32,000 nt of DNA from NCBI RefSeq assembly GCF_000484535.1, contig NC_022600.1:3990234-4022233 (forward strand). The letters run 5' to 3'. The notes under the pieces were generated by a model that made no database searches, was not told where the DNA came from, and saw nothing but the letters and a program-made list of their open reading frames with translations. This document shows, in pieces, positions 1 to 32,000 of this stretch. How positions within the stretch are numbered: position 1 is the first letter of the stretch; every line of letters starts with the position of its first letter. This DNA comes from Gloeobacter kilaueensis JS1. Its GTDB lineage: Bacteria; Cyanobacteriota; Cyanobacteriia; Gloeobacterales; Gloeobacteraceae. Made by a program: the position numbers and the translations under genes.

Positions 1-1
1 G

Positions 2-826
2 GTGCAACTGGCCCGCGCCGATTACGAGCGCGAGAGCGCTCTCTACAAAAAAGGGATCAGTGCGCAGCGCGAGCAGCAGGCGGCCTTGGCCAGGCTCGAC
101 GGCACCCTCTCAGAACTGGCGGCGGCAAAATCGACCGAGGCGGCGGCCCGTTCCAGCCTGCAGGCGGCCCGCGCGCGTTTGAACGCCCTGCGCCAGGCCA
201 CCGGCAGCAGCATCACCGACGAACTTGCCCTTAAAAGTCCGGTCAGCGGCATCGTCGTCTCCCGGATGATCCAGCCAGGCCAGGTGGTCAACCCGGCCAC
301 CGCCGGAACCAGCAACGCCGAGGACCATCTGTTTACGATTACAAGCCTCGCCGAAGTCTGGGCAATGCTCGAAGTGCCCCAATCGGAGGTGGCGGGCCTC
401 AAGCTCGGCGCGCCGGTGCAATTTACGAGCGAAGTCGCCCCCGGCGAAGCGTTCAAAGGCCGGATCATCCGGCTGGGTGAAACCTTCGATCCCCAGGCGC
501 GTACGGCCAGTGTCCGCGTCGCCATCGCCAACCCGCACGGTACTCTCAAGCCGGGAATGCTCGTGCTCGCCCAGGCGATCTCCGGCGGCAGTGCCCGGCC
601 AGTGCTGGCGGTGCCCACCGCCGCCATCCAGCAGATAGACGGCAAGGACGTGGTCTTTGTGCGCACCGCACCCCACCGCTACCGCCAGCAACCGGTGGTG
701 CTGGGCGAGCGCAACGCTCAGCTTACCCAGATCGTCTCCGGTCTTACGGCGGGTACCGAAGTGGTGAGCGACGGCTCCTTCGTCCTCAAATCGGAAGCCC
801 TCAAGGCCACCCTGGAGGGCGAGTAA
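2..826 (+). CDS. RND efflux periplasmic adaptor (membrane-fusion protein, HlyD/CzcB-like); 5' end cut by window edge
   Basis: The frame is open from the window start. An Ala/Gln/Arg-rich coiled-coil hairpin (AAKSTEAAARSSLQAARARLNALRQ) is followed by lipoyl/beta-barrel-type segments (LKSPVSGIVVSRMIQPGQVV, FKGRIIRLGETFDPQARTASVRVAIANP, LKPGMLVLAQ). The stop overlaps the pump ATG (TAATG at 824-828), which is typical adaptor-pump coupling. Confidence 0.85.
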   Translation: MQLARADYERESALYKKGISAQREQQAALARLDGTLSELAAAKSTEAAARSSLQAARARLNALRQATGSSITDELALKSPVSGIVVSRMIQPGQVVNPATAGTSNAEDHLFTITSLAEVWAMLEVPQSEVAGLKLGAPVQFTSEVAPGEAFKGRIIRLGETFDPQARTASVRVAIANPHGTLKPGMLVLAQAISGGSARPVLAVPTAAIQQIDGKDVVFVRTAPHRYRQQPVVLGERNAQLTQIVSGLTAGTEVVSDGSFVLKSEALKATLEGE

Positions 827-3800
827 TGACCAGAGCCCTCGATCGCGAGAATGCGCGCCTCACCCAGCCACCGGCCCCTTCGGGCCTGCTGGAACGGCTG
901 GTGATCGGGGCGCTCAAATTTCGCGTCCTGGTCCTCGCTGCCACGCTGCTTGCGGTGCTGGGCGGCGTCTACGCCTTTCTAAACCTGCGGGTCGATGCGG
1001 TGCCCGACATCTCCAACATCCAGGTGACGGTCACCACCAACGCCCGTGGCCTCGCTCCCCAGGAGACCGAACAGTACATTACCTATCCGATCGAGCTGGC
1101 GCTGCAGGGGATGCCGCACCTGACGCGGCTGCGATCGATCTCCAAGTACGCCCTCTCGCAGGTAACGGCGGTCTTCGAGGACGGCACCGACATCTACTGG
1201 GCCAGACAACAGGTCTCCGAGCGCCTGAAGACGGCAGAAAGTGCAATTCCTAAAAGTATCGACGCCCAGATCGCCCTCGGTCCCATCGCCACCGGCCTCG
1301 GCGAGGTCTACCAGTTCGAGGTGCGCGGCTCCGGCTACAGTCTGATGCAGCTAAGGGACATCCTCGACTGGCAGATCATTCCGGCCCTGAAGAGCGTGCC
1401 GGGGGTGGACGAAGTCGAGGCGATGGGCGGGGCGGCAAAAGAGTATCAAGTCTGGCTGGAGCCGGAGAAGCTCCACGGCTACCACATCATGCCCACCGAG
1501 GTGATGCGGGCGCTGGAGAACAACAACGCCAACGCCGGAGGCGGCTACGCGGTCGATAACAACAACCAGGTGCTGCTCAGGGGCGAGGCGCTGTTGCGCA
1601 ACGTGGGCGACATCGGCAACGTCATGGTCCACCGCGACGCGAAGGGCGTGGTGCGCGTGCGCGATTTGGGCCGGGTGGTGGAGGGCAAAAAGCTCTCCCA
1701 GAGCATCGTCACCCAGAACGGCGAGGGCGAGACGGTGATCGGCATCGTCCTGATGCGCAAGGGCGAAAATTCGGAGCAGGTCGTCCGCCGGGTGCAGGCC
1801 AAACTCGACGCCCTCGCTCCGACCCTGCCCCCCAACGTCCGGGTCGTCACCTTCTACAATCGCGGCACGCTCATCGACCGGACGATCGACACGGTCTGGC
1901 ACAACCTGGCAGTCGGTGCCCTGCTGGTGGTCGTCGTCCTCTTCGTCGTCCTGGGCAACCTGCGCGGCGGCCTCATCGCTGCCCTCGCGATTCCGATCGC
2001 CCTGCTGGGAGCGATCGCCTTTCTTGTCATCACCAACACCTCCGGCAACCTGCTCAGCCTCGGGGCGATCGACTTTGGGATTTTAATCGACGGTTCGGTG
2101 GTGATGGTCGAGAACATCCTGCGGCGGCTTAGCGAGGCCAAACCGCGCGATGCGGCAGAACAACTGGCCGTCGTCGAGCGGGCGAGCGCGGAGGTGGCGC
2201 GGCCCATCTTCTTTGCGGTGCTCATCATCACCGTCGTCTACGTGCCGATTTTGTTTTTGACCGGCGTGGCGGGCAAGACCTTTCAGCCGATGGCCCTTAC
2301 CGTCGTCTTCGGTCTGCTCGCAGCTCTTGTCATTGCCCTGTTTGTCACCCCGGCCCTTGCCTCTTTGCTGTTGGGCGAGCACCCCAAAGAAGAAGAAACC
2401 TTTTTGCTGCGCGCCCTCAGGCCCATTTACACCCGTGCCCTCGACTGGTGCCTTGGCCGTCCCTGGCCGACGGCTCTGGTTGCGGTGGGGTTATTTGCCG
2501 CGAGCCTCACCCTGATTCCGGGTCTGGGTACCGAATTTATTCCCACCCTCAAAGAAGGCTCGATCGTTCTCACGGTCGATCGCCCCGTATCCGGCTCGCT
2601 CTCGGCGGCGGCGGCCCAGACGACGCTCATGGAAAAAGTCGTGCGCACCTTCCCGGATGTCGAGACGGTCGTCGCGAGGAGCGGCCACCCGGAGCAGGCG
2701 TTCGATCCGATGGGTCCGGAGGAGACGGACTTTTTTATCATCCTCAAGCCCCAGGAACAGTGGACCACCGCTCGCACCCAGCAGGAGATCGAGGAGGCGA
2801 TCGCCAAAAAACTTGACCAGGAGGTGCCCGGCGCAGCGATCGCCTTCGGTCAGCCCATCGAGCAGCGGATGAACGAACTGGTCTCCGGGGCCAAGGGCGA
2901 CGTGGCCATCCGCATCTTTGGGCCGGATCTGGATATCCTGCGCAAGCTCGGCCTGCAGATAGCGGGAGCGGTGGGCCGCGTGGCGGGGGCGAGCGATGTC
3001 AAAGTCGAGCAGGTGGCGGGCCTGCCGGTGGTGAGCGCCCAGATCAAGCAGGCTGCCCTCTCCGCCTACGGCGTCACCGCTCAAGACGCCCTCGATACGA
3101 TCTCCGCCGCCGTAGACGGCAAGATCGTGGGTACGATCTTTCAGGGCAAACCGCGCTACGACCTCACGGTGCGCTTCGCCCCGGACGCCCTCAGTCGGCC
3201 CGAAGACCTGGGTACCCTGCCGGTGGCGATGTCCGAAGGCGACCTGGTTCCGCTTTCCCAGGTGGCGAACATCCGCCGCGTCGAGAGCGCCGCCGAAATT
3301 GCCCACCTCGAAGGCGACCGCAACCTGACCGTTCAGCTGAACGTCAATGGCCGCGACCTGGGCGGCTTTGTAGCAGCAGCCCAGCAGGCCGTGCGCGACA
3401 AAGTGGCCCTGCCCGCCGGTTATCGGCTGGAGTGGGGCGGCCAGTTCGAGAATCTCCAGGAGGCAGAATCCCGCCTGTTTATCCTCGTGCCCCTCTCCCT
3501 TGCCCTGATATTCATTCTTCTCTACGCCTCCTTCGGCAGCCTGCAGCCTGGCATATTGATCTTCCTCAACATCCCCCTTGCCCTCACAGGCGGCCTGCTC
3601 GCCCTCGCCCTCAGAGGCATGTCTTTGTCTGTCACCGCCGGCGTCGGCTTTATTGCCCTGTTTGGGGTGGCGGTGCTCAACGGCGTCGTGCTCGTCTCCA
3701 CCATCCGCCGCATCGAGGCCGAGCAGCACCTCGAACCATTAGAGGCCGCCCGTGCCGGAGCCGAGTTGCGCCTCAGGCCCGTCTTGATGACCGCCCTGGT

Positions 3801-3975
3801 CGCCTCGCTGGGTTTCATTCCGATGGCTGTCGCCACCTCCGTCGGTGCCGAAGTGCAGCGCCCCCTCGCCACCGTCGTCATCGGCGGCCTGATCACCGCC
3901 ACCCTCCTCACCCTGCTGGTATTGCCCAGCCTCTACCCGGTGATCTGTGGCCGGCGCAGTTCGAAGCGAGCCTGA
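826..3975 (+). CDS. Heavy-metal-efflux type RND inner-membrane pump (CzcA/CusA family)
   Basis: The 1049-aa product has the RND layout of an N-terminal TM helix, a large periplasmic loop and TM bundles, repeated twice. Family-typical strings include VTVTTNARGLAPQETEQYITYPIE, GAIDFGILIDGSVVMVENI and VQRPLATVVIGGLITATLLTLLVLPSLY. It is coupled to the upstream adaptor. Metal specificity cannot be read from the sequence. Confidence 0.93.
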   Translation: MTRALDRENARLTQPPAPSGLLERLVIGALKFRVLVLAATLLAVLGGVYAFLNLRVDAVPDISNIQVTVTTNARGLAPQETEQYITYPIELALQGMPHLTRLRSISKYALSQVTAVFEDGTDIYWARQQVSERLKTAESAIPKSIDAQIALGPIATGLGEVYQFEVRGSGYSLMQLRDILDWQIIPALKSVPGVDEVEAMGGAAKEYQVWLEPEKLHGYHIMPTEVMRALENNNANAGGGYAVDNNNQVLLRGEALLRNVGDIGNVMVHRDAKGVVRVRDLGRVVEGKKLSQSIVTQNGEGETVIGIVLMRKGENSEQVVRRVQAKLDALAPTLPPNVRVVTFYNRGTLIDRTIDTVWHNLAVGALLVVVVLFVVLGNLRGGLIAALAIPIALLGAIAFLVITNTSGNLLSLGAIDFGILIDGSVVMVENILRRLSEAKPRDAAEQLAVVERASAEVARPIFFAVLIITVVYVPILFLTGVAGKTFQPMALTVVFGLLAALVIALFVTPALASLLLGEHPKEEETFLLRALRPIYTRALDWCLGRPWPTALVAVGLFAASLTLIPGLGTEFIPTLKEGSIVLTVDRPVSGSLSAAAAQTTLMEKVVRTFPDVETVVARSGHPEQAFDPMGPEETDFFIILKPQEQWTTARTQQEIEEAIAKKLDQEVPGAAIAFGQPIEQRMNELVSGAKGDVAIRIFGPDLDILRKLGLQIAGAVGRVAGASDVKVEQVAGLPVVSAQIKQAALSAYGVTAQDALDTISAAVDGKIVGTIFQGKPRYDLTVRFAPDALSRPEDLGTLPVAMSEGDLVPLSQVANIRRVESAAEIAHLEGDRNLTVQLNVNGRDLGGFVAAAQQAVRDKVALPAGYRLEWGGQFENLQEAESRLFILVPLSLALIFILLYASFGSLQPGILIFLNIPLALTGGLLALALRGMSLSVTAGVGFIALFGVAVLNGVVLVSTIRRIEAEQHLEPLEAARAGAELRLRPVLMTALVASLGFIPMAVATSVGAEVQRPLATVVIGGLITATLLTLLVLPSLYPVICGRRSSKRA

Positions 3976-3985
3976 AGTCAGCTAT
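3929..3985 (+). repeat. Direct-repeat copy A: the authentic 3' terminus of the RND pump CDS plus 10 nt downstream
   Basis: It shares a 22-nt perfect block (gcctctacccggtgatctgtgg) and an 18-nt perfect block (gagcctgaagtcagctat) with 7365-7420, in the same order and orientation. Confidence 0.7.
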
Positions 3986-4712
3986 GAATTGTTCCGTCGG
4001 GCAAAATCGTACCTGTTAGCTTCGCTTCTTCGGTGAGATTGCCATCCCATACCGCACCGGTCAAATCCGCTTCTCTTAGATCGGCGTAGCTGAAGTCGCA
4101 GGCAGTGAGGTTGGCTCGGCGCAAATTTGTGCGGTACAAGATAGCGCCCATCAAATCCGATCCACTCAAATCCGCTTCGCTGAGATTGGCTGATTCCAGA
4201 CGACATCCTCGCATATCCGACTGCCGTAACAGCGCCCGGTTGAAATTTGCACCACCGGCCAGTGTCTCCAGCAGACGCGCCCGATCAAGACAGGCTCCCT
4301 GCAAATCTGCTTCTCTTAAATCTGTATTGTCGAGATTTGCTTCGGTCAAATCCGCGCCAACAAGCAGGGCTCCCCGCAGATCGGCAGTGCCAAGATCCAT
4401 AAATCGCAACGAACGGTTCTGTTCTGGCTGGTTCACTATTTCCCAAACCAGATGCCAGCGGGCATCCATGCGCGTGTTTTCGTCGATGAGAACTCCACGG
4501 AGGTTGACAGCACCAAGATACGTCCTGGAAAGGTTGGTTCCGCGTAAATCAGCGCGGTCGATACGGGCACCACCAAGATTCGCATCGCTGAGATCCAGAC
4601 CGCGTAAATCCGGTGAATCCATCGACACATGGACTTGGTGCCAATACCCTTTCAGCCATCGTCCAATAGTGTATGCTTGCAGTAGTTCTTCTACAGTACG
4701 AATTGTTTTCAT
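3978..4712 (-). CDS. Pentapeptide-repeat protein
   Basis: The 244-aa product has long runs of the A(D/N)LXX pentapeptide pattern (ADLRGTNLSRTYLGAVNLRG; ADLTEANLDNTDLREADLQGACLDRARL; ANLSEADLSGSDLMGAILYRTNLRRANLTACDFSYADLREADLTGA). It has an ATG start and lies 23 nt downstream of the protease gene on the same strand. Confidence 0.9.
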   Translation of the reverse strand: MKTIRTVEELLQAYTIGRWLKGYWHQVHVSMDSPDLRGLDLSDANLGGARIDRADLRGTNLSRTYLGAVNLRGVLIDENTRMDARWHLVWEIVNQPEQNRSLRFMDLGTADLRGALLVGADLTEANLDNTDLREADLQGACLDRARLLETLAGGANFNRALLRQSDMRGCRLESANLSEADLSGSDLMGAILYRTNLRRANLTACDFSYADLREADLTGAVWDGNLTEEAKLTGTILPDGTIHS

Positions 4713-4735
4713 GCCAATAAGACTACGTAGGAAAT

Positions 4736-6022
4736 CTACAGTACATCTTTAAATTCAAGAATGATGTTGAGCAGCTTATTCCTCCTTTTTACAATTAGGT
4801 GTACTTTGTTGTTTGGCAGCTGTTGGAGTTTATCTACAATCTCTTTGTGCGTCAATTTTCCATACGGTACTCCATCAATATTTAGGATCTGATCCCCTGA
4901 GCGTATGTCAGCGTGCTCAGCTAATCCTTTTCTTTCAATAGCTGTTACTTTCCCACTAGAAATATCAACGCTCATGCCAACAGCAACATAGTGAAAAGCT
5001 TCACCAAAACGCACACTTTTTCGCAAGGCAATTTGTCTATGTCTTACATCGAATATCACAAAAAAACGAGAGAGTATATCATTACCTATAACGCCAGCCG
5101 TGTCAGTAACTTCCGTTGACTTACTCGATTTCGATATTAATCCTATCAGAGGCTTTATAATCTCAAATTGCCCCAGCTTAAGCGCTGTCGCCCGTACTCT
5201 GTAGAGAACGTCTGTACCTCCAAGACCCTCTGTAGAGTACTTTCTTATGTTGGGGTAGCGCCTGTAAAGGTTGTTTCTTTCGACAAATGGTTGGTACAAC
5301 GTTAATGAGGTTGAAGAGCCAGTATCTATATCGAACCGAGCTGAAATGCCATCAATTTTTCCTTCAATGGCTGGCATTCCTAGCGAACTAACGACAAAGG
5401 GGAAGACGACGTTCTCGCAGTTGGGAGCTACTTTTTGTGAGTTATTGAAGTAAGCCTTCAAATTAATATAATCAAGTTGAATAAGGAAATTTTGAAAGAA
5501 ATCTAATCCGAGAATAGCATCAATTTTTGAAAGTGCTGAAGAGTCAGGCATTACTGCCGAAGGAAGCACACGTAGAATAGTTTTACTCAACTTCAAGTTA
5601 CCAATCTCAAGATTTTCTACTGTTGTTTCTTGAGATGTTTGTACAGGAGAACTTCCATTGCTCCCAATAAACTCAGGACGCATGAGAGAGCGGGTCGGCA
5701 ATCTAAGTTTTTGCGCAACTCTTTCAGATATGAAGTTAATGGTGGCCCCTGAGTCAAGGATAAGATTAAACGGTCCCTGACCATTTATGTACGCATCGAA
5801 TGCAATGAGCCCAGGAGGAGGAGAAGAACGAAAAGGAACAACAATTTCAGACTCAATTTGCTTCGCCTGGTAACTGTCAGCTTTACAAGCCGTAGAGCTA
5901 TAGATTTCTGCAAGTGCAGGAGTCGTCAAAAATGGCAGAATGAAAACCGCTTTTAAAGCAGTCTGTAGAAGAACAGAAGCAGAGCTACTGCTCACAGTTG
6001 CTTTTATCTGTTCGTGCTCCAC
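4736..6022 (-). CDS. Secreted aspartic protease with two retropepsin-like lobes and a C-terminal PDZ domain
   Basis: The 428-aa product has a GTG start and a signal-peptide-like N-terminus (KAVFILPFLTTPALA|E). Two aspartic-protease catalytic motifs lie in separate halves (LILDSGATINFIS near residue 88, FDIDTGSSTSLTL near residue 232). The C-terminus is PDZ-like (RSGDQILNIDGVPYGKLTHKEIVDKLQ). It has low G+C and A/T-ending codons. Confidence 0.8.
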   Translation of the reverse strand: MEHEQIKATVSSSSASVLLQTALKAVFILPFLTTPALAEIYSSTACKADSYQAKQIESEIVVPFRSSPPPGLIAFDAYINGQGPFNLILDSGATINFISERVAQKLRLPTRSLMRPEFIGSNGSSPVQTSQETTVENLEIGNLKLSKTILRVLPSAVMPDSSALSKIDAILGLDFFQNFLIQLDYINLKAYFNNSQKVAPNCENVVFPFVVSSLGMPAIEGKIDGISARFDIDTGSSTSLTLYQPFVERNNLYRRYPNIRKYSTEGLGGTDVLYRVRATALKLGQFEIIKPLIGLISKSSKSTEVTDTAGVIGNDILSRFFVIFDVRHRQIALRKSVRFGEAFHYVAVGMSVDISSGKVTAIERKGLAEHADIRSGDQILNIDGVPYGKLTHKEIVDKLQQLPNNKVHLIVKRRNKLLNIILEFKDVL

Positions 6023-7247
6023 CCCACGAGTTGAAGACTCCGCCAGAAAATTCTGGACTACCGTCTTTATCGACTCCAGCCGAAATACTCACTGTAGTCT
6101 TTCCACCGGGATGACTCTGGCATGTATCGACATTCACATGCGCGCCATCTTTGTTGATTTTAGTTTTAATATCCGTATATCCACCATCCACCTCTGGGTT
6201 GCTTGTACCAGTATTAGCAGGAGTAGTGGGTTTGGAAATAGGGCCACCTAAATCACCGGCTTTAGTGCTGAGCTTGTTTCCAACGCCTGTATCGTTGCCC
6301 GCTAGCAGAGTTGGGGTAGAGCCATTCTGTGTATCTGCCTTCTCTGGTAAACCTGTATAGGTCTCGCTGGAAGCAGTAACAAAGTTGCTTACTCCTGAAG
6401 GCATTCCATCGCAACCTTCAGCTATACCTGCTCTATTGTCAGCCGCAGTAGGATAGCTGACTTCTCCAGTTCTGACTTTGTCCTGATTGACTATTTGCAA
6501 GTTGAAATTCTCAAAGCCGTTGTCTAGGCCATATTCAAAACCGTTACTGTAGTAGCCTTGCTCGCCTGCAGCAACGAGCAGTGCGGGATCAACCGGCAGG
6601 CTCTGCTCGCCTTGAGAAACATTCCACTCGTCCCAACTATTATCCGGCAAGTCAAAGCCTGTATCGTTGCTGTCGTTGTCTACCTGTCCGTAATTGCCGA
6701 TCTCCTGCTCCCGGAGCGAGCCATAGGACTCCTCACCACTTAAGGCAGACTCTCCGTCAGCATCCTCGTACTGGTTGTAGCTGCTGGAAAAACTCGCGAA
6801 TCCTGTGTTTTGTTCTTCATCAAACGGATTAAAGCCGTATGCATCTTGCTGCTGGCTATACCCATAATTGTCAGCACTCTCGAAGTCTGTTTCTGGCTGC
6901 TGGTCAGAGGGGAAGTTGATGTTGTCCCAAATATCGCTATTGGGAAAGCCGAGGGCAGCATTGCCTATGAAAGCGCCCTGCTCACCGTACTGTGTATCTG
7001 TAGAGAAGTCGTAGTCAGTACCGTCACTTTCTAAGTACTGTTGCCCATAGCTGTTGTTGTCATCCACAAGATAGGACTGCTCGCCATCGCCAGCCTCTGT
7101 GTGCCCTTCCTCGTCAGTGCCGTTGCCAGACTCTGAATACTCTTGTTCGTCGCCTTCGCTTGCCGAATACTCTCGCTCGTTTTCGTTCCCGAAGCCATCG
7201 CCGGCAAAATTCTGCTGTTGTTCGCCAAAAAGGTTTTCCTCGTCCAT
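5985..7247 (-). CDS. Hyper-acidic low-complexity protein of unknown function, with no recognisable family
   Basis: The 420-aa ORF has an ATG start preceded by an AGGTG SD-like motif 5 nt upstream. It is the only long ORF in this interval and is co-directional with the protease, which it overlaps by 38 nt. By my count, residues 1-256 contain about 60 D/E but only 2 Arg and no Lys. They are rich in N/Q/G/S with interspersed Y/F/W. No signal peptide is apparent. Confidence 0.65.
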   Translation of the reverse strand: MDEENLFGEQQQNFAGDGFGNENEREYSASEGDEQEYSESGNGTDEEGHTEAGDGEQSYLVDDNNSYGQQYLESDGTDYDFSTDTQYGEQGAFIGNAALGFPNSDIWDNINFPSDQQPETDFESADNYGYSQQQDAYGFNPFDEEQNTGFASFSSSYNQYEDADGESALSGEESYGSLREQEIGNYGQVDNDSNDTGFDLPDNSWDEWNVSQGEQSLPVDPALLVAAGEQGYYSNGFEYGLDNGFENFNLQIVNQDKVRTGEVSYPTAADNRAGIAEGCDGMPSGVSNFVTASSETYTGLPEKADTQNGSTPTLLAGNDTGVGNKLSTKAGDLGGPISKPTTPANTGTSNPEVDGGYTDIKTKINKDGAHVNVDTCQSHPGGKTTVSISAGVDKDGSPEFSGGVFNSWGGARTDKSNCEQ

Positions 7248-7364
7248 GACGCACCTGCAGAAAGGGGTTGCTTCTGTGCAATGTAAGCCATTAATTTGGA
7301 GTCGTCAAGAACTATTCGGGGGAAATACAGTGTCTGGGGCAACCTGCTCAAGTTCGTTTTCGAT

Positions 7365-7420
7365 GCCTCTACCCGGTGATCTGTGGGCAGCGCGAGAAAA
7401 GAGAGCCTGAAGTCAGCTAT
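7365..7420 (+). repeat. Direct-repeat copy B: displaced, out-of-frame duplicate of the RND pump 3' terminus
   Basis: It has the same 22-nt and 18-nt perfect blocks as 3929-3985. They are separated by 16 nt here versus 17 nt in copy A, and that spacer sequence has diverged. No pump coding sequence lies upstream of it. Confidence 0.7.
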
Positions 7421-7553
7421 AGACCTCTTGCATGCATGTCCAGGAGCGGTGTCCGACGATGTGGTGGGCAAAACCTTTGTAAGAGCAAGTCGAGACGATG
7501 AATTTCTCGAACCGAGAAGTTAAACTTCCAAACAGTTGATCGAACAGTATGCG

Positions 7554-8126
7554 ATGATGCTAACTCCGCGAGTTCTCGAACAAGCCCTGGAAATTCTTGG
7601 AGAGTTACTTGCTGAGCGTGGGTCACCCTATGGGCTTGCTGTCATCGGGGGTGGAGGACTGGCTTTATTGGGACTGATAGACCGCGCTACGCGAGACATC
7701 GACGTGGTTGCCCGCGTAGAAGGTGCAGGGTACATCTCGGCTGAGCCCCTGCCGCCTGTGCTCAAAGAAGCGGTTGAGCAAACGGCTCTGCTGCTCGATC
7801 TGGATCGTAGCTGGCTGAATGGAGCCCCAACGGACCTCCTGCGGTTTGGCCTGCCCCAAGGTTTTCGAGAAAGAGCGCTGGTACGCCGATACAGTGCGCT
7901 GACCCTGCAACTTGCTAGTCGCTACGACCAGATTCACTTCAAATTATTCGCAGCGGTGGATCAAGGAGCAAAGAGTAAACACTTCGCGGATCTCAAGCGA
8001 CTACAGCCATCGACGGAGGAGTTGCTGGCAGCCGCTCGCTGGTGTCTGATTCAGGCCGGTGGGATCGAGGGTGATCTGCGTGCGGCTCTAAGCGCACTGG
8101 GGGTACCGGGCGATGTCGAGCTTTAG
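7554..8126 (+). CDS. Minimal nucleotidyltransferase-fold protein (pol-beta superfamily; AbiEii/DUF6036-like)
   Basis: The N-terminal motif hGGGGLALLGLIDRATRDIDVV matches the G-[GS]...D-x-D signature of pol-beta-fold NTases. A downstream helical part (DQIHFKLFAAVDQGAKSKHFADLKRL) resembles the second half of AbiEii-type proteins. The ORF opens at TTG 7536, and the first ATGs are at 7554 and 7557, so the start is uncertain. The 3' end overlaps the next gene by 14 nt. Confidence 0.7.
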   Translation: MMLTPRVLEQALEILGELLAERGSPYGLAVIGGGGLALLGLIDRATRDIDVVARVEGAGYISAEPLPPVLKEAVEQTALLLDLDRSWLNGAPTDLLRFGLPQGFRERALVRRYSALTLQLASRYDQIHFKLFAAVDQGAKSKHFADLKRLQPSTEELLAAARWCLIQAGGIEGDLRAALSALGVPGDVEL

Positions 8127-9081
8127 AGAACAGTTGTCGGAGTACACTTTGCTGCTGCTCTGGAGTTTGTGGACAGAGTTAGGAGTAGCTGGGCTTCATC
8201 GATACCACACCGATTGCCTGGTTGATCCGGAAGCACTGGTCCTGCTCACTGGCTGGCTGGGCCAGTCAGATCCGAGGTTGCAGGAGGAAGTGTTTTCCGA
8301 TTGGTGCCGCCGCTACGGAAATCTCCTGTCACTACAGCGCGTTTATGGCCTGGCAAAATCTTTTGATTATTTAGATCTCAAAGACTCATTTGATTTGATT
8401 GCGCAATCGCTGGATAAGAAACCTCCCAGGCATCTAACTCAGCAGATGCACAGTGGTTCCAGCGGAAAGTCCCGGCTACCATCCTTGACTCAGCCTTCGC
8501 TACTGTTGCTGCGCCTGGCAGCTATTTTTGGGGTTGGCAACCGGACCGTAACGATTGCCGCTTTACTGGCTGAACCGAATGGTCTGAGCGCGTCGGATAT
8601 TGCTTTTATCTGCGGTTATAGCAAGCGCAATGTGGCGAATACGCTGGAAGCGCTGCACCTGGGAGGCTTGCTTCACAAACTAGAAGTCAAAAACAGGCTC
8701 CAATACCATCTGACCAAGTCCAAGCAACTGCTGAGCCTGATTGGTCCACTGCCTGAGAACATGACCGGCTGGCTCTTTGTATTCAGTTTTATAGCGCTCT
8801 GGACCCACTATTCCCAGCAGAACGACGGAGCTTCCACGCTGAGGCGGGCAGTATCTGCCGTGAAATTGATGAAGGGGATGCATTCTGTTCTTACCCTGAT
8901 CGGCTGTTCGCCGCCGATCCTGGAAGGCGAGCCAGAGAAAGATCTGGAGCAAATCGAGGTGTGGGTTCTACGGACAAATGCTGAAATTGCAAAGGGTACC
9001 TCGGTTCTACTGAAACACTCCTTTCTGTTGCCGCCCCTAACTGCGGACTTCTTTATAAGAGACATTCAACCTTCACGGTAA
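8113..9081 (+). CDS. Winged-helix (ArsR/MarR-like wHTH) domain protein of unknown function, partner of the NTase
   Basis: The 322-aa product has an ATG start lying inside the end of the upstream gene. A central wHTH-like segment is present (TVTIAALLAEPNGLSASDIAFICGYSKRNVANTLEALHLGGLLHKLEVKNRLQYHLT). The N-terminal ~130 aa and C-terminal ~110 aa are unrecognised. Confidence 0.6.
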   Translation: MSSFREQLSEYTLLLLWSLWTELGVAGLHRYHTDCLVDPEALVLLTGWLGQSDPRLQEEVFSDWCRRYGNLLSLQRVYGLAKSFDYLDLKDSFDLIAQSLDKKPPRHLTQQMHSGSSGKSRLPSLTQPSLLLLRLAAIFGVGNRTVTIAALLAEPNGLSASDIAFICGYSKRNVANTLEALHLGGLLHKLEVKNRLQYHLTKSKQLLSLIGPLPENMTGWLFVFSFIALWTHYSQQNDGASTLRRAVSAVKLMKGMHSVLTLIGCSPPILEGEPEKDLEQIEVWVLRTNAEIAKGTSVLLKHSFLLPPLTADFFIRDIQPSR

Positions 9082-9207
9082 GAGAGTGTTTGCAAGCCAG
9101 ATTCTAAGCAGACGAAGGCGATTAAACGTCAGCTCCAAGCAGCCCTATGTCCCTTGCAGCAGAAGAAAAATAAGACGAGTCTGCAACTGACTCCACCCAT
9201 CCCGCCT

Positions 9208-9320
9208 GCAGCCCAGTTACAGTGAACCCCCCCTCTTCTCCTCTGCCCGGCGGGGCAGCCCCCCATTCGGGGGGCAGGAGGAGGAGAGCGGGGGGCAGGG
9301 GGGGTGTGGAGGGGTGGGGA
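9208..9320 (+). repeat. GC-rich palindromic intergenic repeat, copy 1
   Basis: It shares the leader gcagcccagttac(a/g)gtgaacccccc with 19771-19862. It also shares polypyrimidine and polypurine arms (ctcttctcctctgccc ... gggcaggaggaggagag) able to form a long hairpin. This copy carries an extra inner hairpin (gcccccc-attc-ggggggc). It lies between convergent gene ends. Confidence 0.75.
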
Positions 9321-9464
9321 CCGTTTTAGCAAGCACCCAAAACCGCAAGCAACACGAGCGCCGAAGCGGATCAAGCTGCTCACACTTCAGCGTCTAATTA
9401 GACAAAGGAGGATGACAGGCAGCTGCTCAGAAGGCTGGCAAAAACATGATGTAAAAACACCCTC

Positions 9465-10253
9465 TCAGCCAGGTTCAAGGGTGATGTCCATCTGATAGAA
9501 CTTGAAGGTATTCTCCTCGCTCGGTTGGTCGCAGGCCACCAGACGATAGCGATCGAGCACGTCGGCTATAAAATCTGGCTTCTCGTGCTCCGGCAGACAC
9601 CATGTCCAGGCAACGAAGGTGACCTGACCGAAGGCGAAGAATGCCTCGCGGGAACCGAAATCCCAGGCTTTGTCCGCCGTGCGCAGGTGCAGGATTTTCA
9701 GGCCGTTTTGCTCGGCTCTGGCTGCATACTGCTCCGGTGTCAGGTGCAGATAAGGATCGCGGAAATCTTGAAAGGAGGTGGACCAGCGGGGCGATTGTCG
9801 CGTCTGCTCAAGCACGTCTTCGAGGCTCGGGCGCTCGCCTTTGGGGACGAGGCGGAGTTGGGCCCGGCCATGGGGACGCAGGGCAGTGTGAATGGAATGT
9901 AAAGCAGCATCCTGCTCGGGTATCCAGTGGAGGGCGTTGAAGGAGACGATGAGATCGAATTCGCTCTTGAAGGGCAGGTGGCGGGCATCGGCCACCTCAA
10001 AGCGCAGCCGGGGCCAGTCGGCGGGGGCAAAGTGTGACGAGGCGAAGCTAATCATCTGCTCGGAGCTATCGATGCCCAAGACCGCTCCTGCAGGAACGCG
10101 CTCAGCGATCTGCGCGGTAATCTTGCCGTTGCCGCAGCCGATATCGAGCACTTGCTCTGTACCGTCGAGTTTCAGCAAAGCCAGCACCTCGTCGGCCATC
10201 GCGCGCTGCAGTGCCGATATCTGGGTGTACTGGGCGGCGTTCCATTCGACCAC
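9465..10253 (-). CDS. Class I SAM-dependent methyltransferase (trans-aconitate methyltransferase/Tam-like)
   Basis: The 262-aa product has a GTG start with AAGGAG 6 nt upstream. The N-terminal W-N-x-x-x-Y segment and SAM motif I (VLDIGCGNGKIT) are followed by GIDSSEQMI and FDLIVSFNALHWIP, as in Tam-type enzymes. Confidence 0.85.
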   Translation of the reverse strand: MVEWNAAQYTQISALQRAMADEVLALLKLDGTEQVLDIGCGNGKITAQIAERVPAGAVLGIDSSEQMISFASSHFAPADWPRLRFEVADARHLPFKSEFDLIVSFNALHWIPEQDAALHSIHTALRPHGRAQLRLVPKGERPSLEDVLEQTRQSPRWSTSFQDFRDPYLHLTPEQYAARAEQNGLKILHLRTADKAWDFGSREAFFAFGQVTFVAWTWCLPEHEKPDFIADVLDRYRLVACDQPSEENTFKFYQMDITLEPG

Positions 10254-10510
10254 AGGCTGCTCCTTTGCCTCAAGAATTGCACACAGGCGGGGCGGCCCGC
10301 TATGGCAGAAGAAGGCTGTGAGGGAGTTACCGACAGCTTTTGAACGAGGCGAAGGACAACCGGCTTATAAAGTGTTCGAGGCATTGCGGGCAGAGCGTGA
10401 CACACCGCGTTGAGGTTGCGTCCTTGGATTCGGCAGCGCTCACCTGAAATAGCACAAGCCCGGTACAACGGCCTTGCACTTGCAATCGAAGCGCTGGAGC
10501 CATTCAGCCC

Positions 10511-11065
10511 TTATGGTAAAAACAGAGCACGAAAGTTATTAATAGTGGCATGATCCATCTTTTCAAAAGGCAGCACCCTGCTGGCTGGAGGCCGGTCCAG
10601 AGGCAGAATATCCATAGCCGATAAGATACCGAAATAGGCATTCATTCTCATGTGCGGCTCTTCTTCAGCGTTCATGACCGTCTCATACAGAGTTTTCGCC
10701 ATCTCGTATCTGAGGTCAGGTTCGATAACATCCGGCAGCACCTCTCCCAGGCCGACCAGTGCAATGCCGCGCACCATCATATCCGGATCGTTGATAGCAA
10801 GTTCCAGACCAGCCCGCGCGTATTCCGCGAATCTAAATCTTGTCAGAAGCGCTCCGACCGCATTCCACCGCACCATAACATCGGTTGAATCGAGCGTAGT
10901 GGCGATTACAGGCGCAGTGGAAAACGCGGCGCAATCGGTTGCTACGGTTATGGCTGTAAAGGGATCGGGGCCAGCGATGAGCAACTTTAGAAATGCTGTA
11001 GAAGCACGAGAGATCCGGCCATTTCGCTCATATTCGTCGTATATGTCCTCGAAGTTCATGTGCAT
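10511..11065 (-). CDS. HEAT/PBS-lyase-like repeat protein of unknown function
   Basis: The 184-aa product has three degenerate D-x-x-x-(V/M)R-x-x-A-x-x-x-L-type repeats (STDVMVRWNAVGALL; NDPDMMVRGIALVGLG; EEEPHMRMNAYFGILS). Its G+C is lower than that of the neighbouring pur genes. Confidence 0.6.
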   Translation of the reverse strand: MHMNFEDIYDEYERNGRISRASTAFLKLLIAGPDPFTAITVATDCAAFSTAPVIATTLDSTDVMVRWNAVGALLTRFRFAEYARAGLELAINDPDMMVRGIALVGLGEVLPDVIEPDLRYEMAKTLYETVMNAEEEPHMRMNAYFGILSAMDILPLDRPPASRVLPFEKMDHATINNFRALFLP

Positions 11066-11125
11066 CTTTGACCTGCATCAGGTAAAGCAAGCCTCCAGAA
11101 CGGTCGAACAGCCAGGTTCAATTTG

Positions 11126-12565
11126 TCAGGTTGCAACCGGCTGCTGTTCGAGCATGAGCTTGGTACGGCGGATGCGGTCGGGAATGGCGATCGGATAGTT
11201 GCCGGTAAAGCAGGCGGTGCAGAAGTTGTTGCCGCTGGTGCCGGTGGCTTCGAGCATTCCGTCGATGCTCAAGTAGGCGAGGCTATCGACGCCGATATGG
11301 CGGGCAATTTCTTCGACGCTCTTGGTGGCGGCAATCAGCTGATCTTGCGAGTCGGTGTCGATGCCGTAAAAGCAGGGATGGGTGACGGGCGGCGAGGAGA
11401 TGCGCATGTGAACTTCGGCGGCTCCACTGTCGCGCAGAGCCTGGACGATCTTGCGGCTGGTGGTGCCGCGCACGATCGAATCATCGACCATGACGACGCG
11501 CTTGCCCTCGATCACGTCGGGTAGAGGATTGAGCTTCATCTTGATGCCCGCCTCGCGCATCGATTGGGTGGGCTGGATGAAGGTGCGACCGACGTAGTGG
11601 TTTTTGATCAGCCCCTGCTGAAAAGGAATGCCCAGGCGGCGGGCAAAGCCGATGGCTGCCGGGGTGCCGGAGTCGGGAATCGGGATGACGATATCGGCTT
11701 CTACAGGTGATTCGGCGGCGAGAATTTCGCCCAGGCGCTCGCGGTAGGTATAGAGGCTCTCGGCGTTCATCCGCGAGTCGGGCCGGGCAAAGTAGATCAT
11801 CTCGAAGATGCACAGTTTGGGATCGGGGGTGGCCCAGCGGTGGGAAGTGAGGCCCGCCTCGGTGATTTCGACCAGCTCTCCCGGTTCGACGTCGCGCTCG
11901 TACCTGGCACCGATGATGCTCAGGGCACAGGTTTCGCTCGCAAGCACGTAGCGGCCATCGAGCCTGCCGATGACCAAGGGACGGACGCCGTTCGGATCGC
12001 GGGTGCCCAACAGGGCTCCGGGAACACCGATGACCAGGCTGAAAGCGCCGCTGCAGCGCTTGAGGGCGCGAATCGTGCCAGAAATCCAGTCATCGCCGTC
12101 ATCGACCGCCTCGCCGATCGCGTGGACGATCTCCTCGGAGTCGGTGGTGGCAAGCAGGGTGTGTTCGCGGGCGAGCAACTCCTCGCGCAATTGATCGGCG
12201 TTGACCAGATTGCCGTTGTGGGCGAGGACCACCGATCCCAGGCGCGTGCGGGAGACCACAGGCTGGGCGTTGACCTGGCGGCTGGAGCCGGTAGTCGAGT
12301 AGCGGGTGTGGCCGACGGCGAGCTGGCCCTGCAACTGCTCCAGCAACTTTTCGCCAAAGACCTGGGAGACCAGCCCCATCTCTTTATGGAGGGTGTGCTT
12401 TTCGCCATTGAGCACAGCGATTCCGGCAGATTCCTGGCCGCGATGCTGGAGGGCAAATAACCCGAAGTAGGTCAGCTTGGCGACATCCTCGCCGGGGGCG
12501 AGGATACCGAAGACGCCGCAAGCCTCCTCGGGTTTGTCGGCGGCGAAGGATGATGCGCTGGTCAT
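11126..12565 (-). CDS. purF: Amidophosphoribosyltransferase
   Basis: A short propeptide precedes the N-terminal nucleophile Cys ([15 protein letters not shown]|CGVFGI). Also present are the Ntn glutaminase domain, the PRTase motif [14 protein letters not shown] and C-terminal Cys ligands ([12 protein letters not shown]). The start was chosen at the internal ATG at 12565. This ATG overlaps the purL stop (ATGA). The longer ORF extending to 12991 runs inside purL. Confidence 0.95.
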
Positions 12566-14907
12566 TGTGGCGGTGCCTCGGTGACAGGTGTGTAGGCCAT
12601 GCGGCGCGGGATCGCTTGCTCCCAGGTTGTCTGCAGTTGGGAGGAGGGGGTCTGGATGGCGATATTGGTGCCTTGCAGGGCAACGGCAAAGTCTGCCGCT
12701 GCGACGGTGCCCAGAAACTGCCAGTGGGAGCCCAGGGCAGCGGCGAACCATTCTTCGCAGGCGGTCCGATGGGCCGGATCGACGCTCACGACGATCGCCG
12801 CCGCCCTCTCGCCAAAAAGCACTACGTCCGGACGATGGCCCGCAGCGTCCAGGATGGTGGCCTCCAGGCCAAGATTGCCCGCAATGCAGCATTCGGCCAG
12901 CGCAACGGCGAGCCCGCCCTCCGACAGGTCGTGGGCCGACTTGAACAGACCGCGCTCGATGCCCGCCCGACAGACAGACTGGACCTGGCATTCGAGGGCG
13001 AGGGGCAACAGCGGCGGTGAACCGGCTACCAGGCCATGCGCCCGGTAGAGGTACTCGGAGCCACCCAACGTCGGTGGCCCGCCACCCAGCAGATATACCA
13101 GATCTCCTGCGGCCTTGAAGCCCTGGGAGCAGACGCGGCGAACGTCCTCGACAAGGCCCACCATGCCGATCGTGGGCGTCGGGTAAATCGCCTGCACGCT
13201 GCCGTCGCGGGTGGTCTCGTTGTAGAGCGAGACGTTGCCGCCGGTGACAGGCGTCTTGAAGGCCCGGCAGGCGTCGGCGATGCCCCGGCAGGCCATCGCG
13301 AGCTGCCAGTAATTGTCGGGCTTTTCGGGAGAACCAAAGTTGAGGTTGTCGGTGACAGCGAGCGGTTCTGCGCCCACACAGCTCAGGTTGCGCGCCGCCT
13401 CGGCGACGGCGAGCATCGCCCCCCGGTAGGGATCGAGCCAGACGTAGCGGCTGTTGCAGTCGATTGTGGCGGCGATACCCCGCTCACCGGCAGGCACAGC
13501 CGTCACCTCGCCGACGCCAAAAGTCTGGGGGCGTACCCGGATCACCGCCGCGTCGGCAGCCCCCGGTACGATCGCGGTGTTGTTCTGCACCTGATGGTCG
13601 TACTGGCGGTAGACCCAGCGCTTGGAGGCGATGTTGGGACTGTCGAGCAACTGCAGCAGCGCCGCTGTGTAATCGGCAGGCAGCGGCAGCGTGCTCCCGT
13701 CGAACGCCTGCAATTCGCGCAGCCAGAGGGGCGGCTCGGAGAGCACCTCGCGCTCGTAGAGGGGCGCGTCGTCGGTGAGGGCACCGGCAGGCAGCTCGGC
13801 CACCACCTCGCCCCGGTGGCGGATACGGACGATCGGATCGGCCACTACCTCGCCCACGACGACCGCGTGCAGCCCCCAGCGCTCAAAAAGGGCAATCAGC
13901 TCTCCTTCGCGGCCCTTGTGGGCGACAAAGAGCATCCGCTCCTGCGATTCGGAGAGCAAAAATTCGTAGGGGACCATGCCCGTCTCGCGCACGGGCACCC
14001 GGTCGAGGTCCAGGTCGATGCCGACGCCGCCCTTGGCGGCCATCTCCGAGGAGGAGCAGGTGAGGCCCGCTGCGCCCATGTCCTGGGCAGCGACCACCGC
14101 CCCGGTGCGAAAGGCTTCGAGGCACGCCTCGATAAGCGACTTTTCGGTGAACGGATCGCCCACCTGCACGGCGGGTCGGTCCTTTTGCGACTCCTCAGAA
14201 AGTTCTGCCGAGGCGAAACTGGCCCCGCCCATGCCGTCGCGCCCGGTGGTCGAGCCGACGTAGAGCACCGGGTTGCCGATCCCTGCCGCGCCGGAGCGGA
14301 CAATCTCGGGGGTTTCGAGGACGCCGATGGCCATCGCGTTGACCAGCGGATTGCCGGAGTAGGTCTCATCGAAGTAGACCTCGCCCCCCACGGTGGGAAT
14401 GCCGGTGCAGTTGCCGTAGTGGCCGATGCCCTGGACGACGCCATTAAAAAGCGCCCGGTTCCGGGCGTCTTCGAGCGGTCCAAAGCGCAGCGAATTGAGG
14501 ACAGCGATCGGGCGCGCCCCCATCGTAAAGATGTCGCGCAGAATGCCCCCGACGCCGGTGGCTGCCCCCTGGAAAGGCTCGACCGCACTCGGGTGGTTGT
14601 GGGATTCGACTTTGAAGGCCACGCGCAACCCGTCGCCCACATCGATGACGCCAGCATTTTCGCCGGGGCCGACCAGCACTCTTGGGCCAGTGGTCGGAAA
14701 ACCTTTAAGCAGGGCTCGGGAATTTTTGTAACAGCAGTGCTCCGACCACATGACGCTGAACATGCCCAACTCGTTGAGGTTGGGGTGGCGTCCGATGAGG
14801 TCGGTGATGCGCCGGTATTCTTGAGCACTCAGGCGGTGACGGGCCAGATCGGCAGGACTAAATGGCGAAGATTCGGTCGGCGCAATCATCTCGGCCAGAC
14901 AATACAC
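12562..14907 (-). CDS. purL: Phosphoribosylformylglycinamidine synthase subunit PurL
   Basis: Hallmark strings are present ([50 protein letters not shown]), along with the duplicated PurM-like AIR-synthase fold. The start is either GTG 14907 or ATG 14889. Confidence 0.95.
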
Positions 14908-14934
14908 CTGCCGATTATAACCTCCACACCCCCC

Positions 14935-15783
14935 CTACTTGCCGGTCTTTTTGACCGTGTTGGCGGTGGGGGTAAAGTTCGAGTAGCGGGCCAACTGCTC
15001 CAGCGACTGCTCACCCATATAGCGCTGACCGGCGATGTCCCAGGTGGGGAAGCTCTCGATACTCGCATCGGCGCAGGCTTTGGTCAGGCCCGAGCCCGGC
15101 TGGCCGTTGGGAGAACATTCGACGTAGGGCACAAAGCGCAGCGCCTCCGGGCCGAAGAACGATTTTTGGGCCTTGCAGTGCGGGCACCAGGAAGCGCCGT
15201 AAAATTTGGCACCGCTGGCGCGCAGGTGCTTGGCCAGAGCAACGGAATAATCGACCGGCCCGGCGGCGGCACTCTGGACGTTGTAGATGCCGTAGATCGC
15301 TGCCATGCCCACCAGCACGATGCCGAGGCCACCCAGCACGAGATTGTCCGGCTTTTGCCAGCGGTGACCGACGAGTGTGAGCACAAAGATTGCCGTCATC
15401 GTCAGCGCCGAGGCGATGCAATAAAGGCAGACCGCCACGATCTCGAAGGCGAGCAGATAGACAAGGTAAGCCGTAAAAGTCACCCCGCCCAGGGAGAGGG
15501 CAAACAGTGCCCCCCAGCGCCAGCGGTCGATGCCCGGCACCAGGGCGATAAGCAGCAAAGCCAGGTAGAGCGCCAGACCAAAGCTCGACAGCGGCAGACC
15601 AAAAAGCGAAGCGTAGGGCGTCTGCAAGACCAGATCGCAGCCCGCCCCCTGGGTGCAGAAGGCTGTCTGCGCCGCCGTCAGCTTTGTCCAACTCAGATAC
15701 GCCGTCAGAGCGCTACCAAAAGCGGCGAGAGCCGCGATCGTCCAGCGCGGCCAGCTCGCTTCCTGCAGGGAGGAGACCTTCAT
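14935..15783 (-). CDS. Vitamin K epoxide reductase homolog fused to a thioredoxin-like domain
   Basis: An N-terminal multi-TM VKOR domain carries a loop Cys pair (FCTQGAGCDLV) and a membrane CXXC (VCLYCI). A C-terminal Trx-like domain carries WCPHC. The start is ATG with GAGG upstream. This architecture is characteristic of cyanobacterial VKOR-Trx fusions. Confidence 0.9.
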   Translation of the reverse strand: MKVSSLQEASWPRWTIAALAAFGSALTAYLSWTKLTAAQTAFCTQGAGCDLVLQTPYASLFGLPLSSFGLALYLALLLIALVPGIDRWRWGALFALSLGGVTFTAYLVYLLAFEIVAVCLYCIASALTMTAIFVLTLVGHRWQKPDNLVLGGLGIVLVGMAAIYGIYNVQSAAAGPVDYSVALAKHLRASGAKFYGASWCPHCKAQKSFFGPEALRFVPYVECSPNGQPGSGLTKACADASIESFPTWDIAGQRYMGEQSLEQLARYSNFTPTANTVKKTGK

Positions 15784-15940
15784 AACCTCAAAAAAGATGG
15801 CTGCACTCTTGTTGTATCACACCGACTCGACTACCCCTCAAGGAACGGCTGCCGCCGACAAAACTCCCTCTTTAGAGAGTTTTTGTAGCGAAAAATACAT
15901 TACAAAAGATTTTTTCGTATCTTTTGCTACTCTTCCAAGC

Positions 15941-15946
15941 TAGAAT
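15941..15946 (+). promoter_or_regulatory. Possible -10 element (TAGAAT) in the AT-rich divergent intergenic region
   Basis: TAGAAT lies about 50 nt upstream of the small-ORF ATG, within the only strongly AT-rich non-coding stretch here (15784-15995). There is no convincing -35 element: TTGCTA is only 11 nt away. Confidence 0.25.
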
Positions 15947-15995
15947 AAAAAAGAAGGCGAAGAGTAGTATGTCTATTCTTTTCAGGAGGCGCACC

Positions 15996-16133
15996 ATGAT
16001 CCAGACCGATGTCGAGCGCAAGGCGCGCAATCTCGTGCAGCGCCAGCGCTTGAATAACCGCAACCGGCAGGCGTCGTTGCTTGAAAGATGTGTCGATCGC
16101 GTCGTCGGTCGTCACCTCGAGACGCTTCATTAG
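15996..16133 (+). CDS. Small basic protein (45 aa), unknown function
   Basis: A perfect AGGAGG (15984-15989) lies 6 nt before the ATG. About 34 of 45 codons end in G/C, matching host GC3 bias in this frame. The ORF is followed at 22 nt by a stem-loop plus T-tract. The product is MIQTDVERKARNLVQRQRLNNRNRQASLLERCVDRVVGRHLETLH. Confidence 0.45.
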   Translation: MIQTDVERKARNLVQRQRLNNRNRQASLLERCVDRVVGRHLETLH

Positions 16134-16154
16134 TCCGGGCGAGCAAGATTAAAG

Positions 16155-16182
16155 GCGGGGTGCCCAAGCGCATCCCGCTTTT
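16155..16182 (+). terminator. Rho-independent terminator candidate
   Basis: GCGGGGTGC-ccaagc-GCATCCCGC forms a 9-bp stem that includes one G-U pair. It is followed directly by TTTT. Confidence 0.6.
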
Positions 16183-16257
16183 AGTCTGGAGACGCTCCGC
16201 GCTTTGCCGGATTCTAGACTCGAAGGTAGAACGGGCGAGCGTGCGGAGAATCGGGCG

Positions 16258-17163
16258 ATGGTCCAGAGCTGGTCCCCTGTCCTGACAGCGGACGGATCGT
16301 TTACTTTCTATAGCGCCGAATTTGAGCAGGCTTTTCACAGCACCAGCGGTGCCCGTCAAGAAGCCCTGCACAAGTTCGTCTTGCCCAGTGGCCTGCTGGA
16401 TCGGCCTGCTCCGATCCGCGTACTCGATATTTGCTACGGTCTGGGCTACAACAGCGCCGCCCTGCTCGATGCGCTCTGGCAGGTGCGACCGGCGGTGCGG
16501 GTCGAAATTCTGGCCCTCGAGCGCGATCTGACCATCCCTCGGGCTGCCTGGGGCAAGGGCTGGCTCGCCGGTTGGCCCCGCGCAGAGATGCTTTTGGGCC
16601 ACCTGGCCCAGACGGGAGCGGTCGAGACAGAACCACTAGCAGCCCGGCTCATCGTCGGCGATGCCCGGCAGACGATCCAGCAGGTGCCCCCGGCCTGGGC
16701 GGACGGCATCTTCCTCGATCCGTTCTCGCCGGAGCGCTGCCCGATGCTCTGGTCGGTAGAATTTTTGCGCCTGGTGGCCCGGCGTCTGCAGCCGGACGGG
16801 ACGCTGGTGAGTTACGCCTGCGGGGCGGCGGCCCGCCGGGCTTTGCAACTGGGTGGCCTTTTTGTCGGCTCGACGAAGCCGGTGGGCCGCCGCAGCCCCG
16901 GCACGGTTGCCAACCACCGGGGCGGCCTGCCGCCTCTATCGCGGCGCGAAGAAGAGCATCTTCTGACCAGGGCCGCCGTGCCCTACCGCGATCCGGACTT
17001 GAACGCCGACGCTGTCACCCTGCAGCAGAGGCGGGCTGCCGAGCAGGCAGGTAGTGCCCTGGAGCCCACCTCCCGCTGGAAGCGGCGCTGGGCCCTCAGG
17101 AAAAACGCTGCTGTGGAGGCAGGTCGTGCCCGCCAAAGAGCAGACAGCTCCCCGACGCCGTAG
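16258..17163 (+). CDS. MnmC-type SAM-dependent methyltransferase domain protein (DUF752-like; probable tRNA 5-methylaminomethyl-2-thiouridine pathway)
   Basis: Motifs present are VLDICYGLGYNSAA and the hallmark DGIFLDPFSPERCPMLWSVEFL (D-x-F-x-P-x-x-x-P-x-x-W), with no FAD oxidoreductase domain. The first ATG at 16258 is preferred over TTG at 16204. The Arg-rich C-terminal tail overlaps the umuC 3' end. Confidence 0.75.
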   Translation: MVQSWSPVLTADGSFTFYSAEFEQAFHSTSGARQEALHKFVLPSGLLDRPAPIRVLDICYGLGYNSAALLDALWQVRPAVRVEILALERDLTIPRAAWGKGWLAGWPRAEMLLGHLAQTGAVETEPLAARLIVGDARQTIQQVPPAWADGIFLDPFSPERCPMLWSVEFLRLVARRLQPDGTLVSYACGAAARRALQLGGLFVGSTKPVGRRSPGTVANHRGGLPPLSRREEEHLLTRAAVPYRDPDLNADAVTLQQRRAAEQAGSALEPTSRWKRRWALRKNAAVEAGRARQRADSSPTP

Positions 17164-18415
17164 CCGTCGGCAACTCGCCCCAGCGGGTACTCCAGCGAGG
17201 CGAGCAGAACCGGGAGCGGCCCCGCCAGGACTGCCGGGTGCCCTCGACGGCAAAGCGCACGCTGCCTGGGCCGTGCCTGGCGTTGAGGGCGTCGAGGGTA
17301 GACATCAACCGGCGGTCCTCTTCCACTTCTACGTCCCCAAACAGGCTGAGTTGCACGGTGTTTTGATCGTGCAAGTTGCTCAGCACCACACCAGCTTTCA
17401 CAAATTCCACCCCCTCGCGCCAGAGGGTTTCGATCAGGGCAAGCGCCTGCCGCTGCAGGAGTCGCGTGTCGTTGGCGGCGCACGTCAGGCTACAGCTTAT
17501 CGAATTGGTATAAAAGTTGGGCTCGAAGCGGTCGGACTGGACAAATACGCCCAGTTCCCCGGCTACCAGTTGCTCGCGCCGCAGCTTGCCCGCCGCTCTG
17601 GCAGCGAAGGTGGCCACCGCCTCCTGCAATAGCTCAAGGTCGGTGAGGGGCAGAGCGAACGAGCGGCTGACGACGATCGACTTTCTGGCCGCCGGTCTGG
17701 TAGAGAGCGGCAGACAGCTCTCACCCCGCAGTTCGAGCACTGTTCTTAGAGCAACGACGCTCATCCGGGCGCGCACCCAGCCGTCGGGCAATTCGCTCAG
17801 CTGCAGGGCCGTCGGGCACCCCCGCTCGGCGAGCAGCCTCGCCCAGCGCGGACCGATGCCCCAGACTTTACCCACCGGCAGACGCTCCAGCAGTTGCTTT
17901 TCTGCTCTCTCCTCCAGTAGCGCCAGAACGCCGACATCGATTAGATCCTGCTTGATGAGCCAGTTTGCCGCCTTTGCCAGCGTCTTGGTCCGGCCTGCGC
18001 CGATGCTCACCTCGATGCCTGTCCAGCGGGCAATTGTCCGCCGGATGAGTGAGAGCAGGGCGGTGAGCTTTTCGGGCTCGACCTCCAGCCTGAGGAACAC
18101 TTCGTCGATCGAGTACACCTCGATCGCGCTGGAGAACTGGCGCAAGCAGGCGACAACCCGGCGGGACATGTCGCCGTACAGCTCGAAGTTGGAGGAGCGC
18201 ACCTGCAAGCCGGCGGTCCGGATGAGTTTGCGAATCCGAAAAAAGGGCACCCCCCGGACGATGCCCAGTTGCTTTGCTGCCGCATTGAGGGCGATCACAC
18301 AGCCGTCGTTGTTGCTGAGCACCACCAGCGGCACCGTCGCCAAGCGCGGCTCGAAGACCGCTTCGCAGGCGGCGTAAAAACTGTTGCAATCGACGAGGGC
18401 GAACGTGCGGAGCAT
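17096..18415 (-). CDS. umuC: Y-family translesion DNA polymerase, UmuC subunit of Pol V
   Basis: The N-terminus FALVDCNSFYAACEAVFEP...VVLSNNDGCVIA matches the Y-family catalytic motif. The C-terminal QSWRGRSRFCSPRWSTRW resembles the UmuC tail. The start was chosen at ATG 18415, 10 nt after the umuD stop, and the ORF track extends to 18511. Confidence 0.92.
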   Translation of the reverse strand: MLRTFALVDCNSFYAACEAVFEPRLATVPLVVLSNNDGCVIALNAAAKQLGIVRGVPFFRIRKLIRTAGLQVRSSNFELYGDMSRRVVACLRQFSSAIEVYSIDEVFLRLEVEPEKLTALLSLIRRTIARWTGIEVSIGAGRTKTLAKAANWLIKQDLIDVGVLALLEERAEKQLLERLPVGKVWGIGPRWARLLAERGCPTALQLSELPDGWVRARMSVVALRTVLELRGESCLPLSTRPAARKSIVVSRSFALPLTDLELLQEAVATFAARAAGKLRREQLVAGELGVFVQSDRFEPNFYTNSISCSLTCAANDTRLLQRQALALIETLWREGVEFVKAGVVLSNLHDQNTVQLSLFGDVEVEEDRRLMSTLDALNARHGPGSVRFAVEGTRQSWRGRSRFCSPRWSTRWGELPTATASGSCLLFGGHDLPPQQRFS

Positions 18416-18425
18416 CACAACTTTT

Positions 18426-18848
18426 TCAAAGAGCGTGGATGACGTGGGTGACGACGCCCCAGATTGCCAGGTCACTTTCTGCCCGCACCTCCAGGGGCGC
18501 GTAGGCGGCATTTTCCGGCACCAGCCACACCTGCCGGTCCTGCAGGCGGAGGCGCTTGAGCGTCAGTTCGCCGTCGATGATGGCGACGACGATACTGTGA
18601 TCGGCAGGTTCGAGGCTGCGATCGACGATGAGCAAGTCCCCCGGATGGATGCCCGCCCCGGTCATGCTCGTGCCGCTCGCCCGCAGATAAAACGTCGCCG
18701 CCGGGTGGCGGACCAGATGCTCGTTGAGATCGAGCCACTCGTCTATGCAGGCGTCCTCCGCCGGACTCGGAAAACCCGCCGGCACCGGCTGGCTAAATAA
18801 AGGCAGCGCCCAGCGCACCCCAAAAACCGCTCCCAGCCCATCGCCCAT
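18426..18848 (-). CDS. umuD: UmuD, S24 self-cleaving peptidase subunit of Pol V
   Basis: The 140-aa product is collinear with enterobacterial UmuD. It has the cleavage-site context PA|GFPSPAED, the nucleophile motif ASGTSM and the Lys in ELTLKRL. GGAGG lies 6 nt upstream of the ATG. Confidence 0.92.
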   Translation of the reverse strand: MGDGLGAVFGVRWALPLFSQPVPAGFPSPAEDACIDEWLDLNEHLVRHPAATFYLRASGTSMTGAGIHPGDLLIVDRSLEPADHSIVVAIIDGELTLKRLRLQDRQVWLVPENAAYAPLEVRAESDLAIWGVVTHVIHAL

Positions 18849-18924
18849 CCTCTACCTCCCGGCTGTACCTATAGGCCAGATTACCGAAGGCATGGACTTT
18901 TGTCCATAAAAGCAGGCAGCGCCC

Positions 18925-18954
18925 TGTATTATACAAAATACAACCATAATACAA
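18925..18954 (-). promoter_or_regulatory. Candidate umuDC promoter/operator region
   Basis: The minus strand reads TTGTAT-n5-TTGTAT-n1-TTGTATAAT. This gives three TTGTAT direct repeats (plus-strand ATACAA at 18931, 18938 and 18949). The last repeat is fused to a TATAAT -10 hexamer (18928-18933). An 11-bp palindrome TGTAT-T-ATACA (18925-18935) overlaps it. The region lies about 80 nt upstream of umuD. Confidence 0.3.
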
Positions 18955-18975
18955 GCTAATCTTCCGGAGGCCGCC

Positions 18976-19665
18976 GTGGCGATTCGCATTGCGCCGATTG
19001 CCCTCGAACACATCGGTAGTTACCGCCGGACCCTCGACGCGGTGGCCCGCGAGCGGCGCTACCTGTTGCTCCTTGAAGCGCCTGCCCTGCCGGATGTCGA
19101 AGCCTGGATTCGCTCCGGTATCGAAAGGGGTGCGCCGTGCTTTATCGCCCTCGACGGCGACGAGGAAGTGGTGGGCTGGTGCGCCATTCATCCTGGATCG
19201 TGGCCGGGAACTGAGCACGTCGGTCATCTGGGGATCGGTGTGCTGGCGAGCCATCGGGGACAGGGCATCGGTCGGCAGCTTATCGAAACCACCGTCACAG
19301 CCGCCTTTGCCGCTAACCTGGAGCGGATCGAACTGGAGGTATTTGCTTCCAACGGGGGAGCGATCGGCTTTTACGAGGCGTTCGGCTTTCGGTACGAAGG
19401 CTGCCGACGCAAGGCGCGCTATCTCGACGGCCTTTACGACGATCTGCTGCTGATGGCTCTATTGCGCGACGAGCAGTGCCCCTCTGCTCCCTCGGCTCCA
19501 GTGGAAAAAAAGTCCCAGGCCATTATTGAGCGCATCGAGCGCGAGAGCGGTGTACTGGGGCTTGTCGGATTGCTCACCGAGCATCTATCAGCGGATGAGC
19601 TGCAGGTGCTGCTCCTGGAAGCCTTCCGGCAGAAGGGTGAGCGGAGTACGCGGACGGCTCAGTAG
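18976..19665 (+). CDS. GNAT-family N-acetyltransferase with a ~60-aa C-terminal extension
   Basis: The start is GTG with GGAGG upstream. The acetyl-CoA-binding motif is present (LASHRGQGIGRQLIE), followed by ELEVFASNGGAIGFYEAFGFRYEG. The tail after residue ~165 is unassigned. Confidence 0.85.
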   Translation: MAIRIAPIALEHIGSYRRTLDAVARERRYLLLLEAPALPDVEAWIRSGIERGAPCFIALDGDEEVVGWCAIHPGSWPGTEHVGHLGIGVLASHRGQGIGRQLIETTVTAAFAANLERIELEVFASNGGAIGFYEAFGFRYEGCRRKARYLDGLYDDLLLMALLRDEQCPSAPSAPVEKKSQAIIERIERESGVLGLVGLLTEHLSADELQVLLLEAFRQKGERSTRTAQ

Positions 19666-19687
19666 CGAGCGCGCCGTTCACTTACTG

Positions 19688-19725
19688 CTGTTTCAACTTC
19701 CCAGCCCCTGTCTCCAGTGGGAAGA
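19688..19725 (+). repeat. Short hairpin repeat, copy 1
   Basis: The sequence is ctgtttcaaCTTCCCAgcc-cctgtct-ccagTGGGAAGa. A 7-bp inverted repeat (CTTCCCA/TGGGAAG) is present. The 19-nt left arm is identical to 19973-19991. Confidence 0.6.
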
Positions 19726-19770
19726 AGTGAGCGCAAGACAAGCCTGAAACTGACTTCACCTGGCCCATTG

Positions 19771-19862
19771 GCAGCCCAGTTACGGTGAACCCCCCTCCTT
19801 TCTCCTCGCCCCGGCGGGGGCAGGAGAGAGGAGGGGGGCAGGGGGGTGGAGAGAGGTGGGGG
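19771..19862 (+). repeat. GC-rich palindromic intergenic repeat, copy 2
   Basis: It has the same leader as 9208-9320. Its arms cccctcctttctcctcgcccc / ggggcaggagagaggagggg form a hairpin of about 20 bp with one indel and one mismatch. Confidence 0.75.
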
Positions 19863-19972
19863 AAATGCTCACCTGATCCTCCCAACTATTTACCGATCAA
19901 CTTCGCACTCAAAACCGCGCAAGTATTGAGTGCATTGGTATCAAATATCGGCTCAAAGTAGCCGGGAAAAGT

Positions 19973-20028
19973 CTGTTTCAACTTCCCAGCCAGCGACTTT
20001 GTGTTTTCCCTCACCCCCAGTGGGGAGA
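19973..20028 (+). repeat. Short hairpin repeat, copy 2 (expanded loop)
   Basis: It has the identical 19-nt left arm ctgtttcaacttcccagcc and the related right arm ccagtggggaga. These are separated by 25 nt here versus 7 nt in copy 1. Confidence 0.6.
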
Positions 20029-20187
20029 TCAGGAGGCTGCCCTGGGTACTCGCATCGTGCCGATGGGATAGCGAAGCCAGTCATTCTTTTTGCGACGCAA
20101 TCTAGAAACAGTAGCGTCGTGAGGGGCGCTGCCTGTAGGATCAACGAGTTTCGTCCGCCAAAATCGCCGAACCCACAGGATGCAGCC

Positions 20188-22101
20188 ATGACGACAAGCC
20201 TTGTCCGCTTTCCGATCGACCTCACCCGCTACAAACCATTGGCGCTCGACCCGAGTCGGCCCACTCTCACGGACGCAGAGCGCGAGACGCTCCGGGGCAA
20301 TATTCAGTTTTGCCGGGATGCGATTGTGTTTTTTACCGCCACCGGGGCGGCCCACGGCGTCGGCGGCCACACCGGAGGGCCCTACGATACGGTGCCCGAG
20401 GTGATGATCCTCGAAGCTTTCTTCAAAGGTGCGCCCGATCGCTTCGTGCCGATCTGCTTCGACGAGGCGGGCCACCGCGTCGCGACCCAGTACCTGCTTG
20501 CCGCTCTACACGGAGATCTGCCCTGGGAGCAGTTGCTCCATTACCGGGAGGCGGGTTCTCACCTGCCCGGCCATCCGGAGTTGGGGCTGACGCCGGGAGT
20601 CAAGTTCAGTTCCGGTCGTCTGGGCCACCTGTGGCCCTACGTCAACGGCGTGGCCCTGGCCAACCCCGATAAGGTCGTCATCTGCCTGGGTTCGGACGGC
20701 TCTCAGCAAGAAGGCGATGACGCGGAGGCAGCCCGCCTCGCGGTCAAGCTGGGCCTCAACGTCAAACTGGTCATCGACGACAACGATGTGACGATCGCCG
20801 GGCACCCTTCGGAGTACCTGCCGGGCTACAGCGTCGGCAAGACCCTGAGCGGCCATGGCCTCGCAGTCGAAGCGGGGGACGGCGAGGATCTCGACCAGTT
20901 GTACACCCGGCTGTGCGCGGCAGTTAACACCCATGGGCCGGTGGCGGTCATCAACAAGCGCAAGATGGCGGTGGGCATCGATGGCCTCGAAGGCTCGACC
21001 CACGGCCACGATGTCATCCCCGTCGATAAGGCGGTGGCCTACCTCGAAAAGCGCGGCCAGGACGAAGCAGCCCGCTACCTCAAGCAGTTGCAAAAGCCCA
21101 AGGACACCTACACCTACCTGGGTTCGGGCAACAAACTGGGCTCCAACCGCACCGTCTTCGGCGAGGCGGTGGTAGAAGTACTGTCCAGGCTCGACGAGCC
21201 GACCCGCAAGCGGACGGTGATGTGCATCGACAGCGACCTGGAAGGCTCCACCGGCCTCAAGGTGATTCGCGAGCGCTTCCCGGATATCTACGTCAGTTCG
21301 GGAATCATGGAGCGGGGCAACTTTTCCGCTGCCGCCGGTTTCGGGATGGCCGAGGGCAAGCAGGGCATCTTCAGCACCTTCAGCGCCTTTCTTGAGATGT
21401 GCATCTCAGAAATTACGATGGCCCGTCTGAATCGCTCGAACGTGCTCAGCCACTACTCCCACGCGGGCATCGACGATATGGCCGACAACACCTGCCACTT
21501 CGGCATCAACAACCTGTTTGCCGACAACGGCCTCGACGACGGCTACGAGACGCGGCTATATTTCCCGGCGGACGCCGCCCAGATGCGCGCCTGTGTGGAG
21601 GCGGTCTTCCCCCAGCCGGGTTTGCGCTTTATCTTCTCGACCCGTTCAAAGACACCGAACATTCTCACCGCCGAGGGCAGCGACTTTTATGGGCCGGGCT
21701 ACAGCTTCACCCCCGGCAAGGACGAGGTGATCCGCGAGGGCAGCGCCGGTACGATCGTGAGCTTCGGCGAAGCGCTGTACCGCTGCCTCGATGCGGTCGA
21801 ACGCCTCAAGCAGGAGGGCATCGATGTCGGCTTGATCAACAAACCGACCCTCAACGTGATCGACGAGCAGAGCCTGGCACGGGCCGGCGCTTCGCCCTTC
21901 GTGCTGGTGGTCGAAGGTTTCAACCGGCGCACCGGACTGGGCAGCCGCTTTGGCTCGTGGCTTCTGGAGCGGGGCTTTGCCCCCAGATTCGCTCACCTCG
22001 GTACCCACAAGGAAGGCTGCGGTGGTCTCTGGGAGCAGTACCCCTACCAGGGCCTCGACCCGGTGAGCATCATTGCCAAAGTCAAGGAACTGGTGGGCTG
22101 A
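20188..22101 (+). CDS. Transketolase-family thiamine-diphosphate-dependent enzyme (single chain, N- and C-terminal halves fused)
   Basis: The start was chosen at the internal ATG at 20188 (MTTSLVRFPIDL). TPP-binding strings are present: GGHTGGPYDTVPE and GSDGSQQEGDDAEAARLAVKLGLNVKLVIDDNDVTIAG, the latter matching the GDG...E-G...N-L...D-N pattern. These are followed by pyrimidine-binding and C-terminal domains. The 86 upstream codons of the ORF run through repeat elements. Confidence 0.85.
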   Translation: MTTSLVRFPIDLTRYKPLALDPSRPTLTDAERETLRGNIQFCRDAIVFFTATGAAHGVGGHTGGPYDTVPEVMILEAFFKGAPDRFVPICFDEAGHRVATQYLLAALHGDLPWEQLLHYREAGSHLPGHPELGLTPGVKFSSGRLGHLWPYVNGVALANPDKVVICLGSDGSQQEGDDAEAARLAVKLGLNVKLVIDDNDVTIAGHPSEYLPGYSVGKTLSGHGLAVEAGDGEDLDQLYTRLCAAVNTHGPVAVINKRKMAVGIDGLEGSTHGHDVIPVDKAVAYLEKRGQDEAARYLKQLQKPKDTYTYLGSGNKLGSNRTVFGEAVVEVLSRLDEPTRKRTVMCIDSDLEGSTGLKVIRERFPDIYVSSGIMERGNFSAAAGFGMAEGKQGIFSTFSAFLEMCISEITMARLNRSNVLSHYSHAGIDDMADNTCHFGINNLFADNGLDDGYETRLYFPADAAQMRACVEAVFPQPGLRFIFSTRSKTPNILTAEGSDFYGPGYSFTPGKDEVIREGSAGTIVSFGEALYRCLDAVERLKQEGIDVGLINKPTLNVIDEQSLARAGASPFVLVVEGFNRRTGLGSRFGSWLLERGFAPRFAHLGTHKEGCGGLWEQYPYQGLDPVSIIAKVKELVG

Positions 22102-22107
22102 GGTGGC

Positions 22108-22944
22108 TTAGAGCCGGTCGCGGTTTTTGGTCCGCACCCGCTCGTAGAGCTGCTCCATCACCGCGATAAACGAATTGTCCCGGTGCCAGAAAGCCGGGTA
22201 GTCTCCCTGGGTCTTGACCAGAAGCGCTGCGACGGCGGTGGGCCTGGGGCTCTGGGGGGGCGGCAGGTGTTTTTCTCCGTGCCAGAAGCGCTTGAGGTCG
22301 ATGAGTTCTGGAAGGGGAACCGTGCCGGGCCGCGTGTAATAAGTATCAATCGCTACCGGGTCCAGGGGCGTCGCTTCGAGCTGACTGGCGAGGGCGCGCC
22401 CCAGGGGAGATTTGAGCAGTTCGGCCTGCAGAGCCTCGCGGCTCAGCCCCCGCAACTCGAAGAGCAAAAAGGGATTGGCGTCCAACTCGGCTGCCAGGCG
22501 ATAGCAGACACCAGCCACGTGCTTGCAGGGGTTCGCCCAGTCCGGACAGGAACAGCTGGTCTGAAAATCCCAACTGCCGACGGGCAAAAGCCGCTCGTCT
22601 GAGCGCTTAAAACTCGCCTCGATGTCGTCGGGCATCTGGTTCATCAACAGTTGCGCCACACTGCTCGCCTGGGTGGATAGGTGCCGGATGATCCGCTCCC
22701 AGGCAGGGGCAGGAATGTTCGTCAGCGCAATCGTCGTCTGGTAGCGGGGTTCCTTGTAGACCCCGTAGTAAGGGTTGACGTTGCCCCGCACCGTCGCCCG
22801 GATCGTCGCACCGTCGATCTCAAAGTGCAGCAGACGATCCGGCCCCGAGTAGGCGTTGCCCCGGCTGAGGCGCGCCCCATCGCAAAAGAGCCGCAGCGCA
22901 TCGAGAAAGCGCTTTCCCCACCAGGTACGGCTGTGCTGGACCAT
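22108..22944 (-). CDS. SWIM zinc-finger protein
   Basis: The CxCx(n)CxH motif is present (CSCPDWANPCKHVAGVCY). The gene starts 10 nt after the stop of the SNF2 gene on the same strand. Confidence 0.85.
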   Translation of the reverse strand: MVQHSRTWWGKRFLDALRLFCDGARLSRGNAYSGPDRLLHFEIDGATIRATVRGNVNPYYGVYKEPRYQTTIALTNIPAPAWERIIRHLSTQASSVAQLLMNQMPDDIEASFKRSDERLLPVGSWDFQTSCSCPDWANPCKHVAGVCYRLAAELDANPFLLFELRGLSREALQAELLKSPLGRALASQLEATPLDPVAIDTYYTRPGTVPLPELIDLKRFWHGEKHLPPPQSPRPTAVAALLVKTQGDYPAFWHRDNSFIAVMEQLYERVRTKNRDRL

Positions 22945-22954
22945 CGGCTGTCTC

Positions 22955-25900
22955 CTATTCGAGTAGAGCGCTCTCGCTCAGGGCAATCAGTTCTTTGAAG
23001 CGCTCGTTGTCCAGTTCGCTCAGCCACGACTCGTCCGCGCCGACGATGGCGGAGGCGACCTGTTTTTTGTGTTCGATCATCTGGTCGATGCGCTCTTCGA
23101 GGGTACCCATGACCACAAATTTGTGGACAAAGACATTTTTGATCTGCCCGATGCGAAAGGCGCGGTCGGTGGCCTGGTCTTCGACCGCCGGATTCCACCA
23201 GCGGTCGAAGTGAAAGACGTGGTTGGCGCGGGTGAGGGTGATGCCGACCCCACCCGCCTTCAAAGAGAGAATAAAGACCGAAGGGCCGGTGTCGGGGTCT
23301 TGAAATTCGCTGATCTGCCGCTCGCGCTTTTCGCGGCTGACGCCGCCGTGCAAAAAATAGGTGTTGTAGTGTCGCTGGCGCAGGTGCCGCTCCAGGGCGG
23401 CCCCGATTTCACGAAACTGGCTGAAGACGAGCAGGCTCTCGCCCTCGGCGATCACCTCCTCGATCATCTCGCCCAGGCGGCTGAGCTTGTGGGAGCGCTC
23501 CGGGCTGAAGGGGCTGTTGTCTTGCAGAAACTGCATCGGGTGGTTGCAGATTTGCTTGAGTCGGGTGAGGGTGGCGAGGATCAATCCCTTGCGGGCGATG
23601 CCCTCCACCTGCTCGATCTGCGCTTCGACGTCCTTGAGCACCGCCGCATAGAGCGACGCCTGCTCCCGCGTCAACTGGCAGTAGAGCTTTTGCTCGATCT
23701 TGTCGGGCAGGTCGCGGATGATGTTGGGATCGCTCTTGACCCGCCGCAGGACCAGCGGTTCGATGAGCCGCTTGAGCCGGGCGGCTTGCTCGCGGTCGTT
23801 TTCTTTTTGAATCGGCAGCTCGAAGCGCTTGCGAAACTGGCTCTCGTTGCCCAGGTAGCCGGGGTTGAGAAACTGGAAAATAGACCACAGATCGAGCAGG
23901 CGGTTCTCGATCGGTGTTCCGGTGAGGGCGAGGCGGGAGCGGGCGGGCAATTTCTGGATCGCCCGCGTCTGGCCGGCCTTTGGATTTTTGATGTTCTGGG
24001 CCTCGTCGATCACCAGCCGCTGCCACTCGAGCGCGCCAAAGAGCCGCTCGTCCTTGCGCACCAGAGTGTACGAGCTGAGCACGACATCGTGGGTACGGCA
24101 GGCAGCCTGGAACGCTTCCGATGTCTGGGGACGACCAGAGCCGTGATGGACGTGGACTTTGAGTTGGGGCGCGAACTTTTCAATTTCCTTGCGCCAGTTA
24201 CCCAGCACCGAGGTCGGAGCAATCAGCAGGGTCGGAGCCGCTGCGGGCGATTCGGCCTTTTCGTGGAGGAGTCGGGCAATCACCTGCAGGCTCTTGCCCA
24301 GGCCCATGTCGTCGGCCAGACAGCCGCCCAAGCCCAGCTGTTCGAGGTAGGTGAGCCAGGAGAGCCCCCGCTGCTGGTAGGGGCGCAGCCTGCCCACCAA
24401 TCCGGGCGGATCGGCGAGGGCGATCAGCCGGCTCTGGTCGCTGAGCCGGTCCAGCATCGAGCGCAGAGCGGCATCGCATTCAAATTCCAGATCGCTTTCG
24501 GAGGCACTCAACTTCATCCACTCCAGCAGCGACAGCGCCGGTCGTTCCTCGCGGTGCCTGCGCCAGAACTCGAGCATCTGCTGCATCCGTTCCGCTTCGA
24601 GCACCAGCCACTGGCCGCGCAGCTGCACCAGGGGCAACTTGGCTGCGATCAACTTCTGCCACTCCGACTCGCTCAGGCTCTGATCGCCGATGCTCAGCTC
24701 GTACTGGTAGTCGATGAGCGTCTGCAGGTTCAATAGTCCCTGGCCCGCAGAAGCCGCCTGGCGGGCAGTTGCCTTCAGCCGAATACGGGCGCGACGGCGG
24801 CCCTCGGGGGTCCACCAAGCGGGCACCAGCACCCGAAAACCAGCCTCCTCCAGTACCCAGGCGCTGTCCTGCAAAAAGGCGAAGGCTTCCTCCACCTCCA
24901 GATCCAGCCCGACCGGATGGGAGGTGCGCAGCCCCGCCCAGAGGAGCGGGCACATCCGCGCCGCGTAGCCAAGGGCTAAAAGCAGGTTCGCCTCAAAATC
25001 GCTGCCCAGCCAGTGCTGCTGCCACTGCTGCCGTTCGGCCTCGGGCGCACTCCAGTAATCGAACAGCGACAACCGCCAGGACGGATCGCGGCGCGAGGCC
25101 ACCAGAAAGCTCAATTGCCAGAGCGTCTGGTGCTCGTCCTCTTCCTCCGGTGCCTCCAGTTGCAGGCAGAGCACGAAGGCGGTGCTGCTCCACAGGTGGG
25201 TGAGTTTTTGCTGCCAGGATTGCCACTGCCGGTAATCGTCCAGAGCACCCGGACGATCCGCCGACCAGTAACTCTGAGCACCCGACAAACAGTCTGCCAC
25301 CAGTGAGCCGCTCAGTTGCTGGTCGAAGGCCGCCGTCAGCGGCGTATGGGTGACGACGGCGTTCAGGACCACTTCACAGAAGTGGCGCAGCAGATCTTCT
25401 GCAACCAGCGGAGAACTGGGAGGCTGTAGGCCGACGCTGCCCAGGGTGCAGACCAGGGGCATCGCTTCGGCGTACTGCCTGAGGCCCGCCTCGTACTGCT
25501 CGCCGACGCACTGCCAGCCCGGATAGATCTGGGCGGGGGGCGCTTTCTTTTTGCCCTTCTCAGGGGGCAGCTTTCGGTATCTGAGCGCCGGGATGTAGTG
25601 GTCCTTGTAGATGACGGCTTTGAGAAACTGACTGCAATGGTGCCAGAACAGCAGATCGCCCCCCAGTTGAATCTCGCCCCGGTTCTGCTGAATAAGAAAG
25701 TGCAGGTCGTGCAGAAAGCGGACAAGTCCGCCCGCCGGAAGCCTGTAGCAATCGATCGGCTGGGGCTGCCACTGCCAGTCAGTGGGCAGTTCTAATTCCA
25801 GAAATCGCGCCAGCTCCGGCGAAGGCAGGGAGCGACCACTGGCGGCAGGCAGCAAAAAGCTGCAGCGGACGATCTGCCGCCGGACCTGGGCGGGAGGACC

Positions 25901-26065
25901 GAGGGGCAAGGACAGATCCTCGCAGAGCAGTTTCTGCAGCGTTGGTCCGCTCAAATAGCCGGGATGGCCGCCGCCTGCTGTCTCCGCCCACAGATAAAAC
26001 GCGCCATCCTGAATAAAAGGATCGTCCGTTGGATCTAAAAGCCAGGTGCCGTGCAGGATCTGCAT
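22955..26065 (-). CDS. SNF2-family DEAD/H-box ATPase/helicase with a long N-terminal SNF2-associated region
   Basis: Motif I is [15 protein letters not shown], motif II is [11 protein letters not shown] and motif III is [15 protein letters not shown]. The helicase-C motifs are [15 protein letters not shown] and [21 protein letters not shown]. About 570 aa of unassigned sequence lie N-terminal to the ATPase core. Confidence 0.93.
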   Translation of the reverse strand: [1036 protein letters not shown]

Positions 26066-26137
26066 GACTGCTCTGTATCAGCAGGTTTTCTGTGGCCCGC
26101 AAGCAATCCTTCGGGCTGCCTCACAGTTTAGCGATTT

Positions 26138-26776
26138 TTAGCTGAGCCAGCCCTCGCGCAGGGCGCGGACCGCCGCCTGGACGCGGTCGTTGACGCCAAG
26201 TTTGGCGATGATGTTGCTCACATGCACCCGCACCGTGCCCGCCGAGATGTAGAGCTGGCGGCCAATCTCCGGATTGGTGAGGCCATCGGCCACCAGTTTG
26301 AGCACGTCCATTTCACGATCGGAGAGAGGATTGACAGCGGTGGTCTGGGCGATGCGGCCCAGATCCCGCAGCACGCGGTCGGCTACCTCCGGATCGAGCC
26401 AGGCCGCTCCGTCGCGCACCGAGGCGACCGCTGCGAGAAGGCGGCTCGCGACGCTGGCGGTGGCCTTGAGGCAGTAGCCGTCCGCCCCGGCAGCGAGCGC
26501 TCCAAAGACGCTCTCATCCTCGTCGTGGGAGGTGAGGGCGAGAACGCGCAGTTCCGGAAATTCGCGCTTGAGGGTGCGGGTCACCTCGATGCCGCTCACC
26601 ACCGGCAACCCCAGATCCATCAGCACCAGATCCGGTCCCAGCGAGCGGGCCAGGGCCAGCGCTTCCTCGCCATCGCGCGCCTCGCCCACCACCTGATAAC
26701 CGGGTGCCTGGGAGAGCACCTGGCGCAGGCCCAGGCGCATCAGCGTGTGATCCTCGACGATCAAAACGGTGGTCAT
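26138..26776 (-). CDS. NarL/FixJ-family response regulator (REC + LuxR-type HTH)
   Basis: The receiver domain has VLIVEDHTLMRLGL and the phospho-acceptor context DLVLMDLGLP. The C-terminal HTH is LSDREMDVLKLVADGLTNPEIGRQLYISAGTVRVHVSNIIAKLGV. No histidine kinase is present in the window. Confidence 0.92.
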   Translation of the reverse strand: MTTVLIVEDHTLMRLGLRQVLSQAPGYQVVGEARDGEEALALARSLGPDLVLMDLGLPVVSGIEVTRTLKREFPELRVLALTSHDEDESVFGALAAGADGYCLKATASVASRLLAAVASVRDGAAWLDPEVADRVLRDLGRIAQTTAVNPLSDREMDVLKLVADGLTNPEIGRQLYISAGTVRVHVSNIIAKLGVNDRVQAAVRALREGWLS

Positions 26777-26994
26777 CGTAGCGTCCGGTGGGACGGGCTT
26801 TTTCTTATCATCGCCTGTTGCCGGAACGCAGAAAGCTTAGTCCGGCCTTAACCAGTTGATCCAATTTTGTCACCAGGGCTGCTTACAATCCGCCTGTCTG
26901 AACGGGGAGAGGCTGCCACCGGGATTCTAGTACACCTGCCGGGGCAATGGGGAAGACCGCTCAGCCCTTGACACATTTGCGGGAGGGGAAGGGG

Positions 26995-29900
26995 ATGAAA
27001 GACAACGGCAGGCAGACTCAGCGGTGGCGCTGGCCTTTTTCGCGTCCGGTAACTATCGGGGCGATCGTTGCGGGACTGGTGGGCGGCACGGCGCTGGTCG
27101 CCACTTCGATCGGCTCGCTGTCGGTCTATTACAGCGCTCCGGCGGGCAATCTCCAGACGACGCGCCAGTACACGGTGGGCGGCTATCAGGGGGCGGTCCT
27201 GCCCAACGGACGGCTGATTACGCCCATCGGGATCGAGGTGAGTACGAGTGCTCCTAAGCCCTTTGGTACCGCCCTTTCACCGGACGGCAACACGCTTTTG
27301 ACCGTCAACAGCGGTACGACGCCCTTTTCGGTGACGCTGGTGCGCTATCTCAAAAGCGCCACCCCCGAGGCGACGCTGATCAACCTCGACGCCACTTTTA
27401 TGGGGGCCGCCTTCTCGCCCGACAGCAGCCGCTTCTACGTGGCCGGGGGCGAGAACGGCAATATCTGGGTGGGCGATGTGGCGACGGCCAAAATTATCGG
27501 TTCGGTCAACTTGAACGGCAGCAGCCATGCCTTCGATAGCCCCCTCGATCCGGCCCAACCGCCCTCGCCGGGGTTCAAGGGCACTTTTCCGGGCAATCTG
27601 GTGGTAAGTGGCGACGGCAAGTACCTCTACGTCGTCGATCAAGGCAGCTTCCAGGTTTTCGTCATCGACACCAGCTTGATCGCCACCGGCACCGACGCCG
27701 AGGGGTTGATTACCGAACCGAACAACTTTGCTGCCGTCGTGCGCTCGGTAAAAGTCGGGCGCTATCCGTTCGGCATCGGCCTCTCGCCCGACAATAAGAC
27801 CCTTTTTGTCGCCAACGTCGGCGTCTTCCAGTACACGAGCCTGACACCAGCCAGCCCCACGGGCGATCCGAATACGGATTTTCCGCTGTGCTACCCCGGC
27901 ACGGGCTATCCCCAGGAAGTAACCCGCAGTAAGCAGATCCAGATCACCAAAGTCGATCCGCGCAACCTGCCTGTCACCCAGCGCGACCCACGGGGCATCC
28001 GCTGCGGTTACATCCCCACAAGCCAGAGCTTTGTGATCCCGGCTCTGGGGAGCCCGAACGTGCCGGAATCTTCGTCGGTCTACGTCCTCGATGTCAGCTC
28101 CCCGACTGCGCCCGTGCTCAAAAAGATCGTCAAGACCGGACCACGGGTGGGCGAAACCGAAGAAGGGATCGAAACCTACAGCGGCAGCCACCCGAACGCG
28201 GTGGCGATTGCCCCGACGGCAATCTACGTCTCCAACGGCAACAACGACAGCATCTCGGTGCTCGATCCGACGAACCTGCGCGAACTGGGCCGCATCCGCC
28301 TTGGTTTTTTGCGCGGCCTCGATCGCCGCCTCAAGGGTCTGCAGCCGGTGTCGCTGGCTCTCAGCCCCGACTACCGCACCCTCTACGTCGCCCAGGCCGG
28401 TATCAACGCCGTTGCCGTCATTCGTCTCGAAGGCAGCGGCGGTACGGTAGTAGGCCAGATCCCGACCGGCTGGTGGCCCAGCAGCGTGCGGGTGAGCAGC
28501 GACGGCAAAACCCTCTACGTCGCCAACGCCAATGGCCGGGGGGCCGGTCCCAACAACGACTTTCCGCCCGACGATCTCGGCTCGCCCAAATCGAGCACGA
28601 TCGGCACGATCAACATCTTTGCCGTTCCTGCCGACGCCCAACTGGCGCGCTACACCGCCCGCGTCCTCGCCAACAACGGCTTTACCCCCTCTCCGGTAGC
28701 CGAACAGAACAATCCGATTCCAGCCCGCAACGGTATCCCCAGTCAGCAGATCAAGCACATCATCTTCATCAACAAAGAAAACGCTACCTACGACCTGCTT
28801 TTAGGAGACATTGCCCAGACGCGCACCGGTATTCCCGCCAACGGTGAACCGCGCTATTCGCTGGGTGAGGCGGCAAGTCCCAACCACCACGAACTGGCGC
28901 TCAGCTTCGCCTTCAGCGACAACTTCTACCTTGAACCGAACGTCTCCTCCGACGGCCACCGCTGGCTGACCAACACCTACACCACCGAGTTCGAGCAGAC
29001 CCACTGGCCCGCCTCCTACGGTGGGCGGCGCAACGACGCCGGTACCGATCCGAACGTTTTTATTCCCTATCCGGGTCGATTGGGATTCACCGACGCGGAC
29101 GGTTCGCCCGATCCCCACGACTACAACCAGCACGGCGGCATCTACCTGCACTTGGAGCGCAACGGCAAGAGCTTCGTCAACTTCGGCAACGGCTACGAAT
29201 TTGCGATCGTCCAGGAGGACGGCGGCACCGAGCCCACCGGCATCCGCGAGACGGTGAACGTGCCGATGGAAAAAGTCGTGCGCGACAACAGCGATCACCT
29301 GTTTGCCGAATTCAACACCCATATCCCCGACGCGCCCCTGCAGGAAGATCCGACCCGCTACAGCCGCTATAGCCGCTTCAAGCAGGTCTTCGAGTCCCAG
29401 TACGTCGATCGCAAGAACAAGACCTGCAAGTTGCCCAACTACGTCGATCTGTACTATCCCAACGACCACGGCGGCGGCGCGAACGACATCTTCCCAGACG
29501 GTCCGAGCTGGGACTTTACCCGCTACGTCCAGGACAACGACGCTGCTTTGGGCCTCACCGTGGACCTCATCTCCCACAGCCCCTGCTGGAAGGACACGGC
29601 GATCTTCGTCGTCGAGGACGACACCCAGGACGGCTTCGATCACGTCGATGGCACCCGCTCGCTGTTTCTTGCCATCAGCCCCTGGGTAAAGCGCCAGTAC
29701 CTGGGCAAGGCCCACTACAGCCTGGCGAGCATCTTCAAAACCGTCGATCTGGTGCTCGGCATCCCGCCCCTGAACCAGTACGACGCGGCGGCCACCGACC
29801 TGCGGGATCTCTTTACCAGCACCCCCGACTTTACCCCCTACACCTACGTACCGCCCCAGTTCGTGAGCCGCGCCAACCCGAGTTGGAGCCGCCTCACCAG

Positions 29901-30030
29901 GGGCATCGACTTTACCAGACCGGACGCGGACGAACTGCAGCTGCGCCGGGCCATCATGCTCTCGGAGAACCTGCCGCGCAAGAAGCAGCCGGTAGCGAAG
30001 ATCAAGTCTGCCGGGCAGGTCAGCAAGTGA
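26995..30030 (+). CDS. Membrane-anchored fusion of a YVTN-type beta-propeller and a phosphoesterase (PlcN/AcpA family) domain
   Basis: An N-terminal TM helix is present (VTIGAIVAGLVGGTALVATSIG). At least seven SPDGKxLYVAN-type blades follow (LSPDGNTLLTVN, FSPDSSRFYVAG, VSGDGKYLYVVD, LSPDNKTLFVAN, LSPDYRTLYVAQ, VSSDGKTLYVAN). The C-terminal phosphoesterase signatures are IKHIIFINKENATYD and FVVEDDTQDGFDHVDGTRS. ATG 26995 is preferred over 26947 because of an upstream GGAGG. Confidence 0.85.
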   Translation: MKDNGRQTQRWRWPFSRPVTIGAIVAGLVGGTALVATSIGSLSVYYSAPAGNLQTTRQYTVGGYQGAVLPNGRLITPIGIEVSTSAPKPFGTALSPDGNTLLTVNSGTTPFSVTLVRYLKSATPEATLINLDATFMGAAFSPDSSRFYVAGGENGNIWVGDVATAKIIGSVNLNGSSHAFDSPLDPAQPPSPGFKGTFPGNLVVSGDGKYLYVVDQGSFQVFVIDTSLIATGTDAEGLITEPNNFAAVVRSVKVGRYPFGIGLSPDNKTLFVANVGVFQYTSLTPASPTGDPNTDFPLCYPGTGYPQEVTRSKQIQITKVDPRNLPVTQRDPRGIRCGYIPTSQSFVIPALGSPNVPESSSVYVLDVSSPTAPVLKKIVKTGPRVGETEEGIETYSGSHPNAVAIAPTAIYVSNGNNDSISVLDPTNLRELGRIRLGFLRGLDRRLKGLQPVSLALSPDYRTLYVAQAGINAVAVIRLEGSGGTVVGQIPTGWWPSSVRVSSDGKTLYVANANGRGAGPNNDFPPDDLGSPKSSTIGTINIFAVPADAQLARYTARVLANNGFTPSPVAEQNNPIPARNGIPSQQIKHIIFINKENATYDLLLGDIAQTRTGIPANGEPRYSLGEAASPNHHELALSFAFSDNFYLEPNVSSDGHRWLTNTYTTEFEQTHWPASYGGRRNDAGTDPNVFIPYPGRLGFTDADGSPDPHDYNQHGGIYLHLERNGKSFVNFGNGYEFAIVQEDGGTEPTGIRETVNVPMEKVVRDNSDHLFAEFNTHIPDAPLQEDPTRYSRYSRFKQVFESQYVDRKNKTCKLPNYVDLYYPNDHGGGANDIFPDGPSWDFTRYVQDNDAALGLTVDLISHSPCWKDTAIFVVEDDTQDGFDHVDGTRSLFLAISPWVKRQYLGKAHYSLASIFKTVDLVLGIPPLNQYDAAATDLRDLFTSTPDFTPYTYVPPQFVSRANPSWSRLTRGIDFTRPDADELQLRRAIMLSENLPRKKQPVAKIKSAGQVSK

Positions 30031-30050
30031 GGAGCGAATAGGGAGTTGCC

Positions 30051-32000
30051 TCAGCGGACGAGGGCGGAGGGTGTGGTCGCCGCTTCGACCTTCAGCTCAC
30101 CTATCAAGTCGCTCACCTGCCAGCGGGTCCGCTCGTCCTCGCGCCAGCAGGTGAGCGTACAACTGGCGGTGCCGACTTTGAGGTTGCGCAGTTGCACTCT
30201 GTTTAGCCAGTCCGGCAGAACGGGGCGCACCAGCAGGCGGTGATGGCTCGCTTCGGCTCTGAGGCCCAACAGCGTGCGGATCAACAATAAAATCGCTCCT
30301 GCCGCCCACGCCTGGGGCACGTTCGCCTCCGGATAGGGCACAGGAAAACCGTCCGCCCGGCGCTCGATACCCGCGAACAGTTCCGGCATCCGCCCGGCCT
30401 CGAAGTAACCGGCGGCGGCAAAGATGCCCTCCGCGATCCGGGCTACCTCGGCATCGAAGCCGTAGCGCTTGAGCCCGGCGGCGATGATCGCGTTGTCGTG
30501 GGGCCAGACGCTGCCGCGCTGGTAGCTGATTGGGTTGTAGGCGACATGTTCGCTGCTGAGGGTGCGGATGCCCCAGCCGGACCACAGATCCGCTGCGAAC
30601 AGACGGCTGACCACCCGGCCTGCGCGCTCGGGCGGGACGATGCTGCTCACGAGCAACTGGCCAGGGTTAGAAGTGATAGAGCGGATCGGTTGCTTGTCGC
30701 GGTCAAGGCCCAGGCAGTAAAAGCCTTCTTCTTCCATCCAGAAGCGCTCGTTGAACGCTTCAAAGAGGGCGTCGGCCCGGCTGCGCAACTTTCGGGCCCG
30801 ATCGGCTTCTCCCCAGACTTCAAAAAGCTGGGCCGCCCGCCGCCAGGCGTCGTAGACGTAGCCTTGCACCTCGCAGAGGGCGATGGGCGGTTCGACCAGT
30901 TGACCGTCCGGGTAGACGATCGCATCGCCGGAGTCCTTCCAGCCCTGGTTGCGCAGGCCCTGCTGCGAGTGGGTGAGATATTCGACAAAGCCGTCGCCGT
31001 CGAAGTCGCCGTACCTGTCGATCCAGGCGAGGGCGCGCTCGAGGGCAGGACGGCACAGATCGAGCATCTGCCGGTCGGCGAGCCAGTCGTAGGATTCGGC
31101 GAGGGTCACCGCCCAGAGGGGCGTCGCATCGACGGTGCCGTAGTAGGGCGTATAGGGCAACTCGCCCAGTTCGGTGAGTTCGCCGCTGCGCAACTCGTGC
31201 AGGATCTTGCCCGGCTGGGCGTCGTGCCAGTCGTCCACCGCCTCGGCCTGCAGCATCGCAAGGCGCAACAGGGTGCCGCTTGCCAGCTCCGGATGGACCG
31301 CCATCGTCTGCAAGCTGGCGATGATCGAGTCGCGGCCAAAGACGGCGACGAACCAGGGAATACCCGCCGCCGGCATCCAGTAGTGGCGATCGTTGTCCTT
31401 GACGGCGATGCGCAGCGCCCCCATGTCCTCCAGCGCCTGACGGTACAGGGCGTTCACCTCGGCGTTGGAGGAATGCAGGTGGGTGGAGTGGGCCACGAAG
31501 TCGTCGCGCAGCTGGTTGGCTTCGGTGCGGTGCTGCTGGCTGCAGGAGCGGGCCGGGACCAGTTGCTCGCTGTCGGCCACCGCCGTAAAGTCGATGCAGG
31601 TGTGCCAGCTTCGGCCCGCCTCCAGCTGAATGTCGAAGATGAGCCGTCCGTTGGCGTAGCGGGGAGGGGCATCCGAGCTGCAGGGCAGGACGATGATCCC
31701 CCGCCGGAAGCTGCCGTTGCTGTAGGTGGTGGTGAGGGTGGTCTCATCCCAGGTGGTCGTTGTCTGGCCGCGCACCAGCAGTTGCCGGGACTTGACTTGA
31801 AAGATATCGGCAAAGTCGGAGCGGATGGCAAGCATCAGCTGAAAGCGCACGCTGCCGCTGGCGTGGTTGGCAATGTCGATGTCCTCGTGCATTCCGACGG
31901 CGACATCGCGCCGCACACTGATGATCAGTTGACCAGCCTTCACAGGACCGCCGACGCTGGGCATCTCGGGGTTGGTGAACTGGTAGAGGGCGCTGTGGTG
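30051..32000 (-). CDS. Amylo-alpha-1,6-glucosidase / glycogen-debranching-enzyme family protein; 5' end probably beyond window
   Basis: The GDE_C-type core contains GIPWFVAVFGRDSIIASLQ, YYGTVDATPLW, GLRNQGWKDSGD and YQRGSVWPHDNAII. The reading frame stays open upstream of the first Met (31964) to the window edge (HHSALYQFTNPE-M...). Confidence 0.88.
   Translation of the reverse strand, partial: HHSALYQFTNPEMPSVGGPVKAGQLIISVRRDVAVGMHEDIDIANHASGSVRFQLMLAIRSDFADIFQVKSRQLLVRGQTTTTWDETTLTTTYSNGSFRRGIIVLPCSSDAPPRYANGRLIFDIQLEAGRSWHTCIDFTAVADSEQLVPARSCSQQHRTEANQLRDDFVAHSTHLHSSNAEVNALYRQALEDMGALRIAVKDNDRHYWMPAAGIPWFVAVFGRDSIIASLQTMAVHPELASGTLLRLAMLQAEAVDDWHDAQPGKILHELRSGELTELGELPYTPYYGTVDATPLWAVTLAESYDWLADRQMLDLCRPALERALAWIDRYGDFDGDGFVEYLTHSQQGLRNQGWKDSGDAIVYPDGQLVEPPIALCEVQGYVYDAWRRAAQLFEVWGEADRARKLRSRADALFEAFNERFWMEEEGFYCLGLDRDKQPIRSITSNPGQLLVSSIVPPERAGRVVSRLFAADLWSGWGIRTLSSEHVAYNPISYQRGSVWPHDNAIIAAGLKRYGFDAEVARIAEGIFAAAGYFEAGRMPELFAGIERRADGFPVPYPEANVPQAWAAGAILLLIRTLLGLRAEASHHRLLVRPVLPDWLNRVQLRNLKVGTASCTLTCWREDERTRWQVSDLIGELKVEAATTPSALVR

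Follow-up and report, generated by a model that had tools for sequence, protein, structure and literature searches.

Genomic islands and other integrative elements occupy the 3′ ends of tRNA or housekeeping genes and are flanked by direct repeats. In homology-facilitated illegitimate recombination, one joint is homologous and the other is non-homologous. Displaced 3′ ends of genes have been attributed to the latter process (PMC5361080). In the C-terminal displacement described for rhs loci and for the T6SS effector-immunity arrays of V. cholerae, a conserved upstream gene serves as the homologous anchor, a new 3′ end arrives together with cargo and the old end is left downstream as an orphan, with no integrase involved (PMC5361080). 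A comparable layout is found around e14 in E. coli K-12, which is flanked by icd and by the C-terminal pseudogene icdC (PMC13626634, citing Hill et al. 1989). There, e14 (like phage 21) is an element in the 3′ end of a coding gene that stays intact, with a short orphan C-terminal fragment at the far junction. The two tails differ by a few changes, which in e14 are mostly conservative or synonymous (PMC13626634).

Here, we analysed a 32-kb window (the whole stretch of DNA under study) of the Gloeobacter kilaueensis JS1 chromosome, in which the tail of a metal efflux pump gene is present twice, in direct orientation, the second copy lying 3.4 kb downstream of the first (Table 1). As at icd, the coding gene is intact, the far junction carries a short orphaned C-terminal fragment, and a few changes separate the two tails. 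Like genomic islands, the locus shows direct repeats that are tens of bases long; one of them ends an intact gene, and the DNA between them is of atypical composition. The topology and the mosaic identity of the repeat also reproduce the pattern of C-terminal displacement: a conserved upstream gene that could have been the homologous anchor, what looks like a new end, cargo and an apparently old end left as an orphan, with no integrase.

The locus departs from each of these systems as well. Whereas the 15-kb prophage e14 encodes an integrase and has been shown to excise, the putative insert in G. kilaueensis measures 3.4 kb and carries neither recombinase nor phage genes, and the orphan tail is only 56 nt long. 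Unlike genomic islands, it has no integrase, mobility genes or tRNA, and the atypical composition is not limited to the DNA between the repeats. The C-terminal displacement systems consist of arrays of several orphans and immunity genes, with intermediates known from population data, whereas here there is one 56-nt orphan in one strain, and the gene concerned encodes a transporter and not a polymorphic toxin.

Table 1. Features at and around the repeated pump tail, with positions counted from the first base of the 32-kb window
Feature	Position	Strand	Description
CusA/CzcA-family heavy-metal RND efflux permease	826..3975	+	1049 aa, = WP_023175344
Copy A	3929-3985	+	final 15 codons of the pump (LYPVICGRRSSKRA), stop and 10 nt past the stop
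Pentapeptide-repeat protein gene	3978..4712	-	244 aa; Pfam Pentapeptide E=1.8e-39
Retropepsin-like aspartyl protease, C-terminal PDZ domain	4736..6022	-	428 aa; Pfam Asp_protease_2 E=1.6e-20, PDZ_6
ORF420	5985..7247	-	first gene of the module; acidic, low-complexity, conserved Cys-containing C-terminal domain
Module promoter and leader	7248..7326	-	predicted TTGACG, 17 nt, TACATT at 7308-7280 (promoter scan)
Linker	7327..7364		38 nt, unique; unlike the pump and unlike the other module copies
Copy B	7365-7420	+	orphan pump tail without a pump body; lies in the intergenic stretch that separates the next gene from the module promoter
Small nucleotidyltransferase-like gene	7536-8126	+	weak DUF6036/AbiEii match
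ORF322	8113-9081	+	322 aa; central winged-helix-like region (weak match)

The pump (Pfam ACR_tran, E=5.8e-281; NCBIfam TIGR00914, 1073 bits) is 100% identical to the G. kilaueensis JS1 protein WP_023175344 (P0001), and its gene is intact and of host-like composition (GC3 0.83). Paralogues of the pump are encoded in the same genome, P0009 with 72% and P0043 with 63% identity, and their tails differ. Assemblies of the same strain break at position 1883 within the pump, which indicates that an exact stretch is shared elsewhere.

The first-pass annotation described copy A as the end of the pump coding sequence plus 10 nt and copy B as its partial repetition, with two perfect blocks in common. This description holds, coordinates included. 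The blocks measure 22 nt (GCCTCTACCCGGTGATCTGTGG) and 18 nt (GAGCCTGAAGTCAGCTAT); with up to 3 mismatches tolerated, each occurs twice in the 32 kb, and the numbers of matches expected from shuffles are 0.00 and 0.01, respectively. In local alignment the two copies score 41, compared with 16.5±1.8 (maximum 23) for shuffled queries aligned against the remainder of the window, so the similarity exceeds that of shuffled controls. The repeat has sharp edges on both sides, with flank alignments no better than those of shuffles. Copy B had been reported as attached to no pump body, and indeed neither DNA flank alignments nor translation in all frames revealed pump homology to the left of 7365. Logan assemblies made independently for this strain (L083 and L084) contain both copies as well, which means that the repeat is not an assembly artefact. 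The repeat of the pump tail is real.

Between the blocks lie 17 nt in copy A and, as had been counted, one nucleotide fewer (16 nt) in copy B. The spacers were said to have diverged; they have done so strongly, but they are not unrelated, with 9 of the 17 positions matching. Identity across the repeat is in consequence a mosaic of 40/40 positions in the blocks versus 9/17 and an indel in the centre (Fisher p=1.5e-5). If the 1-nt indel is tolerated, the two copies agree in the final four codons (K R A stop). Read in the pump frame, two of the spacer differences (GGC/GGG and CGA/AGA) leave the amino acid unchanged, which makes copy B look like a once-coding, separately evolved pump tail. Perfect blocks around a diverged, partly synonymous centre suggest two tails that evolved separately and not the decay of one duplicate. 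Additionally, the 22-nt block is identical in A and B, yet the closest orthologues differ from it at 6-8 of 22 positions. Both tails therefore belong to one narrow lineage and are not old paralogues. In the pump frame copy B reads CGQREK..., resembling the CG[KN]KEK tails of relatives, a weak hint that it may be the original tail. Within the window, no third att-like copy of the kind left by tandem islands rose above the null, and no further copy of either spacer was found that could be its source.

The three ORFs between the copies all lie on the minus strand, as previously noted. The last 8 nt of copy A are at the same time the stop and end codons of the convergent pentapeptide gene. This gene starts 23 nt past the stop of the protease gene and is probably co-transcribed with it. 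Its codon usage is atypical (GC3 0.50, CAI-like 0.375), and the best homologues of its product, at 38-45% identity, are matched through the repeats. The protease gene (GC 0.41, GC3 0.36) is preceded by ORF420, and the end of ORF420 and the start of the protease gene have 38 nt in common. ORF420 has no match in Pfam, NCBIfam, PHROG or PADLOC, and among 1.84 billion cluster representatives its sole match is a second copy from the same genome.

ORF420 and the protease gene form a two-gene module that is present in three copies in the genome; the one studied here is copy M1. In alignments, the predicted promoter and the 5′ leader are conserved across all three copies, and the homology among them has its outer edge at 7326. 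The protease is GC-poor each time (GC3 0.36-0.38). Its paralogues in the same genome share 51% and 37% identity with it, and other homologues about 30% or less. Neither of the other two module copies is flanked by repeats, and the repeat unit is absent upstream of them.

None of the three enclosed genes has a close homologue outside the JS1 genome. It had been proposed to look for their homologues travelling with integrases elsewhere, and the contexts of the homologues did not support this. The distant relatives of the protease (about 30% identity or less) are of host-like GC content and come either from a conserved T2SS-VWA operon on the chromosome or from unrelated contigs of metagenomes.

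The first-pass annotation called the stretch between the copies AT-rich. GC content is indeed 0.40-0.44 at 4.6-6.0 kb, and positions 5461-5520 contain exactly 14 G+C, as stated there. The contrast that it drew with GC3-rich flanks stands on the left side but not on the right, where GC3 is only 0.54-0.57 (0.55 at 7536-8126, 0.57 at 8113-9081 and 0.54 at 10511-11065). In general, the enclosed genes are atypical, with GC3 of 0.36-0.50 versus 0.72-0.83 in host-like genes and CAI-like values of 0.30-0.43 versus 0.58-0.72. GC3 within the interval is uneven, ORF420 having 0.50, like the pentapeptide gene, next to the lower value of the protease. Deviation in GC3, CAI-like values and tetranucleotides is raised from 3978 to about 11100, that is, to about 3.7 kb past copy B. 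Copy B thus lies inside an atypical stretch and does not delimit the foreign-looking DNA. Moreover, since the protease is GC-poor in all three module copies, low GC is partly a trait of the gene family and may not mark an insertion at this place.

A tRNA, an integrase and a transposase had been reported missing from the interval, and none is present anywhere in the 32 kb. None of the ORFs in the window was assigned to a recombinase, transposase or phage family by searches against Pfam, NCBIfam, PHROGs and PADLOC; the only PHROG matches were repeat-driven ones to the pentapeptide protein. IMG/VR contained no relatives of the protease, ORF420 or ORF322. The idea of a recombinase hidden in ORF322 or in the nucleotidyltransferase-like ORF found no support in Pfam, NCBIfam, PADLOC and PDB sequence searches. 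The suggestion that the interval is a decayed island gains no support: the genes are tightly packed, only 117 nt between ORF420 and copy B are non-coding, and no room is left for a decayed recombinase.

Three further candidates were rejected. A prophage supplying an alternative gene end does not agree with the lack of phage genes between the duplicated ends. For a transposon or IS with a target-site duplication, the repeat of 56 nt is imperfect, and neither a transposase nor terminal inverted repeats were found. An integron cassette was set aside as both copies, on both strands, fold no better than shuffles, and there is no integrase. Today, the 3.4-kb block is not an autonomous mobile element and bears no sign of present mobility.

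We also searched for other arrangements of the locus. No close relative carrying it was found in the databases searched: the 90% cluster of the pump has one member, the next relative is 78% identical, and all the Logan assemblies found belong to the same strain (>=99.9%, i.e. at least that identity). When genome contigs were scanned with the C-terminus of the pump, all matches were orthologues at or below 80% identity, and none showed downstream synteny. The genes downstream of pump orthologues elsewhere are entirely different; in the closest orthologue context (L131), NicO and CobW follow the pump. The exact bipartite pattern of the repeat was absent from JGI metagenomes and the 18-mer block from IMG/VR. 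An empty site or another arrangement was not found because the collections searched hold no close relative.

How, then, might the second tail have arisen? We tentatively read the repeat as the junction pair of a 3.4-kb block that was inserted at the end of the pump gene through recombination of two diverged tails, a possibility to which we lean without placing great confidence in it. The block, inserted at the extreme end of the pump, would consist of the pentapeptide gene together with the operon of ORF420 and the protease, which has a promoter of its own. The incoming DNA would have brought its own version of the final ~56 bases of the pump, and recombination between the incoming and the chromosomal tail would have left the pump with a working tail (copy A), and an orphan tail past the insert (copy B). 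This could have happened by a single crossover with a circular fragment, or by a homologous anchor in the pump combined with an illegitimate joint at 7364/7365. Homology-anchored recombination without a dedicated element explains the same structure as an integrase would, and we somewhat favour homologous recombination by the host over a dedicated integrase that acts in trans. That an insertion took place, its direction, the choice of the original tail and the enzyme are inferred; the repeat with its sharp edges and mosaic identity, the lack of a pump body beside copy B, the atypical codon usage of the enclosed genes and the lack of recombinase genes are observed. The insertion scar proposed in the first-pass annotation is upheld as far as the topology goes, which fits insertion at a gene 3′ end; against it, copy B is not a composition boundary and no recombinase was found in the 32 kb. 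Recombination of two tails also has its difficulties: simple allelic divergence does not predict perfect blocks around a half-diverged centre, the other two module copies lack flanking repeats, and the atypical composition continues past copy B.

Constraint by a recombinase could account for the perfect blocks. The repeats could be attL and attR of a small cassette whose attP mimicked the pump 3′ end, the tyrosine or serine recombinase being encoded elsewhere in the genome or lost; we regard this as rather unlikely, though it deserves serious consideration. Direct repeats lie at both junctions with sharp edges, one of them is the 3′ end of an intact target gene, the homology ends 10 nt past the stop codon (an extent typical of attP/attB identity), and the cargo is atypical; the icd/icdC layout of e14 is the same (PMC13626634). 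No recombinase domain was found in the ORFs of the 32 kb, within or beside the block, and a pseudogene of one would not fit into the insert. Visual inspection showed no core-type inverted binding sites around a short overlap; moreover, the window contains no third copy, the metagenome search for the bipartite unit and the viral search for the 18-mer came back empty, and the atypical DNA extends beyond copy B. That the block belongs to an undescribed class of integrase-less Gloeobacter cassettes, which carry a mimic of a host-gene 3′ end and are moved in trans with the module as cargo, seems to us improbable.

If copies identical at birth arose by a local 56-nt target duplication during insertion (of the long target-site type or by a replication template switch), followed by a single clustered mutation in one spacer, the perfect blocks and the direct orientation immediately around the insert would be expected. 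We give this little credence: 8 substitutions and an indel in 17 nt versus none in 40 nt are hard to obtain by ordinary decay, two of the changes are synonymous in the pump frame, neither spacer is templated within the window, and transposase and terminal inverted repeats are lacking. The pentapeptide ORF also crosses the right edge of copy A, which means that this edge is not a simple insert boundary. A similarly low probability attaches to copy B being the last remnant of a recent tandem or segmental pump duplicate whose body was lost, either by deletion or because the three genes replaced it. The genome does contain the paralogues P0009 and P0043, and the assembly breaks at 1883 point to an exact shared stretch elsewhere; however, the tails of the known paralogues differ, the 40/40 identity of the blocks excludes an old paralogue, and no pump homology precedes copy B in DNA or protein. 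Such an origin needs a duplication and then a precise deletion that left exactly the segment at which homology also ends on the right. Finally, the unit might be a functional sequence held in two places (a terminator, a regulatory site or a small RNA) and not a scar at all. Both blocks are perfectly conserved even though copy B is non-coding, and copy A spans two convergent stops, a place suited to a bidirectional terminator. We nevertheless consider this highly improbable: folding energies of both copies and strands are within the shuffled distribution (z -1.2 to +1.4), the two copies adopt different structures, Rfam gave no match, neither copy contains a terminator-like site, and no such sequence stands upstream of the other two module copies.

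Scars of this topology are long familiar, both at e14/icd and at the displaced ends of toxin genes, and in this respect the locus opens no new question. If the insertion reading is true, the orphan tail should not be annotated as an independently derived gene fragment, and the pentapeptide, protease and ORF420 genes should be treated as a single acquired operon. A more unusual by-product of the analysis is the three-copy ORF420-protease module, whose protease has a GC3 of about 0.37 in a genome with a GC3 of about 0.8. It is a caution that low GC alone is no proof of recent insertion at a given site. Should the insertion at the pump end be confirmed, it would represent a small, datable gene gain in one of the deepest-branching cyanobacteria and would mean that a transporter gene that looks essential can take on new genes at its end and stay intact.

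The first-pass annotation had reported that the 3′ end of the pump gene is duplicated at 3929 and 7365, and this proved exactly so. The 22-nt block GCCTCTACCCGGTGATCTGTGG occurs at 3929 in copy A, the working pump end, and at 7365 in copy B, the orphan tail; the 18-nt block GAGCCTGAAGTCAGCTAT follows at 3968 in A and 7403 in B. With three mismatches allowed, each block has only these two sites in the window, where chance would give 0.00–0.01 matches and no third copy of the repeat was found. The local alignment of the two copies scored 41, well clear of shuffled queries run against the rest of the window (16.5 ± 1.8, maximum 23). A 7,296-bp contig across both copies was recovered in independent same-strain Logan assemblies at 99.95–99.99% identity. 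Since these assemblies reproduce both copies, the structure is not an assembly artefact. Both edges are sharp: left and right flanks of 40 or 100 nt align no better than shuffles.

The spacer between the blocks is diverged and measures 17 nt in A and 16 nt in B, as had been claimed, yet 9 of 17 positions still match. Its differences GGC/GGG and CGA/AGA are synonymous in the pump frame, and K-R-A-stop ends both copies if a 1-nt indel is allowed. Identity is thus uneven, with 40/40 in the blocks versus 9/17 in the centre (Fisher p = 1.5e-5). The 22-nt block is the same in A and B, while the closest orthologues (78–80% amino-acid identity) differ at 6–8 of its 22 positions. These results indicate a very recent common ancestry of the tails within the blocks. 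The centre looks as if it evolved independently under coding constraint, and the pattern fits recombination between two tail versions. Translated without a break in the pump frame, copy B reads CGQREKRE..., similar to the CG[KN]KEKS and C-REKP tails of relatives, but this is no more than a weak hint as to which copy is older.

The pump itself (826–3975) is a CusA/CzcA-family RND permease, 100% identical to WP_023175344 (AGY60025) of Gloeobacter kilaueensis JS1, a strain with a 4,724,791-bp chromosome. It matches Pfam ACR_tran (E = 5.8e-281) and NCBIfam TIGR00914 (1073 bits).

Genes around the pump and copies of the ORF420–protease module
Feature	Position	Strand	Remark
CusB/HlyD-type membrane-fusion gene	2–826		before pump
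Pentapeptide-repeat protein	3978–4712	-	
Retropepsin-like aspartyl protease	4736–6022	-	with PDZ domain
ORF420	5985–7247	-	acidic, 420 aa, without known family
Nucleotidyltransferase-like small ORF	7536–8126	+	
ORF322	8113–9081	+	322 aa, weak winged-helix match
SAM methyltransferase	9465–10253	-	
HEAT-repeat protein	10511–11065	-	
purF	11126–12565	-	
purL	12562–14907	-	
Module copy M1	window 4736–7326		
Module copy M2	L087 6655–9172		
Module copy M3	L081 9455–10992		

Two independent Logan assemblies of JS1 end a contig at window position 1883, within the pump gene (~1853–1913), which implies an exact repeat of at least ~31 nt elsewhere in the genome. Its partner is most likely P0009, the 72%-identical pump paralogue, which carries RTIDTVWHNLAEG there versus RTIDTVWHNLAVG in the window's pump.

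A mechanical ORF at 11126–12991 (621 aa) is an over-extended purF; on the same-strain contig L088, the gene is called as a 479-aa product that overlaps purL by 4 nt. The nucleotidyltransferase-like ORF has a weak DUF6036/AbiEii match and overlaps the start of ORF322 by 14 nt (8113–8126); the winged-helix-like region of the latter is central. This pair (7536–9081) has atypical codon usage, matched none of the PADLOC/NCBIfam models and resembles a toxin-antitoxin or defence pair.

The insert had been described as lacking an integrase, transposase or tRNA, and this extends to the whole 32-kb window: no ORF matched integrase, transposase or phage families, and no tRNA, tmRNA or Rfam family was detected.

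The insert had also been presented as unlike its GC3-rich flanks. The 60 nt from 5461 (5461–5520) indeed contain exactly 14 G+C, and on the left the contrast stands: GC3 is 0.83 in the pump, 0.50 in the pentapeptide gene, 0.36 in the protease and 0.50 in ORF420. On the right it does not, with 0.55, 0.57 and 0.54 in the nucleotidyltransferase-like, ORF322 and HEAT genes. The CAI-like index of these three is 0.40–0.43, versus 0.58–0.72 in host-like genes, the methyltransferase being the sole right-flank gene of host-like composition. Tetranucleotide distance is raised up to about 11100. Atypical DNA thus spans ~7 kb from pump to purF, and copy B lies in the middle of it, not at its border.

In the AT-rich core, the only close relatives of the protease are two same-genome paralogues, AGY56285 (51% identity, locus L081) and AGY59963 (37% identity, locus L087), the latter locus lying some 60 genes upstream of the window. 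ORF420 was matched by just one of 1.84 billion cluster representatives, the gene directly upstream of AGY59963, and none of them offers a homologue of ORF420 from another genome. The protease at L081 follows an ORF420-like remnant that contains in-frame stops. ORF420 plus protease is thus a two-gene module with three copies in this genome, all of which conserve a sigma-70-type promoter and leader (in M1, TTGACG, 17 nt, TACATT at 7308–7280). The three proteases have a GC of 0.41–0.43 and GC3 of 0.36–0.38, next to 0.72–0.83 in neighbouring genes; distant relatives in other organisms are host-like in GC. Either the three related copies came from an unseen AT-rich source or the family maintains AT-rich codon usage; on both readings, low GC alone neither dates nor delimits the event at the pump. 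Neither M2 nor M3 is flanked by direct repeats or adjoins a pump, which makes the duplicated pump tail peculiar to the window locus; the pentapeptide gene is absent from both.

The ORF420-like genes of M2 (L087 6741–7824) and M3 (L081 9543–9735) carry an in-frame TAG 22–32 codons past the conserved MDE... start, which might reflect decay or mark a short leader ORF. The M3 gene has shrunk to about 190 nt and keeps the ...NNCEK C-terminus.

A dispersed repeat of about 150–200 nt with a palindromic G/C-rich core (CCCCCC...GGGGGG) lies at 9120–9345 and 19688–19865, and also at L082 1–42, with a partial inverted match at 14921–14948. Same-strain Logan assemblies break at 9178, which indicates that it is multi-copy in the genome. 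It has no Rfam match and is perhaps a MITE- or REP-like element. The perfect 19-nt direct repeat CTGTTTCAACTTCCCAGCC (19688–19706 and 19973–19991) brackets the second copy, just upstream of or within the start of a transketolase-like ORF, and looks like a partly duplicated left end of the element.

Pump clusters, orthologue loci, JGI metagenomes, IMG/VR and read-set assemblies, the last all of the same strain, yielded no empty site. The pump is the sole member of its 90% cluster, its next relative being 78% identical, and orthologue loci share nothing downstream of it; in the closest, NicO and CobW genes follow. JGI metagenomes lack the bipartite DNA pattern; their protease relatives are all at ≤33% identity and have no ORF420-like partner. 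IMG/VR contains neither the 18-mer block nor relatives of the protease, ORF420 or ORF322.

Taken as anatomy, the locus comprises an intact gene end and a same-orientation orphan copy 3.4 kb downstream; the edges are sharp, and the genes enclosed are atypical and lineage-specific. Such a topology probably reflects an insertion into the 3′ end of the gene that displaced one terminus. It fits the integration scar proposed in the first-pass annotation, a reasonable but unproven reading for which composition gives weaker support than presented. Our tentative proposal is that host recombination might have joined two diverged pump tails without a dedicated element. A circularised fragment could have entered by a single crossover; alternatively, homology within the pump could have served as anchor, with an illegitimate joint at 7364/7365, as proposed for displaced 3′ ends at rhs loci and Vibrio T6SS arrays (PMC5361080). 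Host recombination agrees with the absent mobility genes and also fits the atypical DNA downstream of copy B, which suggests successive displacement.

It is rather unlikely that a site-specific recombinase acting in trans made the scar: this would fit how sharply the homology ends and has a precedent in e14 icd/icdC (PMC13626634), but no recombinase, further site copy or core-type architecture was found. Copy B is improbable as the remnant of a recent pump duplicate; upstream of 7365, the check for a longer paralogue revealed no pump likeness in any reading frame, and the flanks stay at shuffle level. There is similarly little to commend a long target duplication with clustered mutation, and decay of a once-identical duplication would fit the identity pattern poorly. 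Least probable is a functional repeated motif, given that both copies fold no better than shuffles and lack an Rfam match. The pump-tail repeat is a further example of a known scar type, in a poorly sampled lineage.

What the first reader, a model, noticed from the sequence alone, without database searches (positions are those of the whole stretch)
3978..7247. Tightly packed minus-strand trio with no described functional link: hyper-acidic disordered protein, secreted double-retropepsin/PDZ protease, pentapeptide-repeat protein
The three genes are co-directional. The first pair overlaps by 38 nt and the second pair is separated by 23 nt, so they probably form one transcript driven from the 7248-7364 region.

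The combination is odd. The first product has no signal peptide and is essentially a polyanionic low-complexity chain. The second is an exported aspartic protease with a substrate-tethering PDZ domain. The third is a cytoplasmic right-handed beta-helix type protein, a class often described as a DNA mimic or protein-interaction scaffold.

I know of no characterised system with this composition. The acidic protein could be a substrate, a trans-acting inhibitor or pro-segment, or a cargo of the protease. Those roles are pure hypothesis.

The foreign composition and the repeat-bounded location suggest the trio was acquired as a functional unit.
Basis: inference. Interest (0 to 1): 0.7.

Follow-up and report, generated by a model that had tools for sequence, protein, structure and literature searches.

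The report
Acidic-protein and aspartic-protease gene pair
In the cyanobacterium Gloeobacter kilaueensis, a gene for a very acidic, mostly disordered protein found in no other organism sits directly upstream of a gene for an exported aspartic protease; this pair, with a shared promoter, occurs three times in the genome, while the pentapeptide-repeat gene next to it here is only a passenger.

Summary
All three minus-strand genes are real, with the stated coordinates, spacing and domains. The window is Gloeobacter kilaueensis JS1.

The conserved unit is a pair, not a trio. It consists of a promoter and 5' leader, the acidic gene, and an overlapping gene for a signal-peptide-bearing, two-lobed aspartic protease with a PDZ domain.

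The genome holds three old paralogous copies (synonymous sites near or at saturation):
- the window copy, the only one with an intact acidic gene;
- a second copy whose acidic gene carries one in-frame TAG at codon 23;
- a third copy whose acidic gene has collapsed to a 67-codon remnant.

The acidic protein has a polyanionic N-terminal disordered region of variable length and a conserved C-terminal region of about 140 residues with two cysteines. It has no relative outside this species among 1.8 to 5.8 billion proteins. The pentapeptide-repeat gene accompanies only the window copy.

The trio lies in a 3.4-kb low-GC insert bounded by an imperfect 57-nt direct repeat of the 3' end of the neighbouring RND pump gene. 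No recombinase is present.

All three protease paralogs keep GC3 near 0.36 in a genome with GC3 near 0.77, which is unexplained.

Function is inferred only. The acidic protein is most likely an accessory substrate or partner of the protease.

The parts
3929..3985 (+). Left copy of the 57-nt direct repeat. It holds the last 15 codons and the stop of the RND pump gene (826-3975), plus the stop and last two codons of the pentapeptide-repeat gene on the other strand.
   Evidence: (D4, D5)
3978..4712 (-). Pentapeptide-repeat protein gene (244 aa). It is a passenger in this copy only and is not part of the conserved module.
   Evidence: Pfam Pentapeptide E 1.8e-39. Scores are far below the Qnr, MfpA and HetL cut-offs. 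No close ortholog. Absent from the other two modules. GC3 0.50.
4736..6022 (-). Exported two-lobed aspartic protease with a C-terminal PDZ domain (428 aa; alternative start at GTG 5995 gives 419 aa). Signal-peptide-like N-terminus: aa 1-38. Lobe 1: about aa 59-193 (5848-5444), with D90-S-G. Lobe 2: about aa 205-335 (5410-5018), with D233-T-G. PDZ: about aa 345-425 (4990-4748).
   Evidence: Pfam. D90/G92 and D233/G235 invariant in 26 homologs (T234 also invariant in the 5-sequence set). AlphaFold pLDDT 80.7. Best solved match 9IY9, then pepsin-family enzymes. GC3 0.36.
5985..7247 (-). Hyper-acidic protein gene (420 aa). Aa 1-270 (7247-6438) are a polyanionic, aromatic-rich region predicted to be disordered, with 4 K+R. 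Aa 281-420 (6407-5988) are a conserved C-terminal region with Cys376 and Cys418, ending in NCEQ.
   Evidence: Only relative is P0154. C-terminal alignment z = 21 against shuffles; N-terminal z = 0.8.
5985..6022 (-). Overlap of the acidic gene's end with the protease gene's start. The alternative start GTG 5995 lies inside the TGT-GAG (Cys-Glu) codons of ...SNCEQ*.
   Evidence: The same tGTGag arrangement occurs in the third module.
7236..7331 (-). Conserved promoter, leader and start element shared by all three modules and by one further gene. -35 TTGACG at 7308-7303; -10 TACATT at 7285-7280; Shine-Dalgarno-like GCAGGTG at 7258-7252; ATG at 7247-7245, followed by GAC GAG.
   Evidence: (79% over 91 nt, E 3e-14, to L002; 73% over 94 nt to L086). 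No RNA structure and no Rfam match.
7365..7420 (+). Right copy of the direct repeat (56 nt). All differences from the left copy lie in its central 17-18 nt.
3986..7364 (.). The 3.4-kb low-GC insert between the two repeat copies. It carries the promoter and the three genes and no recombinase.
   Evidence: No integrase or transposase domain in the window.

Best explanation
**What it is (shown).** The functional unit is a two-gene module restricted to this lineage, not a trio. A conserved sigma-70-type promoter and leader drive an acidic-protein gene. The end of that gene overlaps the start of a gene for an exported, single-chain, two-lobed aspartic protease with a PDZ domain. G. kilaueensis JS1 carries three old paralogous copies of the module, and the window copy is the only one with an intact acidic gene. 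In the window the pair, together with an unrelated pentapeptide-repeat gene, lies in a 3.4-kb insert bounded by a 57-nt duplication of the 3' end of the RND pump gene.

**How it most likely works (inferred).**
- The three genes are transcribed together from the conserved promoter.
- Translation of the protease is coupled to termination of the acidic ORF.
- The protease is exported through its signal peptide.
- The acidic protein is a dispensable accessory partner of the protease. It is most likely a substrate whose polyanionic, aromatic-rich chain is cut, possibly after docking through its conserved C-terminal region or tail. This follows the precedent of the bacterial retropepsin-like proteases RimB and RloA, which act on polyanionic (polyglutamate) chains.
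- The pentapeptide-repeat protein has no demonstrated role.
For: - **Pair conservation.** The only relative of the acidic protein among 1.84 billion representatives is P0154 (pairwise E 1e-17 over the C-terminal 140 aa; z = 21 against shuffles). P0154 lies directly upstream of a protease paralog in the same genome.
- **Third copy.** It keeps the 5' end (MDEEYLSEDGQEYFPG...) and the 3' end (...TGQNNCEK*) of an acidic gene in one frame, with three stops, immediately before its protease start.
- **Shared promoter and leader.**
- **Age and constraint.** Protease paralogs are 37-51% identical. dS is 2.3 to saturated and dN is 0.41-0.72, which indicates purifying selection. The acidic C-terminal region is 36% identical between copies, matching the divergence of the proteases.
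- **Protease fold and active site.**
- **Signal-peptide-like N-termini in all paralogs.**. Low pLDDT for residues 1-56 with a helix at 18-27.
- **Operon.** No terminator-like site between the genes.
- **Precedent.** RloA has a positively charged substrate channel and cleaves glutamate-rich sequences (PMC12239564). RimB removes polyglutamate (PMC11957791).
- **PRP excluded.**
Against: - No expression, localisation or cleavage data exist.
- The acidic protein has no signal peptide, and no start codon lies further upstream in frame, yet the protease looks exported. Substrate and enzyme would therefore sit in different compartments unless the acidic protein leaves the cell by another route.
- The acidic gene is interrupted or collapsed in two of three copies, so the protease does not need it.
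- The longest run of D/E in the protein is 3 residues (sequence), whereas RloA needs 8 or more consecutive glutamates.
- The tail NC(E/Q)(Q/E/K) does not resemble usual PDZ ligands, which end in a hydrophobic residue (established knowledge of PDZ domains). Its conservation could also come from the overlapping protease start codon.
- All evidence for the pairing comes from one genome.
Confidence: 0.45

Rival explanations
1. The acidic ORF has no functional link to the protease. It is a fast-evolving, lineage-specific orphan that is merely co-transcribed, or serves only as an upstream ORF that delivers ribosomes to the protease start, and it is being lost.
For: - It is an orphan outside this species.
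- It is mostly predicted to be disordered.
- The N-terminal part cannot be aligned between paralogs (z = 0.8).
- It carries a premature TAG in one copy and has collapsed in another, while those protease genes remain intact.
- Its predicted compartment differs from that of the protease.
Against: - The C-terminal 140 aa and both cysteines are conserved across a divergence at which synonymous sites of the adjacent protease genes are saturated.
- The TAG-interrupted copy has no further stop in 338 codons, so it was constrained until recently.
- The composition of the acidic region (almost no K or R, aromatic-rich) is kept in both copies.
Confidence: 0.25
2. The acidic protein is a cytoplasmic inhibitor or holding factor that keeps the protease inactive before export. 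This would resemble the signal-less staphostatins co-transcribed with secreted staphopains, or the disordered yeast IA3 inhibitor of proteinase A.
For: - There is no signal peptide on the partner but one on the protease.
- The genes are tightly coupled and overlap.
- A disordered inhibitor of an aspartic protease has a precedent in IA3 (own knowledge).
- Operons pairing a protease with a co-transcribed inhibitor are discussed in PMC3462683.
Against: - Two of the three protease paralogs persist without an intact partner, although the intact copy could act in trans.
- A 420-aa polyanion is unlike any known compact inhibitor.
- The mature proteases are only mildly basic to neutral (pI 7.9-9.2), so charge complementarity is weak.
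- The conserved cysteine pair would suit an oxidising, extracytoplasmic location better.
Confidence: 0.15
3. One reading: all three genes, including the pentapeptide-repeat gene, form one functional system acquired together.
For: - The three genes are co-directional and tightly spaced.
- No terminator-like site lies between them.
- All three lie inside the same repeat-bounded insert.
Against: - The pentapeptide-repeat gene is absent from the other two modules.
- It has no close ortholog.
- None of the 80 metagenomic protease relatives has an acidic-protein homolog nearby.
- GC3 differs within the trio, 0.50, 0.36 and 0.50.
Confidence: 0.08

Closest known systems
Bacterial 'aspartyl protease family protein' with two Asp_protease_2 lobes and a PDZ domain. 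The nearest solved structure is PDB 9IY9, a putative endopeptidase from Bacteroides fragilis.
   Same: - Same domain order: two retropepsin-like lobes, each with D-T/S-G, then PDZ, as in homologs from Bacteroidales, Acidithiobacillales and others.
- The lobes match 9IY9 (Foldseek E 2.7e-15; profile E 6.6e-11).
   Different: - Only 18-29% identity to relatives outside Gloeobacter.
- No relative outside Gloeobacter has an acidic upstream partner.
- No function has been published for this architecture in the searched library.
RimB and RloA retropepsin-like proteases of Pseudomonas (PMC11957791, PMC12239564)
   Same: - Bacterial clan AA aspartic proteases.
- RloA enzymes carry signal peptides.
- Their substrates are polyanionic chains.
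- They are encoded in operons with the proteins that make or handle the polyanion.
   Different: - RimB and RloA are single-lobe homodimers without PDZ.
- Their partners are ATP-grasp enzymes (RimK, RloC) that synthesise polyglutamate. Here the polyanion would be encoded by a gene.
- No ATP-grasp gene is nearby.
- The acidic protein has no run of 8 or more Glu.
- TIGR02281 scores 20.8 bits against a cut-off of 57.95.
Pepsin-family (A1) two-lobed aspartic proteases, including the bacterial shewasins (PMC4814920)
   Same: A single chain with two lobes, each supplying one catalytic Asp. The model matches cathepsin D, plasmepsin and endothiapepsin.
   Different: Sequence matches go to retropepsin-type Pfam families rather than to the pepsin family. 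TM-scores are only 0.4-0.5. There is an added PDZ domain.
Operons pairing a secreted protease with a signal-less cognate inhibitor (staphopain and staphostatin)
   Same: An exported protease is co-transcribed with an adjacent partner that has no signal peptide.
   Different: Staphostatins are small folded barrels encoded downstream of cysteine proteases. Here the partner is a large acidic disordered protein encoded upstream of an aspartic protease. No sequence relation was found.
Pentapeptide-repeat proteins (Qnr, MfpA, HetL, Alr5209-like)
   Same: Tandem pentapeptide repeats (Pfam E 1.8e-39).
   Different: Scores are far below every curated subfamily cut-off, for example Qnr 42.5 against 240 and Alr5209 109.9 against 125.

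Membership tests
Clan AA aspartic peptidase, two-lobed single chain | Two homologous lobes, each with a D-T/S-G catalytic motif | tested here: met
   Two Asp_protease_2 stretches. D90-S-G-A and D233-T-G are conserved: D90/G92/D233/G235 invariant in 26 homologs, with A93 and T234 also invariant in the 5-sequence alignment.
Clan AA aspartic peptidase, two-lobed single chain | Pepsin-like two-lobed fold | tested here: met
   AlphaFold model with pLDDT 80.7. It matches 9IY9 and many pepsin-family structures at probability 1.00 and TM 0.4-0.56.
Clan AA aspartic peptidase, two-lobed single chain | Proteolytic activity sensitive to mutation of the catalytic aspartates | not testable with these tools
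   Needs enzyme assays.
PDZ-domain protease | PDZ domain above the Pfam threshold | tested here: met
   PDZ_6 scores 32.8 bits (cut-off 27) and PDZ scores 32.3 bits (cut-off 23.2). There are many PDZ matches in the PDB.
PDZ-domain protease | The PDZ domain binds the C-terminus of a specific ligand | not testable with these tools
   The partner tails NCEQ, NCQE and NCEK are conserved, but they are atypical PDZ ligands and overlap the protease start.
RimB/RloA-type polyglutamate protease system | Membership of the TIGR02281 clan AA DTGA subfamily | tested here: not met
   20.8 bits against a cut-off of 57.95.
RimB/RloA-type polyglutamate protease system | An ATP-grasp (RimK/RloC) partner gene in the operon | tested here: not met
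   No such domain in any neighbouring ORF.
RimB/RloA-type polyglutamate protease system | A substrate with 8 or more consecutive glutamates | tested here: not met
   The longest D/E run in the acidic protein is 3 residues (sequence). The requirement is stated in PMC12239564.
Pentapeptide-repeat protein | Tandem A(D/N)LXX-type repeats above the Pfam threshold | tested here: met
   PF00805 scores 133.3 bits (cut-off 20.2) in 4 stretches.
Qnr/MfpA DNA-mimic subfamily | A score above the curated NCBIfam cut-off | tested here: not met
   Qnr 42.5 against 240. MfpA 49.9 against 360.
Integrated mobile element with attL/attR | Direct repeats flanking a compositionally deviant insert at the 3' end of a gene | tested here: met
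   The 57/56-nt repeats at 3929-3985 and 7365-7420. Insert GC is 0.41-0.53 against 0.64 for the host.
Integrated mobile element with attL/attR | An integrase or other recombinase gene in the element | tested here: not met
   None in the insert or elsewhere in the window.
Integrated mobile element with attL/attR | An empty site in a related genome | tested here: inconclusive
   The nearest RND homologs retrieved are from Obscuribacteraceae at 64% identity. No Gloeobacter locus was returned.
Integron gene cassette | An attC site that folds as an imperfect hairpin | tested here: not met
   Neither strand of the repeat folds better than shuffled sequence (z = +0.8 to +1.5).

The most novel reading that the evidence does not exclude
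The acidic protein is a gene-encoded polyanion made to be processed by, or to regulate, a dedicated periplasmic two-lobed retropepsin-PDZ protease. This would be a ribosomally encoded counterpart of the RimK/RimB and RloC/RloA polyglutamate systems. Its three paralogous copies would be co-regulated through a shared promoter and kept AT-rich by selection rather than by recent transfer.
Probability: 0.15. Interest if true: 0.65.

Novelty: new variant of a known kind. Interest (0 to 1): 0.4.

Why it matters
- Bacterial retropepsin-like proteases have only recently been given functions, and those functions involve polyanionic substrates made by ATP-grasp enzymes.
- A protease of this clan genetically paired with an encoded polyanionic disordered protein would give a simple two-gene system for testing how such proteases recognise acidic chains and what the PDZ domain adds.
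- The locus also poses an evolutionary puzzle. Three paralogs with near-saturated to saturated synonymous divergence all keep GC3 near 0.36 in a genome with GC3 near 0.77. This suggests either an unsampled low-GC gene pool feeding Gloeobacter or selection on codon composition.
- The scope is narrow: one species and no experimental data.

Tried and rejected
- **Homologs of the acidic protein.** None in the word-indexed search of 5.8 billion proteins. The exhaustive HMMER search found only the paralog P0154. Nothing in Pfam, NCBIfam, PADLOC or PHROGs. Nothing in phages or viral contigs. None next to 80 metagenomic protease relatives.
- **Compositionally acidic upstream ORFs** next to distant protease homologs: none.
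- **Empty-site comparison** through the RND gene: no Gloeobacter locus retrieved.
- **Flanking repeats around the other two modules:** none.
- **Third copy of the 57-nt repeat** at the far end of the low-GC island: none.
- **attC-like folding of the repeat:** rejected.
- **RNA motif in the conserved leader:** no Rfam match and no consensus structure (-2 kcal/mol).
- **Tandem repeats in the acidic gene:** none.
- **Regular spacing of aromatic residues:** not significant (p = 0.12 and 0.05).
- **Structure of the acidic protein:** too poor for a fold search.
- **Retroelement (Gag-Pro) origin:** rejected. The protease is a two-lobed single chain with a signal peptide, and no reverse transcriptase or integrase is nearby.
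- **DNA-mimic or anti-restriction role for the acidic protein:** considered because of the neighbouring defence-like genes, but nothing supports it.
- **Relation of the 158-aa protein** (L002 4799-5275) to the acidic C-terminal region: only a weak motif match (E about 0.1).


Full report
**Observation**

The three minus-strand ORFs exist as described: 3978-4712 (244 aa), 4736-6022 (428 aa) and 5985-7247 (420 aa). The overlap is 38 nt and the gap is 23 nt.

Pfam assigns pentapeptide repeats to the first ORF (E 1.8e-39). The second has two Asp_protease_2 stretches plus a PDZ domain. The third matches nothing.

The third product has 79 D+E against 16 K+R, a pI of 4.05 and a net charge near -63. 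AlphaFold predicts it to be unstructured (pLDDT 39.7) apart from three short strands near the C-terminus.

The genes are compositionally foreign. GC3 is 0.50, 0.36 and 0.50, against about 0.8 in flanking genes.

**Source organism**

The protease and the acidic protein are identical to Gloeobacter kilaueensis JS1 entries WP_144080428.1/AGY60027.1 and AGY60028.1, from the 4,724,791-bp chromosome.

**The protease**

- D90-S-G-A and D233-T-G are conserved: D90, G92, D233 and G235 are invariant across 26 homologs, and A93 and T234 are also invariant in the 5-sequence alignment.
- An AlphaFold model built on that alignment (pLDDT 80.7) best matches PDB 9IY9, a putative endopeptidase of Bacteroides fragilis. 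It then matches many two-lobed pepsin-family enzymes.
- The enzyme is therefore a single-chain, two-lobed aspartic protease made of two retropepsin-like lobes, followed by a PDZ domain.
- All paralogs have a signal-peptide-like N-terminus, for example ...AVFILPFLTTPALA/EIY. Export is inferred from sequence only.
- The same architecture occurs in diverse bacteria at 21-29% identity.

**The acidic protein is nearly an orphan, and its one relative is informative**

A word-indexed search of 5.8 billion proteins found only the protein itself. An exhaustive HMMER scan of 1.84 billion representatives found one other protein, P0154 (277 aa, E 8e-5).

Pairwise, the last ~140 residues align at 36% identity (E 1e-17; z = 21 against shuffles). 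Two cysteines and a matching tail (NCEQ against NCQE) are conserved.

The N-terminal parts do not align (z = 0.8). They share a composition with almost no K or R that is rich in D, E, N, Q, G, S and aromatic residues.

P0154 lies directly upstream of a second Asp_protease_2/PDZ gene. That protease is 37% identical to the window protease. Both belong to G. kilaueensis itself (AGY59964 and AGY59963). By accession numbering they lie about 64 genes from the window pair; this distance is an inference.

**A third module and a shared promoter**

A third protease paralog, P0003 (51% identity), appeared to stand alone. A DNA comparison then showed a conserved element of about 90 nt upstream of all three modules.
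- Window to L002: 79% over 91 nt, E 3e-14.
- Window to L086: 73% over 94 nt.

When aligned, the element contains a -35 box (TTGAC), a 17-nt spacer, a -10 box (TACATT), a Shine-Dalgarno-like GCAGGTG, and ATG GA(C/T) GA. In the window this is the promoter-like site at 7308-7280 and the acidic gene's own start.

The element has no Rfam match and no conserved RNA structure.

A fourth copy precedes an unrelated-looking 158-aa ORF, which has a hydrophobic segment and a weakly similar C-terminal motif.

**State of the acidic gene in the other two copies**

- **Second module.** The conserved ATG (L086 6742) is in frame with P0154 but is separated from it by a single TAG at codon 23. The 338 codons after the TAG are open and have the same acidic character.
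- **Third module.** What follows the conserved ATG is a 67-codon remnant in one frame with three stops: MDEEYLSEDGQEYFPGDGGDDEPYAAADFNNE* ... GSALTGQNNCEK*. Its end overlaps the protease GTG (tGTGag).
- **Link to the window.** The window has the same tGTGag inside ...SNCEQ*, at the alternative protease start 5995.

The ancestral module was therefore promoter, acidic gene and overlapping protease gene. Only the window copy keeps the acidic gene intact.

**Age and selection**

- Between protease paralogs, dS is 2.3 (window against L002) or saturated. dN is 0.41-0.72.
- Identical codons among identical residues are at the random expectation for comparisons with the L086 copy.
- The paralogs are old and the proteases are under purifying selection.
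- The acidic C-terminal region has diverged about as much as the proteases, which fits duplication of the pair as a unit.

**The pentapeptide-repeat gene is not part of the module**

It is absent from the other two modules. Downstream there are a PmbA/TldD gene in one case and an opposite-strand small ORF in the other.

It has no close ortholog. It scores far below every curated subfamily threshold.

**Distant protease relatives have other neighbours**

Two follow a pair of VWA-domain genes. None of 80 metagenomic loci holds an acidic-protein homolog or a compositionally acidic upstream ORF. No relatives were found in viral contigs or phages.

**The insert and its boundaries**

The trio sits between two copies of a 57/56-nt direct repeat, at 3929-3985 and 7365-7420. 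The repeat duplicates the last 15 codons and the stop of the RND pump gene.

The outer 22-nt and 17-nt blocks are identical, and none are expected by chance. All differences, including a 1-nt length difference, lie in the central 17-18 nt. This pattern looks like two related sequences joined by recombination in the identical blocks, rather than drift after a duplication. That reading is an inference.

Further points about the insert:
- The stop and last two codons of the pentapeptide-repeat gene lie inside the left copy.
- The repeat does not fold like an integron attC site.
- No integrase or transposase is present in the window.
- The other two modules lack such repeats.
- No empty site could be retrieved. 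The nearest RND relatives were Obscuribacteraceae at 64% identity.

The most likely reading is an integration scar of the att-site or Campbell type, with the recombinase acting in trans or since lost. The mechanism is unresolved.

**Composition puzzle**

All three protease paralogs have GC3 of 0.36, next to host genes at 0.72-0.81. The two acidic genes have GC3 of 0.50-0.58.

Since synonymous sites of the protease paralogs are saturated, long residence in this genome should have raised their GC3. There are two possibilities. The copies diverged in an unsampled low-GC pool and arrived later. Alternatively, composition is held by gene-specific selection.

The repeated contrast within the module, with the acidic gene higher than the protease gene, argues for gene-specific constraints. 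It also weakens low GC as evidence of recent acquisition.

**Mechanism**

Shown:
- module architecture;
- paralogy;
- shared promoter;
- overlap of the two genes;
- protease fold and active-site motifs;
- conservation of the acidic C-terminal region.

Inferred:
- co-transcription;
- translational coupling;
- export of the protease;
- a partner role for the acidic protein.

I favour an accessory substrate or partner role for the acidic protein. Related bacterial retropepsin-like enzymes act on polyanionic chains: RloA has a positively charged channel and cuts glutamate-rich sequences (PMC12239564), and RimB trims polyglutamate (PMC11957791). The protease paralogs also survive without an intact partner.

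Four points count against this view:
- The acidic protein has no signal peptide.
- It has no long glutamate run.
- Its tail is an atypical PDZ ligand.
- Conservation of the tail may partly reflect the overlapping protease start.

Rival readings are a cytoplasmic inhibitor of the staphostatin or IA3 type, or no functional link at all.

**Verdict**

The protease is a member of a known but functionally uncharacterised family. The acidic partner family and its pairing with the protease are new but confined to one species. Interest is moderate.

Noticed in passing
window 7236-7331 (-); L002 7732-7821 and 4765-4815; L086 6662-6753: A conserved promoter, leader and start element (TTCTTGAC, 17 nt, TACATTG ... 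CCCTTTCTGCAGGTG, 5 nt, ATGGA) lies upstream of all three modules. It also precedes an unrelated-looking 158-aa ORF, which suggests a small co-regulated gene set in G. kilaueensis.
   Followed up: partly
L086 6742-7824: The second acidic paralog (AGY59964, annotated as 277 aa from a TTG start) is in frame with the conserved upstream ATG. One TAG at 6808-6810 interrupts it. Without that stop the ORF would be 360 codons.
   Followed up: yes
L002 7811-8011: This is a collapsed remnant of an acidic gene upstream of the 'solo' protease paralog P0003: 67 codons in one frame with three stops. It keeps the MDEE... start and the ...NNCEK* end, which overlaps the protease GTG.
   Followed up: yes
window 4736-6022; L002 8001-9260; L086 7913-9172: All three protease paralogs have GC3 of about 0.36 in a genome with GC3 of about 0.77, even though synonymous divergence between them is near-saturated to saturated. 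Amelioration has not happened, or the copies arrived separately from a low-GC source.
   Followed up: partly
window 7536-9081 (+): An overlapping gene pair sits just right of the insert, in the same low-GC island. One gene is a weak AbiEii/DUF6036-like nucleotidyltransferase (E 1e-4). The other is a 322-aa protein with a weak MarR-type helix-turn-helix match. This could be a type IV toxin-antitoxin-like pair.
   Followed up: no
window 9465-10253 (-): A class I SAM methyltransferase matches the PADLOC model mad2 (mads_2) at E 1.3e-21. It lies in the moderately low-GC stretch that runs to about 11100.
   Followed up: no
window 2-3975 (+): The closest relatives of the HlyD-type and RND pump operon are from Obscuribacteraceae (64% identity), not from other Gloeobacter. 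The pump operon itself may be horizontally acquired, although its GC3 is host-like.
   Followed up: no
window 3973-3980: The RND gene and the pentapeptide-repeat gene converge, with only 2 nt between their stop codons and no terminator-like site. This fits a recent junction.
   Followed up: no
L002 4799-5275: A 158-aa ORF shares the conserved promoter. It has an internal hydrophobic segment (AVLLAAGCLFCLLPAPLRA) and ends ...CRSYAGGSTTTS...GECPQ, weakly echoing the C(Q)S..GG.T..S ... NC(E/Q) motifs of the acidic proteins (E about 0.1).
   Followed up: partly
window 22108-26065 (-): A SWIM zinc-finger protein gene is adjacent to an SNF2-family helicase gene with DUF3670. A UmuC/DinB-type polymerase gene lies at 17096-18511. 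These are ordinary context.
   Followed up: no

Follow-up and report, generated by a model that had tools for sequence, protein, structure and literature searches.

A family of acidic, disordered proteins with exchangeable C termini in Gloeobacter kilaueensis JS1 resembles polymorphic toxins and effectors

The window analyzed here, a 32,000-nucleotide stretch of the Gloeobacter kilaueensis JS1 genome, contains a minus-strand trio of genes encoding an acidic 420-aa protein, an aspartic protease, and a pentapeptide-repeat protein. The first-pass annotation had placed a 420-aa ORF at positions 5985 to 7247, and we confirmed it there, on the minus strand; plus-strand translation of the same interval yields many stops. 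Residues 1 to 256 contain 60 D/E, 2 R, no K, 36 Y/F/W, and no Cys, and residues 257 to 420 account for 14 of the protein's 16 basic residues and for its only three Cys residues (C279, C376, and C418). These values reproduce exactly the earlier counts of D/E, R, K, basic residues, and Cys and confirm the change in composition previously noted near residue 257. The acidic, aromatic, K/R-poor tract, delimited here as residues 1 to 258 (6474 to 7247, minus strand), starts with M-D-E-E and consists of 23% D/E, 1.2% K/R, 14% Y/F/W, and 40% N/Q/G/S, with a net charge of about −53 across residues 1 to 224. The gene lies in a low-GC patch (0.42 to 0.57 versus ~0.64).

The maximum Kyte-Doolittle mean over 19 residues was 0.52, and the protein therefore has neither a transmembrane (TM) segment nor a signal peptide, as had been claimed. 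Tandem Repeats Finder returned no rows for the gene at a score of ≥30, and only one pair of 8-mers in the protein matches at 6 of 8 positions. The low complexity thus reflects composition, which upholds the earlier description. The aromatic residues had also been described as regularly interspersed, and this is only weakly true: the gap CV (0.74) does not differ significantly from that of shuffles (0.89 ± 0.14; P = 0.12). Adjacent aromatic pairs are depleted (1 observed versus ~5 expected; P = 0.026). Neighbors of the aromatics are enriched for G (2.1-fold) and S (1.7-fold).

The proposal of intrinsic disorder gained support from structure prediction. AlphaFold2 gave a pLDDT below 50 for residues 1 to 355 (24 to 41 in the acidic tract), and the modeled protein is very likely disordered over ~85% of its length. 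This includes a G/T/S/P/K-rich linker at residues 259 to 355 (6183 to 6473, minus strand), which shares the motifs GMPxGV, D/TPTLL, LGGPI/V, and NPE with its paralogs (alignments A4 and A5). For residues ~356 to 420 (5988 to 6182, minus strand), two independent predictions gave a tentative four-strand beta-meander with a pLDDT of 51 to 64, so that this part is barely predicted to fold. The candidate module of ~65 aa has the core C-x-S/Q-x-x-G-G-x-T-S/T and the tail N-C-E-Q and is bracketed by C376 and C418. Both of these Cys residues and the GG-x-T motif are invariant across four paralogs. A small Cys-bracketed module at the C terminus is thus possible, and the folded module of the first-pass annotation survives in reduced form, with ~65 aa and two conserved Cys residues rather than 100 to 164 aa; C279 is not kept in the paralogs. 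The protein matches no known family: neither the module nor the whole sequence had a hit in Pfam, NCBIfam, or PDB.

The acidic gene is preceded by a conserved promoter block (7280 to 7326, minus strand) composed of a ATTTCCCCCGAATAGTTC element, a −35 TTGACG, a 17-nt spacer, and a −10 TACATT; a consensus promoter scan matches from 7308 to 7280. Between this block and the start codon lies the 5′ leader AACCCCTTTCTGCAGGTGCGTC (7248 to 7279, minus strand), which was defined in an alignment of five loci and carries an AGGTG Shine-Dalgarno-like (SD) element. The exact promoter 23-mer occurs four times in the genome and not once in a reversed control, and each copy lies ~57 nt upstream of a family ATG. 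An nhmmer profile of positions −95 to +30 retrieved seven loci at E ≤ 6.5e-15, two of them outside the training set, and eight weaker matches, half of which (4/8) coincide with the start codons of other acidic-tract ORFs. DNA similarity between the loci sets in abruptly at about −85 and fades beyond about +15. In the window copy, the promoter, SD, and start are intact, in a layout identical to that of six other loci. The promoter block was not found in 185,579 species genomes or in JGI metagenomes, and the leader had no family match in Rfam.

The second gene of the trio (4736 to 6022, minus strand) encodes a pseudo-dimeric retropepsin-like aspartic protease with a C-terminal PDZ domain. Pfam recognizes Asp_protease_2 twice (E = 1.6e-20; PF13650, 74 bits in two stretches against a cutoff of 24.3) and PDZ_6/PDZ (PDZ_6, 32.8 bits against a cutoff of 27). 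The longest ORF starts at 6022, and the probable start is a GTG at 5995, which yields 419 aa. This GTG lies within the C-E codons of the acidic gene, 8 nt ahead of its stop, a geometry common to the window and locus 4 copies. An N-terminal hydrophobic stretch ending in ...PALA↓E, read by eye, suggests a signal peptide and hence an exported enzyme. All protease paralogs, which are 30 to 51% identical, retain the DSG and DTG motifs, and the neighboring proteases are 419 to 428 aa long. The closest homologs elsewhere (≤29% identity) sit beside VWA-domain genes, with no acidic ORFs. As in the periplasmic proteases Prc/Tsp, CtpA, and DegS, the PDZ domain follows the catalytic part of the chain and an export signal is apparent; unlike these serine proteases, the partner is aspartic, with two retropepsin-like lobes in one chain (compare PF13650). 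We know of no member of this double-retropepsin/PDZ architecture with a known substrate. NCBIfam additionally reports a weak similarity of its PDZ domain to that of Prc/CtpA.

The last gene of the trio (3978 to 4712, minus strand) encodes a pentapeptide-repeat protein of 244 aa (Pfam Pentapeptide, E = 1.8e-39). It shares 36 to 43% identity with the genes that follow family members L032 and L025 (E = 1e-42 to 1e-46), as well as the nonrepeat signature LIDExTxxDxKWRxVWEIVN, and it is a homolog of the type 2 glycine-zipper partners described below.

The acidic protein had been regarded as very unusual, but it is not an isolated case. Judged by sequence, the G. kilaueensis JS1 genome encodes at least 10 proteins built in this way, the window protein among them; the tract design recurs in nine other proteins of this genome and in one of genome G004. 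The ten proteins have tracts of 188 to 481 aa with 21 to 27% D/E, 0.4 to 3.2% K/R, and 7 to 15% Y/F/W. Nine intact ORFs begin with M[DN]E[EQA], and their first 100 residues contain at least 27 D/E and at most one K/R. Their common plan comprises the shared promoter and leader, an M-D-E-E start, the acidic aromatic tract, and a variable C terminus, and the promoter and start DNA is common to paralogs whose C-terminal modules, of four types, are unrelated. The loci are discrete low-GC cassettes of ~2.6 kb whose flanks are unrelated to each other. Acidic paralogs are 27 to 34% identical, with in-genome matches at E values of 5.7e-7 and 4.2e-6 (8.3e-5 against 1.8 billion representatives). Homology of low-complexity tracts is hard to tell from shared composition, and the A6 profile is circular for its own members. 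Outside the genome, no homologs of the 420-aa protein were found in ~15 billion proteins, 185,579 species genomes, and JGI metagenomes, and the family was not found in three sister species of similar habitats.

The C-terminal types are an RTX region with a Peptidase_M91 "effector" domain, two types of glycine zipper, and the linker plus Cys module of the window protein. Each is accompanied by its own kind of downstream gene, and these partner genes are homologous within each payload type, where scored. Members L023 and L024 carry RTX repeats followed by Peptidase_M91, annotated as "Effector protein" (E = 8.5e-50 and 3.4e-50), and these two are the only members with a recognizable toxin domain; their ortholog in another genus (G004) likewise has an acidic, aromatic, K/R-free N terminus. 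An immediate downstream gene is present in 4 of 4 M91 cases (two in G000 and two in G004), and by eye three of the four begin with a signal- or lipoprotein-like segment; homology scoring covered the G000 pair only (E = 4e-5), and homology of the G004 pair was judged visually. Small TM ORFs, homologous to one another (E = 1e-14 to 1e-6), lie downstream of the type 1 glycine-zipper members (3/3), and homologous pentapeptide-repeat genes lie downstream of the type 2 members (2/2). For the Cys-module members or their remnants, a protease/PDZ paralog lies downstream in all four. Pfam matches of sister members to glycine-zipper, colicin-pore, and microcin V models were subthreshold (E = 0.03 to 0.3 for the glycine zipper and colicin pore; for the latter, E = 0.04 to 0.12 and 12.7 to 14.2 bits against a cutoff of 23.4), and the window protein had no colicin-pore match. 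The window protein does not look like an RTX substrate of type I secretion, in which nonapeptide repeats precede a C-terminal secretion signal: it has no HemolysinCabind match, RTX repeats are confined to L023 and L024, and these two end in M91 after the repeats.

The history of the loci speaks to whether the ORF is real and how it evolves. Synonymous sites are saturated in all paralog pairs, yet ORFs of 355 to 420 codons persist despite many indels, all of which are in frame. Under such divergence, the retention of long ORFs, protein similarity, promoter, and gene partner argues against the spurious ORF that had been held out as a refutation of the first-pass claims, and the 420-aa ORF reads as a genuine gene. 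Two other acidic genes have decayed: that of L002 is interrupted by a TAG at codon 23, and that of locus 4 has suffered a large deletion, its remnant containing three internal stops. At both loci the protease is intact, and the dN/dS ratio between the window and locus 4 proteases is 0.18. Proteases without an acidic partner thus occur at two loci in the genome and also in G005. By analogy, this decay pattern is typical of toxin loss with partner retention.

A common front, an exchangeable rear, a payload-specific neighbor, and an effector-peptidase payload together argue for a role in delivery or as effectors rather than as structural sticker-and-spacer proteins. We lean modestly toward a lineage-restricted family that is akin to polymorphic toxins or effectors and that has an acidic, disordered delivery region of a new kind. 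The acidic tract would be the common handling part, serving export, loading, or translocation, and the exchangeable C terminus would be the working part; in the window, the payload would consist of the disordered linker and the ~65-aa two-Cys beta module. Its partner, the translationally coupled and presumably exported protease, most likely has the acidic protein as a target outside the cytoplasm. There it may destroy incoming or stray copies, a proteolytic immunity that we slightly favor, or it may release the C-terminal module and so act in processing.

Polymorphic toxins such as CdiA-CT/CdiI, Rhs, and LXG (PMC3482391) likewise combine a conserved N terminus with exchangeable C-terminal modules. 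The acidic family resembles them further in its module-specific adjacent partners, its decayed toxin-position genes next to retained partners, its dispersed low-GC cassettes, and its one recognized effector-peptidase module. It differs in that its N terminus is a polyanionic disordered tract of 190 to 480 aa, in that its loci share a promoter and leader, and in that the window partner is a protease in place of a small binding protein. Pfam and NCBIfam domain searches of the members, and hydropathy of the window protein, revealed neither a secretion signal nor a known trafficking domain, which counts against an effector role. So does the partner in the window, a large, active-looking enzyme of ~420 aa whose nearest homologs elsewhere adjoin VWA-domain genes, whereas polymorphic toxin immunity proteins are typically small and nonenzymatic and "aspartyl" proteases go unmentioned in the inventory of these systems (PMC3482391). 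Further points against it are that the window payload matches nothing and hardly folds in prediction, that the glycine-zipper and colicin-pore matches of its sisters are subthreshold, and that tract homology is difficult to separate from shared composition.

The closest parallels for the glycine-zipper members are Staphylococcus aureus EsxX/ExiCD (PMC12744356) and Streptococcus gallolyticus TelE/TipE (PMC10434224), in which membrane-depolarizing glycine-zipper C-terminal toxins are paired with membrane immunity proteins and for which orphan immunity genes are known. The sister members similarly combine a glycine-zipper end with a small polytopic membrane ORF, and orphan partner genes occur in the acidic family as well. 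EsxX and TelE, however, use an N-terminal LXG domain and a type VII system, unlike the acidic family, and the window protein itself lacks the zipper. The general plan of the family also recalls a third group. In colicins and S-pyocins, a disordered region for translocation stands at the N terminus and a killing domain at the C terminus, an immunity gene lies downstream, and operons share a regulated promoter. Colicin N termini are, however, Gly/Ser/Asn rich with Tol or Ton boxes and not polyanionic, and no receptor-binding coiled coil, lysis gene, or significant colicin-domain match was seen in the acidic family. In the window protein, no cytotoxic, pore-forming, or receptor domain of colicin type was recognized.

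A contractile injection system (CIS) offers one conceivable export route. The genome encodes a sheath, Pvc16_N, two tube proteins, gp25, Baseplate_J, and a VgrG-like spike. Cargo of extracellular CIS (eCIS), such as AlgoCIS Cgo1/Cgo2, PVC Pdp1/Pnf, and MAC Mif1/Pne1, is reported to pair a variable effector at the C terminus with an N-terminal loading sequence that is disordered and specific to the system (preprint 10.64898/2026.05.27.728243), an architecture that the acidic family shares. In contrast to eCIS cargo, the family has no DUF4157, its tracts far exceed, in both length and acidity, the known loading sequences that could be verified, and its genes lie away from CIS clusters: the CIS loci contain no acidic-tract ORF, no member adjoins CIS genes, and the window is ~480 kb from the sheath gene. 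Of the 7 genomes in the taxonomic family, 6 encode Pvc16_N, and the acidic-tract profile matches only G000 and G004, with no acidic-tract proteins detected in the other CIS-bearing genomes (profiles detect disordered tracts poorly), which may also weigh against the effector reading. We see a small chance that the tract represents a new class of protein-delivery domain, either a loading signal for the dispersed CIS of Gloeobacterales or a porin-threading translocation arm, and that the retropepsin/PDZ protease is a new form of immunity that recognizes the C-terminal tail of the toxin and degrades it in the periplasm instead of binding it.

The protease could instead be a maturase that docks on the C-terminal tail of a precursor and excises a disulfide-bridged active peptide of ~45 to 65 aa, either bacteriocin-like or signaling, with the acidic region as leader or solubility tag. 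This scheme fits the translational coupling, the pairing at 4/4 loci, the catalytic motifs intact in all paralogs, and the conserved G/S/T-rich core flanked by two invariant Cys residues; releasing peptidases, moreover, are standard in polymorphic toxins (PMC3482391). PDZ proteases such as Prc, CtpA, and DegS commonly read C termini, the acidic paralogs keep a similar tail (N-C-E/Q-x), and the weak PDZ similarity to Prc/CtpA points the same way. On the other side, a leader of ~355 aa would, to our knowledge, be several times longer than known ones, and the cassette encodes neither a modifying enzyme nor an exporter of its own. A signal peptide is missing from the acidic protein, and the protease is apparently exported; the two would therefore not meet unless the precursor leaves by another route. 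The protease stays intact at two loci with a dead substrate gene, and other family members share the front end without a protease. We give this precursor scheme a modest chance. That the acidic protein acts in trans as a propeptide, chaperone, or inhibitor, keeping the coexpressed protease inactive through its own C-terminal tail and the PDZ domain, so that the protease is the real effector, would account for the strict adjacency and coupling, the paired divergence of the two sets of paralogs, and the conserved tail. Yet proteases persist partnerless, the acidic front end also occurs on proteins without a protease, the predicted compartments differ, and the tail DNA may be conserved simply because the protease start codon overlaps it; this reading seems very improbable.

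Two further explanations were considered. A functional polyanionic disordered protein, as the first-pass annotation proposed, binding cations or minerals or forming a matrix or condensate, with the C-terminal module as anchor and the protease for turnover, would suit the strong negative charge, the spaced aromatics flanked by G/S, the predicted disorder, the Ca-binding RTX repeats of some members, and the origin of the organism from a mineral-surface biofilm (PMC3806779). It is nonetheless improbable: aromatic spacing is not significantly regular, a signal peptide for an extracellular matrix role is lacking, copies decay, sister species of similar habitats are without the family, and a structural role leaves unexplained why such a tract also precedes an effector peptidase and glycine-zipper modules, with a distinct partner gene for each. 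An ORF without function, or a pseudogene in decay, within DNA gained by horizontal transfer would match the low GC, the lack of homologs outside the genome, and the two visibly decayed sister copies; set against 420 open codons in 50% GC DNA, an intact expression region laid out as at six other loci, and protein similarity kept through in-frame indels despite synonymous saturation, it is hardly credible.

Polymorphic toxin systems are reportedly rather rare in cyanobacteria (PMC3482391), and no comparable system has been described in Gloeobacter, which represents the deepest-branching lineage of oxygenic phototrophs. The case also illustrates that a low-complexity "ORFan" can gain context purely by in-genome paralogy. 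The acidic family looks like an undescribed weapon family with swappable payloads. If so, one biofilm cyanobacterium would hold at least 10 effector genes under a common promoter, with a polyanionic disordered front end that is new and a candidate for the recognition of signal-less effectors, possibly by CIS, whose cargo-loading rules are still open. The acidic protein would then be the first candidate substrate for the widespread, uncharacterized double-retropepsin/PDZ proteases, and the pair may exemplify enzymatic as opposed to stoichiometric immunity.

The acidic ORF (window 5985..7247) is a real gene on the minus strand, with stops interrupting translation of the plus strand. The residue counts given in the first-pass annotation are exact: residues 1 to 256 hold 60 Asp/Glu, 2 Arg, no Lys, and 36 aromatics, and 14 of the 16 basic residues, together with all three cysteines, fall within residues 257 to 420. 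The claims that the protein lacks a transmembrane segment and that its gene lacks nucleotide tandem repeats also held, as the 19-residue hydropathy maximum (0.52) is too low for a membrane segment, TRF reported no repeat, and the protein is essentially free of internal repeats. The supposed even spacing of the aromatics was not significant (P = 0.12). The aromatics do avoid each other, with one adjacent pair against approximately five expected (P = 0.026), and their neighbors are glycine and serine.

Structure was predicted with AlphaFold2 from a three-paralog alignment and, in a second run, for the last 204 residues, using four sequences (mean pLDDT of 31.5 and 39.1, respectively). The two runs agree on pLDDT values below 50 over residues 1 to 355 and on four beta strands within residues ∼356 to 420 (pLDDT, 51 to 64). 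These models bear out the disorder that had been read from the composition. Evidence for a folded C-terminal module, which the same reading had begun at residue ∼257, is weak and points to a smaller candidate unit spanning residues ∼356 to 420. C376 and C418 (window numbering) are invariant among the four paralogs, which have the core C-x-[SQ]-x-x-G-G-x-T in common, and C279 is not conserved. Neither Pfam nor NCBIfam gave a match to the whole protein or its C terminus, even at an E value of ≤1, and searching PDB sequences with the C-terminal profile or with three large sister proteins gave none either.

Three other identities were weighed and not adopted. The window protein lacks the RTX repeats of a T1SS substrate, and its sister proteins have the wrong domain order for one. 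A DNA-mimic anti-restriction protein is unsupported, and the acidic protein is not predicted to fold. Calcyanin is a glycine-zipper protein linked with biomineralization, and the window protein has no glycine zipper.

Paralogs of the acidic protein are present in the same genome, a single contig of 4,724,791 bp (60.5% GC) from Gloeobacter kilaueensis JS1, which originates from an epilithic biofilm of a lava cave (PMC3806779). Only the protein itself and these paralogs were recovered by word-seeded phmmer against 5.8 G proteins and by six-frame searches that covered 40 relatives and 400 genomes from the phylum, and full phmmer against 1.8 G cluster representatives returned nothing further. A four-paralog profile found no relatives outside the genome, nor did back-translated pattern scans turn up any, either among 185,579 species genomes or in the JGI metagenomes. 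Homology between low-complexity tracts is hard to tell from shared composition; the noncircular basis for relating the paralogs is their single-sequence matches and the DNA of the promoter and start.

DNA similarity between the loci sets in sharply ∼85 nt 5′ of the ATG and fades past ∼15 nt of coding sequence, and the flanks are unrelated. In the locus alignment, the 5′ part of this block reads ATTTCCCC(C)..., followed by TTGACx, a 17-nt spacer, and TAnnTT, and the 3′ part consists of the leader AACCCTTTCnGCAGGTG followed by ATG GAY GAR GAR. The same hexamers were chosen by a consensus promoter scan of the window (7308->7280). An exact 23-mer of the block has four copies in the genome and none in a reversed control. 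A profile of the block recovered seven loci at E values of ≤6.5e-15, two of them new, and four of its eight weak matches sit on the start codons of additional acidic ORFs. Exact scans for the promoter block found no copy in the same species genomes or in the JGI metagenomes, and an Rfam search with the leader matched no family. Synonymous sites are saturated between paralogs (dN/dS was computable for one protease pair only and for no acidic genes), yet the block is 74 to 90% identical, which implies strong constraint or gene conversion acting on regulation and the first codons.

For a census of the family, we scanned all six frames for composition and also searched for the start motif. Nine intact ORFs start with M[DN]E[EQA], each having at least 27 Asp/Glu and at most one Lys/Arg in its first 100 residues. 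The acidic tracts, found in ten proteins, are 188 to 481 aa long, with 21 to 27% D/E, 0.4 to 3.2% K/R, 7 to 15% aromatics, and 27 to 41% N/Q/G/S. Regulatory and N-terminal parts are common to the family, the rear parts are exchangeable, and the neighboring genes covary with the rear part. A disordered linker with a two-Cys module is found in the window, at loci L013 and L002, in a decayed remnant (locus 4), and in a short variant (locus 7); an exported double-retropepsin/PDZ protease lies downstream in four of four cases, locus 7 having none. Type 1 glycine-zipper members (L026, L027 [= L003], and L031) precede homologous small polytopic membrane ORFs with an ...LWPLYRR end (E values of 1e-14 to 1e-6), and type 2 glycine-zipper members (L025 and L032) precede homologous pentapeptide-repeat genes with 48 to 58% identity. 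In L023 and L024, the rear part comprises RTX repeats and a known effector peptidase, Peptidase_M91 ("Effector protein"; E values of 8.5e-50 and 3.4e-50); the ORFs downstream are mutually similar (E value of 4e-5), and that 3′ of the L024 member has a lipoprotein-like start. The M91 type also occurs in G004, a genome from a different genus within this taxonomic family, with an acidic, aromatic, K/R-free N terminus and a lipoprotein-like gene downstream. All Pfam matches to glycine-zipper, colicin-pore, and microcin V models within the family were subthreshold.

A second acidic subfamily (L021, L028, L029, and L030; 413 to 1,227 aa) has MPDEE, MPED, or MEDEY starts and P/S/E-rich tracts. Its proteins, which have large C termini, gave no Pfam or PDB match, and small low-GC ORFs, some duplicated, lie downstream. 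One member is in two pieces (134 + 755 aa) beside IS-like fragments, there is a truncated duplicate of the L021 N terminus, and the subfamily also takes in G000:C1:1457178-1457819 (G000 and C1 being this genome and its contig). The composition scan also returned a distinct group of proteins in which the strongly acidic, aromatic-containing stretch is a C-terminal tail and not an N-terminal tract (ORF starts on G000:C1 at 3091181, 3476719, 3783579, 3880637, 3975347, 724036, and 527304).

The window's partner protease (4736..6022, minus strand) carries a PDZ domain in addition to two retropepsin-like lobes (DSG and DTG), and its N terminus is a hydrophobic stretch ending ...PALA|E, signal peptides being judged by eye. 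The gene pair recurs at L002 and L013, where the gene for an acidic protein with a related Cys-bearing C-terminal module has a paralog of the aspartic protease/PDZ gene directly after it. Both the window and the locus 4 remnant have, in the protease frame, a GTG within the last Cys-Glu codons of the acidic gene, 8 nt before its stop. Counted from this GTG, the window protease is 419 aa long, equal to the locus 4 protease, which would imply translational coupling. As the GTG lies within the final codons of the acidic gene, the N-C-E tail may owe part of its conservation to the protease start. Protease homologs outside this genome are at most 29% identical and adjoin VWA-domain genes, so the partnership with the acidic gene is local to this genome.

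Acidic genes decay and their neighbors persist. The locus 4 remnant (G000:C1:∼39852-40052, minus strand, in L033) still has its promoter, the first 32 codons, and the ...GQNNCEK tail around a large internal deletion, with stops TAG, TAG, and TGA, and is followed by an intact 419-aa protease that is 51% identical to the window's. In the L002 paralog, codon 23 is an in-frame TAG (L002:2512-2514 = G000:C1:3936498-3936500, minus strand), and the frame is otherwise open over ∼360 codons; the stop could mark a pseudogene, come from a sequencing error, or be read through, and the protease downstream is intact. The locus 7 variant is a 158-aa ORF (G000:C1:42588-43064, minus strand, in L033) with the family promoter and an MDKEF start. 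It has no acidic tract and no adjacent protease, and carries a hydrophobic stretch and the same two-Cys C-terminal module, here ending ...GECPQ.

The surroundings of the acidic gene form a low-GC island (0.42 to 0.57 over window ∼4000 to 11000 versus ∼0.64 around it). GC3 is 0.50 in the acidic gene and 0.36 in the next gene, against 0.73 to 0.83 in native neighbors. M91 members excepted, the family cassettes have GC3 values of 0.36 to 0.58 (e.g., window 4736-7326), compared with ∼0.75 to 0.8 for the genome; set directly against the M91 members, with native values of 0.78 to 0.80, the other cassettes have values of 0.43 to 0.58. That GC3 is still low although synonymous sites are saturated suggests that the cassettes have either resided here for long without ameliorating or been imported repeatedly from a low-GC donor, so far unseen. 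In an empty-site test of the island, the flanking RND gene had no syntenic ortholog beside purF in sister genomes. The pentapeptide-repeat protein at 3978-4712 (minus strand) is 36 to 43% identical to the products of the genes 3′ of the type 2 glycine-zipper members L032 and L025 and has the nonrepeat signature LIDExTxxDxKWRxVWEIVN in common with them. Since it belongs to that partner family, it may be an orphan partner, in which case the locus would be a composite island.

Three further ORFs lie in the island. The gene at window 7536-8126 (plus strand, 196 aa) has a borderline AbiEii/DUF6036 nucleotidyltransferase match (E value of 1e-4; 22.8 bits versus a cutoff of 22.5), and the overlapping gene at 8113-9081 (plus strand, 322 aa) has weak MarR/HTH matches; the two could be an AbiE-like toxin-antitoxin or defense pair. 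At the far edge, beside purF, a 184-aa ORF (10511-11065, minus strand; GC, 0.51) has weak HEAT-repeat matches.

The shared front, varying rear, matched neighbors, and decay pattern of the acidic family constitute the same organization as that of polymorphic toxin systems (PMC3482391). The disordered acidic tract would then be a handling region shared by the family. The closest documented parallel to a disordered front with a variable rear is the cargo of extracellular contractile injection systems (eCIS), in which a "system-specific disordered NTD" is the loading sequence and the effector domain, at the C terminus, is variable (preprint 10.64898/2026.05.27.728243). The genome does encode contractile injection system (CIS) components, at G000:C1:3515049-3519258 (Pvc16_N, sheath, and two tube genes), 2899479-2901707 (gp25 and Baseplate_J), and 2816626-2817405 (a VgrG-like spike). 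No family member in this genome lies beside CIS genes, and Pvc16_N/CIS markers occur in six of seven genomes of the taxonomic family, with acidic-tract proteins detected in only two, both of which count against a simple link.

For the protease, the main rival explanation is that it processes the acidic protein and thereby releases the Cys module. We slightly favor a protective role, in which the protease would degrade the acidic protein outside the cytoplasm, because it has remained intact at loci whose acidic gene has decayed, much like orphan immunity genes (compare ExiCD; PMC12744356). The condensate or mineral role raised in the first-pass annotation seems less likely. A better description of the acidic protein is as a member of an undescribed polymorphic-effector-like family with a polyanionic disordered front end, with the unusual protease/PDZ partner marking the window's subtype.

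Follow-up and report, generated by a model that had tools for sequence, protein, structure and literature searches.

Two overlapping genes of Gloeobacter kilaueensis JS1, encoding a nucleotidyltransferase (NTase) and a winged-helix (wHTH) partner protein, probably form a bicistronic module of the toxin-antitoxin (TA) or abortive-infection type, akin to AbiE and MenAT but with its genes in the reverse order and drawn from other protein families. In the window, the whole 32-kb stretch of DNA that was analysed (32,000 nucleotides), both open reading frames are present where an earlier note had placed them, NTase first and partner second, with 14 nt in common. The pair had been put forward there as an uncharacterised AbiE/TA-like variant, a proposal supported by the strict pairing of the two genes and the invariant catalytic residues of the NTase, with toxicity and its neutralisation as the presumed activities. 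Further features consistent with a TA module are the covariation of a candidate operator with the recognition helix of the partner, the existence of solo partners without solo NTases, the decayed and tandem copies, and the higher conservation of the NTase.

Organisation of the locus

The features assigned are listed below, in positions of the window.

7490..7518, no strand: candidate operator (palindrome recurrence upstream of cassettes and covariation with the recognition helix)
7536..8126, forward strand: NTase gene, 196 aa from TTG 7536 or 190 aa from ATG 7554
7647..7703, forward strand: NTase motifs I and II, G32-G33...R44-x-T46-x-D48-x-D50 (invariant columns)
7920..7991, forward strand: NTase residues R123-x-D125-Q...F129-K130-L131-x-A133..D136 and K142-H143-x-x-D146 (invariant columns)
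8113..8126, forward strand: 14-nt overlap of the NTase stop and the partner ATG
8113..9081, forward strand: partner gene, 322 aa, three-domain wHTH protein of a family without a name
8113..8412, forward strand: N-terminal five-helix domain of the partner, residues 1-100 (alignment, AlphaFold2 model)
8494..8712, forward strand: central ArsR/MarR-like wHTH of the partner, residues 128-200 (Pfam, model, fold search, profile)
8719..9012, forward strand: C-terminal helical domain of the partner, residues 203-300, with the conserved W220 (alignment, model)

The 190-residue form of the NTase is the version found in the protein collection. The 14-nt overlap suggests that translation of the NTase and the partner may be coupled. 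With a G+C content of 0.53-0.55, the cassette lies between the adjoining insert (0.41-0.47) and the flanking genome (0.61-0.67), and its intermediate composition was correctly recognised before. The same is true of two neighbouring elements: the displaced pump terminus, of which 7365-7386 matches 3929-3950 with 100% identity and 7399-7420 matches 3964-3985 with 95% identity, and the hairpin downstream of the cassette, for which a folding energy of -87 kcal/mol (z = -4.35) was calculated at 9195-9330. Consensus scans around the cassette gave neither a sigma-70 promoter nor an intrinsic terminator above chance.

The nucleotidyltransferase

The pol-beta NTase signature described in the earlier note, GGGGLALLGLIDRATRDIDVV, was found at residues 32-52 of the 190-residue form. 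The protein scores 22.8-23.0 bits against Pfam AbiEii (cut-off 22.5), in an alignment confined to ~50 N-terminal residues (25-82), and 20.2-20.3 bits against DUF6036 (PF19502), under the gathering cut-off of 23.6. Among 43 relatives, 41 match DUF6036 and 37 match AbiEii (PF08843) at E <= 0.01, and the Gloeobacter violaceus orthologue is annotated by NCBI as a 'DUF6036 family nucleotidyltransferase'. By its sequence, the protein probably belongs to the AbiEii/MenT-like nucleotidyltransferases of the pol-beta fold, in their DUF6036-type branch.

Alignment A2 and 78 non-redundant pairs were used to judge invariance, which was observed for G32, G33, R44, T46, D48, D50, D125, K130, D136, H143, and D146. 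Motifs I and II contribute the catalytic aspartates and the glycine turn, and a threonine in this region occupies the place of the phospho-acceptor of AbiEii/MenT; the residues encoded at 7920..7991 correspond to motif III (KLxA) and motif IV (+DxxD-like) of the AbiEii type, following the motif definitions for these NTases (PMC3985639). The catalytic acidic residues, on which the earlier reading had depended, are present as D48, D50, D125/D136, and D146, all of them invariant. The layout is that of MenT toxins, with T46, the putative phospho-acceptor, located two residues before D48, and K130 and D146 likewise invariant.

For the AlphaFold2 model of the NTase (pLDDT 95.2), the best folds in the PDB were 5uvd (NTase-like), TglT/MenT3 and ANT(2'')-Ia, all of them weak matches. 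Foldseek gave E = 0.06 and a TM of 0.34 (TMq) for TglT/MenT3 (6j7q), and E = 0.08 and a TM of 0.40 for ANT(2'')-Ia, a small-molecule NTase of 177 aa; structures of MenT1 and MenT4 are absent from the fold matches listed. PDB sequence searches with the single sequence and with the profile returned nothing besides 5uvd, no similarity to the MenT chains in the PDB was detectable with HMMER, and no PADLOC family matched the NTase at E <= 1.

The partner protein

According to the earlier note, a winged helix would be the sole recognisable part of the partner. An ArsR-like wHTH is indeed found at its centre, but the flanking regions turned out to be conserved, confidently folded helical domains. Pfam yielded only sub-threshold matches to MarR_2, HTH_20 and ArsR, at residues ~146-202, while the family profile matches the ArsR-family structure 2oqg with E = 7e-6, indicating a winged helix of the ArsR type. 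In the AlphaFold2 model (pLDDT 92.5, pTM 0.90), the wHTH comprises helices 143-153, 160-167 and 171-183 and strands 187-192 and 195-200; its recognition helix reads G-Y-S-K171-R172-N-V-A, and its Foldseek matches include ArsR, MarR and SmtB structures. The overall architecture departs from that of ArsR/MarR proteins, which have ~100-150 aa and are all wHTH, in its length of 322 aa and in the helical domains of ~100 aa on both sides. The N-terminal domain is the most conserved stretch of the protein, with W17, W20, G24, D38, E40, L42, R55, L56, W64, and R76 near-invariant.

The family has not been described previously, and both flanking domains are without a detectable homologue. No match to the N-terminal domain was obtained in Pfam, NCBIfam or PHROG, and Foldseek found no fold match in the PDB or BFVD for the N- and C-terminal domains; with the partner as query, these two collections gave essentially only partial winged-helix/HTH matches, all with E > 0.03. 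Sequence and profile searches of the PDB returned wHTH proteins only, the NCBIfam and PHROGs searches nothing meaningful, and the PADLOC models only a chance-level match to CARF. At E <= 1e-3 the family comprises 2510 representative clusters (50% identity), nearly all of ~300 aa, and its longest members (up to 1591 aa) carry no additional Pfam domain. An OGG-like Pfam match (PF21790) in 1 of 31 relatives was set aside as spurious, since neither the family profile nor the fold searches matched a glycosylase.

No relationship links the partner to AbiEi. The AbiEi Pfam families matched neither the partner nor its 31 relatives, hhalign gave a probability of 0.8% against the AbiEi_4 protein of genome locus L003, and the 50 Foldseek PDB matches listed for the partner are partial wHTH alignments that include no AbiEi or Rv2827c structure. 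A HEPN domain was likewise not found in the partner, neither as a Pfam or NCBIfam match nor as a fold match, and alignment A1 contains no invariant or near-invariant histidine.

Conserved pairing and co-evolution

The adjacency of NTase and partner is far beyond chance. At the genome loci identified with the NTase profile, an ORF of the partner family follows directly 3' on the same strand in 80/80 cases (the best-scoring 80 of 407), as it does at loci L002 and L003 and in the window. Of the 77 testable metagenome loci identified with the partner profile, 71 have the NTase gene immediately upstream. The order from NTase to partner is constant in >150 loci, and a gene overlap of 8-26 nt is kept in 77/85 pairs. 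The conservation of the two genes as neighbours, a point that the earlier note had left to a wider comparison, was thereby established in at least seven phyla, with the same order and overlapping stop and start. The pairwise identities of NTase and partner correlate (r = 0.90, Mantel p = 0.001), at a mean identity of 53% for the NTase and 32% for the partner. Together, the conserved overlap and this co-evolution suggest a stoichiometric protein pair. Solo partners were observed at 6/77 metagenome loci, solo NTases at 0/80 genome loci (again the best-scoring 80 of 407).

A candidate operator

Upstream of the cassette, a perfect palindrome, TCTCG-AAC-CGAGA, is located at 7505-7517 (extended form TTCTCGAACCGAGAA, 7504-7518), preceded by an additional half-site, TCGAGA, at 7490-7495. 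From the first base of the palindrome, TTG 7536 is 31 nt and ATG 7554 is 49 nt away, and at <=1 mismatch the site is unique in the window. In the 120 nt that precede the NTase start, it occurs exactly in 26/83 loci and with <=1 mismatch in 47/83, compared with a background expectation of ~0.5 loci, and a second site is often found 22 nt from the first. The form TCTCG-N3-CGAGA recurs upstream of cassettes across phyla. Its presence and the K-R-N recognition helix in the partner vary together (36/53 vs 1/15, Fisher p = 4e-5), and this covariation suggests that the partner may autorepress the cassette via the palindrome.

Distribution and genomic context

The cassette is self-contained, mobile and patchily distributed. 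In a collection of 185,579 species, each represented by one genome, 407 loci were found, distributed among Actinomycetota, Planctomycetota, Myxococcota, Verrucomicrobiota, Gemmatimonadota, Elusimicrobiota, and Gloeobacterales. A third conserved gene was not found, the commonest neighbour cluster being present in 7 loci, and 143 immediate neighbours match 125 Pfam families, none of which is matched by more than three neighbours. These neighbours are heterogeneous and mostly housekeeping genes, which does not support a defence-island setting. The contexts vary within the Gloeobacterales, where one copy, in G. violaceus, occupies a TA/defence-like island and another adjoins IS605. A tandem duplicate of the cassette was observed at locus L082, and a decayed copy with a deleted catalytic core at locus L001. 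No homologues were found among PLSDB plasmids, INPHARED phages and IMG/VR contigs, and in the literature searched we found no paper on the family and none naming DUF6036 or the G. violaceus orthologues gll2950 and gll2951.

Proposed mechanism and alternatives

As a TA-type module, the cassette would encode a catalytically competent, growth-arresting effector, the NTase, which by analogy with MenT and AbiEii would most likely add nucleotides to tRNA 3' ends. The partner would be made by translational coupling through the conserved stop/start overlap. Its central winged helix may bind TCTCG-N3-CGAGA upstream of the operon and repress it, and its N- and/or C-terminal helical domains may bind and neutralise the NTase, with the N-terminal domain as the presumed contact. 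Neutralisation could be achieved by sequestration or by a triggered auto-phosphorylation of the invariant T46, modelled on the action of MenA1, MenA3, and AbiEi on their own toxins. The cassette might also serve in phage defence. It is doubtful that the N-terminal domain of the partner instead acts as a sensor or as a catalytic domain of a new kind and activates the NTase, for example in response to a phage protein or nucleic acid, or that it is the real substrate of the NTase, the target then not being tRNA; if so, the cassette would constitute a class of its own within NTase-based immunity or regulation.

The NTase might also be a non-toxic enzyme acting on a small molecule or RNA, and the partner a dedicated, ligand-sensing repressor of the MarR/ArsR kind rather than an antitoxin. 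The substrate could be an antibiotic or metabolite, as for ANT(2'')-Ia, or an RNA to be repaired or modified, with the extra domains of the partner binding the inducer. The place of ANT(2'')-Ia among the best NTase folds would agree with such an enzyme, the additional helical domains could hold a ligand, and the conserved operator speaks for regulation rather than toxicity. The mostly housekeeping neighbours and the lack of copies among the plasmids and phages searched also favour this reading. However, the motifs R-x-T-x-D-x-D, KLxA and +HxxD are those of the AbiEii/MenT branch, and the Pfam matches are to AbiEii and DUF6036 and not to the aminoglycoside or lincosamide NTase families. The stoichiometric pair suggested by the strictly conserved overlap and the co-evolution, the occurrence of solo partners with no solo NTase among the best-scoring 80 of the 407 genome loci, and the way in which the most conserved domain of the partner, with its invariant Trp, Arg, Asp, and Glu, tracks the highly conserved NTase also argue against this explanation, which we consider rather unlikely. 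Moreover, a patchy, duplicated and sometimes decaying cassette resembles a selfish module.

Gene order brings up an exchange of roles. At MntA-HepT loci the NTase gene comes first and overlaps that of its partner, an arrangement shared by the cassette, and by this analogy the NTase would be an antitoxin that nucleotidylates and inactivates a 322-aa toxin, for which D38, E40, R55, and R76 of the N-terminal domain could form an active site. Yet the partner lacks the Rx4-6H motif of HEPN proteins and matched no nuclease or toxin fold, and its DNA-binding wHTH, with a conserved operator to match, is the hallmark of an antitoxin or autorepressor. Solo partner genes exist without an NTase, although an unguarded toxin should not be tolerated, and the NTase stems from the AbiEii/MenT toxin lineage and not from the minimal MNT type. 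An exchange of roles is thus very improbable, and a HEPN-MNT identity of the cassette is rejected, as the partner has no HEPN domain. That the pair is an ordinary, mis-ordered or divergent member of AbiE is hardly credible, even if the Pfam AbiEii score lies just over the gathering cut-off, the composition of wHTH protein and NTase is alike, and a canonical AbiE pair adjoins the cassette at L003. The partner resembles neither the AbiEi families and the AbiEi_4 protein of L003 nor the AbiEi and Rv2827c structures, its wHTH is central instead of N-terminal, the gene order is fixed, no PADLOC model for AbiE matches, and at L003 the cassette and the true AbiE pair coexist as separate units. Canonical AbiE membership is rejected on account of the non-AbiEi partner and the reversed order.

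Significance

AbiE is a widespread phage-defence system, described as the fourth most abundant one (PMC11375011). Much current attention goes to the AbiEii/MenT lineage of NTase toxins because it includes AbiE and the tRNA-modifying toxins of Mycobacterium tuberculosis. The antitoxins of this lineage are surprisingly diverse, and the cassette represents a sizeable unnamed branch, with ~2,500 partner clusters at 50% identity and 407 loci in 185,579 species. What sets its architecture apart is the putative toxin in first place and a wHTH partner of three domains, two of them novel. The candidate operator recurs across phyla and lends itself to testing, and cultured hosts of the cassette include Gloeobacter violaceus PCC 7421 (gll2951/gll2950), Conexibacter spp. 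and Engelhardtia mirabilis. Should the NTase prove toxic, and T46 become phosphorylated on co-expression, antitoxin-induced auto-phosphorylation would extend to a third, unrelated antitoxin fold; otherwise, a new mode of neutralisation would be indicated.

Comparison with known systems

The best structural and profile match of the NTase is PDB 5UVD, an NTase-like antigenic protein of Paracoccidioides brasiliensis (Foldseek E = 1.8e-3, TM 0.47; profile E = 0.005 over GG...R-x-T-x-D-x-D). It differs from the cassette NTase in its fungal origin and in having no known paired partner or function, and the similarity is limited. HepT-MntA (HEPN-MNT, type VII TA) shares with the cassette the order of two overlapping genes, NTase first and partner second, but in that system an NTase of the minimal MNT type serves as antitoxin to a HEPN RNase, in contrast to the wHTH protein found here.

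In MenAT1 (MenA1-MenT1) of M. tuberculosis, grouped with the small NTase toxins of the COG4849 type, T39/D41/K137/D152 of the toxin correspond to T46/D48/K130/D146 of the cassette NTase, with a K-to-D spacing of 15 in MenT1 and 16 in the cassette. MenA1 is encoded upstream in this locus, whereas the partner of the cassette is encoded downstream. MenA1 also lacks a wHTH (bioRxiv 10.64898/2026.01.19.700257) and MenAT1 shows no transcriptional autoregulation (PMC11375011), while the cassette has both a wHTH partner and a candidate operator. MenT1 belongs to a lineage of NTase toxins able to pair with unrelated antitoxin families (PMC11375011). The COG4861-COG4849 pairs, such as MenAT2, are similar in combining a wHTH regulator with an NTase of the AbiEii superfamily (DUF1814), but their regulator gene precedes the NTase gene (PMC3985639), and the cassette partner, compared by way of the Pfam models of the AbiEi family, matches none of them.

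With AbiE (AbiEi-AbiEii; Lactococcus, Streptococcus agalactiae; COG5340-COG2253 pairs) the cassette has in common the bicistronic combination of a pol-beta NTase with a wHTH protein and the NTase motifs GG...R-x-T-x-D-x-D, K-L-x-A and +DxxD-like; the corresponding residues are T65/D67/D69 in AbiEii and T39/D41 in MenT1 (PMC3985639, PMC11375011, bioRxiv 10.64898/2026.01.19.700257). AbiEi binds two inverted repeats (PMC3985639), and the cassette resembles AbiE in its predicted inverted-repeat operator at the promoter, often with two sites. The differences concern both proteins. The NTase has ~190 aa compared with 306 aa for the canonical AbiEii of L003, with ~50 alignable residues (hhalign probability 32% over 47 columns). 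AbiEi has its wHTH at the N-terminus and an alpha/beta domain at the C-terminus, whereas the 322-aa partner has a central wHTH and all-helical flanks. In AbiE the wHTH antitoxin is upstream; in the cassette it is the NTase. The reversed order and the unusual wHTH partner that the earlier note had emphasised therefore stand, with the NTase first throughout, a partner other than AbiEi, and PADLOC silent. Since the partner is unrelated to AbiEi and PADLOC gave no match, we describe the cassette as a variant, not a member, of AbiE.

Gene pair and surroundings

The two overlapping open reading frames that an earlier note had described are found exactly at 7536-9081:

7536-8126, + strand, nucleotidyltransferase (NTase) ORF, 196 aa from TTG 7536 or 190 aa from ATG 7554
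8113-9081, + strand, partner ORF, 322 aa
8113-8126, + strand, ORF overlap, 14 nt

The 190-aa form is the entry in the protein collection and is the basis of the NTase residue numbering. The closest relatives are Gll2951 and Gll2950 of Gloeobacter violaceus, with identities of 69% for the NTase and 53% for the partner. At 0.53-0.55 the G+C content of the pair is indeed intermediate, between 0.61-0.67 in the surrounding genome and 0.41-0.47 in the block 4500-6500.

In agreement with the proposed displaced pump terminus, the last ~56 bp of an RND pump gene (3929-3985) occur in a second copy at 7365-7420, with identities of 100% between 7365-7386 and 3929-3950 and 95% between 7399-7420 and 3964-3985. 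The repeats flank a block of low G+C (0.41-0.52) and ~3.4 kb, at about 3986-7364, with three genes on the minus strand, listed here after the pump gene:

826-3975, RND pump gene, 3' end duplicated
3978-4712, - strand, pentapeptide-repeat gene
4736-6022, - strand, aspartyl-protease/PDZ gene
5985-7247, - strand, acidic low-complexity ORF, no Pfam match

This block has the appearance of an insertion by which the pump terminus was restored. As the cassette formed by the two genes starts, with a candidate operator at 7505, ~85 bp past the displaced copy, it would have been located directly downstream of the pump gene before the insertion. The hairpin repeat reported downstream is likewise present: between the convergently oriented genes of the partner and of a methyltransferase (9465-10253, - strand), 9195-9330 folds into a composite hairpin that is rich in G+C, contains CGGGGGGCAGGAGG and CGGGGGGCAGGGGG as internal repeats and is very stable (-87 kcal/mol; z = -4.35 relative to shuffled sequences). 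This hairpin may act as a terminator in both directions or represent a repeat element of the genome.

Nucleotidyltransferase

The NTase carries the signature noted earlier, G32-G33-G-G-L-A-L-L-G-L-I-D-R44-A-T46-R-D48-I-D50-V-V. Its Pfam matches are marginal, AbiEii reaching 22.8-23.0 bits (cut-off 22.5) over the N-terminal ~50 residues only and DUF6036 20.2-20.3 bits, below the cut-off of 23.6; among 43 relatives, 41 match DUF6036 and 37 AbiEii. In the confident AlphaFold2 model (pLDDT 95.2, pTM 0.89) an alpha-beta-alpha-beta NTase core comes first and a helical bundle after it. Foldseek searches of the PDB returned weak matches only, all NTase-related: the best was a fungal NTase-like protein (5uvd, E = 1.8e-3, TM 0.47), and others included TglT/MenT3 (E = 0.06), ANT(2'')-Ia (E = 0.08) and the NTase-like C-terminal domain of AbiEi. 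In a profile-profile comparison with the canonical 306-aa AbiEii of locus L003, only motifs I and II were aligned (47 columns, 32% probability). Given this restricted alignment and the weak Foldseek matches, the NTase is a distant, compact relative of AbiEii/MenT and not a clear member.

Across 78 non-redundant homologues, G32, G33 and R44-x-T46-x-D48-x-D50 are invariant, as are R123-x-D125-Q, F129-K130-L131-x-A133, D136 and H143-x-x-D146. AbiEii/DUF1814 proteins have four defined motifs (hGG...DhD, KLxA, +DxxD; PMC3985639), which recur in the window NTase, and so do the key residues of MenT1, T39, D41, K137 and D152 (PMC11375011), with a K-to-D spacing of 15 in MenT1 and 16 here. By sequence, the catalytic apparatus is intact. 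T46 is located two residues ahead of the first catalytic Asp, and the motif layout suggests that it is positionally equivalent to AbiEii T65, MenT1 T39 and MenT3 S78, which are auto-phosphorylated upon antitoxin binding (PMC11375011, bioRxiv 10.64898/2026.01.19.700257).

Partner protein

As had been claimed, the only recognisable part of the partner is a central winged helix (wHTH), with matches to MarR_2, HTH_20 and ArsR that are all sub-threshold; with the family profile, structures of the ArsR family are matched (2oqg, E = 7e-6). The homologues can be aligned end to end and represent a coherent, conserved family, for which an exhaustive profile search gave 2510 representative clusters at E <= 1e-3, of which 1009 also pass E <= 1e-30; almost all have ~300 aa, and none has a name or a Pfam domain besides MarR_2. 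The model (pLDDT 92.5, pTM 0.90) divides the protein as follows:

residues 1-100, N-terminal domain, five helices
residues 101-127, linker of lower confidence
residues 128-200, wHTH
residues 203-300, helical C-terminal domain

Foldseek searches of the PDB and BFVD gave essentially only partial winged-helix/HTH matches, the structures of AbiEi and Rv2827c being absent among the matches listed, and hhalign against an AbiEi_4 protein yielded a probability of 0.8%. The most conserved residues cluster in the N-terminal domain (W17, W20, G24, D38, E40, L42, R55, L56, W64, R76); G140 and R144 at the start of the wHTH and K171 and R172 in the recognition helix are also highly conserved. One of the 31 aligned partner relatives has a weak Pfam match (E = 5e-4) to a putative DNA glycosylase of OGG-like type (PF21790); the family profile and the fold searches showed nothing comparable.

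Pairing, distribution and variant loci

Scanning 185,579 species, with one genome per species, with the NTase profile gave 407 loci, the best 80 of which were checked for the partner and for phylum. In all 80 the NTase is followed, on its own strand, by a partner-family ORF (E = 1e-38 to 1e-115), which bears out the expected conservation of the pair as neighbours; none of these 80 has a solo NTase. They belong to Actinomycetota (chiefly Solirubrobacterales, Conexibacter and Gaiellales), Planctomycetota, Myxococcota, Verrucomicrobiota, Gemmatimonadales, Elusimicrobiales and Gloeobacterales. A reciprocal metagenome scan with the partner profile yielded 80 loci, 71 with an NTase directly upstream, 3 cut by the contig end and 6 with a solo partner. 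Stop and start codons overlap by 8-26 nt in 77 of 85 pairs. Between cassettes, NTase identity and partner identity are tightly correlated (r = 0.90, Mantel p = 0.001), the NTase evolving much more slowly (mean identity 53% vs 32%).

Partner-family genes with no NTase upstream were seen at loci L138, L150, L158 and L159, and also at L114 and L123. Four solo partners form one subfamily (ALDLAWSLWSELGV...RRHDWQAIDLEPL) and adjoin a divergently oriented gene for a ~320-aa membrane protein; this subfamily may be a domesticated regulator.

No third conserved gene was found around the cassette loci. The 143 immediate neighbours match 125 different Pfam families, each with at most three neighbours (PIN 3, type I R-M domains 2, DDE transposase domains 2). 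The most widespread neighbour cluster, an unannotated upstream ORF family on the same strand, occurs at 7 of ~84 loci (L043, 2044-3612, and six others), which is too few for a component of the system. Contexts vary even within Gloeobacterales: in the window the cassette is beside the RND pump gene, in another Gloeobacterales MAG the pair adjoins IS605 TnpA/TnpB, and in G. violaceus (L084; BA000045.2, 3139193-3160131) gll2951/gll2950 lie in a variable island with Uma2, a TA-like DUF433/DUF5615 pair, GMT-wHTH, DUF5131 and a 1044-aa AAA_11/AAA_12 helicase, showing no synteny with the window.

Three loci show other arrangements. An Actinomycetes MAG (L082) contains the whole cassette twice in tandem (3971-5522 and ~6500-8055), each copy with its own upstream TCT(C/T)G-N3-CGAGA site at -12. 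In L003 (4439-7606) a canonical AbiEi_4/AbiEii pair (6111-6689, 6686-7606) comes directly after the cassette, whose NTase is at 4439-5008 and whose partner is at 5001-5906, hence two NTase-wHTH systems coexist side by side as separate units. The cassette of L001 (4640-5861) is decaying: the candidate operator TTCTCGTTTCGAGAA and most of the partner are kept, NTase residues ~1-17 are fused to ~143-173 with deletion of the catalytic core (~20-142), and the conserved WSLWTELGV segment of the partner is out of frame with the ATG. A PhD/ParE pair is located 1 kb downstream of this cassette.

Candidate operator

Inverted repeats were searched upstream of the NTase gene at all loci and counted within 120 nt of the start (n=83). 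The recurrent palindrome TCTCG-N3-CGAGA is exact in 26 loci (~0.02 expected; background 0.0002 per 130 nt), present with <=1 mismatch in 47 (~0.5 expected) and with <=2 mismatches in 58 (~6.6 expected). Sites are concentrated at -12 and -28 relative to the start codon, often with a second site exactly 22 nt, i.e. two helical turns, away. The window contains:

7505-7517, palindrome TCTCGAACCGAGA, sole site with <=1 mismatch in the 32 kb
7490-7495, extra half-site

The palindrome begins 31 nt ahead of TTG 7536. This distance agrees with the frequent -28 class and lends weak support to this codon as the predicted NTase start. The palindrome occurs in 36 of 53 cassettes with a K-R-N recognition helix vs 1 of 15 with another helix (Fisher p = 4e-5). 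This covariation points to the partner wHTH as the predicted binder, in which case the partner would be an autorepressor.

Possible function

The cassette is best explained, and probably so, as a toxin-antitoxin or abortive-infection module. This rating is based on the apparent translational coupling of the two genes, the AbiEii/MenT-like NTase with all catalytic residues in place, a DNA-binding partner that has a candidate operator of its own, the combination of a slow-evolving enzyme with a fast-evolving partner, the occurrence of solo partners but, among the loci checked, no solo enzyme, and the patchy distribution with variable contexts and duplicated and decaying copies. The NTase would be the growth-arresting effector and, by analogy, would probably nucleotidylate tRNA 3' ends, while the partner would repress the operon and use its novel domains to neutralise the NTase, perhaps through induced auto-phosphorylation of T46.

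A non-toxic enzyme under repressor control is a less probable reading; in its favour, ANT(2'')-Ia is a comparable fold match, and no association with plasmids (PLSDB), phages (INPHARED, IMG/VR) or defence islands was seen. Reversed roles as in HepT-MntA are improbable, given that the partner has no HEPN or toxin feature and that solo partners occur. The partner family, the order of the genes and the PADLOC result all speak against plain membership in AbiE, which we consider very improbable.

Comparison with known systems

The toxin-antitoxin or abortive-infection reading likens the cassette in function, by analogy, to AbiE and MenAT. Of the features that define AbiE, two are lacking, namely the AbiEi-type antitoxin and the antitoxin-first order, and a third, PF08843, is borderline in the NTase; in all wHTH-NTase pairs of the literature consulted, COG5340-COG2253 and COG4861-COG4849, the regulator gene also comes first (PMC3985639). 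In the literature searched we found no mention of DUF6036 or of gll2951/gll2950. The cassette is no conceptual surprise, since MenT toxins already pair with unrelated antitoxins, but the family is large, clean and readily testable. New are the partner family with two orphan domains, an NTase branch that is uncharacterised, the opposite order of the genes and a defined candidate operator.
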